Below the pieces are notes generated by a model. That model had not been told where the DNA came from. It did no database searches and saw only the letters and a program-made list of their open reading frames with translations. This document shows positions 1 through 64,000 of a stretch of DNA of 64,000 nucleotides, one piece after another. The stretch is taken from contig OZ059899.1 in assembly GCA_964057225.1 (NCBI GenBank), positions 8,494,001-8,558,000 on the forward strand, in the 5' to 3' direction. The translations under genes and the position numbers were made by a program. Every line of letters begins with the position of its first letter. The stretch's first letter is position 1. This stretch comes from Auanema rhodensis. Its lineage: Eukaryota > Animalia > Nematoda.

Positions 1-3000
1 GTTGTAGATGGTGTCGTCGTTGACGTTGTAGATGTTGTCGTAGATGGAGTCGTGCTCGTTGTTGTAGATGGAGTCGTCGTTGACGTTGTAGATGGAGTCG
101 TGCTCGTTGTTGTAGATGGTGTCGTCGTTGACGTTGTAGATGTTGTTGTAGATGGAGTTGTGCTCGTTGTTGTAGATGGGGTCGTCGTTGACGTTGTAGA
201 TGTCGTCGTAGATGGAGTCGTGCTCGTTGTTGTAGATGGTGTCGTCGTTGACGTTGTAGATGTTGTTGTAGATGTCGTCGTAGATGGAGTCGTGCTCGTT
301 GTTGTAGATGGAGTCGTGCTCGTTGTTGTAGATGGAGTCGTCGTTGATGTTGTTGATGTTGTTGTAGATGGAGTCGTCGTTGACGTTGTAGATGTTGTTG
401 TAGATGGAGTCGTGCTCGTTGTTGTAGATGGAGTCGTGCTCGTTGTTGTAGATGGAGTCGTCGTTGATGTTGTTGATGTTGTTGTAGATGGAGTCGTCGT
501 TGACGTTGTAGATGTCGTCGTAGATGGAGTCGTGCTCGTTGTTGTAGATGGAGTCGTGCTCGTTGTTGTAGATGGAGTCGTCGTTGATGTTGTTGATGTT
601 GTTGTAGATGGAGTCGTCGTTGACGTTGTAGATGTTGTTGTAGATGGAGTTGTGCTCGTCGTTGTAGATGGAGTCGTGCTCGTTGTTGTAGATGAAGTCG
701 TGCTCGTTGTTGTAGATGGAGTCGTCGTTGATGTTGTTGATGTTGTTGTAGATGGAGTCGTCGTTGACGTTGTAGATGTTGTTGTAGATGGAGTCGTGCT
801 CGTTGTTGTAGATGGAGTTGTGCTCGTTGTTGTAGATGGAGTCGTCGTTGACGTTGTAGATGTCGTCGTAGATGGAGTCGTGCTCGTTGTTGTAGATGGA
901 GTCGGGCTCGTTGTTGTAGATGGAGTCGTCGTTGATGTTGTTGATGTTGTTGTAGATGGAGTCGTCGTTGACGTTGTAGATGTTGTTGTAGATGGAGTCG
1001 TGCTCGTTGTTGTAGATGGAGTTGTGCTCGTTGTTGTAGATGGAGTCGTCGTTGACGTTGTAGATGTCGTCGTAGATGGAGTCGTGCTCGTTGTTGTAGA
1101 TGAAGTCGTGCTCGTTGTTGTAGATGGAGTCGTCGTTGATGTTGTTGATGTTGTTGTAGATGGAGTCGTCGTTGACGTTGTAGATGTTGTTGTAGATGGA
1201 GTTGTGCTCGTTGTTGTAGATGGAGTCGTGCTCGTCGTTGTAGATGGAGTTGTGCTCGTTGTTGTAGATGGAGTCGTCGTTGACGTTGTAGATGTTGTTG
1301 TAGATGGTGTCGTCGTTGACGTTGTAGATGTTGTCGTAGATGGAGTCGTGCTCGTTGTTGTAGATGGAGTCGTGCTAGTTGTTGTAGATGGAGTCGTGCT
1401 CGTTGTTGTAGATGGAGTCGTCGTTGACGTTGTAGATGTCGTCGTAGATGGAGTCGTGCTCGTTGTTGTAGATGGAGTCGTCGTTGAAGTTGTAGATGTC
1501 GTCGTAGATGGAGTCGTGCTCGTTGTTGTAGATGGAGTCGTCGTTGACGTTGTAGATGTTGTTGTGGATGGTGTCGTCGTTGACGTTGTAGATGTTGTTG
1601 TAGATGGAGTTGTGCTCGTTGTTGTAGATGGAGTCGTCGTTGACGTTGTAGATGTTGTCGTAGATGGAGTCGTGCTCGTTGTTGTAGATGGAGTCGTGCT
1701 CGTTGTTGTAGATGGAGTCGTCGTTGACGTTGTAGATGTTGTTGTGGATGGTGTCGTCGTTGACGTTGTAGATGTTGTTGTAGATGGAGTTGTGCTCGTT
1801 GTTGTAGATGGAGTCGTCGTTGACGTTGTAGATGTTGTCGTAGATGGAGTCGTGCTCGTTGTTGTAGATGGAGTCGTGCTCGTTGTTGTAGATGGTGTCG
1901 TCGTTGACGTTGTAGATGTTGTCGTATATGGAGTCGTGCTCGTTGTTGTAGATGGAGTCGTCGTTGACGTTGTAGATGTCGTCGTAGATGGAGTCGTGCT
2001 CGTTGTTGTAGATGGAGTCGTCGTTGACGTTGAAGACGTTGTTGTGGATGGTGTCGTCGTTGACGTTGTAGATGTAGTCGTAGATGGAGTCGTGCTCGTT
2101 GTTGTAGATGGAGTCGTGCTAGTTGTTGTAGATGGAGTTGTGCTCGTTGTTGTAGATGTAGATGGAGTCGTGCTCGTTGTTGTTGATGGAGTCGTCGTTG
2201 ACGTTGTAGACGTTGTTGTGGATGGTGTCGTCGTTGACGTTGTAGATGTCGTCGTAGATGGAGTCGTGCTCGTTGTTGTAGATGGAGTCGTGCTAGTTGT
2301 TGTAGATGAAGTCGTGCTCGTTGTTGTAGATGGAGTTGTGCTCGTTGTTGTAGATGGAGTCGTCGTTGACGTTGTAGATGTCGTCGTAGATGGAGTCGTG
2401 CTCGTTGTTGTAGATGGAGTCGTGCTCGTTGTTGTAGATGGAGTCGTCGTTGATGTTGTTGATGTTGTTGTAGATGGAGTCGTCGTTGACGTTGTAGATG
2501 TTGTTGTAGATGGAGTCGTGCTCGTTGTTGTAGATGGAGTTGTGCTCGTTGTTGTAGATGGAGTCGTCGTTGACGTTGTAGATGTCGTCGTAGATGGAGT
2601 CGTGCTCGTTGTTGTAGATGGAGTCGTGCTCGTTGTTGTAGATGGAGTCGTCGTTGATGTTGTTGATGTTGTTGTAGATGGAGTCGTCGTTGACGTTGTA
2701 GATGTTGTTGTAGATGGAGTCGTGCTCGTTGTTGTAGATGGAGTTGTGCTCGTTGTTGTAGATGGAGTCGTCGTTGACGTTGTAGATGTCGTCGTAGATG
2801 GAGTCGTGCTCGTTGTTGTAGATGGAGTCGTGCTCGTTGTTGTAGATGGAGTTGTGCTCGTTGTTGTAGATGGAGTCGTCGTTGACGTTGTAGATGTCGT
2901 CGTAGATGGAGTCGTGCTCGTTGTTGTAGATGGAGTCGTGCTCGTTGTTGTAGATGGAGTCGTCGTTGATGTTGTTGATGTTGTTGTAGATGGAGTCGTC

Positions 3001-6000
3001 GTTGACGTTGTAGATGTTGTTGTAGATGGAGTCGTGCTCGTTGTTGTAGATGGAGTTGTGCTCGTTGTTGTAGATGGAGTCGTCGTTGATGTTGTTGATG
3101 TTGTTGTAGATGGAGTCGTCGTTGACGTTGTAGATGTCGTCGTAGATGGAGTCGTGCTCGTTGTTGTAGATGGAGTCGTGCTCGTTGTTGTAGATGGAGT
3201 CGTCGTTGATGTTGTTGATGTTGTTGTAGATGGAGTCGTCGTTGACGTTGTAGATGTTGTTGTAGATGGAGTTGTGCTCGTCGTTGTAGATGGAGTCGTG
3301 CTCGTTGTTGTAGATGAAGTCGTGCTCGTTGTTGTAGATGGAGTCGTCGTTGATGTTGTTGATGTTGTTGTAGATGGAGTCGTCGTTGACGTTGTAGATG
3401 TTGTTGTAGATGGAGTCGTGCTCGTTGTTGTAGATGGAGTTGTGCTCGTTGTTGTAGATGGAGTCGTCGTTGACGTTGTAGATGTCGTCGTAGATGGAGT
3501 CGTGCTCGTTGTTGTAGATGGAGTCGGGCTCGTTGTTGTAGATGGAGTCGTCGTTGATGTTGTTGATGTTGTTGTAGATGGAGTCGTCGTTGACGTTGTA
3601 GATGTTGTTGTAGATGGAGTCGTGCTCGTTGTTGTAGATGGAGTTGTGCTCGTTGTTGTAGATGGAGTCGTCGTTGACGTTGTAGATGTCGTCGTAGATG
3701 GAGTCGTGCTCGTTGTTGTAGATGAAGTCGTGCTCGTTGTTGTAGATGGAGTCGTCGTTGATGTTGTTGATGTTGTTGTAGATGGAGTCGTCGTTGACGT
3801 TGTAGATGTTGTTGTAGATGGAGTTGTGCTCGTTGTTGTAGATGGAGTCGTGCTCGTCGTTGTAGATGGAGTTGTGCTCGTTGTTGTAGATGGAGTCGTC
3901 GTTGACGTTGTAGATGTTGTTGTAGATGGTGCCGTCGTTGACGTTGTAGATGTTGTCGTAGATGGAGTCGTGCTCGTTGTTGTAGATGGAGTCGTGCTAG
4001 TTGTTGTAGATGGAGTCGTGCTCGTTGTTGTAGATGGAGTCGTCGTTGACGTTGTAGATGTCGTCGTAGATGGAGTCGTGCTCGTTGTTGTAGATGGAGT
4101 CGTCGTTGAAGTTGTAGATGTCGTCGTAGATGGAGTCGTGCTCGTTGTTGTAGATGGAGTCGTCGTTGACGTTGTAGATGTTGTTGTGGATGGTGTCGTC
4201 GTTGACGTTGTAGATGTTGTTGTAGATGGAGTTGTGCTCGTTGTTGTAGATGGAGTTGTGCTCGTTGTTGTAGATGGAGTCGTCGTTGACGTTGTAGATG
4301 TTGTCGTAGATGGAGTCGTGCTCGTTGTTGTAGATGGAGTCGTGCTCGTTGTTGTAGATGGTGTCGTCGTTGACGTTGTAGATGTTGTCGTAGATGGAGT
4401 CGTGCTCGTTGTTGTAGATGGAGTCGTCGTTGACGTTGTAGATGTCGTCGTAGATGGAGTCGTGCTCGTTGTTGTAGATGGAGTCGTCGTTGACGTTGTA
4501 GACGTTGTTGTGGATGGTGTCGTCGTTGACGTTGTAGATGTAGTCGTAGATGGAGTCGTGCTCGTTGTTGTAGATGGAGTCGTGCTAGTTGTTGTAGATG
4601 GAGTTGTGCTCGTTGTTGTAGATGTAGATGGAGTCGTGCTCGTTGTTGTTGATGGAGTCGTCGTTGACGTTGTAGACGTTGTTGTGGATGGTGTCGTCGT
4701 TGACGTTGTAGATGTCGTCGTAGATGGAGTCGTGCTCGTTGTTGTAGATGGAGTCGTGCTAGTTGTTGTAGATGAAGTCGTGCTCGTTGTTGTAGATGGA
4801 GTTGTGCTCGTTGTTGTAGATGGAGTCGTCGTTGACGTTGTAGATGTCGTCGTAGATGGAGTCGTGCTCGTTGTTGTAGATGGAGTCGTGCTCGTTGTTG
4901 TAGATGGAGTCGTCGTTGATGTTGTTGATGTTGTTGTAGATGGAGTCGTCGTTGACGTTGTAGATGTTGTTGTAGATGGAGTCGTGCTCGTTGTTGTAGA
5001 TGGAGTTGTGCTCGTTGTTGTAGATGGAGTCGTCGTTGACGTTGTAGATGTCGTCGTAGATGGAGTCGTGCTCGTTGTTGTAGATGGAGTCGTGCTCGTT
5101 GTTGTAGATGGAGTCGTCGTTGATGTTGTTGATGTTGTTGTAGATGGAGTCGTCGTTGACGTTGTAGATGTTGTTGTAGATGGAGTCGTGCTCGTTGTTG
5201 TAGATGGAGTCGTGCTCGTTGTTGTAGATGGAGTCGTCGTTGATGTTGTTGATGTTGTTGTAGATGGAGTCGTCGTTGACGTTGTAGATGTCGTCGTAGA
5301 TGGAGTCGTGCTCGTTGTTGTAGATGGAGTCGTGCTCGTTGTTGTAGATGGAGTTGTGCTCGTTGTTGTAGATGGAGTCGTCGTTGACGTTGTAGATGTC
5401 GTCGTAGATGGAGTCGTGCTCGTTGTTGTAGATGGAGTCGTGCTCGTTGTTGTAGATGGAGTCGTCGTTGATGTTGTTGATGTTGTTGTAGATGGAGTCG
5501 TCGTTGACGTTGTAGATGTTGTTGTAGATGGAGTCGTGCTCGTTGTTGTAGATGGAGTTGTGCTCGTTGTTGTAGATGGAGTCGTCGTTGACGTTGTAGA
5601 TGTCGTCGTAGATGGAGTCGTGCTCGTTGTTGTAGATGAAGTCGTGCTCGTTGTTGTAGATGGAGTCGTCGTTGATGTTGTTGATGTTGTTGTAGATGGA
5701 GTCGTCGTTGACGTTGTAGATGTTGTTGTAGATGGAGTTGTGCTCGTTGTTGTAGATGGAGTCGTGCTCGTTGTTGTAGATGGAGTTGTGCTCGTTGTTG
5801 TAGATGGAGTCGTCGTTGACGTTGTAGATGTTGTTGTAGATGGTGTCGTCGTTGACGTTGTAGATGTTGTCGTAGATGGAGTCGTGCTCGTTGTTGTAGA
5901 TGGAGTCGTTGTTGACGTTGTAGATGTTGTTGTAGATGGTGTCGTCGTTGACGTTGTAGATGTTGTCGTAGATGGAGTCGTGCTCGTTGTTGTAGATGGA

Positions 6001-8800
6001 GTCGTCGTTGACGTTGTAGATGGAGTCGTGCTCGTTGTTGTAGATGGTGTCGTCGTTGACGTTGTAGATGTTGTTGTAGATGGAGTTGTGCTCGTTGTTG
6101 TAGATGGAGTCGTCGTTGACGTTGTAGATGTCGTCGTAGATGGAGTCGTGCTCGTTGTTGTAGATGGTGTCGTCGTTGACGTTGTAGATGTTGTTGTAGA
6201 TGTTGTCGTAGATGGAGTCGTGCTCGTTGTTGTTGATGGTGTCGTCGTTGACGTTGTAGATGTTGTTGTAGATGGAGTTGTGCTCGTTGTTGTAGATGGA
6301 GTTGTGCTCGTTGACGTTGTAGATGTTGTCGTAGATGGAGTCGTGCTCGTTGTTGTAGATGGAGTCGTGCTCGTTGTTGTAGATGGTGTCGTCGTTGACG
6401 TTGTAGATGTTGTTGTAGATGGTGTCGTCGTTGACGTTGTAGATGTTGTCGTAGATGGAGTCGTGCTCGTTGTTGTAGATGGAGTCGTACTCGTTGTTGT
6501 AGATGGAGTCGTGCTCGTTGTTGTAGATGGAGTCGTCGTTGATGTTGTTGATGTTGTTGTAGATGGAGTTGTGCTCGTTGTTGTAGATGGAGTTGTGCTC
6601 GTTGACGTTGTAGATGTTGTCGTAGATGGAGTCGTGCTCGTTGTTGTAGATGGAGTCGTGCTCGTTGTTGTAGATGGAGTCGTGCTCGTTGTTGTAGATG
6701 GAGTTGTGCTCGTTGTTGTAGATGGAGTCGTCGTTGACGTTGTAGATGTCGTCGTAGATGGAGTCGTGCTCGTTGTTGTAGATGGAGTCGTGCTCGTTGT
6801 TGTAGATGGAGTCGTGCTCGTTGTTGTAGATGGTGTCGTCGTTGACGTTGTAGATGTTGTTGTAGATGGAGTTGTGCTCGTTGTTGTAGATGGAGTTGTG
6901 CTCGTTGACGTTGTAGATGTTGTCGTAGATGGAGTCGTGCTCGTTGTTGTAGATGGAGTCGTGCTCGTTGTTGTAGATGGTGTCGTCGTTGACGTTGTAG
7001 ATGTTGTTGTAGATGGTGTCGTCGTTGACGTTGTAGATGTTGTCGTAGATGGAGTCGTGCTCGTTGTTGTAGATGGAGTCGTGCTCGTTGTTGTAGATGG
7101 AGTCGTGCTCGTTGTTGTAGATGGAGTCGTCGTTGATGTTGTTGATGTTGTTGTAGATGGAGTCGTCGTTGACGTTGTAGATGTTGTTGTAGATGGAGTT
7201 GTGCTCGTTGTTGTAGATGGAGTCGTGCTCGTTGTTGTAGATGGAGTTGTCGTTGACGTTGTAGATGTTGTTGTAGATGGAGTCGTCGTTGACGTTGTAG
7301 ATGTCGTCGTAGATGGAGTCGTGCTCGTTGTTGTAGATGGAGTCGTGCTCGTTGTTGTAGATATAGTTGTCGTTGACGTTGTAGATGTTGTTGTGGATGG
7401 TGTCGTCGTTGACGTGGTAGATGTCGTTGTTGATGGAGTCGTGCTCGTTGTTGTAGATGGAGTCGTGCTCGTTGTTGTAGATGGTGTCGTCGTTGACGTT
7501 GTAGATGTTGTTGTAGATGGAGTCGTCGTTGACGTTGTAGATGTTGTTGTAGATGGAGTCGTGGTTGACGTCGTAGATGTCGTCGTAGATGGAGTCGTGC
7601 TCGTTGTTGTAGATGGTGTCGTCGTTGACGTTGTAGATGTTGTTGTAGATGGAGTCGTCGTTGACGTCGTAGATGTTGTTGTAGATGGAGTTGTGCTCGT
7701 TGTTGTAGATGGTGTCGTCGTTGACGTTGTAGATGTCGTCGTAGATGGAGTCGTGCTCGTTGTTGTAGATGGTGTCGTCGTTAACGTTGTAGATGTTGTT
7801 GTAGATGGAGTCGTCGTTGACGTCGTAGATGTTGTTGTAGATGGAGTTGTGCTCGTTGTTGTAGATGGTGTCGTCGTTGACGTTGTAGATGTCGTCGTAG
7901 ATGGAGTCGTGCTCGTTGTTGTAGATGGTGTCGTCGTTGACGTTGTAGATGTTGTTGTAGATGGTGTCGTCGTTGACGTTGTAGATGTTGTCGTAGATGG
8001 AGTCGTGCTCGTTGTTGTAGATGGAGTTGTCGTTGACGTTGTAGATGTTGTTGTGGATGGTATCGTCGTTGACGTTGTAGATGCTGTTGTAGATGGAGTC
8101 GTGCTCGTTGTTGTAGATGGTGTCGTCGTTGACGTTGTAGATGTCGTCGTAGATGGAGTCGTGCTCGTTGTTGTAGATGGAGTCGTGCTCGTTGTTCTAG
8201 ATGGAGTCGTCGTTGACGTCGTAGATGTTGTTGTAGATGGAGTCGTGCTCGTTGTTGTAGATGGAGTCGTCGTTGACGTTGTAGATGTCGTTGTAGATGG
8301 AGTCGTGCTCGTTGTTGTAGATGGAGTCGTCGTTGACGTTGTAGATGTCGTTGTAGTTGGAGTCGTGCTCGTTGTTGTAGATGGAGTCGTCGTTGACGTC
8401 GTAGATGTTGTTGTAGATGGAGTAGTGCTCGTTGTTGTAGATTGTGTCGTCGTTGACGTTGTAGACGTTGTTGTAGATGGTGTCGTCGTTGACGTTGTAG
8501 ATGTCGTCGTAGATGGAGTCGTGCTCGTTGTTGTAGATGGAGTCGTCGTTGACGTCGTAGATGTTGTTGTAGATGGTGTCGTCGTTGACGTTGTAGATGT
8601 CGTCGTAGATGGAGTCGTGCTCGTTGTTGTAGATGGAGTCGTACTCGTTGTTGTAGATGGTGTCGTCGTTGACGTCGTAGATGTTGTTGTAGATGGTGTC
8701 GTCGTTGACGTCGTAGATGTTGTTGTAGATGGTGTCGTCGTTGACGTCGTAGATGTTGTTGTAGATGGTGTCGTCGTGGACGTTGTGGATGTTGTAGTTG
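1..8800 (-). repeat. Coding tandem repeat of interleaved 24-bp (TTTSTTPS) and 36-bp (TTTSTTSTTTPS) units
   Basis: Plus-strand units gatggagtcgtgctcgttgttgta and gatggagtcgtcgttgacgttgtagatgttgttgta repeat throughout; observed length variants preserve frame. Confidence 0.97.
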
Positions 8801-9807
8801 GAACTTGACCTTGTACTAAAATTTTAATAAACTTCGTGTTTGTAGCATAATTGTTTTACCGTCGCAAATAAATTTATTTTCCTTCGGTGTTAAATTCGGG
8901 TCTTCGGCACCCCATCCATCTGGATAACAAGGAAGTGTTACTTCAACTACAATAAGTTGTCCTGGTTCTCCTATGTAGGCATCAACCTGAAATTATGAAT
9001 TCTCACATATGCTTGGCTTAAGTTTTACAATCATTTGCTCAAAGCCTGGTCCCATTCCGTCAATCATCAGAACTACAGCTTCGTATCCCACACATGTAAT
9101 GGTTAGCATTTGGCAATCAGAAGTATTGAAATATGTGAAGAAAAAGTTTGTTGATGGATGATTAAACGCAACATTATCTCCTTTTCTGGCTTTTCCACAA
9201 TTCTTGTTAGGATCACAAGTTGCTGAAAAGTAAAAGATATAAACTTGTTCAAGCTTAAATATACGAATGTAATCTTTTCAGTGCGTACCGTCTCTCTGAA
9301 ATAAAAAAATGTATAAATTATAATTTATCTTCTACAATACCTTTCTAATCCTATGCATTTCTAATTTTTTATCTAATTTAGATGTTTCATTCCATCTATC
9401 TAAAGTTGCTGGATGTATGGGAAGTTGACTATGGTTTGTTCCGTGAAGTTTATTGAATTCAGCCGTCAGATGACGTATAGTAGCTTCTCGTCGCTGAATA
9501 TCTCAGTTATTTCACAATTTGGTTTTCCTCATTAAATATGTTACAGAAATAATGTTGTAAAAATGTAAAATTTATTAAAAAACAATGCACAGCTTTTGTT
9601 TATTGTTGAAACGAAATCTAACTTTCTTAGTTGTTTTTTGTATTTATATTTTTAATATTTCTTTCAAACAGAATAAACTTAACATACCGTTTCTGTTGGT
9701 AAAATATAAAATCTATCAGAATTAAGTACATCATTACTGTCTAGTTGGCTCAATGCCAATGTTATGAAGACTTGGAGAATCACTAAAGATCCTAGCCATA
9801 TCTTCAT
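1..9807 (-). CDS. Giant secreted mucin-like protein: signal peptide, propeptide with furin-type site, six-cysteine (C6-like) domain, ~2,900 aa Thr/Ser/Pro repeat; 3' end lies outside the window
   Basis: Manual splicing: exons 9807-9688 (MKIWLGSLVILQVFITLALS..., signal peptide), 9493-9341 (...MHRIRK), 9295-9289 (7 nt), 9222-9029 (TCDPNKNCG...SDCQMLTITCVG), 8986-8860 (...LPCYPDGW...FICD), then 8815-1 (VQGQVPTTT...). All introns are GT-AG with consistent phase. No stop seen in the repeat frame. C6 assignment is from the six-Cys pattern only. Confidence 0.9.
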
Positions 9808-10835
9808 GGTGGGCCCAAGGAGAACTCTGACAATTATTTCAATTAACCAAGAAATTTTATGACTTTTTTGACAGTTTTTTAAAAATGTAGAAATAGAATA
9901 AAAGCAATAAAATATTTTGTCAATATATTATATAAATCAAGAAGAAATGATAATAAAAGTTTAGTAATTATGAATACTTATCATTAGCCAATAAAGAAAG
10001 TAGATTGAAATTGAAATTATACAGATTTTTCATGAATTCTCTCCTTTGTTAACAAAATTTTAGAATAATATAGAAAGAGTTTTGCCAACATATCCATGTA
10101 TATCGCTGAATACACAATGTTGGATTAGAAAGAACAGCTCAACAACACCTCCACTGATCTTTTACGAACAGTCTTGTTCATTTTAAGAGTTTTTTTTTAC
10201 TTTTTTTTTCTATTTGACAGCATTATGTGTTTTTTTTTCCCGAAACATTGCTTTGAATTTTAAATTATGATAAAATGATAGCAAATATTGTTGTTATATC
10301 AAGAAAACAAAAATAAGCCAGCATTATAATTACTTTTCTTCAAATACGATCATAAATTTATTTGTTTAAATTAAATTACATATTTAAATATCAAAAGTTA
10401 ATTAAGATAACTAAATTCTTCTGTTTATTTGCAATCTTTATCACATTATAATATCTTTCTGTATATTTTTTCTAATCTCATTTTCATTTATGAAAATTAT
10501 CGTAATATAATACTTTGTAAATCTGACTGTATGAGCTTAGAAGTAATATTTTCAACCTAACCTTTGTTCTGTTAATCTCTTCTTTCTGATAAAACTTAAG
10601 CATCACAGATCAGATCAATGTGTTTATCGCAAAATCTCTTTTTGCTAGTATGATGTAGTTAATTCTAGACATTTTTTTTTATTTACACAGGTGATAATTA
10701 TTGTATTTAATCAGATTAATTGTAAGAAGATGTCTAAATATGATTTTATATGTATAAATTTACATACATATATTGCATAAAGTTTCAAAAATAAATATAT
10801 TTATTAAGTACAAAATCTTTATTTCAAAATATTAT

Positions 10836-11555
10836 TTAATAAACTTTAATATTATTAAAAATAATTATTTTGCTTTCTATTATATGATTCTAAATTCCTT
10901 TTATATAACCTTCTGCTTTCATCTATTTTTCTAATTTTGAAGATCATCAATCGTATGAGACATAGCCCTAAGAAAATTGCAATGAAAAGTATGGTCATTG
11001 TCCAGCATAACAAAGGAACTGAAATATTTTCTTATTGTTGTTTTATATTTTAATAAATTAAATTTATTTTATTTTCTCAATAATACGAAAATAAAATGTC
11101 AACTTGCCTCCAAAAATAGATGAGCATTGCTTCTTGAAACAAACTTTAAAATATTAAGATTATAATATTAATATTAATTAAAAACTATACCATTCATACC
11201 ATATTCTGATGTATAAGAGGGAGATTGATTTAATTCAGGATTGATCAACATTTTTGAAGAAAAAATACAATTGTTAACACTGTGAACTGAGTTTGGTTGT
11301 GAGCACAGAATATTCATCTTAAGAAATATTATTAAGTAAGTATAATAAGGAAATTGAACTATGAAGAAGTGAAACTTACGGGTTTTGCAGGAAAATTAAA
11401 CTGATATTCATTTTGTGATGATTCAACAGGATACAAATAAAATGTCTAAACCAAAAATAAATTCAAAACAGGCCTAAGTAAATTATTCCGAGTACCTGAA
11501 TATGATTAGGAAGAAAAATAATTGATATTAATAAGAATAAAATATTGAAAAACAT
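10836..11555 (-). CDS. Small type I single-pass membrane protein of unknown function
   Basis: Five exons: MFFNILFLLISIIFLPNHIQ (signal) | TFYLYPVE...PAKP | MNILCSQP...NCIFSS... | VCFKKQCSSIFG | VPLLCWTMTILFIAIFLGLCLIRLMIF (TM) KIRK...KVY*. The last intron (11107-11019) has a GC donor (AG|GCAAGT). Confidence 0.72.
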
Positions 11556-14500
11556 TTTCTTGTGAATGTAAAATAACTATAGCTAGGTATGTATATCAGT
11601 AATCTTCAAGTTTGTATGAATCACATCATACAACACACTCAAATAAAGATTACATCATAGCGAAGCAAATGAATAAAAACATTATTCCAACAACATTCTT
11701 ACAGAATCAAAAAAAAAATATATGTAAAGACATTTGTACAGTACGTCCTTACAAACTGATTATAAGAAATATAGTAAAGTGTTATACCTTAGCCCGAATT
11801 CTATCTGATCATTTTTTTCTAAATATTATAAGAAATTATTTTTTTTTTGTTATTGATTTTTAAAATTATAATTTCATCAATGAATTATAATAAACCTGTG
11901 AATTTCTTTTAATTCAAAAAAAAATGTTTTGTTAATTCTTCTGTTATATATAAATATATGTTATATTCTATTATTATTATTTGTTTCATATACAAAACAA
12001 TGTAAAAAAAAAGATATAAATGAGAAAGAGACTCCGATGTCCGATGCACACCATTAAATGATTTTTGACTTTTGAACCTTTTTTTCGTATGTTTATCAGA
12101 TTAAACATTACAATTAACAAATTATTTTTTAATAAGAATCTTAATCATTAGTATAATCGATATTAACTATAAATACAATATTTAAATACATATATATACA
12201 TATATATACTATTTCTATAATATTTCAATGTAATGAAGTCAATAGGTTTTCTTCGTATTATTTTTAAAAAATTTAAGAACCAAGTCGTCATAGACATATC
12301 ACATTTCTGCCACACTAAAACCACATCTTGAGGACAAGCTAATTTTACTTAAAAAGAAAATGAGTGTTTTTCTTGTTTGAAAGGAAAAAATTAGTTTCTA
12401 TCTTAACAATTTTTTATACTTATTATTCTTAATAAAGTTCTAAAATAATAGTTCAGATATCTTAATATTAAATGTTATCATATAATATTTGATTTAGTAT
12501 TTAAGATTATTGTTGTATACAAACTTCTCTCAATGATATTTGAATTCCGTTCCATTTCTTTCATATGTGAACAGTTTCTATGAAATTTAAAAAGATATAT
12601 AGAATAATATTTTATATAAAAAATTTTGAATTACAGAATTTTTAATGAATGAAACCATTTTCTACTCCATTAAACTTTTTATTGTGTCTTTCGTTGATTT
12701 TTGTTTGAAAAAAAAGAGGAATATTGACATAATTCTGTAAATACTCTGTAGCTTGGTCTCAGTTTTCTCTCCAAATTTTGCACAATGATCTTAAAGATTA
12801 TCTCTATTATTGATTTTCAATATTTAAATAAAAAAATTTTAATTCAATTATCAAATAGTTTTAATTTAATTTTCTTATATTCGTGAATATGAAAGTAATT
12901 TTTCTTTGCCAAATTTATTATAAAGCCATAACTTTGAGAACAGCATAAGATTTTAGTTTTAAGGTCAAACAAAAAGTGCATATTGTCCTTCTTCTTATCA
13001 AGAATATATTTTGCAAAATTGATATGAAAGATTATGTAGGGAGACATATATATATATCTGAATTTTTTAAAATTATAACAACAAGAAAAATAAGATAATT
13101 TTTCTAATTTTTTTTGGGCACAGAAAGATACTTGAAACTCAGTACAATGTGAGAACATTTCAATTGAACCACTAATACTTTTTTAGCTTTTTTCCAATTT
13201 TGTTCCAAATCAATTTGCTAATTTTTGAGACATTGTTGCCTATTTTCAATTAATCGTATTTCATTCGAGATTAAGCTGTAGTTTTCAGAATCTGGCCTAG
13301 AAACACAAGCTAAGCTTGGATTACACAACAATTCAAAAAAAATCGACCTTGATTAGAAACAACAAATTAAATAACATTGTTTGTATCTTCCTTTTGTTCA
13401 AAATTCATGTACCAAACAATAGTATAAAATCCAATTCTTTTCTTTTGAGAATATTTCTTAAACGTAACAAGTTAATAAGCTTATATAACATATTATGTCT
13501 CATACTGTGTAGTATTGAAACTTTTCTATTTGAATATACATACATATCTTTATCTATTATCAATTATGTATATGCATTTTTTTATCGAATATCAAATGTT
13601 GACTTTTCGTTGCTCATATTGCTACCAATCAACCCACCGGACGTCTTTTCTCTGCACAAATCTACAATTTTCTCTTTTTTTTTCACTTTTTTTCTCATCC
13701 AATTCATTGTTCAGATGATGAGAGTGTATTCTGCTTTTTCTTCGGCTTACATTCAAAATCTCCGAAAACGCCAAGCAGTTCTTTCACTCTCAATTCATCT
13801 ACTTTCGCGTTGCACACACATACCACACTTTGGCTTTTAGATTGTGCCCAGTCTTTTGTTTCTCCCAATCATCATTTTCTCGATCTTATATCTTTTTTTA
13901 ACGTTTTCTACGATAATACTGCATAATTTTCAATCGTCTCTTATTGATTTTCTTTCAAAACACGCTTATTTCCTCTGAATCATTAGCCATGTGATAGCTT
14001 TTCCTACTACATCAAGTAATTTTCCACCTAAATAAGCATTCTTAAAGTTTTCAAATTGAAAGTATTATCTTTAATTTCATTATCATTTCTTCGAAACTTT
14101 ATCTGTAATAGAACTGTCAGCAGAGATTACAGACATTTTTGTACTAACATCTATCGCAAAAATTTTCTTTTACGTACAAATTCGTTTTGTCAAATACTGA
14201 TAATCTGATTTGAATGATAATTGTTCTTCTTTTTTCCTCCTTCTCTCACTCTCTTAATCTTTATACTCGAAATACCTCGTTGCTGTCTATTCCCACTCAC
14301 TTTCCCTCTCTAACAATCTCTCTCTTTATCTCTCTCTCGATCGCGCTCTGCTATGTCTGAACATTTCTTTTTTGCATTACTCAGCCATTACCACACATTG
14401 TTTCTTTTGCTTTTGACGTCAATTCGCAATATATCCTCCTACTATACTCATGTTTCGCATTTTTTATCTGAAAATCTTTATATTGCTTTCTACATATATA

Positions 14501-17500
14501 ATTATATTTTACATATAATCATGTTCATTAACAGCTTTTATATGAACAAATCAAGAAAGGATTATGTTTTCAATCATATGGATATATCTTCATATTATAT
14601 AAAAATATATTTTTATATTATTTCATCTTAGCCCATTCATCTCAATATTCTATTAATAACAATCATTTTTGAATACATCTTATTCGTCTATTATTCCAAT
14701 TTTTTGATGACATTCAATTTTGAACGCATTACTAATAATAATCAATTTCTTATCATATTTTTCTCGCAAATCATATGAATATGCTTCTAACAAATTATTA
14801 TAGTTTCTACAAATAAAATTATTTTCTAATTCATTTTCGAAATACAAAATTCTATTGTATACAAAAAACTAAATTTTGCAAAAACTCAATTTAAAATGAG
14901 AAACATATGCAACGTTATGAATACTTATTCTCAACCTATTTTTTTATTTTCAAAAGCTTAGATATCGATAATCACATTGCTTCTTTTACAACTATCTTTT
15001 CTTACTAACATTGAATAAAGAAAGAATTTTATTATTAATTTTGTCTTCACTATTATAGAAGAAAAACAAGATGATATCATTTTGTGCTGAATTTAAAGGT
15101 AAATAGAAAAAGAAAAAATATATATCATCTTTATAAAGATTTCTACTTGTTTTTCTTCTCATGAAACGATGAGAATTATAGAAAAAATCTAAGAAATTGC
15201 CTGAATTGCCTCTTCATTTCCGTTTGTTTATTTGCAAAAAAAACTCTTCATTTTTTCTTTTTAACAATTTTACCAAAGTTTACATATGTATATATGTACA
15301 TATATGGTGGCTTGGTTGAACACCAAAAAATAACATCTTATGATGAGTAGTCTAAGAGATATGTGAGCACTTAAGAATTTTCAGTGTTTTTTTTTTCATC
15401 TGTATTATCTCATTCCGTTTACAATTTTTTTGAAATATATTTTGATTTCAAAAAGAATTTAAAACATATGCACTTAGGCGGTGATTATAAAGATGACAAA
15501 AATCTGTTACATCCGCTTGTTTTTATCAAGATTATTGAGGAAAAGAATCTTGAATTTCATCTATTAGTTCACGAAAATTATTTTTTTGATTCTAGTTGCT
15601 ATGTAGTTAACATTTCTTTCAAATAAGCCACTATATATATATATATGTGTGTGTATATATGTGTGTATACATCTATAATTGATATATTATTTATCATATT
15701 CATAATTTTATTTGAAAACTTCTTTTAGTAATATCGCACTCTCGCTACTACCCCCTCCTTTCCTGTTGTCCTCTCTTTCTCTTTATCTATCCAGAAAAGT
15801 TTTATTGCACCTCTACATCATAGTTACAATGAAGTTTTTTTTTCTTTTCTTTTTTTTCAATATATTGCTTAATTCAAGCTATAGCTAATATTTTATTATT
15901 CAAGCTATTTGATTCTGTCAGGAGAGCGCAAAAATACAACCAAGCTGCTCTTCGAAGGTTTTCAACGAATTTATTGACCTAACTTCTTCTGATCGAACTA
16001 CTAGGCCACACACAAATAACATCTTGATTCATGTAAGTTTTAATGAATTTTCACCATTTAATTTTTTTCTTACTCTTTTATTGTCTACATAAACCGAAAA
16101 CCTAGACTGAAAATCAACTAATATCTACAGACCATATTTCCCGGATATGTGACGTTTTTGCTTTCGATTTGCAAAGATATTTCTTTTCCATATTTGCACA
16201 ACTGAAAACGATAAATGGATATAGTTCAAGCTAGATTCCATATTTCCTATTCTCCTTTATGCATTTCATTATACGGGTACACGTGCATTACGTTCTTCAA
16301 TTCATGTTGAATGCAACGATACTTGAAATGGTTCATTTCGTATAATTCCGTCGACAAATTTCTATTTTCAATTTTTTATGAAATTACAAATGAAGCCTTT
16401 TTTTTCTTCTGTATAAAGTGCTGATGTGCTTCATATTTTGGTTATTCCCTATAAAATTATATTATCTCTTATAGTTTTTAATCTATATTATTTGAAACTC
16501 GCTAGGTCACAAGCTTCATTTCAAACTTTATTTTTCTCCTGATGTTACGAAATAGTCAAACAATCTAGTATCAGCTTATCAAATACCTCTGCCAAAGTCA
16601 GATGAGTTTTCTTTTATTTTATCATCACGCAACTGCTCTCTCTCTCAAAATCACATGGTAGTATATGAAGCAGAACAAGAACACATAGATACACAATTTT
16701 ATCGTCCAACCAGGTGTTTTTTACTAGTTATTGGTATACTTGTTTATCCTATTTATTTCAATTTTATAGTTTGGATTGATATTATAATTCCTTTTTCAGC
16801 TATACTTATCTCACTTATCCGTTCAGTTTTTCTCTGATTACAAAAAAAAAACTAAGAAAATATTCTTCAACAGATGGTATTTATTTGCATTGTATCATGA
16901 GTATCATGAGTTTGTTCGCACTGTGCATCACTTTTTCTACTTATCTTCACATTTCTATCTTTTCTACCTTCTTCACACCACATATTCTTCTATATCTCTT
17001 CCTATTTCTCTTCTCCTATATTCCCTCCAATAGTCTCTCTCCCTCTTTTTCTTCATCCTCTTTCAGTTTGAGCTCGTCTTCTGTTCCACTCGTGACCGAC
17101 TTTCTATCGATGACAACGACGACTTGTTTTCCGGACTCCTCTTGCCGATCTGCTGTCCTCCGTTTTCGTTGGTTCTCTCAGCTCCTGCTTCATTTTGAGT
17201 AAAACATATATTTCACACTCTTGGTTTTTTTTCTTTCGTTTCAACCAACAACCAAGATTATTTTTTATTGCATAACTATTTTTCATATTTTCAACATCAA
17301 CCAACTCTTTGTAAATATTCTATATTCGGATTGACTCAATGCGGTCTGAGTTTCAAATTACATCGTTTAGTATAATATATAATGGAATACAAGCCCGTTT
17401 TCAACTTAATTTTCCACCATCATAAAACCCATTCCAATAACAAATAGAAGTTTTATTTTTTTAATTAGTTTACTATTTGAGAAAACAGCTATGAATTCCA

Positions 17501-18999
17501 CGAAGGTGGTCAAACTAGCAACATCAGACACTGCAAATCTAGTTGCGGCAATTACCATCCAATCCGACTTAAGTCGGTATGACATTAAGGCGACTCAAAA
17601 GCCATATTTCATTCTTGATTTTGTCTTCATATTTCTGTCTTTGTAGAACATTGTCTACCGTGACCTGACATAGTACGCTACCAGCACTTTTAGTGCTCAA
17701 CGAACATCTCGACGAACTTTAAAATTACACTTCAGCTTATTTCTCCTCTTAGATAAAAAATATAGTTATTTTTTTACTCATTCGTGGCTTTTCATACTAG
17801 GGTTCAAATAATTGTTCCTTTTCCTATATTCAGTTCAGAAAACACAAGACTTTTTGAAAAAATAAAAATAGTGAACTTATGGAATAATGAAAAACCAAGC
17901 TGTTGAGGTCTTCAGGATTTTTCAAAAACAATCCCTATGCATTTAAAAATGACGCAACCACCCTTTCAGAGCCGTTTGAATAAAAAAACAACGTTTCACC
18001 TAGTGCATATAAGTGCAGAAGCACAACGAAAAAAAGAAGCATTAAATCACGGCATCCGAATCCATTAACAGAGATATAAGCTAATGAATGTTATTAGAAG
18101 TTTATTTGTTCAGAACTTTTAACTAAGACTAGCAAAAGAACTGATATGCTATATAGAGTTGAATAATTAAAAATATATAAATTATACAATTTCATTTCCT
18201 TTTTTTGTCTGCCCTACGGTGATCAATACTATTTTATATACATATTTCCTCTGGGCTGGCATAATCATGTAGGAGATGTGTAATAACAATACCGTTTTCT
18301 TATTTATTTAAATCGCCATTTTTTCGATTATGATATTTGAAATTAACCGTTTCATTATAAAAAACACACACATTTTTCTCGAGAAAAGACTAATACTAAG
18401 TAATACACGTCATGTTTAAAGGAATACAATTTAGTTAAAAAATCAGCTTATACTTGACGAGATCAATAACATTAAAGAATCTGTCTATGCATATGTCCTC
18501 CTCTGAGTACTCGCGCTGGTTGTGGTAGACGCAGTCCACTGCCTTCGTCTTCGTGCTAGGACTCTCTTTCTCTAATCCATAGCTTCCCATGGCGAGGTTT
18601 CGACTCCGCCCTACTATCTCCCAAACACACCAAGATATCATAGCGCTAGGTTTATTCCTATTTTTTGTTGTCGCTATTCAATAAACTGTTGCATTATTTT
18701 TTTAAAATCTATTCTGTTTAATATTTGTTAATAATTGGTTCTGTAGTTTTTTTCGATCATTTCAAATATAATTTCGCTAGAAATTGTCATGGCGACACTA
18801 AGTATATTTGTGCTCTTTTTGCTTCAAACAGATTGCGAAATTCAACGAGTTTCTGTCTTTTGGCTACATCGGTTAAATTTTTACATGTTATCGCTTTCAC
18901 ACGAGCTTCTGTTTATTTTCATATATTTTCAAAATGTTTACATCATATTTTGAACTTTCTCACGTTGTTTTTGTGTAAAACTCATTATTTTCTTTACAG

Positions 19000-19087
19000 T
19001 TATCACGCATCTCGTTCGGCTACGAGAAGCTATTGACGATTGAAATAGTGCTATGAGCATAGGCCCTCATCAAACTAACATCTACAG
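19000..19087 (+). other. Putative 5' leader exon of prl-1 carrying the uORF start
   Basis: tctttacag acceptor and CAG|gtttgt donor; ATG at 19053. Confidence 0.65.
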
Positions 19088-20106
19088 GTTTGTTCTTTTT
19101 TTCATGATATATGTCTGTTGTACGGATATTACACTGCACGTTGTTCATATATCCATTTTTGTTTTTGATTTTTTGACTTTTTCTTGAGAATTAGATTCAA
19201 AACTCCTATAGGGAATATAAAATATGTTCATTAATTTGTTCACTAATAATAAAAAAAAAACAGTTGATATATCATACATAATGCAGGCCCTGTTGCTCGT
19301 TAATCTGCTCTTTGCTAATCCGCTTTCCTTATAAATCTCTTACAAATTTACTATCAGATGATCTTAACATCTCTCCGGTTTTGTTTCTTTTTTTTTCACC
19401 TTTCGGCCGCTGACCATTTTAAAATTCATCTTCTACTTCATTGAATTAATACCCTTTAAAAAAATACCTTTAGTTCCTTATTCATCTTTCAAAGTTGTAT
19501 TCAATCCTTTTAAACTTTTTTCAAACATTTTCTTAGTCATCAATCCTGCCAACGTTTAGTGGAAAATGTTTTATATTTTGAGTTCCTCATGGTATTGATC
19601 TTTTTTTACTATAGATTATAGTTTATTAGATTCTCATATCGAACTTCTATTTGAGAAGTTTATCTTATCTATTCAAAAAGTTTGATTAAATTTCTTCTGT
19701 TTTGCTCGCGTCACATTCAGTTTTCTTGTTTTTTTTCGACCAATAAAATTATCTTTATTGACTCAAGACTGTTTGCAATTAGTCTTTGACTGTTTGTATC
19801 ATTACATCTCAATTCCCTTCCGGATTTCTTCGGAGAAATTTTGAAAAACGGTTTAGCTGTTTTTATCTGAACCAAACCTGTCCTGAAATTCCACCTTCCG
19901 TTCTTTTGCCTTAAATGTCTTTCAAATACGTTTGCATGTCGGAATGACGGCTTCCATTTCCCTTTTAAATTCAGCGTGTAATGTCATGATCTATTAGAAT
20001 TTATAAGGAAGATTCTTAGTCTAATTTTTATAGCCGGTTGACAAATAGGGACTTGGCCCCGGCTGCTGAATACTGCAGAGCGCAGCACGAATTCGGTTGC
20101 CGTTGA
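19053..20106 (+). CDS. Spliced upstream ORF (35 aa) in the prl-1 leader: MSIGPHQTNIYSRLTNRDLAPAAEYCRAQHEFGCR
   Basis: 19053-19087 joins 20034-20106 in phase 2 (acceptor tttttatag). The second part is a GC-rich island in AT-rich DNA. The exon continues to 20184, and intron 20185-20227 links it to the exon with the prl-1 ATG. Confidence 0.7.
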
Positions 20107-20253
20107 CTAGTGCAGGACATTATTCACAAAAGAACCGTATTTCATTGTATTTATTTACAACCACCTTGATTAATATTTTTAGAGGTTAGTTTTTTCTCAG
20201 TCATGCTTTACTATCAAGCTTTTTAAGATATAAACATTATTTATCAATATAAA

Positions 20254-21047
20254 ATGGGTAGTGCGACCGCTCAAAAAAGAATGGCTGTAAGCCCAGCTTA
20301 TTTCAAGCCTGCTCCTTCCGAAATTGCGTTCGGTCGTATGCGGTATGTTTTTATTTACTTTATCTTGTTTAATATCGCCTTTGCAGATTTCTTATCACTG
20401 ATCGACCAAACGATAGCTCAATTAACAGTTTCATTGAAGTGAGATTTTATTCTTTTCTTTTATTAAATCAATTTTTTGACTTTCAGGAATTAGATAAACA
20501 TTCTGCGAAGTCTGTAGTTAGGGTTTGTGAACCTTCCTATGAAATCAAACCTCTTACTGAGCATGGTATTGATGTTCTTGATTGGGAATTTTCCGATGGT
20601 AGCCCTCCACCAAAAGAAGTAAGCTGGAAATCGTTATATAATATTATTATGCGTTTCTTAGGTTATTCGCGATTGGCTGAATTTGGTGAGATCATCTTTC
20701 AAAGATTCCAGCAGTCCCGAGCAATGCATCGCTGGTACGCTTTTTTATCTATTTTGCTGTTGTAGTTATTCACTTTTAGTTCATTGCGTAGCTGGTCTTG
20801 GTAGGGCTCCTGTACTGGTTGCTCTAGCTCTTATTGAAGCTGGAATGAAATATGAAGATGCTGTTGATCTTATACGAAGGTAGTGGTTTTGTTGTTGCTT
20901 CATTCAATACGTTATGTTTTCAGACATCGAAGAGGAGCTCTTAATCAAAGGCAGCTAACTTTCTTAGAGAAGTATAAGCCCACCGGAGAATTACGTAAGC
21001 TACGTTATTCCATTGATGGCAAGCCCAAAGCGTGCTGTATTATGTGA
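20254..21047 (+). CDS. prl-1: PRL (PTP4A) prenylated protein tyrosine phosphatase
   Basis: KPAPSEI...[28 protein letters not shown], catalytic [27 protein letters not shown]-terminal CAAX CCIM*; six exons. Confidence 0.96.
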
Positions 21048-21493
21048 TTTTTTTTTGTGTTACTATCGCTTATTTTAAAAGCTATTATTTCAAAGCAAAC
21101 CTCTGAGCTTACCGTCCCGGTTATTAAGTTATCCTCTAACACTATTAATTAATCTTGTGATTGCTCTTTATATTGTAGTACAATACTGGATATGAAAAGC
21201 ATTTCGATTCGATGTTCTGTTTTTTTATTACGATAATTTTAAAGACATTTTTGTTTTTGATTCTTTTGTTCGCCTTTGTATTATATAATGCTCTCGTTTT
21301 ATTTTTGCTAAAAAGCAATTCACCGTTTCAATGCTCTTACTTCTAATAAGTCGTGATATATATTGATCATTATTCAATCGTATCGAAGTTATGCGAATTG
21401 TCACTTTCCAGTGCCCATAAGAATGAATAGTAATCCGAAATATTGTGTATGTACATGTATTTGAGATAAAACATATATACAAATAGAAATGAT

Positions 21494-21903
21494 TTACAAT
21501 TCAACAAGTCTTCCTTCCTCATTGATGTCGTCCTCATTCTCGTCTTTATCATAACCAACTTCGAAAGCTCCTGATAAAACTGCTGCAGTTAGTTCATCTT
21601 CATCGTCATCTTCCCCCAAGGCACGGCGTCGTTTTCTTAATTAAGTTATACAATCACAAAAAGCTAAAATAAATTAAACCTTCGAAGTCGAGCTTTATAG
21701 CACTGCATGCACTTGGTGATAACAAAACATGTCACAAAGAGTATAACTCCTCCAGATAAAAACGTTATTACAGCGAACATAACGGATTCTAGGTCTTGCC
21801 CGAAAGTTTTTATTACTCTACCAGCTTTTGCTACAAAACAATAATATTCAGATAACTAAAATCCTTACTTACTTGGTGAAGGTTTCTGAAGCAAATCCGT
21901 CAT
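21494..21903 (-). CDS. Small single-pass membrane protein with basic then acidic tail, unknown function
   Basis: Three exons: MTDLLQKPSP | TKAGRV...VMFAVITFLSGGVILFVTCFVITKCMQCYKARLR | RKRRRALGEDDDEDE...EEGRLVEL*. Confidence 0.75.
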
Positions 21904-22859
21904 TTATTTTTTAAATTTCATCTGTTTAACTAGAACGTAGGTGAAAAAGTGGATGAAGAAGAATTCAGAACCACTAATTTTTCGTTAATACATCAAAGTG
22001 AAAGAGAAAAGGCAGCTGAACGTGAAAGAGAACGAGATAATAGCTGAAGAGGAAGAGTATGAATGAATCGCTTCTGTTTTGCATGTACAAGCTGTTTGCT
22101 TCGAAACAGCTGTCCTTCTTCAATGTGAGTTTTCATCTTTTGCGAGACGAAGGCTAAGGATACGTTAGATATAATCGTCTCTGCTCTCACTTATATTCAA
22201 TAATTTGATTTCCTCAGGTACGAAATGTACTACTACATCTATGAATTTTTAGAACATTATCTAAAAATTTACCAATAGATGATTTACATGAAATTAATAT
22301 CTTAATACATTTCGCACGTTACGTTTAAGAAATGTGTTGATTGATCTTGTGGAAGTAAAGAAAAATAAACAAAGTTTCCCGGTGTCAAAATAATTGTTCA
22401 TTTACTCAAACTGCTTCAACGTTTTGTTTTGGTTTATTAAATACGACATGACAATTTTCGAATTTGAATGTAAAATACAATTATAATCGAGCATGTGAAA
22501 ATAATTTGAATGTTAAAAAAATTCAAATCACGTGCCTTATAAAGCTTCTAATTCCAAGCATGAGTGCATACTTCCTCAAATCTAAGTTGCACGTGTTTTA
22601 TCGAATATAACTTAACATCTGTAGCTTTATTTCGTGTAAGAATTATAAATTCAAACAAATATGTGATCAATTCGACAGAATTAACATAGTTTTCAAAATT
22701 GTGGATATATTACTGAGCAGAGCTCAAATGCCGTTTTATAAAACGTTAGGAAAAGGTTTGAAAATGAGAGACTGCTGTTAATCATAACAATTTTTTTGTA
22801 AAGTTAATAGAAATAAGAGTTAAAAATCAAATACACTTAAAAATATGAATATTCACCAG

Positions 22860-24595
22860 TTAGCTAATGGGCATCAAATTTCGACACTTTATAAAATTCA
22901 ACAAAAAATATGCAACATGAGTGCATAACGCAATTTTGAAACTTGCAAAACTATGTGTTTCCCATTTGTTATAAATCTGATGAAAAGAGTCATCTTGATT
23001 TTCGAGGCCATCGAAAAGCATACCCAAATAAATTAGATGATAAATGGCCACCAGAATGAATATCAAGTTTAAAGCAAAAGTTAACCAATGAGACTGAAAT
23101 ATTAAGAGTATCTATACACATACGTGCAACAACTAACTGATTTTCTTTTATGTGTACATTTATCTTTACATTCCCTAGCCTGAACACATGCAGAAAACAT
23201 ATTGCTAAGTTCATGACGTAAACCTAGAAAAAAAACTATATTCTTTTTCTTTTGAAATGCTTTCTAACATGTTTCCACATATGTTAAATATCCCAGTGAT
23301 AATAGCACAATAGAAAGCTTCACATTAAATCCCTAAAAACTTATTGGACTCATATTATTTTAAAAAAAAAGCTTCACATGCAAGAGAGAACTGACGAAGA
23401 ATGTAAATCCTATAGCAATTGAGGATTTTCCTAGCTTGGAAGCTGGCTTATAGATATCTAAACGGATTATTTTTTCAATAAATTCAAGAATTAATTACTA
23501 ACAATTTTTGAGATATTTGTGCATAGGCAAATTCCAAGCTATGACAATGTCAACAACTGAACGAGGAACTTCCACCCGTAGAGGCTTCACTATCCATCCA
23601 CCTCCACCTGTGAGCCAGAAAAGTGCTAAAAGCAGGTTGTAAAAATGAAGTTAAAACATATTACCTTGAGAAAAGAAACAAATAAAGTAGTGGCTAGTTC
23701 TAAATTCAAAAGCTGTTACATAATCCTTAACCAATAAAGGAACAGAAAAAACTGAGGAGCACGACGACAGTAACACACAACAAATGCTAAATAGGATACA
23801 TAGAGCGGCACGTCCACCACTACGGAGCTCTTCCTGAAAAACATGTTCAAGACATATGAATCACTTTGAATTTACCCAAAAAGATCTACGTCTAAAAGAC
23901 TCTACAAATTCTTTGAATGTACAGAAAGGTCCAAATATAATAGAGGCGGGATTGTAAAGATAAGCAATATAAGATAAAGTCCCTGTGTATGGTAATGTAC
24001 CATTTTCGAAGTCAAATGCAAAAGAGGACAAGCGCATCACTATAGACATCAAAATTCCGCGTATTGAAGCTGTTTGAGAAGACTCATATCGAAATTCACT
24101 GAAAACAGTTAAAATTCTCAACAACAACAACAAAAGAAACTGACAGAAAAATCAACAGCAAGCAAGAAGAAAAGGTAACAATAAAACCTTTCTTGGCAAG
24201 TGGAGCGGCTACGATGTAAATAAGTGAAGTAATAGGATATAGAAGGATAATATTGAATAAGTGATCACTCTTAACAAAATCACACAAAGCATAAAGTCCG
24301 CACATAATAATGACTAAACACTTTAGAGCACCGGGAAAACCTGGAATGTAAACCCGCAAGATAATCAAAAATAATGTTGACACTTACAGGTTAACTGAAT
24401 TAAACGATGGCATAAACAGAGCAGAACTAATCGAAATAATTCAACCTGTAAGGAGCCTAAGACTCCACTAGTACATTGAACAAGTTCTTCAGTTGTATCG
24501 ACTAAGAATAAATCATCATGTTGAAGTTCAAAAAAATTGCCATGCATCCGTATCAATTCATCCTCATCGAATAAAATCTCGGAAGAAATATCCAT
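22860..24595 (-). CDS. mom-1: Porcupine Wnt O-acyltransferase (MBOAT family)
   Basis: RGILMSIVMRLSSFAFD, YLYNPASIIFGPF, VEVPRSVVDIVIAWNLPMHKYLK, FFVSSLLH (MBOAT His), HLIYLGMLFD; multi-exon. Confidence 0.92.
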
Positions 24596-25283
24596 TCCTA
24601 ATTAAGTTGAGCCATAGGTTTATTTCTAAAAATGATACAAAAACTATTATAAATAATGCTCAAAAGGATATCAAAATATAATAAGTTATAATAATACAAC
24701 AAATCTCACAGCTCTTTTTATTTTTCTTGCGTGAGTAGTTGTGCGGTGTTGTGTTGTTTGCTGGTATTTTATTATTTTGTACCGCGTTCAAATGTTGTTG
24801 AAATTCAAAGGTTTGTATGCCAATTTTTACATCCGAACTGTTATCTACATTCTTATTTCAGAAGACAATTCGTCAATCTCTTCTTATTAACTACCAACAA
24901 TAGAATGGCTTCTGTAGTCTTACTAATGAGGGAAAACAGTAGGGACAAGCCACATTAGAGATATCTAGTTACTTTATTTTCCCATTCTTATATTTGGACC
25001 CTGACCTATACGGGCTCGCTGACCTTGCATGTACTGCTCAACGAGGCAAAAGATAAAGAAAAATAGGCCCGGTACGCCCATAGCTGGTGACACAGCCAAC
25101 CTATGACCTCAACACAACCATCATCTACTGATCGTACAGCACAAATGAAATCATATTGATTGATTCCTCATCTAACCCTTATAAAGCCCTTTATCCCATG
25201 CACATATGTTTTTGTTTGTTTCAAGTATTTTTTATAGGTACTTTGATAAACGTACAAGTTAAATTCGTTATTGGGGGAAAAGG

Positions 25284-27794
25284 ATGCCGTTCTGCATGCC
25301 GATCGCCTGTAATAGGCAAGTTGACTCCCTAGATCGTAGACAGCAGAATTTAACTGAGGTATTATAGTATTGAAATAGTTAACTTTAGCAGTTTTAATAA
25401 TAGGTACCTAATAATATTGCTAAATACAGTCGCTTAGAGGAGTTGTTGTTGGCCACAAATCAAATTAAAACCATATCAAAGGTATTTTCAAGTTCGTTGT
25501 TGTTGCTTAATGTATTTTTCTCTGAAGAATTTATTTCGTTTAACGAAACTTCGATTTCTCGATTTGAGTGAAAATGATATTATGGCTATTCCACCGGAAG
25601 TTGCTAATTTGCAAAACTTAATGGAACTGCGTTTAAGAAATAACGGTGAGTTAGAAAAGACTTTCTGCTTTGAATTTTACATATGTTGATTATTCCAATA
25701 ACTTGAAACCCTTTTCTGTGATTTACCGCAATTAGAGTTTGACGTTAAGTTTGAATTTCAAATTTGATTTTCAAATTAATCTTTCACGAAAACGGTTCTT
25801 TATGTATAGTATATCGGTTTTTTATTTTACCTGATTTCAGCTATATCGGATGTACCCGAACAACTAGCTCATTGTAAATCTTTGATGGTTTTTGATTTAA
25901 GTTCAAATCCTATCACAAGGTGAATATACTTTTATAAGTCAAGAAATATTTGTTGAAAGTTTCAGACTACCTGATGCTATCTCACAATGCACTTCCTTAA
26001 CTTATCTGGGATTGAATGATGTTTCTTTGACACAACTTCCGGCTGATATTGGCAATTTAACGAATTTACGTTCTCTTGAGGTTATAATTCCTTTCTTACT
26101 GCTTTTTTGAAATAAATTTTGCAGGTCCGAGAGAATCTTATTCGAGCTATCCCTCCCTCAATTACCCATCTCACTAAACTTCAGATGCTTGATTTAGGTG
26201 AAAATGAATTTGATAATTTGGTGAGTTTACAGTTATAATGTTAGTTTGGAAGTATTTTGTTTTTTCAGCCTGTGGATATTGGTAATATGGTATCTTTAAA
26301 GGAGTTATACATTGATATGAATAATGTTGAAACGTTTCCTGATCAAATTACTCGCTGTAAAAACTTAGAACAACTTGGTAAACTGGGTTATAGAATTTAA
26401 AATTTAAAATATTTCTATTAAAGATGCTAGTGACAATAAATTAGGATGTTTACCAGAAGATTTTGGTTCGTTAGATAAATTAACGGATTTAAATTTATCT
26501 ATGAACATTCTCCAAATCTTACCAAGTTCTATTGGGAGATTGAAAAATTTAACCATTTTGAAACTAGATAAGAATACGTTAACTAGTTTATCTGAATCAA
26601 TTGGCAATTGTGAAAATTTGACTGAACTATTTTTGTCAGAAAATTTATTGACAGTAAGTATTTGAGTTATTTTGTTTAAATGTTATATTCATTAAGGAAT
26701 TACCTCATTCAATTGGCAAACTCCAACGTTTAAGTCTTATTAATGTTGATAAAAATGATCTTACTCATCTACCTCCTGAGGTAGGCTTTATTTCGTCTTA
26801 TCTTTTAGAGTATTATTCTTTCTAGATTGGAAATTGTAATTCTTTAACTATTCTTTCCGCACGCGAAAATAAATTGAACGAAGTACCAATTGAAATTGGA
26901 AAATGTTCTGAGCTAGCTATTCTGGACCTTTGCAACAACCGACTGAATCATTTACCATTTACAATCAATGTATTATTAAAGTTGCGAGCTCTTTGGCTCT
27001 CTGAAAATCAAGTTCAATCTAAACTTAAACTACAAGTTGCCAGAAATCCTCTAGACGGGAGTAAAGTACTCACCTGCTATCTTTTACCTCAACAAGGCGT
27101 TAACCTTGGTAAGCATAGTTTACGAATTTTCAAAATATTTATTTTAAAAATATTCAGATCCTGAAGTGACTCAAGAAGGTGGATTTGGCACCTGTTCAGG
27201 AGGTCCAAAAGTTCGGTTCCCTGACCAAGATACAACTATTGATGAAGATAAGGTTCGTTACTTTATGATTACCGTTTATACATAAAGTATTATTGTAGTT
27301 ACCCATTGGTCAGTTTACTCGACATGATACACCCAAGCCCAAATCCCAGAAGGATAGACTAAAACAAATGATTGAGAACCATACTTCATCCAACCGTGGT
27401 GTAGCATTAGAACAAAGCATTACACAAAATGAGTCTATCACATTGGAATCAGTAGCACCATTGCTCATAACTAACAATGAAAATGAACATATAAATGTTG
27501 AGTCCCAAAGACATTCGGTAACAAGCGTAGCTCTCGGGAATGTTTGTTCCTCTTCCGTTTCGGAATCGGTGGGTAACTTTGATTTGTTATTACTTATTAT
27601 TTCGAAATTAAATTTTCTGGAGTATACTAATTATATTTCAGGAACCTGTATCAAACGAGTCGGAAAATGCAGAAGAGCGATTTTTAGATATTTCCATTTT
27701 ATCGGAAGTCGATGTGGGATCCATTAGTAAACCAATTGAAGAAACGATGTTCAATTTTTTCGAAGACAATGTTAACCTAATAATTACTAATTAA
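25284..27794 (+). CDS. Truncated let-413/Scribble paralog: LRR + LAP-specific region, no PDZ domains, novel acidic/Ser-rich tail
   Basis: MPFCMPIACNRQVDSLDRRQQNLTE, LRR series, LRALWLSENQ, VLTCYLLPQQ, KVRFPDQD, QFTRHDTPKP, then unrelated tail ending ...FFEDNVNLIITN*. Frame intact under my exon model. Confidence 0.88.
25477..27013 (+). repeat. Near-identical ~1.54 kb direct repeat, copy 1 (matches 35241-36777)
   Basis: Constant 9,764-bp offset. Differences found by eye: 26310, 26323, 26978. Confidence 0.95.
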
Positions 27795-28348
27795 AGTAGA
27801 ATAAACAAAGCCTAATTTTCTGTTTCATTTCATCAACCTTGTATAGCATTTTCATTGTTGTGAAAACGGAGTTTAAAACACATTTGAAGAGTACATGTAT
27901 ATATATATATGTTGTACAAACTTTATTTTCTCAATAGATTTCCTTATGTACTAGATCAAGTAATTATTATAAAACATGCTCAATTTGTACTTCTTGTGAC
28001 TGGGAATTTTCAAATAACTCTAATGTTACAAAGAATAATGCAGAGAGCCATTTCCTATTTCAAATTCGATCAATTTGTTATTTCTATGCATGCAAAGTAC
28101 GTATTTCATAAGTTTTTCCTCATGAACTAGGCTTAGAAAAATCACGTGAACAAATTAAATTGCAAGTCTTTTCAAGGATAACATATTTCATATTTACTTT
28201 TAAATTACAAAAGAATATTTGTGTAGTTTTCCGCGAGTAGATTTGTGCGGTATGTCGTCAATTGTCTGATATTTTATTTCCATTAGTTTTACGCTCACCA
28301 GTTGTTATATTTCTAATTTTTAATCTATACTAAAATGATGTTATTTAG

Positions 28349-30455
28349 ATGGATAAAAATACGAAAGAATCAAGTGACGGTTCTAAGCTAATTAAAACAG
28401 AAACCCTGCTGTTACGAAATGAGCGACAAGGTCAAGTAAATTCCATACAAGCTGGTTCTTCCAGAGGTGATTTTTTAACTATATACTTAATAAAGAGCCA
28501 TGTTTTGATATTGCAGAAACTATACGAGATTCTGTTACTCAATCAGATTTACAAAATGTAATTGGAGAATTCGGCAAAGAAGTTCAGAAATTTGAAGTTT
28601 CTATTGTTTATTTAGTTATTTTACGCTAGTCACTTACAGTTTGCTAGAGCTAGCAAAATAATTGAAGATTTTCGACAAAAGAAGTTATCTTTTACATCAA
28701 CTCCTGAAGAAGTAGCTTGGGATAGATTGCTGCATTCATTGTCTGACGTATGTAACCTACGTTTTGGCATTCACCATTATTTTCTCTATAGATTGCCAAT
28801 TGTGATTGTAAGTATTATCAAATGTCCTTCTTGTACAACAGAGCGAAAACAATGTTCCGGAAAGAAGTAGTGGGATGTCGCAATCAATATGAGTCTATAG
28901 CGTTTGTTATTTATAAATGCAATTTTAATTTCAACAAACATATTTAAGGAAAGAGTTGGAAGGGGGTGCAGAAGAATTTAATAGTATTTCTACTGTTGTT
29001 AGTCATTTACTCGATTTATGTAGAACGTATGTTTTGGCTCGATTAGACATGATTACATTATATGACAAAATGACATCTTCGGGTTTGAAATGTTTGGTTC
29101 TAATTTTTACTAATCAATTTTTTATTTAGTACCAGAATCATCAATTGATTGGAGTTCAATGGAGCTTACTGCAATACAGTTGAGAGAGAATCTACGCAAA
29201 TGTCATCATCCTGATTTGGCTGGTATTTCCCATTTATTCCAAGTTTGTTTTTTTTTATTCTACGTGGTTGATTGTTGCTATATACTGTTTCATTTATTTA
29301 TATGTTGTTTTCTGCAGGAAGAAGTTGAAATTCTTCGTCTACTCTTCACTGCTCAGATCAGTATTTCTAATTGCCGAGTATATTTCATTCTATTTAATTA
29401 CTTAGCATATCGCTGCTCTTTCAGATGTTTGAGAGCCTACTCGAGTTAAAACAAGTTCGTGAAAACTTTGACTTCTGGATCAAAGAACTTGGATCTTTAA
29501 ATCCAGCTAATCTTTCGTTTTTTGCCCGGATAACAGGGTTCATTCATTCTATATTATAGTTTTAAATCTTTTAATTTTAGAAGTGAGCCTGTTCCAAGAA
29601 ATCGACTTATTCAATGGCTTATTAAATTTTATGACCTACTCATGGCTAAGTTCTCATTATATTTTACCAATGTTTTAGAAGCATATTGTGGGGCTGAAGA
29701 TTTAGAGGTGTTTCCTAGATATTTATTATTATTGCAATTCTTTCAATTTGCAGAGTATTCATTCAATTGATAATAAGTTCAATTTCATCGATTCTTTTCG
29801 GAATATTCAGTTACAAATAAAAGCTTGTAGAGTAGGAATAGTTATGGATCGAAGCAGTGATGATTCCGATTTTTATGGTTAGTAATGATTCCGTTAATTT
29901 CATGGGTTCTATCTTCAAGGATTTGGATATCTTCGTAAAGATAACAAGTTTGCCACTGACGGATATCCAATTGAACCATTGAAAGGTGTTTGTAGCCAGT
30001 ATCCTTTCATATTTCAATGTCCTAGTCCTCCCACGGGACATCAAAGGGTACTAAGTTTTACATATTATTTCAACCACAGTTCTGTTTTCAAGAGTCCCTC
30101 AGCTGAAGAAGAACATGGCTATCTAGAAAAGTTTATCAAAAAACATCTAGAATCGCGTAAAGTTCCTGAATTCAAAGGAGGTGATAGAGCAGCAGAACGA
30201 AAAGAGCTTGATACATGGAGAAGTGAGGTTCAAGGGAGAGTGAGTTCAATTGTTGGACGAATCAACAAATGAATAATATATTTTGTTCAGTTTGTTTATG
30301 GAGATCACTTAGAAGGTCAACTATTCATTGTTGCCATTTTGAATCACCCTCTTAAACCTGCGGAGCTAGCAGAATTTACTAAATTTGTATATGCTTCTCA
30401 AAATAAACTACGGGGATCAGAACTATTGACGGAGTTGAGACAAACAACGAGATAG
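28349..30455 (+). CDS. KICS2: KICSTOR subunit 2 (C12orf66/UPF0536)-like protein
   Basis: HPDLAGISHLFQEEVEILRLLFTAQISIS, LIQWLIKFYDLLMAKFSLYFTNVL and GYPIEPLKGVCSQYPFIF resemble recalled C12orf66 motifs; tttag directly precedes the ATG; ends ...LTELRQTTR*. Confidence 0.75.
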
Positions 30456-30896
30456 GTAAAGATCTCTTTTATTGTTTCTATTGTACAGACTGCGCGTAGG
30501 AGCTGTTTGAATGAATCTGCTAGTTGAAGTAGTGAGAGATTCTAAACTAGGTTATAGATAGCCAGATGAATTGAAATATCTCATCCCTAGTACTATTATG
30601 AGATTTATCCCCCCAATCATAATACAATCTGTCATGTTGTGTTTCACACCCTAAAGAACTCGGACTGTCAAATAAGCTGTTCAGGTTTCTCATTTCGAAG
30701 ACTTGATTTCATAATTCGAAAATGTGGTACATATTAATATATTTAGAATCATATTATTAGGGAAAATTTTGTTCTACTCTCTATTCTACTGAAATTCGTA
30801 CACATTGAAGGGCTACTACTGCTCTGCACGAGAAATATTTGTTCTTTTCCTTTTGTGTTGCGTCCGTTTCTTCTCTTCTCCATCATCATCTTCTTT

Positions 30897-30975
30897 TTCT
30901 TCTTCTTCTTCTTCTTCTTCTTCTTCTTCTTCTTCTTCTTCTTCTTCTTCTTCTTCTTCTTCTTCTTCTTCTTCT
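30897..30975. repeat. (TTC)n / (GAA)n microsatellite, about 25 units
   Basis: Directly visible; explains the poly-K and poly-S ORFs in the track. Confidence 0.95.
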
Positions 30976-33900
30976 TTTTCTTTTTCTTGTCTGTCTGGTA
31001 GAAGAGAATGAATAATATAAAATCATATGAGGTTGTAGTCTTGCAGGTAACATCACATTTATGGCAACAACGCAGAAAATTGTAAAAAGATGTAAAAAGT
31101 CGATTGAAATATTGGTTTCTACACATTCACTTAATATGATGACTAATAGTCTGAAATTTTCTCTATTAATTTCTTATCTCTTGCATGTATGATTCATTAG
31201 GTTTTTACATATTTGCGCTCCTACCTACTCTGAACATATTAAGTTTCCCATTCCAACTATTATTTTCTCTTCATTCCCGCTTTTCACACATGTCATAACC
31301 CATTATCAATTTTTACATCATGTTGTTATTCCTTTTTCGCCTGTAAGCTATGAATTTTTGAATTTTCCAATGTTTTTTTTTCTGTTTGTATTGAAGATAC
31401 CGTTTTTTCTTTCATTAAAAACCACTACGGAATTCTTCCAGCTAGCGCCTGGACATTAATCTTTGTTCCTTCTTTCTGTCTCAAATGCTTGCTCGGTAGC
31501 ACATCGTGCGTTGCAGCCGGATGGCCAAGTAACTGCTGTTGGTGGCAGGGTCAGCTGAGAAAAGAGCCAATGGCAAAGAGTTTAGACAAGAATAACATAG
31601 AATGAATGTGGACCGATCCCATCAGTCTATTTCTCTCGGATTTGTGACCTTAATTTTTTCTCTCCATCGCCCGATTCTAGCATCACATATAAGTACCCCT
31701 GAACGTTGGCATTTTCGAGATGTTCCTTGCCCGAATATCACAATGAAAAGAGGACAGCAACGATCACGACGACGTGTTTCTTCAAGCTGAGAGTGGCCTG
31801 ATTCTTCTCCAGTCGATTCTATTATGGTTCAACATCTATGTCCACTGCTTAAAGCCTATTGAGCGCGGCTTGCTCGTCGATGCGCAGCTAATGAAGGCAC
31901 ACATCATCTCAACTAATCTTAATTCTCCTTTATCATTGTGAAAAGAAGCTGAATTTTGTTGATTTTATCATTACTTTGTTGTAACGAAGTAGCAAAGCTT
32001 TTCTCGAAGCTCTCGTTGGTCCGATCTATGCCCTACTAAAAGCCTTTCCCTTGGGGTTTGTGTCGAGGCAGGCTTAAAATCTATCCATCCATTCAAGAAG
32101 CTTTTATTTACGGGTGGAAGCTGCACTCTTCTACTCTACGGCCATGCCTTTGCCGGTTACAATCCGTGCTGATCTCCTGGGGTCTTGACTCTAGAGATTG
32201 AATTGTCAAATCTTATATATCTCTATATTTCTAATATCAAAATTTTGAAGCCTTCCTCTGCTACATTACTTCGTTATGTATACTTGTCTTAGAATATAGT
32301 TTTATTTGTTTAGCTTGATTGGCAATTTTAACAGCTTCATACTGGGTTTTTAAAAAATATATAAATCCTATTTTTTTAGTTTAATATTGTGTTGAATCTC
32401 AGCTTTTTTTCAGACGTCACTGGCTGATTAATGAATATCAAACTTTCAGCAACAATGTGCTCTGATTATTGCTCAATTATTCTTCAGGTTTTTCATAACT
32501 CCGGGAAAGGAAACTAGGACTAGAGTTTACACCGCAATGATGAACACAGCGTTGGCGATGATAGTGGTTCTGTGCTATTGGCTAGAGTTTGAATGACATT
32601 CAAGGTGTAGGCTAAGTTAATTATAAAATCTAGGTTCTTACGTTGTTTTGTTATAGTGGGACCCTGATCGGGCCTGCTTTCTACTGACCTTGTATATGGT
32701 GAAGTGAGAGGTAGATGTTATGTTGTAGAACAGTGCGGGAACGAAGAGGACAGGGCGGAGGAGGAGGCACAGACAAACGGACCTGGTCAGCCTGCAGTCG
32801 TCACCACACTCAACCTGCGACCTCCGTCCCTCCCAAACCCCAACGCCTCTTTTCCAACCCACCTCACGACCTTGCACCACTCCTATTGATCGATCTCTTT
32901 GCCACGTACTATACTAAGCTGTGCTCCCCAAAAGGTCTTCGTTATTTGCCTTACTCACTTGCCTATCTTTTCCTAGCCTAATAATCTCTGTTCGTTTCCA
33001 TCTTTTCTTTACTAAGATTTTTGATTCCTTGATTGTTCAGTTATATTTCCTTGTTTCATTTTTTAAATATAAAACGGGTACATAACAACACGAGTTTCTG
33101 TGTTTTGTCCTGCATTTCTTCGTAGTTTTTGACTTGTCGTGTTACATGATATTCTTGGCATAGGTCAGACCTCAGGTCATTTTCATACAACATATTATAT
33201 TTCTTCCATTTTCATTTGACTTCCTGATTATGTGCTTCCGAATGTTATGTATTAGTGTGGTCTCTAATAATATGATTTTCATATTGATTAATAATAGTTA
33301 AAGAGATTTCCAAAATCATTCGCTTTTTGACTTTCGAGTGCTTTGGTTTCCACCAAATGTACTATTTCAGTGCTTTCTCATTGTTGATTTTCGTTTTTCG
33401 TCTCTCTCTCACTATGTATGAATATGCATGTATGTGCGTCTCTCTTACATATTATAGATATCGTTGCTATGTCATTATAGCAGGATTCTTTTTTTGGACT
33501 CAATCTCGTTCTCTTTTTCACATCTCCCTCTTTCTCTCTGCTTCTCTTTATCTCTTCTAGCTCTTTTAGTTTCTATTTCTATTTCTTTCTTTTTAATGGC
33601 TTTTAGGATAACCATTGATTGTTCTTTCACTAAATATCGGAAATATCTTATCTGTTATGACTATAGATTATATTCTTCTTGGCTTCATCTTCCTGTGTGT
33701 CGTCGTGCGAATAGGAAAATAGCTCATACTCTCCTTCATGTCAAATCTTCCCGCCTCACTCTCAACGTTTCTTTTTCTCTACGCCTTCCCAATTCCTCTC
33801 GCTATTTCTATGCAGGCTCCGTGTTTTTCATCTAGTGATGGTTTTGCTTTTGTCGATCAAAGTGCCGATAATCGGCCCAGAATTGCTTATTCAATGAGTC

Positions 33901-35050
33901 AGTACATATGCGCATCTTCGTAATGCTCGCCACAGTTCAAAATCGCATCATGTAGTTGTTTTTTTTACAAATCTGTTGTCCTCTATTTTTATCTTTGTTC
34001 ACAATACACAAATGGTGAATATATACCTTAAAAAGACGAATAGGAAGAAAAGATAGAGAGCTTAATGTGAAATGTATTGTCGTCTTTCTTCGTTATCCAG
34101 GTTGCTTAACTTGCGCAAATCGATCGTTCCCATAACATGCTTTTTTCAGTGATAAGATCGCAGGAAAGATAGTAGCGACCTTGCCAACGGTTGTCTACTT
34201 CTGTTAGCATTCCAACTCAAAATTATGATCAACTGTTGTGCTTTTGAATATTGTTAATATTTCGGCATATAATTTAATTTAATTATTTATGAATATCGTA
34301 GATGTATTACCGGTATGTAGTATTCTGTATGAAGCTTAACCAAATCATGCAATCTTTGAGTAAAAGAGTATACCTTTAAGTATGTCGCCTAATTCAATGT
34401 GTTCTATTTGCATTTCTTTTAATGTAGAGTAGATTGAAAAGGAGATTTCATTAATGAGCAAAAGTGTTTCGTCCCGATTTGTCTCGGATTCCCGAGCATG
34501 TTGCAATGATGCTTTAGTTCGGACTTGCTGCTTTTCACCAATTTATAAACAACTTGATCCTTTTCAACACTTTTTCTTCGTTTTAGCTAATGGTGTAATC
34601 ACGCATTGCTTTTTTCTCAGTTTTTTCAAGTTACCGCTTATTTTTATTCGTCCATATTATTGTTAGTATTATTTCGTACTATTTTCTCTTTCTTTGAGCT
34701 TATCAGCCTTTCCTATTGATTCATCATAAATCGATCGAGCATCGCCTTTTGTTTATGCTGACTGTGTCTGTTTTAAGGTTTGCTGCTAGATTGACCTATT
34801 TCAATATAAACTACTTCACTCACTATTCTTCTTTTATCTGCAGCATTCTTTTGCGAGAATGTTTTTGAATTCTTCTATTTTTCGTTTGAATTTATTTTTT
34901 CCATAATTCGTTTTTTTGCCTCTCGATCAAACTGATTTTTGACGTGCATTGTTTCCTTCATTTCTCTTTTTACTTAAAGTTTCATAAGACCTTTGTATTT
35001 TAGAAATAGCGGAACTTCGCTTTAGGCGAAGGCTTTATTAGGACACAACC

Positions 35051-38000
35051 ATGCCATTTTGCATGCCGATAACCTGCAATAGGCAAATTGATTCTCTTGA
35101 TCGTCGGCAACAAAATTTGACCGAGGTTTGAAAAAAAATTGCTCTGATTGTTATTAATCTTTTGCAGGTTCCACACGATATTGAAAGGTATAGAGCATTA
35201 GAAGAGTTGTTGTTGGCCACAAATCAAATTAAACTCATTCCAAAGGTATTTTCAAGTTCGTTGTTGTTGCTTAATGTATTTTTCTCTGAAGAATTTATTT
35301 CGTTTAACGAAACTTCGATTTCTCGATTTGAGTGAAAATGATATTATGGCTATTCCACCGGAAGTTGCTAATTTGCAAAACTTAATGGAACTGCGTTTAA
35401 GAAATAACGGTGAGTTAGAAAAGACTTTCTGCTTTGAATTTTACATATGTTGATTATTCCAATAACTTGAAACCCTTTTCTGTGATTTACCGCAATTAGA
35501 GTTTGACGTTAAGTTTGAATTTCAAATTTGATTTTCAAATTAATCTTTCACGAAAACGGTTCTTTATGTATAGTATATCGGTTTTTTATTTTACCTGATT
35601 TCAGCTATATCGGATGTACCCGAACAACTAGCTCATTGTAAATCTTTGATGGTTTTTGATTTAAGTTCAAATCCTATCACAAGGTGAATATACTTTTATA
35701 AGTCAAGAAATATTTGTTGAAAGTTTCAGACTACCTGATGCTATCTCACAATGCACTTCCTTAACTTATCTGGGATTGAATGATGTTTCTTTGACACAAC
35801 TTCCGGCTGATATTGGCAATTTAACGAATTTACGTTCTCTTGAGGTTATAATTCCTTTCTTACTGCTTTTTTGAAATAAATTTTGCAGGTCCGAGAGAAT
35901 CTTATTCGAGCTATCCCTCCCTCAATTACCCATCTCACTAAACTTCAGATGCTTGATTTAGGTGAAAATGAATTTGATAATTTGGTGAGTTTACAGTTAT
36001 AATGTTAGTTTGGAAGTATTTTGTTTTTTCAGCCTGTGGATATTGGTAATATGGTATCTTTAAAGGAGTTATATATTGATATGAATGATGTTGAAACGTT
36101 TCCTGATCAAATTACTCGCTGTAAAAACTTAGAACAACTTGGTAAACTGGGTTATAGAATTTAAAATTTAAAATATTTCTATTAAAGATGCTAGTGACAA
36201 TAAATTAGGATGTTTACCAGAAGATTTTGGTTCGTTAGATAAATTAACGGATTTAAATTTATCTATGAACATTCTCCAAATCTTACCAAGTTCTATTGGG
36301 AGATTGAAAAATTTAACCATTTTGAAACTAGATAAGAATACGTTAACTAGTTTATCTGAATCAATTGGCAATTGTGAAAATTTGACTGAACTATTTTTGT
36401 CAGAAAATTTATTGACAGTAAGTATTTGAGTTATTTTGTTTAAATGTTATATTCATTAAGGAATTACCTCATTCAATTGGCAAACTCCAACGTTTAAGTC
36501 TTATTAATGTTGATAAAAATGATCTTACTCATCTACCTCCTGAGGTAGGCTTTATTTCGTCTTATCTTTTAGAGTATTATTCTTTCTAGATTGGAAATTG
36601 TAATTCTTTAACTATTCTTTCCGCACGCGAAAATAAATTGAACGAAGTACCAATTGAAATTGGAAAATGTTCTGAGCTAGCTATTCTGGACCTTTGCAAC
36701 AACCGACTGAATCATTTACCATTTACAATCAATGTATTATTCAAGTTGCGAGCTCTTTGGCTCTCTGAAAATCAAGTCCAAGCTATGATGAAATTGCAAG
36801 TAACTAGAGATCCTCGAACGGGAAATAAAGTATTAACTTGCTATCTTCTACCTCAACAAGGTGTTAATCTTGGTATGATATGAACCGATCAATTTCTTTG
36901 TAAATGTATGATTCAGAACCTGAAAGTGATAGACGACCAATAGGAGGCAACGGCGCTTGTGTTGGTGGTCCAAAAGTTCATTTCCCCGATCAAGATACTA
37001 CAGTGGATGACGAAAAGGTTATTACTATCTTAAAAAATAGAAGCACACAAAATTTTAGCTACCTACCGGACAATTTGAACGCCATGACACTCCGAAACCT
37101 AAGTCTCATAAGGATAAACTCAAAAAAAATAGTATTGATGGGCATGTTATCCCTCACGCCGATCAACATGTAAGACTGTTCATTTAAATGTTATATTCTA
37201 GAGACATTCGTATTTCAGGCTCAGGGAACTACCTTATCGCTCCATAAAAAAGGTACTCCAGACACATCTCCTTCTGGTCCTATCCCAACTCCTCGTTCTG
37301 CTTTGAAGTTTCAAAGCGTTTCTCCTGGACAATATGAGCCTGAGGCTCTCAGACATTCTCAAAACAGTTTAGCCGCTGTAACTGGAGTTCCGCTGTCCAC
37401 TTCAGCTCCTGCTCCTTCTACTCCTGTCCGAGAGCTGGTAAGAGTAGCTTGCTTTTTCTTGTTTTCTTATATAAAAAAATAGCATATAAATATATAAATA
37501 TATACGTATTTATATAATATTTTATGGGGTTTAGGAAAAGAGCGTTGCATTCACTAAAGATGTGTTTGACAGTTCAGCTAACTGTCGTCTTAAACGGATC
37601 AACACTCCACATAAAGGTGTACGTGGAGCTTTGAATGGGGGAGAGAAAGTGGGTGTTACAAGCGGTTATCAGTTCGTCTAAAAGCATCTTATGTTAAACG
37701 CTAACCCTGCTTGGCTTGTTAAATTTAACTTATTTCTATACCTTAAGTTAAAATTACTATCTTTCATTTCTATTATAAAGTTTCCCGTCTAATTTTTCTT
37801 ATTTTTTTTTTGGTTTTTTATTTGTATTAATACACTATACATATCATCATCTTTTTTTCAGGAAAGAGCTTCACGGGCTTCAAACGCACCAGATCTTATT
37901 GTTAAAAGGATCATTATTAAAAGAGACGAAAAAGGAGGACTAGGTGTGTTTTTTAGTCAACCATTTCATTTTTTATTTATTATTATCTTGTTTGAGGTTT

Positions 38001-41000
38001 ATCAATTGCTGGTGGCTTAGGAAGTACCCCGTATAAGGATGACGATCATGGTCTTTTTGTTTCTAAGGTCGTTCCAGGGGGATCAGCAGATCATGCTGGT
38101 TTGAAAGTTGGAGACAAGTTGATTAGAGTCAATGCCACTGATGTCACGAATGTTAGCCACGATATTGCTGTCAAAGCCATGCAAATAGCCAAAGGGATTG
38201 TTGAACTAACAGTTCTGAGAAATGAAGATGCATCAATTGTTGTTCCTTCACCAGCCCCTAAGGTATTTGTGTTTTTTTTTGATTGCTTCGTAACCCTAAT
38301 AATTTCAGACTCCAGAGCATACTTTAGACATTTCATTTATGTCAGAAATTGCTGATGTTTCCTCACTTAACAAGGAAACAATTAGTGCTACGCTCCGTAG
38401 AGATGCAACTGGCTCTGTTGGTTTTTCTGTTGCTGGGGGAGTAGGATCCGGCAGAGATGGCATATTCATAAGTGCTATAACTCGAGGAGGTGTCGCTGAT
38501 CGTCATGGGAAAATTTTGGTATTTTGAAATAACACATGAACCACTTGATCGTTTATTTTCAGGTTGGAGATAGAGTTCTCACCATCAATGGTACCAAGAT
38601 GACAAATGTACGTCATGACCAAGCGGTTGCTCTTCTCACAGGATCACCTGGAGAAGACGTATATCTTGTTGTTCAAAGAGATAGGAACGTTTCTTCTCCA
38701 ACTATTCCAGTAACTCCTATTAGGACTACTTCGGGACACGCTTCAGCAAATAGTTCAATAAATCAATCTTTCTCACCTATGGTATGATATTTTTAATTTG
38801 CAGTCTTATCATTTTCTTCATTCAGCCACAGGTCCCAGCTGTTGCAAAGTCACCTACTACTTCTGTTCCTGTTAATCAATTAGGTGATACATCTTCTTGG
38901 GATGGGAAAAGTGAAGAAGTCGAACTTCGTCGTGACGGAAAGTCTCTAGGCTTGTCTATTGTCGGAGGATGTGATCATTCTAGTCATCCTTTCGGTGTGA
39001 ATGACCCAGGAGTATTTATTAGTAAAATAGCGGCTAATTCACCTGCTGATAGGTATCATGAAATTTTTTATTTTGAACACAATGTTTTTAAAGATCACTA
39101 AGACTTCGAATTGGCGATCGGATATTGGCAGTGAACAATGTTGATGTTAGTAAAGCTGAACACAAAGTTGCTGTTGAGGTGAACATAATAATAATGTTCA
39201 TATATATCAACAAGTTATTCTTCAGGCTTTACAAACTGCTGGTGTTGTTGTCAGAATTCGAGTAACTCATGATCCACAACCTAGTGGATTAAAAGAAGTT
39301 GTATTAATCCGAAACGGTGCCAATCCTCTTGGTCTATATATTCACGGAGGAGTTCGTGGCCCTGCAGCAAATCCTAATGATTCTTCTGATGAAGGGATAT
39401 TCATGGAAAGGGTTATTAATCCTATATAATGTACAGGTTCTTATTTTGTTTTTTATAGGTTGATCCTGGTTCAACCGCTGAAAAGGCAGGTTTAACAGCA
39501 GGGCATCGTATAATTGAAGTAAATGGAGAGCCTTTACTTGGATGCACACAACAAGATGCTGCTGACATCCTGAAAGGACAGCAAGAGTTACGATTACTTA
39601 TCTGCAATGGCTACAATAAACATGAGCCAAAATCAATCTCGGTGAGTAATGGAATGCGTCATCAGACTTTTATTTCATAGCATATGAGGCGATGAGATCT
39701 ACTGAATCTAGTCCGTATTATAGCTCAATTGTCTTTCTTAGGCCACATTATTTAATAATGGTGCTATAGTCATAATTCATTTTCTTTTTTTGCGGCGACT
39801 GTTGCTTTATTGTCTCAGGTTTCCGTTCTTTTTATAACGAAATCAGTTTGCGATCATTCCCATTATTAGTGTGTGTATCAACACTCAAACATGAGCCTTA
39901 TTTTAACGGTTGTTTCTTATATAGTTTGTTATCGTTGATTATCATCTCTCGAATATGTGATATGTCTATTATGTTTCCAGTGACTTTTCAAGTATGCCTA
40001 ATCTTTTGATAGATGTGTTTATGAAATAATGAATTCTTCACTTAGACAAATCGTTTGTGAACGGGATATTATGATAAGTAAAATTAACTTTACTCACCAC
40101 GTAGCACTACTAATCAGAGCACTACCACCTTCTGCTTACTGTTTGTTGTAACATATGTCCACACGCAGTTGGTAGCCTAATGTGTCTGTGATGTTGTGCT
40201 GCTTGGCTTCCGCTTTTCCCGTTCTCCGATTTTTTTTGTTAAGAGAAATTTTAAGTTGACTTAGATGCATGTGATATTGTTTCCCTATTAAAATTGTCTT
40301 ACCTCTTGAAACTTATGTATTGATTACTAACGAGTAACTTTCTGCATGACGACTTCTCATTTAGTTTCTATCTTTCTTGAAATATTATATGTTGTGAATC
40401 GAAATTTTCAACGCAAGTTGAAGGAGAAGTATTGTGCATGAAGGAGAAAGTTTTTGAAAACTGCTCAACGTTTTATCATCGCATCTATATACCCAGAAGG
40501 CTATGTATTTTTTGTTCTGCTGAATATTGTATGCTTTTACAGAATCCATCTATATATTCTTCCGGAGTCGATGAGAACGGAATATCCTCGCCTGTACGTC
40601 CGCTTTCACCATCTAATAATAATACTAACGGAACTGATGAAGTTGAAGACGAGAGGTCTCCAACCGAATCCCCTACTGTTTCTGCACCGAAAGTTCCCGT
40701 GCTCCCGGTTTGTGACCCTACTGCTTGCCTTTTAATATTTTCTCGTCTTACAGCAACTAAAGAAGGTACCTCCTCCAGTACCCCCTAAGCCAACATTACG
40801 TGTTTCTCAGGTAGCTATTTATTTATTCAGCTTTTGCTTGTTTTTCAACACGCCCAATATTTTGTTTGATTATGCTTTGAACAATAAGTATCTTTCAGAG
40901 TCAGAATATGTCTTTAAACGGAGCTGCTAACAATTCACAACCTGAAACATTGAGCTTCTCCAATAAACTCAAACGTTTTGAACAAGAAATTGAAATTAAG

Positions 41001-41051
41001 AAACTCGAATCGCTACAAAGCGCTGTATTTGATCCTCCAGGAAACTGCTGA
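35051..41051 (+). CDS. let-413: LAP-family polarity protein LET-413/Scribble: LRRs, LAP-specific region, four PDZ domains, C-terminal tail
   Basis: MPFCMPITCNRQIDSLDRRQ; LRRs; VLTCYLLPQQ; PDZ loops GLGLSIAGG (~37935), SVGFSVAGG (~38415), SLGLSIVGGCDHSSHPFG (~38942), PLGLYIHGG (~39325); tail PETLSFSNKLKRFEQE...PPGNC*. Confidence 0.95.
35241..36777 (+). repeat. Near-identical ~1.54 kb direct repeat, copy 2 (matches 25477-27013)
   Basis: Same sequence including introns; identical shadow ORFs at 26404/36168 in the ORF track. Confidence 0.95.
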
Positions 41052-41494
41052 AAGTAATCCATAATAAGATGCATTAATGTATAAGCCTCTGTAAGTAGAA
41101 GTTCCCGAAAATTCTCTGATTAACGTTTGAACAAAATTTATAATAATTGGTTTAAAATAGGCCAAAATGCATGTCTTACATGCGAACTTAAAATTCGTAA
41201 CATTGTACACTACATCTAGTAATCATAATCAAACTCCTTTTATAATTTTTTATCTTTCTACTCTTGAATTTGTCAAACGGTGTCACTTGGTTGTTATTTA
41301 TTTAATTAGTTTTACCCTTCATATGTTACGAGTAGTTTGTTAAAACTATAGATGTTGTATACTCATTTAATGATGCTCTATTTACAATCCGATGATAATA
41401 AACACTTTTTCATATTAGTGTTCATTAATTGAAGGTTATTTCTTCGGTTGTACTGTTCGTTTCAAAGGTTTTTTCATAAATACATTTTTCGTAG

Positions 41495-42637
41495 ATGTTA
41501 TTCATTGCTCGCCGGTTTTGCTCAACTAGCTCTAGTTTTTTGAAAAAAGAAATATATCAGGTGCTTACAAATGCTATCGGTATATTATGCTTCCGAGTTT
41601 ATAGGGTAATAGCGTAGTTCGTTTTATATTGAACGATGAAAAAAGAAATGCTCTTTCATTGGGTATGATTGAAGAACTTCATTCTGAACTCAAGGGAATT
41701 AACAGAATCAAAAAAGTTTGTTCCATATTAAAGAGATTTCTCAATTTCTCAATTCTAGTTAAGATCTGTGATTATTGCCTCAGAAGGGCCTGCATTCTCG
41801 TCAGGACATGATCTTAAAGAATTGGTTAGTAAAATAATATGCGGGATAGCCCCACTCAGCTTGTAAACGATTGTTAATTTTAGAAACACGATCAAGGGTC
41901 TGATACACATTTAAAAATCTTTGATCAATGTGCCCAGCTAGTACAGTTCATTCAAGCCATGCAAGTTCCTGTAATCGCTGAAGTAAGCTCTTTTTGAAAT
42001 ATGTTTGCATAATTATGCATTTTGAAGGTTCGAGGTGTTGCTGCTGCTGCAGGCTGCCAATTAGTTGCGAGTTGTGATATTGTAGTAGCCGCAGATACAG
42101 CGAAGTTTTTGGTTCCAGGGTAATGAAAATAAAATAACTAATTTATTTATTCAATTTAGTCAAAAAGTAGGTCTGTTCTGTTCTACTCCAGGAATAGCTT
42201 TAACGAGAGCAGTACCTCGAAAAATCGCTCTAGATATGCTTCTTACAGGCAGGGCTCTTACCGCTCAAGGTAATTTAAATATTTTTGTGGAAGTGGAATC
42301 GCATATTACAGAAGCACAACAATGTGGTTTGGTTTCAAGAGTAGTCCCGGAAGATGATCTTCGATTTGAATCACTGCGCATCGCAGAGCAAATTGGAGAG
42401 TTCAGCAGATCAGTGACCTGTTTAGGAAAAACCTTTTTCCATATGCAAGCAGAAATGACAACATCAGAGGCATATAGGTGAATCATCCCTCTTACTTTTT
42501 ACTTTTTCATTTTAAGGTATGGATCTAAAATAATGGTTGGAAATTTGAAATTACAAGATGCTCAAGAGGGAATTACAGCCTTTGTTGAAAAAAGAAAGCC
42601 TGAATTCATTCATACCGACGAAAAGTTTAATGAGTAG
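41495..42637 (+). CDS. ECHDC3: Mitochondrial enoyl-CoA hydratase domain-containing protein 3
   Basis: MLFIARRFCSTSSS presequence; KRNALSLGM, AFSSGHDLKEL, VPVIAEV, AAAAGCQLVASCD, VGLFCSTPGIAL, DAQEGITAFVEKRKP. Confidence 0.92.
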
Positions 42638-42769
42638 AGCTGGAAATACAAATTGTTGAAAGATCAAATAAATTGAGTATAATGGGCTTGTTGAAAGATC
42701 AAATAATTGAGTATAGCAGTTTCCTGGAGGATCAAATACAGTGAACATGTTAAAATTCTGTGGTCCAAA

Positions 42770-44596
42770 TCATGCAGCTTCTCGGTTTTCGTAATCTACA
42801 AACTGCCTGGCATCTATCATTATACCTAAGATCAAGTTAGCTTGTCGTGAATTCATTAGGTCATAGAAAGTAATCCTGCAGATAATAAATGTTAATTTGT
42901 TAAATAAAATAAATCAAACCTATCAGCTTTCGTTGGGTGAACCATGTCATAAATTTCATCAGTGAGACTTTCTTCATCAACGTCATCGATAAAATTAAGT
43001 TTTTTTGCATTTTCGATATTGTTATACACCTAAATACGAGTTCTAGAGTTTTCTTTTATAGGAAAGCAAATTACAATAGTGAGAATATCCTCACGGTTAA
43101 GATAACCTTTACCATCTTGATCCAAACAATTGAATACAAACCGTACAGAAGATTTTTCCTGCAAAAAATTGAATACCACCTTTCTACGAATTCTATATTC
43201 CATGACTTACAGTGATGGAAACTTCATTAGGAAATACGGATGATATATATCTTACTGCACGCAGAGCAGTTACAAAAAGCTGTAAAAATAGGTAAATAAG
43301 AAATTGTAAAGAATATGTACATGAAAGTCAAGAGCTTTCTGAGTGCTTCCATTAGAATCAGGCTCTGTTTCATAGGCACTAGAAGTTCGAAAAATACCAC
43401 GAATAAAGACAGGATTAAAAATTCCACTGAAAAAATTCAGATGTAAAATAAAAATGTAGGCTTCATTCAACCCAAACATTCGGGAGGTATCAGAAACCCG
43501 TAATAATCCTTGGCGGCTGATATCGCAGAATCGGTATTCTTTTAAAATCTTGGAGAAGTTTTGATAAGAGAACCTAGAAAATACATTAGTTTCAACAAAC
43601 GAGGGACATAAAACCAACCAATTCATCAAAGGATTCACATGCATGGAATCAGCATTACTAACATCGGCAGCCAAGCACGCTTCATCCATCAAATTTGAAA
43701 GCAAAAGATCCTTAAATAAATAATACACACTGCAGTGAATGCTTTAAGCGTACCACAATTCTGATATTATCTTTATTTCCAAAATATGCCATAATACCTG
43801 CTCGTATAATGACATCATAGCACTTTTTTTCCATGTCCTAAAAAAATAATAGGAGGAAAATATAATACCAACATACCGAAGCGGAACTGAGAAAAGCCAT
43901 TTTGTCAGTTATTAACTGATCTGCAAGCTCGTACAGTCTCTGAAACACTAACGACTAATTATAATAAACTGTCAATGAGAAACTTCAATGTTTATTTCAT
44001 CAACATCTGCTGCAAAGTTGATTAAAGATGTTCGCTGAGTGCACTTCATTTGATACCATTGGAGGAAACAAGCTAGAAATATAACAGAATTTAATTAAGA
44101 TAAAGAAAATCTATCATACATATACGATCGCACGAAAACAATCCTTTATCATCATTATTATAAGTGAAACCCCTCGAAAATTCGAAAGGATGTGACACAA
44201 TGAATTTTAATGCTCTTCTTAATCCTTTAGAGGAAGTTGGAACTATTTTCTTTAAAAATTTCTTTAAAAACTAATGTTTTTTATTAATACCGTAAGTTCT
44301 TGAAGACTGATACATCTTTGTCCATCCTTTTTGATTTTTTTTTCGAACTCCTGTACTTCACATTGAATATGATGTGAACAAAAATAATAATTTTACCATA
44401 ATCTCTTGACTAGAGAAAATTTCTTCATTCCTTGAGACATCAAGAACAGCAGTCTCATAAGCAAATGAACTGCATCCTAATTTACTTTTTAGTGTAAGTG
44501 ATTCAAGTCGTCCACAATCCAAGTTCTAAATGATAAAATAAATCCGGCCTATCGTTAGTGAAATCCTACACCACAAGAACGTCGACCAATGTCCAT
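42770..44596 (-). CDS. rsa-1: PP2A regulatory B'' subunit, PPP2R3C/RSA-1-like
   Basis: EF-hand FNCLDQDGKGYLNREDI; C-terminus DEIYDMVHP...ITFYDLMNSRQANLILGIMIDARQFVDYENREAA* matches the recalled PPP2R3C end. Start MDIGRRSCG at 44596; some internal exons not fully resolved. Confidence 0.82.
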
Positions 44597-44749
44597 TTTT
44601 AGCTTAATAACAGTAATAAAATGAAAGCATTAAAATTTTATGTTTAGAAAATTATGTTTGGATTAAGAACCTCGAAAAACTTAATACTATTAGGTTTAGT
44701 AGAATATATTTCACTGTACAAAAATAAAACATCTTTGTTAAAACGCTAT

Positions 44750-47557
44750 TTAGAGAAAATCTTTTTTATCCTCCTTTTCTTCTACTATGCCGGACCAGTA
44801 AATTAATCCATCAAATTCATTATAGTTTGAATGCTCAGAATCCACGAAAGTAAGCAAAGACGGTAGGTTATCTAGATCAAAGCCATAATAATAGAACTGT
44901 CGGAAATAACATACGTTCATCCATGTACTTGTTAAAATCATGATAATCCGTATTTCCTTGAAGACTCATTAACCAGGAATTAAAAATTTTAACCCTATCT
45001 GTTTCAAGAAATCGTTTGCGAGCGAACAAAAAGTCCTCAACTATTGTCTGCAATTACAGTTATTGCTTTCAATAATCCACACAGTTATTTACCAGATTAC
45101 TCTCTTCAAATAATTGCATTTGCATACTCAAGCCTGAAAAAACTTGATCCATGGCAGAACCACCAACATCTATGGCTTTTTGAATCATTTTGAAGAGCTT
45201 ACTTTGTGATTTAGACTCGCTCTGAAGAAAACCATGAAATTTATCTTAAATCTGAAAGAAACCTTGATAGTTTGAATAACAGTTTGAGCATCGCCAACTG
45301 AGTTCGGTTCTTCCTCCTTAATGTCTATTCCCTTTAAATGTGACCTGAAAAAATAACAAGTAATTTCAAGTAACTAATAAAATATATACTTTGAGTCAGG
45401 TACAATCTCTTTCGTTGTTCTCTTTGCCTTGATGATGGGCCTAATATTGAAACCACTTCTACATTCAGTATCCACGAAAGCTTCAAATACAGGCCTAAAA
45501 AACTAGATCCATGATTAAAATATTAAACAAATTATCCTACTTTGCTTTTTCAAGAAGTGAAGCATTGGGCTGTAGATGCATGTTCAGAAAAGCAGAGGGA
45601 GGAATTTCCTGTATATCTATAACAATCACACATTAAATTACAGAAAATTTTACTTACCTGATGCTTGAGCAAGAGCCTTCATTTTCCAAGTGGCACACTC
45701 ACGTTGAAAATATGGATTGGGAATATTTCTGTTATTAAAACCGCTATAAAAAAACAATTTCGAACTTCGAAAAAAAAATAATACTACGTTTGGGTAACAT
45801 CCATGGCGTCAATAAGTTCATCTATTAATTGTAACTGAGCATCTACAAAAGAAAAAATTAGCACTGAAAATGAAAAAAGCTAAACTATTCGGTGTATCAG
45901 CAGTATTTTCAAAGGTTTGGAGTGTGTACGATCTCCAATCATCAAAAAATGGAATACGATTAGCAATCATGTACTAGAAACAATAAAGATGAAATAAACT
46001 GTCTAAAAACCAACCAATCGACCGTTTTCGTCTTTTCGGGGCACCAAAGCCATAAGATGCACATGTTTTGAAGCATCTGCTGCATATCTGCATATAGCTA
46101 CAGTATTTTCCTGTAGCATTCCTTCAATCAAAGAAAGAGTTGTCTTCATTAAATGCTAGAATATACATTCATAAGAACATTTAGCCATCTTCATACCAGA
46201 TCTTTATTAGCGGTTTTTTTGTCCCAACCGGGAACCACTATGTAAGAGTTTGAGCCAATAAGATAACTAGGCAGAATCTGAAAAATAAGATAACTAAAAT
46301 AATGAAAAACAAATTATTACATTGCTTCTTGCGGTAAATTGGATCAATTTCATACATCCTCGTTCCTCATTTTCATTGTAATTATGATTTTTGTATATTT
46401 CTTTTTCAATTTCTTGGTCTATAACAACTTTTGACCTTCCAAAAGGATATCCTGAAAGTTTAAATAAGATTATATTCTAATTTTTTCCCTGAAATACCAA
46501 AGACTGCTTCTGATTTATCTACTTCCGTTTGTTGCAACTGCATAGTATATGTAGTTTGTCTTTTGAGCTACAAGGTTATTTAGGTGAATAATAAATCGGA
46601 CGAAAACCTCGATTCCCTGCTCATCAACAATAACTCGTTTAAGTGGGTTTTTGGCAGAAGTAGTTTTTATATACATCGAAAGAGGAAGTTTAACACCAGG
46701 AACAATCTCCCAATTCTTTTTAATTGCCCTAGGGGAAGTTTTGGGTTGACTAAATTGATTAAGAACCTTCCCCGCACCTCTAAAATTTCATTTAGAAAAT
46801 AATTGTATTCGTATAACAAACTGAAAACTATAGCTTGTTCCATCCACTCGGTTCACAAAACTTCTTACAGCATTCATTCCCTCAGAGCTATCACCTTCAT
46901 CATCGCCACTAAATTAAAACTAAATAATCTAACAAAACTATGAAACGCTTACATATATACTAATGCTATCCCAAGCTTATTTATTGTTTCACCAATGTGA
47001 TTAAGTTGTTCTTGCTGGACGTTAGTTAACTTTGAACAATTTTTACTAATTAAAATAATAGATTTTCCCTCTACAGCCGGATCCTCATTCGTTTGTTCAG
47101 TTAGATTGCTTAAAGCAGTTAGCAATCCATCAACAACTAAAAATATTAAAGTGAATATGCAAATGAAGTAGGCGTAATACCTGATGATTCATTTTGCTGT
47201 AAAGTTGCTTCTTTTATAAGAAACTTTAAATGATCGAATTGGGCTGTTCTAAAAATTTCATCATAAAGAGACACATGAGGAGAGTCAGAATTCATGTTGT
47301 GTTCGGTACCAATAAGAGTGATGTTAATCTTGTCCTTCGAATTAGTAAAAATCTGAACAAAAAAACGTTTCTGATAACATGTGCTTTCACACCTTTCTGG
47401 ATATGATCCAGTCTGCTATTTCTTTTCCAAGTTCGAACGATTTTACACCAAGTGTTTCTTCTTGTGCCATCGAAACACCACAATCCAAAACAATCATCAT
47501 GGTATCATATTTATCTTTTTTATACACTTTTGTAGACTTTCTATCCTCTTCACTCAT
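44750..47557 (-). CDS. cku-80: Ku80 non-homologous end-joining subunit
   Basis: vWA start MIVLDCGVSM...DWIISRK; KGYPFG; RIPFFDDWRSY; QLQLIDELIDAMD...NIPNPYFQR; C-terminal LLTFVDSEHS...KKDFL*. Confidence 0.9.
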
Positions 47558-47852
47558 GATCTATAATATATGCAAACTTACAGTGTTGTAATTATGATAA
47601 CTAATAGAATAATCGTGAAACGAGAATACAATTAATACTACTGTAACAAAAAATAGTTTTGTTTATATATTGTAGTGATACAGTAGAAAAATTCACCTAT
47701 TTTAGTCCAATTTCAAATTCAAATAAATGCCGTTTCATGAAAAATATAGCATGACCGCCTCGCATTCACAGAAGGAAAATTCTACTGTGCCTCTGTCCTC
47801 ACTAAAGTTCTAACTTGGAAGCCTCTAAATCTATTGATTCATATTCTACAAG

Positions 47853-48270
47853 ATGTCTGCATCGAATAATACTGAAAATTCTTCTACGACTCAAACAGTA
47901 GTTCAAGTAAGTTACAGCATGAACAACTTGAATTAATATTTACTTGCAGACCGAGAATGATTTGGTTTTACGCCTGTCAGCTCAGCCAGATACTTCTGAA
48001 AGACCACATGTAACATGGACTACTGACACAGGCAAGCATTTCATATAATTTCTTTAAATTATATCATTATTTAGTGGATAATGAATTTGCAAATAAGAAG
48101 AAGAGTAAATGTTGTTGCATTTATAAGAAACCAAAAAATTGGCAAGATAGCAGCAGTGATTCGGATTCAGTTCGTCTAGGTTTTCGAATGTGCCATTCAA
48201 ATGTAATTTTTAGGATTGTGAGACAGGTCATTGTAGAGGACATGTTGAAAAGAAGCACAATTCCGAATAA
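47853..48270 (+). CDS. PPP1R11: Protein phosphatase 1 inhibitor-3 (PPP1R11/Ypi1 family)
   Basis: LVLRL...PHVTWTTDT|VDNEFANKKKSKCCCIYKKP...SSSDSDS|DCETGHC. The second intron (48032-48074) has a GC donor. Confidence 0.93.
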
Positions 48271-48402
48271 TATTCTTACAAAAACTGGTTATTATTTAAT
48301 TTATTGCGTGTGTAGTATATTCCTTTGCCTTTAAAATTGTTATACTAAGACATGAACCTTTATTATTTATTTGGTTATGGTTTTTTTATACATTAATGAA
48401 AA

Positions 48403-49170
48403 TTAATTACGCATTGCTGGAGTACTGCATCGAGAACTAAATGAATCGGGAGAACCACCCCTTCTCTTTTTTCTTGTACTCGGCATTGATATAACACTCT
48501 CTTCCTGAGAAAAAAAATAAAAATATGAGTAACGAGGTAATTATTACCTTTTTTCTTAGTAATTCTGAAAATTCGCCTGCTGGTAGATAAAACTCATCTT
48601 GCAATTCTATTCGTTCTGGTATATATTCATTATGCTCAATAATTTTAAGATCCCATAATTCTTTAACCTTTTCCATAATCTTAAAAAATCATTATTCACT
48701 GTAGGCTTATAATTTAAACTACCTGTTCAGCTGAAGGTCTAATTCGATATTTTGGTCGGAAAACTAAAACACTTCCGGGCTCAGGACTTTCCCTTCTTTT
48801 TTTGAGTTTTTCAAAATCTTCAGGACAAAGTAACTCTTCGAAATCTGCATTTTCATCTTCATATATATTGTTCATAAAATCCACTAAAGTCATCAGATTG
48901 AACTCTTTACATATTCCTAAGCAGAAAAAAATTATGGAAAATCCAAAATTATTCCACCTGCTGGTTTATGTTCAATAATTTTGCTGAAAAGACGGCATTC
49001 CGATAATTCGCACCATGTGGGAGTTACATCTGCCCAAAGTCGTGTAGTTGAAGCCTTTATAGCAGGTTCAAAGAAAGTTTTTTGAATATCTTCTTCAGTT
49101 TTTTTACTATAATTTGGAAAATTTGTTACGATGAAAATGAAATGACCAAGCCTTACGTTTTAACTCTCAT
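48403..49170 (-). CDS. MRGBP: MRG-binding protein / EAF7 family (NuA4/TINTIN subunit)
   Basis: WCELSECRLFSKIIEHKPAGICKEFNL, IMEKVKELWDLKII, EFYLP; basic tail STRKKRRGGSP...AMRN*. Confidence 0.8.
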
Positions 49171-49812
49171 AACTAACTATAAGATAGAAGAAGTAAATTA
49201 AGAAGGGTCCAATGATACAGCGAAACTATTAAATAAAATTTATTAAGAAAAAAAATGGAAAACTATAAATTCACAAAACAAAGAACACGTGAAAATTTCA
49301 CTTAATTACATAATATTTTTTTAAAATATTTGTATAGTTAACGGCAGAATAGTAAAGCAGTTTTAAGCTATGTATTATTTCAAATAGTTATTAGCATTTT
49401 CTAAACCAGGAACACTGCGCCAAGCTCTAATCCTGACGCAGATATAGTGTATGTCCGTATTTAGTGTTTTTTTCATAGAAATCGGTTAGATCAAAAGATT
49501 ATATTAGAGTGACCTTTACAAATATTTAAAATATTAATTTATAATGTTTATTTATGTAATATTCTGTTCTTATGACTGTAGAATTAACACTTTTGTTCAT
49601 GTTGAAGTTGTGTATTAGCATGTTGTTATTGTATCATACGCTATTCAATTTTTCTTTGACATTAAGTCTTATAACTAAGCTTTCTTGAATAGTTTAAGTT
49701 TCTTTTGTTTCACTTTTATTCATTTTCGTTCCTATTCTTCCACTAAATTAATCAAAACAAATACAAATTGCAAAACTGTATGGTTTATTCCAGAGCTGGA
49801 ATATCTCTTTGA

Positions 49813-51754
<1,942 letters not shown>

Positions 51755-53049
51755 ACCTGAATCAGCAGGGCTGGGAATATTTTCTTTAAATCCTCTCAAC
51801 GTTGAGCAAAACGCAATACTAGTATGGGTACTTGTATCAATATTAACTTTTTTTCACGCATCTTGTACACTTTTAACTAATGTGCCATATTTATTTTTTT
51901 TTAATAAATACAATAAACTTTTGCAGACGAACCTAAGAGATTTTTATTTGCACAATGACATCTGGGTGTCTTCTAGAAAAGAATGTAGTCGCAGAAAAAT
52001 TCGATTATTTGCGAAAACATTTTGGTTTTCCCGATTTTCGTTTATAATGATCAATGTTGCTCTTTTCGTTTTGATGATTTGTCTTCTTGCTAGGATTATT
52101 CACATCGTCTATTGTCAAATACAAAAGTGGAATGTTTCTTTCTTTTTCTATCTGTGTTTCTAACTTTATATAGTTTATATGGCTAGTTAATTAAGTTTTT
52201 GCCATAACCTAGTCCACTAAAATTGGAACTTGGAAAGGAAAAAGTAGTTCAGTAGCCTGGTTGGCCTTCCCCTGTTCTCCCTTTTCTCTTCTCTTTACAT
52301 CAACGTATTGATGTTTTTTTCTACATTTAACTAAGCAGAATTCTATTTGCAATATCTGGTAATATCTTAATAATTTTAAAAAATATCGTTTTAACTAAAA
52401 AGTTCATCCTATATCTCAAGCTTCATTTTTCGAAAAAAAATTCCAATTTTCTGGTTTCTATAAGTAGTTTTTCAAGTTTAATTTCATCGCATTCAGTGAT
52501 TCATTATTAAATCAATTCTCTATCAATGATATAATACAATGATGTGCTTTTTCGTTTAAAATGGATGTCGCGTGTTACAGAAAGGCGATGTTTCGCAATT
52601 TCCCCTTTTACCCCCACCCCAATACGGATTATCTTCTTTTTTTCGTAAAAAGCTTTCTTTGAGGTTTAGAAATGAGTGTTTATATTTTTTTGACAAAAAC
52701 TGTGGTTTTTCAGAAAAAAAAACAGTACAATTTTCAATTTTCAATATGGTGTTCTTTCAATTAATAGAAAACGTTAAGCATCTAGACATGATTGGTGGCG
52801 TTATTTCTTTTCTTTGATTTAGCTTATGTCACTAACATACGAGACAGCTGTTTCAATACGACAGTCTTTCAACTTGTCCTATCAACTTTGACGAGAAAGC
52901 CATTATATTGAAACAGTGTTTCTTTATAATAATAAATGACTATTACATACAATGATTTTTAAATTATTTGAAAATAAATTATTGATTTACTTTTTTTACT
53001 TTTTTCACACGTTTTTCCTCGTTTTCATTACTTTAGGTTTCTTACGAAG

Positions 53050-54920
53050 TGGACCATTAGTGTATGTGCAGAAGGCGAGGCCATGAAGTACTAACAGTCC
53101 ACTTGCCATTGAATGGCTCTTAAATTAAGATTTTCTTATTAGTCTCATTTATGGCCTTTTTTCTCAGATTTATGTTTCTCGGCTCTTCTTCCAATTCGAA
53201 TGATTCTGTCAGATTGATTGAAATACTGAGCACGGCTGAAATAAAAATTTCCATAGTTCTCGTAGAAGCAGTTTCATTTGATCGGCTTTCTCAAAGACTC
53301 CCGTTCTCCTCGTCTTTCCGTCTTCTCTGAATTCGCATTCGATTTTCCGTTCGTAGGCCAGGAAGTTGTGTGACTTAATCATGGCTTATATTTTTTTTAT
53401 GTTATATATCATTGTTTTTATTTTTCCAATTGTCTCGAAAAGTTCTAAAATGACACTTTGTTCCCTTAGGCATACGCTTGAATTATTAGACTTTTCCGTT
53501 CTTCTTACAACGAGTGTTCAGCAAAATTTTTCATGTACGTCTGTTATCAAATATAGAGAAATAATTTTTTTGTCCCACAAACGTTTCAATATTTAATTTT
53601 TTAATACATATCTACATTATGATTGTTCCTAAAGTTTCTGCTCTCAAATTTCTCGTTTCTCTCGTATTTCAACACGAAAGCTACATCGATAACGTTTGCC
53701 AACAAATTCACCAAATTTGCCTAGAATTTTGTTTACTATCGTATGTTGTTTACTTGCAGAAAACACTCGGTTCTCGAATTGTTGAAGTTCACTAGACATT
53801 CTTTCGTTCTTTTAATACTACACTCACAATGAATTTTTTATCACTCTCTATCTTATTGGTGATTAATGATCATCTATAAATAAAAGATACGCTGTTCATT
53901 TAGTACTGTTATGTTCCTATTATTATTCTAAAAATACTAGAAACTTATACAAATAATGATATTTCGAAGAAAATACTTTGCTTTTCTGTTTTAAAATACT
54001 AATACTTGATATATTCATCACCGACTTCAGAGGTTTGTAATCTTGAGCCATTAAGCATTTCAGAATGGCTTTCTTCCAATTTGAGACTTTCATTGTGTAG
54101 ACTGCTTTTCGCTGCTTTCCCCGAATTCCAACATACATTGATTCTATGTTGCTTTTGAATGACCCATCTTGAATACTGCTGCCGTCTCAAAACAGTGCAA
54201 TTCACAAGTTGATGCTCATTTGTTGCTGTTTAATTTAGCAAATTGTTTTTCAATTAAACTAGTAAAGACAATATTGTGCAAGATTATTGTAATTCCTTAT
54301 TATATATTTTCATTTAAAGATAATATTAATGACCTTCTTTCAGTTGACATTGAGAGAACTTGTCCTTGCAACATTTGCATATGAAATTTACGAATACGTG
54401 AATATAATCACTTATTACACTTGACTTGTATGTTCGAAGCGGTTGCATTTGATTTCATCTAGCTTTTTCACTTGGCCGCTATTTATTGACACGTGTTTAC
54501 TACCAGCATAGTGCTCGTAACAACGTTTCTCTTTTTACGAAACTGGTCGAAAGAAAAACTTTCGCTGGAAATAAATCACATGCATTTTATAAAGAAGGTA
54601 ACAACGGAAAGGTTTGCCGTCTTTCTTACACTTTGCTCTTAACGTAACTTATACAATTCGCACGAGCCGAGAAAAAAACATTCACATCTATGATATATTA
54701 TGGATCATATTACCTTGAACACACGATACATGTAGCGATTGTTATTTCTATTTTCCTCTCTTTCCAACTATTGATATACACAATACTTTCACATAATTGC
54801 ACATAAAGATGACTATCATTGTCGGAGCCCTTCAAACTCGCCAGGGTCTCTCTCTCTATCATCACTCTCTTCTTTGTTGTTTGACCTTTTTTAATACAGT
54901 TGTTCCATTCCGTTCTAAAT
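53050..54920 (-). other. Unresolved coding-like segments (diverged gene or pseudogene)
   Basis: Several splice-site-bounded open stretches (e.g. ~54225-54004, ~53365-53210), but no consistent frame could be built and no motif was recognised. Confidence 0.25.
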
Positions 54921-55270
54921 CTGCAATTAAAAATTTGTGTGGAATATTTATTTTCAGAACATTTCAAAAACGTTTTCTCATAATAAAAAAGCTTCGAAAA
55001 GTTTATAAATATATAACAAAAACTTTCTTCACAATTACCTAAACTCAATTTATTCTGTCTATCCTTTAAAAGAAAAACTGAATAACATATATTAAAAGCG
55101 ATTGAACATCAATATTTTATACATGATGAGTTTTTGACATTAAACAAGCATAATTTGATGACTATTATACATTGATTAATAATTATTTTCAGTCTCTTAT
55201 CAATATTGATTCGCTGATACCATTGAAAGAATTTTATTTTCATACCTTGACAGCTATTTTGAACTCACAT

Positions 55271-55822
55271 ATGTCATTCAGTTATAGATTGTTAATATAT
55301 GTGGAAATCAGAATCAGTATCTTCTTTTTCAAATAGAAATGGGCAACATTCAAGCGTATCTCAACTACCGCAGAGAAGACCATCACAAATTTCTATGTTA
55401 AAACGAGCACTCAGTTTTCAAGTAAAAATGAAATCAACTAGAGCTACATATGTTTTCTTTTCAAGATTTTAAATCGGTATGATGATGTTGTTGATCCAGA
55501 TGCTAGGGATTATATCAAAATGAGATATAAAGATACTGCCAAGTTTGTAGTGTGGAGATCATGTCGTTTTGAACAAAAATTGGTAAGAAAATCAAAACAA
55601 CACCTAACGATTTTATATTTCCAGAATGAAAACGATGAAGACGAAGAAAAACACTTAGCAAATCCGAGAATTGTTCCAACAGATCCCAGAGCTGTATTAT
55701 TCCAAGCAGACATGGAGGACGAGAAGACGCCATATCTATCTGCAACTATTAATCACGTATTAAGAAGTGATTCAGAGGACTCCAGCTCGGATGAGGAAGT
55801 GATATATATGACCAGGTTATAG
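55271..55822 (+). CDS. Small protein of unknown function with acidic C-terminus
   Basis: MSFSYRL|NGQHSSVSQLPQRRPSQISMLKRALSFQ|ILNRYDDVVDPDARDYIKMRYKD...EQKL|NENDEDEEK...SDSEDSSSDEE; phases consistent, both ends uncertain. Confidence 0.55.
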
Positions 55823-56103
55823 AAAATCTAGATTCGGTTTGAACTAATAATGGAAACCCTTAGATAATCATCACCTACACCTGATACTTAGAACCTAGTC
55901 TAGATTAATACTACGGGTTTTACGTAATGTACATGAACGGGTTCGAAAACACTTGAAGTTTATATGTATTATTAGAATTTAATAAATTTGAAACAACGTA
56001 CTAATTCGTTTAGAATCAAGTAACCGAACTAGTTAACCGAAGTAAGATAAAAAGTGAGAAAATTAGGTTCGACCTATCCTCTTGGAGAGTATGTTTAATC
56101 AAA

Positions 56104-58348
56104 TTATTCTTTATAAGAAATTTTTCTTCGTTCGCGTAATGTTCTTGGAGTATCCGGAATGAGGGAAGTGGCTCTACTTGTATTACGAGAAGCTAATGAA
56201 GGGATTCGAAACTCTGATTGAGTTAAAGGTTCCGATACTATTCTACGGGGCACAGGTGGGGTAACTGTCTGAAAAATATATGGTTCAAAATGTTATTTAA
56301 TATCTAGTTTACATAAACACATTACGACATAACATAGAACGTGCATAAAGTCGTGCTAGAACATGAAAAATGCAGCAAGGACATATTAAGACACTCAAAA
56401 ATCTACAAAATCATGACATACATATATGTATATGTATTAAATATGGACCAGTACGTTATTAAACTTATACATAAAACTTAGTTAGTTTTGACCTTCTTTT
56501 TATCAGGCGTTGGAGCATTTTTCTTCGGAGTGCTACGAATGGGATCAGCCGCAGCGATAGGCTTATCTTTAGGAGATCCGAAAGAGCGCTGATAGTATTT
56601 CTACAAAAAAAATATTTTTTAAAAATATATATATATAATGAAAATAAACCTTTACAGGAATAACAGGTGTAGTACCGGATTTCGCAGCAATCTGGTAGAA
56701 TATAAATCCGTACAAGATGCAAATGCCCCTAAATAAATCAAAAGTCATAGTATACAAATAGATAGAACATACCAAATAATAGCAATGTATTCGAATCTGT
56801 TGTTATAAGCTGTACCACATATAGCGTACCATTCCAAAGCACTGCCATCCTCGGGCTAAAATAAAATATAAAAAGAATAGTCATAAAACGAATTACCATT
56901 TTAACACTGCCTCCAGGTAAGCAATGGAAATCGAAATATTTTTCATCGTAATCGCTAGCACACAGGTATTTATTCTTATACAATACCTAAACGCAATATG
57001 AGGATAAAAAACATCGACAATAAACTTACAGCTCCAGTAGGTGTTTGAACTTTCTGAGTATCTTTACAATTTCCTATGGGCTGATGCAATCCTTCACTAA
57101 CAACATTTGATGGATCACCAATAACGACAAGAATCATGAAGAACATGTATTCCAAAGTTATAGCACAAGCCAGCTCATCGAACCAAAATTTGTTGCCTGA
57201 GCAATATCCAAAATCTACTGAATAAAAAAAAAACATACCTGTTCTGGACAACGCATTCTTATTTTTTCTGTCAGCGCTGATAACAATAACTGCATAAGTT
57301 GCAAGGAACAGAATGGTGGTAATTTCAGTATGAACTCCAAGGTAATCATGAAGAGGATGATAAAGAAGAGCGAATTGAATAGTTCCTAACCAGAAGGCGC
57401 CCATCCCAGCTAAGAAAGAACACAAGAGCTCTCGGGGTATTCTAAAAGTAAAATAGTAATGTATCAACATATATTAACTTACTTCTTCCAATCATATTCA
57501 ACTTCTACTAAATAGTAGCGCGAAAGATTCAAAATCCATACAAAAGAACAAGCGAATGAAGCATGGAAATAGTATGAGTTCCATGGCACCCAATACATTC
57601 TATCGTAAATATTTGGATCGGTATCATGCCATGTCCACCAAACTTCTTTGATGCCCATGATATCATACGGCATATCCAACATTACCGCACAAAGACCTAC
57701 CGCAGGTCCTTCTGCCCACCATGGCAATCTCAGTCTTTAAAAATAACAATTCTTACTAATAGATGCATTAAATACCTACCTGCTGACCATAACATATGCG
57801 GTATAATCAAACATATGATATATACCTAGCAGAATATAAAGAGGAGCTCGCATACCAAAGAAAGTAAGAATTCCCTAATAATTCATGTTAGTCTTCATTT
57901 AATGATCTGAACAACACCTGCGCTTGCCAAAAGTTATCCATATCAGGAATCCAGTAACACAAATTCTCCACATTTAGTGCATGAATTAAAATACCAATCC
58001 ACACAAACATATAGCGATTACCATGCCTGTATGCTAAAAGAAACGCGAACGCTGAGAAAAACATAATTTTCAATCACTAACCGTGGAGGAATGTCAATCC
58101 ACACAGAAGAAAAAACAAAAGTTCCCCGAATAAAAAAGAAGGATGATTTTCGAAAATCTTTAACGGATCTTGATATTTACATACCCAATCGGCCCACTTT
58201 ATAAAAAATAAACAAGTGTAAATGTGAATTGTGAATTTAAGATTACCATCACGATGGACAAAGCTTTTTGTCCTATTGCTTTTCTAGTTTCTGCACATAC
58301 ATCGAACGGCATATTGTCAAAGACATATGTATCTAATAAATAATCCAT
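56104..58348 (-). CDS. Conserved-looking multi-pass membrane protein of unknown function
   Basis: WVCKYQDP, ENLCYWIPDMDNFWQAQ, RAPLYILLGIYHMF, MLDMPYDIMGIKEVWWTWHDTDPNIYDRMYWVPWNSYYFH; several TM segments; Cys-containing loop; Pro/Arg-rich tail ...RKISYKE*. 5' end may extend further. Confidence 0.85.
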
Positions 58349-61049
58349 GGTTTTAAACCACCTAAAAATAAAACATTTAATATTACAAAAAATTCAAAAC
58401 AAAATGGTAAATAACGCAGCTTCATATTTGTAAGCATGAAGCGATAAAATGATTCATTATAATTTTCCCGCCCAATCTATTCAAATCCGCGTCCATGCAT
58501 TTGTCCCTTTGGGATAAAAGCCAATGGCGTTCGTGGTTATAATCGTCGTTTCGAAAGGTGTGCTATTAGAAGCATTCTAATAAGGAGGTAAACAACAGAT
58601 ATTTTGGGATTTTGCCATTGCTAATAAGTATAAGATAGAATTGCTCAAGAACAAAATTGAAAATTTGCTAATTTTTTGATAAACTCAGATATTCTTATCT
58701 ATGTCGTTTGCCAGCAACTATACTTTTCTATTTATATTTTTTGAAGCTAATGATTATGTCAATATTTTATAACAGCAGAAGATACAATTTGGAACTTTAA
58801 ACACTTTAAGCGAAGTAAAGAATCTTCAAAATTCTTTAGTGTTTTAAAATGTATTGAAACAAAGAATTATGGTAAGGAACAGTAAGAAGGGAAAAATAAA
58901 GTGTATGTATGCCGTTGCTATACTGCAAAAGGTTGCTGACTAAGACCTGAGTGTGTGCTTTAGAGGAGGCACGGTCACAGAAAGTAAACACAGGTAGACA
59001 AGCCTTACAAGATATATCGATAATATTCATAAAAGGTCGCTGCGTCGTCAGTAATGTTTTGTTAATAAGATTTTCTTGGCAAAAAGAGTAACAGCTAAAA
59101 AGCATATAATATTGTAATTAAGAAAAAATTAGCTAATGGAGATCAAATGTGTTCAACTTAAAATAATTAGAAATTTGATAGTATAGAAACAACCGAGCAT
59201 CACGTAATTTTAGTTTTAAATGACTTCACATTGGTTTTGTGTCGGTTTGGCCTTGCTCCTATGAACTTGGATCAGAATAATGCACAGTTCTCCCTATTTG
59301 ACCCCTATCAAAAAAGCGCAACGGATTCAAAAGACAGCTTTCTGACGATTAGCATGACCCCTACGATGGAGACTGCATATATATTAAATATATTCATGTA
59401 TACATTCTTTTTTGCACAGAAATTTTTGGTCTATTGGTCTAGAACAACAACAAAAACAGAAAAAAGTAACTTTTCATTTTCAGTTTAACGTTGAAATTCA
59501 GATTAAATTAGATTATGGTCCAGCTCTGTTGTGTTTTCACCTGCACATATATATACTTCTAATAGCTCTAACTTCAAAGTTTGATTTGTAGCTTCTGCTC
59601 ATGGTTTCGTCATGACACTTCATAACAATATTTGTTAGGGCATGAAGTGTGACAAACAGGGGCATTTTTCATGAAAGCCGGATGTGGCATTGTCCAAAGC
59701 CATGTCCTTCACCTGTATTATATATTCAAGTGGTAGAAATTATCGAAGTTCCTTTTATTTCAAAATTACAATGAAAATATTATGAGTTGTTTCAATGCTG
59801 TTTGTACGGTAGTAAGCAGTCATAGTTATCTAAGATATAACATAAAATCTTTTAAGCTTAGGCCTATTTTGCAGCTAGGTGTAATGAAAGTGTTGTGTTA
59901 TATAACACTGCCAAAAACGTTTGTCGTGATCTGAGACTTTGTGAAATTATAGGAGTGTCATTTTATTCTTTTTTTTTGCTCATTAACTTGTCGAATATTT
60001 TTGCCTAACTGAGATGTGTTAATTTCAAAAAACTTTTTCGGGTATACATATAACTATCATTGCCTTTCATGTCTCATTTTCTCATGTATTCTTGAAACAT
60101 CAATTCCCAATGTTATTAAAATTAAGAGTATAAGCAGGGTATGGCCTCAGTACCACTGTCATGAGATTCGACGTCACCCTCCTATTTAAAGCGTCAAGTC
60201 TCGTATGGGGCATGTCAGCATCCTCCTCCTTCATATCGAGAGACCGGCGCTTGAAAGTAGGAAAGCTTGCCTAGACCCCTCCTACGTCCTTTCTTTCATT
60301 ATACTTGAAACTTAGTTGATGTCGTTCTAAAGCAGTTTCAGCTGATGTACCCTGACCGCAGTCGAACTGATAATCAAACCTGTATGAATATTTAAATATT
60401 ATTTTATATGAATAGCTCAATTGTTCTAGCTTATGAAATTTCCATTTGATAAATTACTTCTTTGTATTCCAAACTTGAAACCCATAGTTTGGCCAAATTA
60501 TTACTTTATCCGCCTCAAACATTTCTTGTAACATACTTTTTATATAATTATTATCAGGGTTCCTGATATTATGGCATCACGGTTTCTGACGTTCATGGTT
60601 TTGCTATCTACAGTGGTTGTACTGTTAGTACAATGCTCCAACGAATATGAAGGCGAGTTTATTATGCAATCATTTTTTTTTGAATTCGCCTTTTGATACA
60701 CATGTATGTTGTACGACTTTTGATTATCGGTTAAAAGCATTTGCCTTCAAGAGCGTCTCCTCCCTCTTGCTCTGAATTAGACGACGCGTTCTTAAATGTT
60801 TTATATTACTTTCTTAGCCTCTCAATTTCATAGTTGAGTAAAGCGACTCAAGTTATAGACAAATCAATAGAGCATATTTTTGATTGAAGTTCTTCAGAAT
60901 GCTAGCTTTACGCGCTTTCCAAATTCAATTAGTAAATCTGTACATTTTTTCATTCTTTTCAATTTCCTATATTCATGCTTTCCTTTACAATCTGTTCACT
61001 TCAACATTAACATTTTTGTTTTTCTAGATGACTCCGCTTATTTGCGATA

Positions 61050-63390
61050 TCACCGATCGTACAAAGCAGATGATACGGAAACTTTAGAGCGCTCTGGAAG
61101 AACTGTTCGATTGTATGCCTTAAATAGACTTCTTAAGAAACCAGTGTTCCAGTTTTCACACCTGTTTAGAAAAGATATGTAGTTAGGTAGTTCAATTCTA
61201 CCACCCCTCAATGAACGTTTTGTTAATTCATGTTATATGGTATCATATTATAATCTTACGTAAAGCTTTACTGATAAATCATGCTCAAGAGTTTCATTAC
61301 AAAGATTCGAGAAAGACAGTGTATGAATCAAAAAGTTCATATTTTCATACGTTACAACATAACAAAATAAAAATACATCAAATTTACCGGTCTGGACTTT
61401 TCGAAAAAGATCGGGAACGGCTTCTGGAATAAGATCTAGAACGACTTTGCGAACAAGTATTAGCACCAGCTTGTCTGGAAGGTGGGCTCTTCCTAGGATT
61501 TGGGGAGCTAGATATATAACGATTTTGAGCATGCATATCATTATTTGACTGAGGCGGAAGTTTTCGGATAGGAGATCTTGATGCACTTCTCGAGAACGAA
61601 CGGCTGAAATTTTAATTATTTCATACTATAATCCAAACAGATATGATATATAACACAAACCGATCATCTCTGGTAGATGAATTGAATTTGTTAGAATCTC
61701 CAGAAAAATAGGAAGACCGGGGATTTCCAACTGATCTAAATTTAAAAAATCAATTGTATGAAATAGGAATGATAAAACCTATTTAAAAATGTGTTATTTT
61801 TTCTAGTCCTGGGATCACTAAAACCAAGAGAATTAATATAGTTTCTTCAAATTTAGTAATTTACGTTACGGCATCATCTTGTTTTCTACCCGACTTAGCT
61901 TGGAAAGATCTGTTAATATTCTCGTTAGAATTATCCCTTCCTCTGAAAATAGGATGTGATTTATATAATCTCAATATCAATAACCTTTTGTTTCCTCTTG
62001 AACCACCTCTTCCTCGGTAAGATCCAGGAGGGTTAGAGTTTCTGTTACTGATAAAAAAATCAATTTATTTAAAACTAAATGTAATTACAAATTCCTAGCT
62101 TGAGGTGGTGGCACATTCATGCTATACAACTTTCTCGGATGTGCACTATAGTTGTCTGTAATTTCAGAAAATTTTGTAAAATTAAGAATATTTACTGAAC
62201 CATAGTTATAAGTGGTTGTGAGTGATGCTGGGGGACCTTGCTCATGATTATGAACCCTAAATAGTAACGTTCAGTAAGCAAAAATAAATAGAAAAGCCCA
62301 CATTGAATCATATTCTTGTCTCACCGGATTGGAATCTGAAAATTTTGTTTATATATTTAAAAAAGTTAAACATACGAGAGTAATCATTTAACGACGAAAG
62401 TACTTTAGCTGGGGATCGAGAAACAGGCCTATAAGCAGGAGATCGAACGGGAGATTTATCACAACTCTAAATTGTTTATATTTTAATTCTAGGTAAATTG
62501 TGGCACAATAACTATTCCACGCCCTCCACGAGAATACTTATCTGAAACAAAAAGATTAATTGAATTGGACAAAGAGAAACATTAAATTTACCCGAGTCTG
62601 AACTGTTCAAGATTGGAACAGGGGCATCTCCTAAGTCCACTAAAATTTATATAAAATAAATATTAAGGTTTCATTAAAAAAATCAACCAGTCTTCATTTC
62701 AGTCACAACTTCGAGATAAGCAGCCATGTAAACATTGGAAAACCTGGAGTACCTGTCTGTATGATTGTTATTAATTTCAGAATATCTGTCATATATCTCT
62801 CGAATCTGTAAGCAGAGTATATATTAAGAACCACAACTATGTACAAACTGGGTGTCTCTTCAAAATTAGATGGTTAATAGCATAGAACTTAGTTACAAAG
62901 CCAATATGACAAGTAGGACACTCAAACGCATAATGTGCCATTCTCCTTTAAAAAAAAATTATATAGTTCTTCTCAATGTTCCCACAATGAATCATTTTTG
63001 TTGTCATTCATCATATGAAGAGCTATGTGCTCCTGAACGGTGAAGAGAGAAAAGTCTTCAAAAGATCCACTGCATCTAGGATGTCGGCACCGGAAGCGAT
63101 TCTGAATAATGTTAACAGGTTTTACATCAAAGCTGATAACTTACAACGGGAATTGACAACTGCATTTAATGGTGGAACAAAAAAAAAGAACCTGAATTGG
63201 GGCAAGGTTGCTATGAAAAAAAGTTTGGTATTTGGGTTAATTATTGATAAATCGTAGTACAAAAGCCTAATCACTAAAGTACACAGTGAGTGAACGAGTA
63301 TACTATAAACCAATTAAAGATTGAGGTTTGATACATAATTGGTGATGTGACATTAGATATCTGTACTTCACAATTCAGATCTTACCATTT
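61050..63390 (-). CDS. Protein with two C2H2-like zinc fingers, RGG motifs and an RS-rich region
   Basis: FRCRHPRC...QEHIALH and FECPTCHIGFVTKFYAINHLILKRH; then many small in-phase exons with SRGGRG, YRGRGGSRG, SRSRSYSRSRSRSFSKSP. Start and stop uncertain. Confidence 0.65.
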
Positions 63391-63813
63391 TTCGAACGCG
63401 CATATGGTATTACGAAACTAAAACTTTTTGTAACACGCCTTTTTATATTCTCATTAGACAAATAAGTTACAATCTCAAATTCAAAAGATAAAATCACTGC
63501 TCTTAAATATCAAATTGATCAAGTAATTCCGAATTATTTATTCTACAACCTCAACCTGATTTGAACTTTTTAAATTTGAAATTAATAAATTTCATTCTGC
63601 AAACTTGCGTCGGTTACAAATCACAGTTATTTCAAAAAATACAGAACGTATTGTACAAAATAAGCACAATCTTCAGAAACTTTAACTATCAGTATAAAAC
63701 AAATATATGTTATATCTTCTTAAGCACTTTAGCTTTATTTTGAAAAATATTTAATCTTTTTATCGAGTTAAGAAATTTTATCATATAAGTCAAAGCAACA
63801 AATTAAGGTGAAT

Positions 63814-64000
63814 ATGATAAAACCCGATTCAGTCGAACTTCTGGTTAACAATACTCTTCTAAATCCCTCATTTAATGGATATAAGCTATCTCTCGACGCT
63901 TTGCCTATATTCGATACCAACTTACCTTTTAAAGGTTAGAGGCAAAGTTGTTACCATCCAGTTAGAATAATTTCAGTTGCTGAATTTAAAGCATCGGAGG
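63814..64000 (+). CDS. NUDCD1: NudC domain-containing protein 1, 5' part
   Basis: MIKPDSVELLVNNTLLNPSFNGYKLSLDALPIF...K|VAEFKASE resembles the recalled NUDCD1 N-terminus (LLDPRFEGYKLSLEPLP...VAEVK); runs off the window. Confidence 0.8.

Follow-up and report, generated by a model that had tools for sequence, protein, structure and literature searches.

A spliced uORF in the prl-1 leader of Auanema rhodensis, very probably homologous to the vertebrate PTP4A1 uORF, and a candidate readthrough-then-stall module downstream of it

Introduction

Do nematodes share the upstream open reading frame (uORF) that controls the PRL phosphatases of vertebrates? The question is raised by a stretch of 64,000 nt from Auanema rhodensis (contig OZ059899.1, positions 8,494,001 to 8,558,000), here called the window, in which a sequence-only reading had proposed a spliced uORF in the leader of prl-1 as the counterpart of the vertebrate element. 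PRL phosphatases control Mg2+ balance via CNNM transporters and are potent oncogenes. The PRL uORF family is already known in vertebrates, and a conserved, Mg2+-sensitive uORF in the PTP4A1 and PTP4A2 mRNAs was reportedly described by Hardy et al. 2019. To our knowledge this uORF, the main known control of PRL, has been studied only in vertebrate cells. Two papers report Mg2+-responsive translational repression by the uORF of vertebrate PRL-1/2 (PMC11855589, PMC10083557), and the human PTP4A1 CPuORF represses the main ORF in cis and in a sequence-dependent manner in reporters (PMC7530721). The PRL protein of C. elegans binds the CBS domains of CNNM (PMC10040874).

Our literature search returned no report of a Mg2+ response of a PRL uORF in an invertebrate and no paper linking prl-1, C. 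elegans and a uORF; the ESUCA taxonomic-range tables lay outside this search. In full texts, CRAQH gave no match, and the papers that contain CQAQH, on defensins and plants, are unrelated. The accessible part of the Mackowiak 2015 supplements contains neither a match to the motif nor a worm prl-1 entry, and lists a different 42-aa sORF for the leader of Drosophila PRL-1. PRL is not mentioned in Hayden and Bosco 2008.

The prl-1 gene and its leader

The gene located 3' of the uORF encodes PRL-1, an ortholog of the PRL/PTP4A phosphatases, as identified by protein and structure matches.

20254-21047, + strand: prl-1 coding sequence; six exons, 189 aa, C(X)5R loop, CaaX motif CCIM
20254-20342, 20387-20438, 20487-20618, 20662-20734, 20780-20879 and 20924-21047, + strand: prl-1 coding exons

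The product is identical at 177 of 189 positions to the PRL of Auanema sp. JU1783 (P0001), which matches the solved structures of PTP4A1/2/3 with E-values of 1e-59 to 1e-62. The introns in the coding sequence are 43-48 nt each in the assembled gene model. Upstream of the coding sequence we predict a leader of three exons (19000-19087, 20034-20184 and from 20228), the splicing of which rests on orthology with other nematodes.

18988-18999, + strand: 3' splice acceptor ttctttacag before leader exon 1; probable SL1 trans-splice site
19000-19087, + strand: leader exon 1; 53 nt, followed by codons 1-11 of the uORF and 2 nt
19053-19087, + strand: start of the uORF; MSIGPHQTNIY and the first two nucleotides (AG) of a Ser codon split in phase 2
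19088-20033, + strand: leader intron 1; 946 nt, GT...AG, interrupts the uORF
19746-19803, no strand assigned: conserved block in intron 1; possible enhancer, outside the uORF
20034-20184, + strand: leader exon 2; donor AG/GTTAGT at 20184/20185, kept in Auanema L001
20065-20088, + strand: conserved core A-E-Y-C-R-A-Q-H, as judged from the codon table, pN/pS and presence across animals
20185-20227, + strand: leader intron 2; 43 nt, GTTAGT...TTTTTAAG, ends AAG
20228-20253, + strand: leader part of exon 3; free of ATG

The predicted uORF starts with the ATG at 19053, crosses the junction 19087/20034 and ends after 35 codons with a TGA stop at 20104-20106. The in-frame peptide that had been read across the 946-nt intron was reproduced exactly from the sequence, with all 35 residues. 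Its distance to the prl-1 ATG at 20254, given earlier as 104 spliced nt, was the same when recomputed with the second leader intron (20185-20227) removed, and the uORF is thus separate from the main ORF. The description of its C-terminal half as a GC-rich island also holds, since the uORF part of exon 2 (20034-20106) has a GC content of 57.5%, as against 30% in intron 1 and 29.5% in the remainder of exon 2. As had been noted, a list of unspliced ORFs misses the uORF, and contains at this site only a 44-aa run-on (19053-19187).

Similarity between the window and Auanema JU1783 begins at 18988, at the acceptor preceding leader exon 1, and the AG of this acceptor is also present in Auanema L001 and C. 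nigoni L012. In comparison with Auanema L001, the identity is 96-100% in leader exon 1 and the uORF, with 97-100% for the uORF by itself, and 55% in intron 1. Leader exon 1 also aligns to the transcript leaders of a strongylid-like (L003) and a Mesorhabditis-like nematode (L004). Intron 1 has the donor AG/GTTTGT at 19087/19088 and the acceptor TTTTTATAG/C at 20033/20034. The block at 19746-19803 stands out from the 55% of the whole intron, with 91% identity over 58 nt to positions 9509-9566 of Auanema L001; it includes the sequences TGTTTGC and TGTTTGT.

The 43 nt of leader intron 2 fall within the size range of the introns in the coding sequence. A homologous leader intron just 5' of the main ATG is seen in Auanema and is verified by transcripts in Pristionchus and Brugia, and C. 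nigoni presumably has one as well. An acceptor-like sequence, TTTTCTCAG, at 20192-20200 was considered as the main trans-splice site and rejected: it lies inside this 43-nt intron and is not conserved in Auanema. It may have a minor use in trans-splicing.

The spliced leader in the window contains one upstream ATG where 4.6 are expected. The uORF AUG is likewise the only upstream AUG in each of the rhabditid leaders, for which 3.3-4.7 are expected.

The uORF in transcripts and genomes of other nematodes

Mature leaders with the same uORF are present in transcripts from four other nematodes; the transcripts of relatives with this uORF and its junction comprise L003, L004, L005/6, L020 and L030. 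The PRL of L003 is strongylid-like, with 87% identity to Teladorsagia, and its transcript contains gtgctATGAGCATAGGC..., then joined as ...CAG/CCGG..., with the same core, stop and downstream leader. The exon junction ...CAG/CCGG... is thus already spliced in this transcript. When transcripts of Brugia (L020) and Pristionchus pacificus (L030) were mapped on the respective genomes (L019 and L029), the uORF was found to be split after AG in phase 2, as in the window. An equivalent of the proposed 19087/20034 junction can thereby be observed in transcripts of relatives. In genomic DNA of C. nigoni the layout comprises two exons, one at 7883-7978 with MRIG... and one from 9784 onward with ...GEYCRGQH, and the uORF is probably split after AG in phase 2 here too.

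Trans-splicing downstream of the uORF, which had been named as an event that would exclude it from the mRNA, is not what is seen in the Mesorhabditis-like transcript. The 5' end of L004 is CAAGTTTGAG, the 3' end of SL1, located 56 nt before the uORF ATG, and SL1 is in this species joined upstream of the uORF rather than downstream of it.

The M-S/R-I-G start, in the context ATGAG(C/A)AT(A/T)GG, is common to Auanema, the strongylid-like and Mesorhabditis-like nematodes, C. nigoni and Pristionchus. In five rhabditids, 104-122 nt separate the end of the uORF from the main ATG. Between the core and the first stop there are 0 to 8 codons, depending on the leader, and such variation would be unusual if the peptide acted purely by termination arrest. 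The uORF region is missing from some of the transcripts in termite, Brugia and lamprey; these leaders may bypass the uORF, or the assemblies may be truncated.

Homologs outside the nematodes

The core was found in eight nematodes and in six other animal lineages. In arthropods, the uORF in an arachnid PRL leader ends ...LMEYLKTTGEYCRAQHK, and the PRL protein of this arachnid is 94% identical to that of Hadrurus, while the leader of the termite Cryptotermes contains the uORF MEFQLDSGEYCQAQHK. The PRL leader of the annelid Lamellibrachia contains ...TFMEFLRNSGEYCQAQHV. Among the vertebrates, zebrafish ptp4a1 transcripts contain ...TFMEFLKGSGDYCQAQH..., located 105 nt before the main ATG, and in a shark PTP4A1-type gene model the uORF peptide is fused in front of MARMNRPAPVE. 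Such wrong fusions of the uORF to the PRL protein were found in gene models from shark, C. auriculariae and Trichuris muris. The core GDLCQAQH in lamprey genomic DNA and the core GEYCRGQH in C. nigoni were found with a looser motif scan.

An unbiased metagenome scan for codons of G-E-Y-C-R-[AG]-Q-H gave 73 matches. A PRL gene is absent from the vicinity of 67 of these, which were discarded as chance matches, and is located just downstream of the other six. The six PRL-linked matches come from one invertebrate and from five AT-rich organisms, the latter being probable bdelloid rotifers. One transcript of these probable rotifers starts with CCAAGAG, which we take to be the end of the rotifer spliced leader.

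Since the same core is present in PRL leaders across phyla, we conclude that the homology to the vertebrate uORF, which had been suggested before any alignment was available, holds. The nematode sequences AEYCRAQH and GEYCRAQH are bridged to those of vertebrates by the annelid, termite and arachnid uORFs, and the core is shared with zebrafish, shark and lamprey. From these comparisons, a real uORF with a conserved peptide, homologous to that of vertebrate PTP4A1, is very probable. The uORF in fish and shark is presumably the one that is Mg2+-sensitive in human, as PTP4A1 has no other conserved uORF. The distribution of the core would date the PRL uORF to at least the bilaterian ancestor, and points to the eight residues near the C-terminus as the constrained part of the uORF.

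Selection on the peptide

The consensus of the core is G/A-[DE]-[YF]-C-[RQ]-[AG]-Q-H, and its codons vary: Arg is encoded by AGA, CGA or AGG, Ala by GCG, GCT or GCA, Cys by TGC or TGT, Tyr by TAC or TAT, and Gln by CAG or CAA. In a comparison of eight lineages, a core of seven codons has a saturated pS of 0.87 and a pN of 0.115, which gives a pN/pS of 0.13, while the four codons preceding the core have a pN/pS of 0.73. Purifying selection at the amino acid level is evident from these values.

An ORF arising by chance in the leader, with no selected function, has next to no probability. AT-rich leaders often contain short ORFs, and a spliced ORF of 35 codons is by itself no proof of function, but the comparative data already refute this explanation, as the same core is found in at least 14 PRL leaders from several phyla, the pN/pS is 0.13 and upstream ATGs are depleted.

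Alternatively, the conserved block could be an RNA element of the leader, such as a structure or a binding site for a protein or miRNA, in which the open frame is incidental. The island is GC-rich, TGACTA is unchanged at the nucleotide level in seven nematodes, and the two Auanema-like genomes are also very similar in the leader 5' of the ATG, all of which would fit such an element. However, substitutions occur at third codon positions, and in Arg codons even at first positions, without altering the amino acids, and differences in length are all multiples of three. No consensus RNA structure was found across six nematodes (-1.25 kcal/mol), the fold in the window is no better than that of shuffled sequences (z = -0.57), and the region 17500-22000 has no match in Rfam at E<=1. 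We thus consider an RNA element very improbable, and the pattern of substitutions bears the signature of selection on the peptide encoded by the uORF.

The first stop and the in-frame extension

The sequence-only reading ended at the first stop, and the in-frame continuation at 20107-20169 is absent from it.

20104-20110, + strand: first stop in the putatively leaky context UGA CUA G (TGA CTA G in the window)
20107-20166, + strand: in-frame extension LVQDIIHKRTVFHCIYLQPP, 20 codons
20167-20169, + strand: second stop (TGA), adjacent to the two Pro codons; spliced distance to the main ATG 41 nt

TGA CTA is present at the uORF stop in seven of the eight nematodes (the window, Auanema, the strongylid-like, Mesorhabditis-like and Plectus-like nematodes, C. 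nigoni and Pristionchus), and the CTA is invariant at all three positions. UGA CUAG is given as the readthrough consensus of mammals in bioRxiv 10.1101/2021.04.18.440353. The frame downstream of the TGA CTA is open and continuous with the uORF in all seven species, with an extension of 17-49 codons, and the six different lengths are all in frame. In the window the extension ends with CCA CCT TGA at 20161-20169, and all seven nematodes have two Pro codons followed by a stop (CCN CCN stop). The consensus end is L-[QRK]-P-P-stop, with CIYLQPP in the window and CVYLQPP, CVYLRPP, ITFKPP and HHLRPP in the relatives. The codons of this end vary, with CCA, CCG, CCT or CCC for Pro, AGG or CGT for Arg, and TGA or TAA as the second stop, and the last four codons (L-x-P-P) have a pN/pS of 0.22. 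The probability that the next in-frame stop follows Pro-Pro by chance, as estimated by shuffling, is 0.0001-0.023 per species. The second stop is located 41 nt before the main AUG in the window and 16-137 nt before it in the relatives.

For Pristionchus, the combination of TGA CTA and an in-frame ...PP-stop was predicted beforehand and confirmed: the leader contains MSIG..., GEYCRGQH, TGA CTA G and ...HLLRPP-stop, and an intron located inside the extension leaves the frame intact. TGA CTA G is also present in two contigs from the probable rotifers, where the conserved tail downstream of it is a different one, ...NKFDWCLISTK-I/L-RD, with synonymous changes, TGA or TAA as the second stop and an in-frame indel of eight codons. 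Brugia has kept the core, but its stop context is TGA ATT and it lacks the Pro-Pro tail; the second layer is therefore not universal.

The conserved segment could also be a separate element, such as a non-AUG uORF or a nucleotide motif, with the uORF itself ending at UGA. This would be consistent with its absence from Brugia and with the near neutrality of its N-terminal part: extension codons 1-12 have 68% identity to Auanema, and the coding signature between the stops is strong only for the last 4-8 codons. On the other hand, a separate element would be in frame with the uORF in seven of seven species at six lengths with a chance of about 1/3^6, and no conserved near-cognate start is visible. 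Furthermore, the invariance of CUA at three positions is that of a context signal rather than of a Leu codon, and UGA CUAG followed by a coding tail is also seen in the probable rotifers. We regard a separate element as unlikely. Readthrough of UGA CUA, by which the extension would be translated as part of the uORF, is the reading that we favor, with moderate confidence, and a readthrough-then-stall module in the prl-1 leader of nematodes is likely on these grounds.

Comparison with known systems

The uORF in the window resembles that of vertebrate PTP4A1/2 in several respects. Both are located in the leader of the orthologous gene, start with AUG and do not overlap the main ORF, and they end at similar distances from it, about 105 nt in zebrafish and 104 nt in the window. 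The core GDYCQAQH of fish and shark corresponds to AEYCRAQH in the window, with selection at the peptide level. However, the N-terminal half of the nematode peptide (MSIG...) is unrelated, the nematode uORF is split by an intron, and the nematode core has Arg in place of Gln. The nematodes also have the UGA CUA and the Pro-Pro-stop tail, whereas fish, shark and lamprey have no such tail.

Readthrough followed by arrest is known from the C-tail of AMD1, where a minority of ribosomes continues past the stop into an in-frame tail of conserved sequence, and translation is limited by their arrest at the in-frame stop that follows (PMC13025110, PMC8831848). The authors suggested that such devices may exist in other genes (PMC13025110). 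The three elements, a stop passed by a minority, a conserved in-frame tail and an arrest at the next stop, are those that we propose for prl-1 from its sequence. The AMD1 device is, however, placed 3' of the main ORF, and not inside the 5' leader after a uORF, and its arrest depends on an Arg hook and an FRK clamp rather than a Pro-Pro terminus, with no sequence similarity between the two.

The Pro-Pro terminus has a parallel in uORF2 of hCMV gp48/UL4, in which the peptide ends in two prolines that prevent its release by eRF1 and thereby repress the downstream ORF (PMC4605324). The Pro-Pro end shared by these upstream ORFs is an analogy only, as the sequences are non-homologous and the Pro-Pro-stop of the virus ends the uORF proper, unlike the tail located after UGA in prl-1. 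The mammalian readthrough genes share with prl-1 the seven nucleotides UGA CUAG and a downstream coding signature, but there the main ORFs are extended, while in prl-1 it would be the uORF; the context is moreover known from mammals. The combination of a leaky stop and a Pro-Pro-stop tail inside a 5' leader appears to be new.

Proposed mechanism

We hold with good confidence that the locus contains a conserved-peptide uORF, orthologous to that of vertebrates, which would control prl-1 in cis and to which nematodes would add a second layer. The anatomy of the sequence, the spliced and SL1-capped leaders of relatives, the selection on the peptide and the homology across phyla are shown by the data, whereas we infer that the uORF is translated, that its peptide represses prl-1, that ribosomes read through the first stop and stall at Pro-Pro-stop, and that Mg2+ has an effect. 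The uORF is probably a cis repressor of prl-1; that it also responds to Mg2+ in worms is possible, but somewhat less likely than not.

The SL1-capped prl-1 mRNA would be scanned by 43S complexes, nearly all of which would initiate at the only AUG of the leader, and elongation would be slowed by the nascent core peptide towards the end of the uORF. After termination at UGA, ribosomes could return to scanning and initiate again at the prl-1 AUG about 100 nt further on, across a stretch free of AUG, and the fraction doing so would set the output of PRL-1. Some ribosomes would probably pass UGA CUA by readthrough and become arrested at Pro-Pro-stop. This site is 41 nt upstream of the main AUG, and a ribosome stalled there would obstruct the scanning complexes behind it. 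The input is probably the cellular state of Mg2+ or energy, as suggested by the homology with the vertebrate element, and PRL-1 would feed back through the CNNM transporters.

Another explanation is that the uORF encodes a free micropeptide that acts in trans, with a secondary effect on the translation of prl-1. Peptide-level selection for more than 500 million years and the conservation of the N-terminal MSIG within rhabditids could be read in this way. Yet only about eight C-terminal residues are constrained while the rest is free in length and sequence, the element is always tied to PRL leaders, and reporter assays show action in cis for its counterpart in vertebrates (PMC7530721). A micropeptide acting in trans is for these reasons improbable, and control in cis is the preferred explanation.

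The accuracy of decoding depends on Mg2+, and the frequency of readthrough at UGA CUA could for this reason also be Mg2+-dependent. This leads to a more speculative model of a two-stage sensor, which we consider rather unlikely in its full form. In this model, Mg2+-dependent readthrough at UGA CUA would be followed by arrest at Pro-Pro-stop, which blocks the prl-1 AUG, such that high Mg2+ would shut off PRL-1 and low Mg2+ would release it. The decoding center would then serve as the Mg2+ sensor, UGA CUAG with Pro-Pro-stop would be a reusable leader module in nematodes, and a related device would be present in rotifers.

Significance

Gene predictors sometimes swallow the PRL uORF into the protein, as in the models from shark, C. 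auriculariae and Trichuris, which is a lesson for annotation. The same peptide uORF is very probably present in nematodes, including the Caenorhabditis and Pristionchus lineages, in arthropods, in annelids and in probable rotifers, which would pin the essential part of the device to eight residues and place its origin in the bilaterian ancestor at the latest. We know of no readthrough-then-stall design documented so far other than that downstream of the AMD1 coding region. If used, the leaky stop and Pro-Pro-stop tail of nematodes would constitute a readthrough-then-stall switch inside a 5' leader. With an element of 100 nt, the mechanism of the PRL uORF would be opened to worm genetics.

Conserved elements around the prl-1 leader

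The first leader intron of prl-1, as a whole, is 55% identical between the window and the prl-1 locus of Auanema sp. JU1783 (L001), and it contains a block of high identity. Three more blocks conserved with Auanema are located 5' of the leader.

Conserved blocks in and upstream of the prl-1 leader
17076-17169: block 5' of the leader, 86% conserved
18485-18612: block 5' of the leader, 73% conserved
18782-18810: block 5' of the leader, 93% conserved
19746-19803: block inside leader intron 1, 58 nt, 91% identity to L001 9509-9566

The intronic block has two motifs that resemble forkhead-type sites, TGTTTGC and TGTTTGT, and may be an intronic enhancer. No gene is called in the JU1783 counterparts of the three upstream blocks; these blocks probably belong to the promoter or outron of prl-1. 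If the second leader intron were retained, an ATG at position 20202 would start a seven-codon ORF (20202-20225; ATG CTT TAC TAT CAA GCT TTT TAA), which is not conserved in Auanema.

Downstream of prl-1, the segment at 21494-22121 on the minus strand has a conserved counterpart at L001 11257-11884, and a minus-strand gene of 106 amino acids is called in that counterpart. A minus-strand gene of 105 amino acids also directly follows prl-1 in C. nigoni (L012 11282-11879), and the small gene beside prl-1 is a case of conserved synteny between the window, JU1783, and C. nigoni.

Stop contexts and leaders in other animals

In two metagenome contigs, L069 and L076, the PRL uORF has the stop context TGA CTA G, and beyond this stop the same frame encodes a conserved tail, ...HC[SA]NKFDWCLISTK[LI]RD-stop. 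In contigs L047, L056, and L093, a paralogous uORF type ends with TAA TTC and has no tail. We take L069 and L076 to be probable bdelloid rotifers, solely from their GC content of 31% and a spliced-leader end.

In the termite (L024) and the annelid Lamellibrachia (L028), GTCATTGTC is placed right after the uORF stop and reads V-I-V in the uORF frame, and the preceding stop codons differ between the two. The shared sequence could be due to chance or represent a conserved post-stop context.

For the Drosophila PRL-1 leader, a conserved sORF of 42 amino acids is listed in the supplement of Mackowiak 2015, and the sORF as listed there lacks the CRAQH/CQAQH core. The termite leader, in contrast, does carry the core, and the ancestral uORF may have been replaced in Diptera.

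Gene models and possible alternative leaders

Five public PRL gene models, P0171 (shark), P0180, P0009 (C. auriculariae), P0033 (Trichuris muris), and P0038, have a false N-terminal extension, in which the added segment is the PRL uORF or the uORF exon in another frame. The uORF region is missing from some transcripts of the PRL genes that otherwise carry it, in lamprey (L018), termite (L025, L026), and Brugia (L021, L022). Either alternative leaders or truncation of the assemblies may explain this; should the shorter leaders prove real, they would offer a way of bypassing the uORF.

What the first reader, a model, noticed from the sequence alone, without database searches (positions are those of the whole stretch)
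25477..36777. Scribble/let-413 paralogs share a 1.54 kb near-identical LRR tract, introns included, between diverged flanks
Seen: 25477-27013 and 35241-36777 match at a constant 9,764-bp offset with only three substitutions found by eye (26310 C/T silent, 26323 A/G N/D, 26978 A/C L/F). This includes a ~190-nt intron. Immediately outside, exons carry many synonymous and missense differences (VPNNIAKYSR vs VPHDIERYRA; QSKLKLQVARNP vs QAMMKLQVTRDP) and introns are barely alignable. Inference: an old duplication with a very recent gene-conversion tract that homogenises most of the LRR solenoid, i.e. domain-restricted concerted evolution.
Basis: partly seen in the sequence, partly recalled or inferred. 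Interest (0 to 1): 0.78.

Follow-up and report, generated by a model that had tools for sequence, protein, structure and literature searches.

The report
Gene conversion between Scribble gene copies
A roundworm's cell-polarity gene Scribble/let-413 and an old, shortened copy 9.8 kb upstream share a 1.5 kb stretch, introns included, that was recently copied from one gene to the other; this is a clean example of a well-known process.

Summary
Window 25477-27013 and 35241-36777 differ at three sites in 1,537 bases. The homologous exons on both sides are 64-80% identical with saturated silent sites, and the flanking introns are at background identity.

The two genes are not full paralogs. Gene B (35051 to about 41050) is the genome's only LAP gene, the Scribble/let-413 ortholog, with 16 LRRs, LAPSD and four PDZ-like blocks. 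Gene A (25284-27794) is a partial duplicate. It is homologous to B only from the ATG to about 27370. It has no PDZ, an unrelated tail and an open 13-exon frame.

The tract covers LRR2-16, with eight whole introns (513 nt, no differences). The best explanation is an old partial duplication followed by a recent non-crossover interlocus gene conversion. B was probably the donor, and this event is probably the latest of several.

An assembly artefact cannot be excluded without reads, but it is unlikely.

The process is well documented in Caenorhabditis. This scan has already noted the same pattern at other loci of this genome (vms-1, pha-4, smc-3, cam-1, psd-1, BarH). No sister-species DNA could be reached.

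Interest is low to moderate. The more interesting by-product is an independently evolved, Lano-like, PDZ-less Scribble paralog.

The parts
25477..27013 (+). Near-identical tract, upstream copy (gene A). It runs from the last 5 nt of exon 2 through introns 2-9 and exons 3-9 to the first 188 nt of exon 10, and encodes LRR1 (end) to LRR16.
   Evidence: Three differences in 1,537 nt against 35241-36777. 1,024 exonic and 513 intronic nt, with all three differences in exons. Permutation test.
35241..36777 (+). Near-identical tract, downstream copy (gene B), same exon-intron layout at +9,764.
25284..27794 (+). Gene A, a PDZ-less truncated Scribble paralog of about 594 codons. Exons: 25284-25358, 25404-25481, 25528-25645, 25841-25919, 25966-26080, 26125-26220, 26269-26377, 26424-26653, 26697-26780, 26826-27108, 27158-27252, 27299-27568, 27642-27791. 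Stop at 27792-27794, AATAAA at 27800.
   Evidence: The GT-AG model keeps one open frame. The exons align to nematode Scribble orthologs. LRR Pfam hits. No PDZ hit in the tail exons. The last splice (27568/27642) is the least certain, and no RNA data were available.
35051..41048 (+). Gene B, the full-length Scribble/let-413 ortholog. Exon 1 35051-35125, exon 2 35168-35245, tract exons at A+9764, exon 10 36590-36872, exon 11 36917-37017, exon 12 37059-37169, exon 13 37219-37437, then PDZ exons and a C-terminal region. The 3' end is approximate.
   Evidence: tblastn of Auanema sp. JU1783 P0195 covers 35051-41048 at 63% over 1,018 aa. C. briggsae LET-413 finds only the A and B loci in the genome.
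37996..39677 (+). The four PDZ-like blocks of gene B, which are absent from gene A.
   Evidence: Pfam PDZ hits: 37996-38352 (E 1e-16), 38754-39098 (E 1e-3), 39459-39677 (E 2e-8). The second block, 38309-38781, aligns at 84-90% to the Auanema ortholog and was not run against Pfam.
25284..25476 (+). Left diverged flank of A (exon 1, intron 1, most of exon 2). It is homologous to B 35051-35240.
   Evidence: Exon 1 is 80% and exon 2 is 74% identical at nucleotide level; intron 1 is 41%. pS 0.725, pN 0.098. A 30-nt perfect block at 25440-25469 is followed by 4 mismatches just before the tract.
27014..27370 (+). Right diverged flank of A (rest of exon 10 = LAPSDa, intron 10, exon 11, intron 11, first 72 nt of exon 12 = LAPSDb). 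It is homologous to B 36778-37130.
   Evidence: Exons 64-75% identical, introns 40-44%. pS 0.55-0.96.
27371..27794 (+). Gene A's own tail (rest of exon 12, intron 12, exon 13), with no homology to B or to anything retrieved.
   Evidence: 37-44% identity to the corresponding B sequence, which is background. No Pfam family. No match among 398 LAP proteins. Unique in the genome.

Best explanation
A segment of the ancestral Scribble/let-413 gene, from the start codon to exon 12 (N-terminus, 16 LRRs, both LAP-specific domains), was duplicated long ago about 9.8 kb upstream of the parent. The copy (gene A) gained a new 3' end and kept an open frame under purifying selection.

Much later, a non-crossover interlocus (ectopic) gene conversion copied 1,537-1,543 bp, exons and introns alike, from one gene into the other. 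This erased all divergence across LRR2-16 and left both outer flanks anciently diverged. The mechanism is inferred to be repair of a break in one copy using the other as template, by synthesis-dependent strand annealing or a double Holliday junction resolved without exchange.

The donor was most likely B. The visible tract is most likely the latest of repeated conversions that have kept the core similar enough to go on converting.

Shown: the tract, the flank divergence, the gene structures and constraint on A. Inferred: the mechanism, the direction and the recurrence.
For: Tract against flanks:
- 3 differences in 1,537 nt against 226 in 598 flank columns; the longest perfect run is 833 bp against at most 123 bp in 10,000 permutations.
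- Silent sites and introns are homogenised: tract dS 0.004 and 513 intronic nt identical, while flank exons have pS 0.675 and flank introns are 40-44% identical, which is background.
- Homologous but diverged sequence lies on both sides of the tract, which is the patch pattern of conversion rather than a crossover.
- There are only two copies, 9.76 kb apart on one contig, with an unrelated gene between them.

Constraint on A:
- Flank pN 0.158 against pS 0.675, and exon 1 is identical at 23 of 25 residues despite pS 0.89.

Direction:
- The tract protein is 86.5-87.4% identical to the Auanema ortholog. B's flanks are 89.9% identical to it and A's flanks 69.9%.
- In the tract tree B's end branch is 0 and A's is 0.0085.

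Recurrence:
- Silent divergence is lower in the exons next to the tract (0.55) than in the outermost exons (0.92), Fisher p 0.0002.
- Established knowledge says conversion needs high donor-recipient identity (PMC3966223). Flank-level identity of 40-75% would not easily support a 1.5 kb event.

Precedent:
- In C. elegans, tracts range from 12 to 2,958 bp and extend into introns in 15% of detected events (PMC3966223).
Against: - No reads were available, so the reality of both copies as assembled is not independently shown.
- No sister-species or second-strain DNA could be reached. The classical phylogenetic proof (flanks grouping by ortholog, tract by species) is therefore missing.
- The flank tree leaves the order of A, B and Auanema unresolved.
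- There is no GC enrichment in the tract of the kind long-running GC-biased conversion might leave.
- The silent-site gradient rests on 137 codons, and the distal pS of 0.92 is above the random expectation. It is suggestive only.
Confidence: 0.85

Rival explanations
1. Assembly or polishing artefact. One copy's true, diverged LRR region was overwritten with the other copy's sequence during consensus or polishing, or reads were mis-assigned between the copies.
For: No read-level evidence could be examined. Earlier notes of this scan report many similar 'identical core, old flanks' pairs in this same assembly. That could in principle reflect a systematic artefact instead of biology.
Against: - The two copies sit on one 8.5+ Mb contig of a 112-contig, 181 Mb assembly, 9.76 kb apart, with unique sequence between them. 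Reads of the length needed for such contiguity would span a 1.5 kb tract and its unique flanks.
- Three differences remain inside the tract, so the copies were resolved separately.
- If the true copies were as diverged as the flanks (about 62% identical), reads would not cross-map, so polishing could not homogenise them.
- Both junctions are in frame and at the same register in both genes.
Confidence: 0.05
2. The patch arose by another replacement mechanism and not by classical non-crossover conversion. Candidates are two successive unequal crossovers, or replication template switching (FoSTeS/MMBIR-like) that replaced the core of one copy.
For: The end state, a patch of donor sequence in register between old flanks, is the same. 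The sequence alone cannot tell these routes apart.
Against: - The boundaries are perfectly in register, with no inserted or deleted bases, microhomology scars or rearrangement at either junction.
- A single unequal crossover would have deleted or duplicated the 7.6 kb between the genes, and that interval is intact.
- Two independent crossovers are less parsimonious than one conversion, a process well documented for linked nematode paralogs (PMC3966223).
Confidence: 0.07
3. There was no transfer. A single duplication was followed by extreme purifying selection on the LRR region and relaxed evolution of the flanks.
For: The LRR domain is functionally the most important part of LAP proteins (PMC6400555).
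Against: - Eight introns (513 nt) are 100% identical, and only one synonymous difference remains across 341 tract codons, while flank introns are at background identity and flank silent sites are saturated.
- Selection on protein sequence cannot do this.
- The same LRR region is only 86-87% identical at protein level to the nearest ortholog.
Confidence: 0.01

Closest known systems
Interlocus (ectopic) gene conversion between linked paralogs in Caenorhabditis, as reviewed by Katju and Bergthorsson 2010 (PMC3966223), covering Semple and Wolfe's genome survey, fog-2/ftr-1, hsp-16, zim/him-8 and col-12/col-13
   Same: Linked, same-orientation paralogs. A contiguous tract of identity that includes short introns. 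Sharp boundaries against diverged flanks. Tract length within the reported range of 12-2,958 bp.
   Different: At 1.54 kb this tract is far above the reported mean of 117 bp and spans eight introns. The recipient and donor are a full gene and a truncated partial duplicate with an unrelated gene between them. The flanks are silent-site saturated, which is unusually old for a pair that still converts.
LANO/LRRC1, the vertebrate PDZ-less member of the LAP family (PMC6234904, PMC6605793)
   Same: Gene A has the same build: N-terminus with conserved cysteines, 16 LRRs, LAP-specific domains and no PDZ domain. It is a paralog of Scribble.
   Different: The origin is independent. A nests inside a clade with this worm's own Scribble and that of Auanema (100/100), so it is not an LRRC1 ortholog. 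Its tail has no detectable relatives. Its function is untested.
Partial and chimeric gene duplicates in C. elegans (Katju 2012 review, PMC3449122; found, main text not read)
   Same: A duplication that captures only the 5' part of a gene and recruits new 3' sequence.
   Different: Those surveys concern young duplicates. Here the partial duplicate is old, constrained, and still exchanging sequence with its parent.
Other half-homogenised pairs noted by this scan in the same genome (vms-1, pha-4, smc-3, cam-1, psd-1, BarH, not re-tested here)
   Same: Old diverged ends with near-identical cores in neighbouring paralogs, read as gene conversion.
   Different: Different genes. In this case the homogenised part is one protein domain of a scaffold protein, and the partner lacks all the other interaction domains.

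Membership tests
Interlocus gene conversion tract | A contiguous run of identity significantly longer than the surrounding divergence allows | tested here: met
   Longest perfect run 833 bp against at most 123 bp in 10,000 permutations. 3 differences in 1,537 nt against 226 in 598 flank columns.
Interlocus gene conversion tract | Identity extends to silent sites and introns, so it is not protein-level conservation | tested here: met
   Tract dS 0.004 and 513 intronic nt identical. Flank pS 0.675 and flank introns 40-44% identical.
Interlocus gene conversion tract | Homologous but diverged sequence on both sides of the tract (a patch, not a crossover product) | tested here: met
   The left flank (exons 1-2) and the right flank (exons 10-12) align in frame at 64-80% nucleotide identity.
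Interlocus gene conversion tract | Phylogenetic incongruence: flanks group by ortholog across species, the tract groups by species | tested here: inconclusive
   Only protein sequences of distant species were reachable. The flank tree gives (A, B, Auanema) at 100/100 with the inner order unresolved; p-AU is 0.48 for B+Auanema. No A ortholog was found.
Interlocus gene conversion tract | Both copies are real in the organism, with read support across the junctions | not testable with these tools
LAP (LRR and PDZ) protein family, Scribble type (gene B) | [quoted passage not shown] | tested here: met
   Sixteen 23-residue LxxLxLxxN units can be read in the translation. Pfam LRR_8 and LRR_4 hits. 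The exons align column by column to nematode Scribble orthologs.
LAP (LRR and PDZ) protein family, Scribble type (gene B) | Two LAP-specific domains after LRR16 | tested here: met
   The conserved blocks after LRR16 (the KVLTCYLLPQ block, the GGPKVHF block and the FERHDTP block) align with all nematode orthologs, and are present in both A and B. No profile for LAPSD exists in the libraries used.
LAP (LRR and PDZ) protein family, Scribble type (gene B) | Four PDZ domains | tested here: met
   Three Pfam PDZ hits. The remaining block aligns at 84-90% to the 4-PDZ Auanema ortholog.
LAP (LRR and PDZ) protein family, Scribble type (gene B) | Orthology to let-413/Scribble | tested here: met
   C. 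briggsae LET-413 finds only the A and B loci in the whole genome. The best database relatives of B are nematode proteins named lap1, lap4 or scribble.
LANO/LRRC1 (PDZ-less LAP) as a family for gene A | LRR + LAPSD architecture without PDZ | tested here: met
   Open 13-exon frame, no PDZ hit in the tail, stop at 27792.
LANO/LRRC1 (PDZ-less LAP) as a family for gene A | Orthology with vertebrate LRRC1 | tested here: not met
   A groups with this worm's Scribble and Auanema's Scribble at 100/100, inside the rhabditid nematodes. It is an independent, lineage-specific truncation, so it resembles Lano in build but is not a member.

The most novel reading that the evidence does not exclude
Gene A is a functional, independently evolved LRR-only Scribble, a worm 'Lano'. 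Its partner-binding solenoid is kept letter-identical to the parent's by recurrent conversion that selection tolerates or favours. The two proteins would then share or compete for the same LRR partners at the basolateral membrane, while only B carries PDZ scaffolding. That would make A a built-in modulator or dominant-negative of the polarity scaffold. Conversion would act as the mechanism that keeps a regulator matched to its target.
Probability: 0.15. Interest if true: 0.5.

Novelty: new member of a known kind. Interest (0 to 1): 0.25.

Why it matters
As evolution, this is a textbook-quality but ordinary case of interlocus gene conversion. Its value is as a clean, long, intron-spanning example, with saturated flanks, in a genome that seems to have many such cases.

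As cell biology, it shows that a rhabditid nematode carries, next to its single Scribble/let-413 gene, a constrained PDZ-less copy with the N-terminal cysteines, all 16 LRRs and both LAP-specific domains. The literature says the LRR region alone is sufficient for cortical targeting, and in C. elegans for embryonic development (PMC6400555). This is therefore a natural 'LRR-only Scribble' whose role could be tested.

It is also a caution for annotation and dating. Silent divergence measured over the whole pair would make a very old duplicate look young.

Tried and rejected
- **Fragment-level word search** with the exon that straddles the right tract boundary. The best hit was 69% identical, so there was no same-species or sister fragment.
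- **Metagenome contig scan** with the same exon. 48 loci, none above 58% identity.
- **The look-up of encoding contigs** for the Auanema ortholog's locus, to look for an A-like neighbour and obtain DNA for dS.
- **Search for A-type, PDZ-less orthologs** in the 343-1,090 aa range, using an alignment of exon references and two short nematode proteins. It returned only partial Scribbles, LET-413 and vertebrate LRRC1/SCRIB. A human SCRIB protein record (P0309) was in that list. It sat in the bulk set compared locally, and nothing was taken from it or followed up.
- **PDB sequence search** with an LRR exon. It returned only generic LRR proteins such as SHOC-2, with no LAP structure, so it was uninformative.
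- **GC-biased conversion signature**. Tract GC3 is 0.235 and tract intron GC is 0.259, no higher than elsewhere.
- **Flank-only tree and AU tests** to date the duplication against Auanema. Unresolved.
- **Conservation by selection alone.** Rejected because the introns are identical.
- **Single unequal crossover.** Rejected because both flanks and the interval between the genes are intact.
- **Joined protein models.** Searches used single exons by reference, or alignments of exon references with database proteins. Exons were joined only inside local scripts, read from the window file, for codon statistics and trees.
Full report
**1. The observation**

At a constant offset of 9,764 bp, window 25477-27013 and 35241-36777 differ at exactly three positions: 26310 C/T, 26323 A/G and 26978 A/C. 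Identity per 100 bp goes from 1.00 to background within one step at both ends.

blastn and tblastx find similarity between the two regions only over 25244-27368 against 35011-37128. A search of the whole 181 Mb, 112-contig assembly finds these two copies and no third. In a gapped alignment of the homologous span there are 226 differences in 598 flank columns against 3 in 1,537 tract columns. The longest perfect run is 833 bp; the largest in 10,000 permutations of the variable sites was 123 bp.

**2. The two genes**

The DNA is from a nematode: AT-rich, with introns mostly 43-49 nt, and with best relatives that are all nematode proteins.

I built GT-AG exon models from stop-free segments and checked them against orthologs.

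Gene B runs from 35051 to about 41050 on the + strand. It encodes an N-terminus with two cysteines, sixteen 23-residue LRRs, the two conserved blocks that follow LRR16 in all LAP proteins, and four PDZ-like blocks. Three of those blocks have Pfam hits. The fourth aligns at 84-90% to the Auanema ortholog.

B's nearest database relative is the Scribble-type protein of Auanema sp. JU1783, at 63% over 1,018 aa and 80-95% in individual exons. Other nematode orthologs are 45-56% identical. C. briggsae LET-413 finds only these two loci in the genome. B is therefore the single LAP gene of this worm, the Scribble/let-413 ortholog.

Gene A (25284-27794, + strand) is not a full paralog. Its homology to B starts at the ATG and ends about 72 nt into exon 12, near 27370. 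Beyond that point, and upstream of the ATG, identity is at background.

A keeps one open frame through 13 exons, about 594 codons, with a stop at 27792 and an AATAAA six bases later. It has no PDZ domain. Its last 116 or so codons match nothing: no Pfam family, none of 398 LAP proteins collected, and nothing else in the genome. This agrees with another first-stage note on the same stretch (s1-407253).

An unrelated multi-exon gene without a Pfam match lies between A and B.

**3. What the tract covers**

The tract begins 5 nt before the end of exon 2 and ends 188 nt into exon 10. It holds exons 3-9 and eight complete introns, one of 195 nt and seven of 43-48 nt. That is 1,024 exonic and 513 intronic bases.

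In protein terms it runs from residue 16 of LRR1 to the end of LRR16. All three differences are exonic, one silent and two replacements. With three events this distribution is not significant.

**4. Age of the flanks and constraint on A**

In the 139 homologous flank codons pS is 0.675, which is saturated, and pN is 0.158. In the tract dS is 0.004. Flank introns are 40-44% identical, the same as non-homologous DNA here at 37-38%, while tract introns are 100% identical.

The duplication is therefore old enough for introns to have been randomised. The low pN relative to pS, for example exon 1 with 23 of 25 residues identical at pS 0.89, shows that A has been under purifying selection and is not a decaying pseudogene.

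A does evolve faster than B. In a flank-only tree A's end branch is 0.38 and B's is 0.0009.

**5. Explanation**

Three features define interlocus gene conversion of a patch:
- identity that includes introns and silent sites;
- sharp, in-register boundaries;
- anciently diverged homologous sequence on both sides.

Selection alone cannot make introns identical. A young duplication cannot have saturated flanks. A single unequal crossover would have removed or duplicated the 7.6 kb between the genes.

*Direction.* The tract protein is 86.5-87.4% identical to the Auanema ortholog. B's flanks are 89.9% identical to it and A's flanks 69.9%. In the tract tree both replacement differences fall on A's branch. 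The tract therefore looks like slowly evolving B sequence, so B was probably the donor. The alternative is that both copies have long evolved together under B's constraint.

*Recurrence.* Conversion needs high identity between donor and recipient (PMC3966223). Sequences as diverged as the flanks would hardly support a 1.5 kb event, so the core was probably kept similar by earlier conversions. In line with this, silent divergence is lower in the exons next to the tract (0.55) than in the outermost exons (0.92), Fisher p 0.0002. In addition, a 30-nt perfect block sits just left of the tract, separated from it by four mismatches. The sample is small, and I treat recurrence as an inference.

*Age of the last event.* The tract divergence is 0.2%. 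With a C. elegans-like mutation rate of about 2.7e-9 per site per generation (a figure from my own knowledge, not checked here), this is of the order of a few hundred thousand generations.

**6. What could not be settled**

*Dating against speciation.* The flank tree puts A, B and Auanema's Scribble in one clade at 100/100. The duplication therefore happened within that lineage, after the split from strongylids, Diploscapter and Pristionchus. The order inside the clade is unresolved: the log-likelihood difference is 0.16 and p-AU is 0.48.

*A orthologs.* No A-type protein was found in other species. That search sees only annotated proteins in one length band, so absence is weak evidence.

*Sister-species DNA.* None could be obtained. 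Fragment and metagenome scans gave nothing closer than 69%.

*Assembly artefact.* No reads were available, so this cannot be excluded. I consider it unlikely for three reasons. The two copies lie on one large contig with unique DNA between them. Three differences survive inside the tract. And copies as diverged as the flanks would not cross-map during polishing.

*GC-biased conversion.* There is no GC enrichment in the tract.

**7. Comparison with what is known**

*The process.* Interlocus conversion between linked paralogs is well described in Caenorhabditis. Tracts range from 12 to 2,958 bp with a mean of 117 bp, and extend into the short introns in 15% of detected events (PMC3966223). This case is long and unusually clean, but it lies within that range. 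Earlier notes of this scan report the same pattern at other loci of this genome: vms-1, pha-4, smc-3, cam-1, psd-1 and BarH (not re-tested by me). The scan has thus found this kind of thing before on other DNA.

*The gene product.* LAP proteins are defined by 16 LRRs, two LAP-specific domains and zero to four PDZ domains. The LRR region is sufficient for cortical targeting. In C. elegans LET-413 it is also sufficient for embryonic development when the PDZ domain is deleted, and membrane localisation of mammalian Scribble needs N-terminal palmitoylation (PMC6400555).

Gene A keeps the N-terminal cysteines, all LRRs and both LAP-specific blocks. It is therefore built like vertebrate LANO/LRRC1, the PDZ-less Scribble paralog (PMC6234904, PMC6605793). 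It arose independently, though, and is not a member of that orthologous group.

**8. Verdict**

- the upstream gene is a truncated partial duplicate;
- the tract spans eight introns;
- 'domain-restricted concerted evolution' is plausible but rests on indirect evidence.

This is a new instance of a known process and of low to moderate interest. The PDZ-less paralog is the part most worth a bench test.

**Procedural notes.** Searches were exon by exon by reference, or by alignments of exon references with database proteins. Joining was done only inside local scripts for codon statistics and trees.

Noticed in passing
window 1-8855, minus strand: An open frame of at least 2,951 codons made almost entirely of Thr (64%), Ser (25%) and Pro (10%), in 8- and 20-residue units (24- and 60-nt periods; array 1-8774). 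It runs off the window start. It looks like a giant mucin-like PTS-repeat gene whose non-repeat N-terminus lies near 8855.
   Followed up: partly
window 28349-30452, + strand: A run of exon-like open segments of an unrelated gene lies between the two Scribble copies. None of the segments tested has a Pfam family. The partial duplicate was therefore placed beyond a neighbouring gene, or that gene arrived later.
   Followed up: partly
window 25440-25476: A 30-nt perfect match between the copies (25440-25469) sits just left of the tract and is separated from it by four mismatches in seven bases. It may be the edge of an older conversion or patchy mismatch repair.
   Followed up: partly
window 30890-30990: A long T-rich homopolymer or trinucleotide-type simple repeat in the interval between the genes.
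   Followed up: no
window 23864-24151 (minus) and 42089-42478 (plus): Neighbouring genes: a weak MBOAT acyltransferase hit upstream of A on the other strand, and an enoyl-CoA hydratase exon downstream of B.
   Followed up: no
window 35051-41048 (gene B) compared with C. elegans LET-413: This worm, like most nematodes sampled (Auanema, Pristionchus, strongylids, Ascaris, Plectus, Trichinella), has a four-PDZ Scribble-type protein as its only LAP gene. The one-PDZ LET-413 of Caenorhabditis therefore looks like a derived, shortened form.
   Followed up: partly
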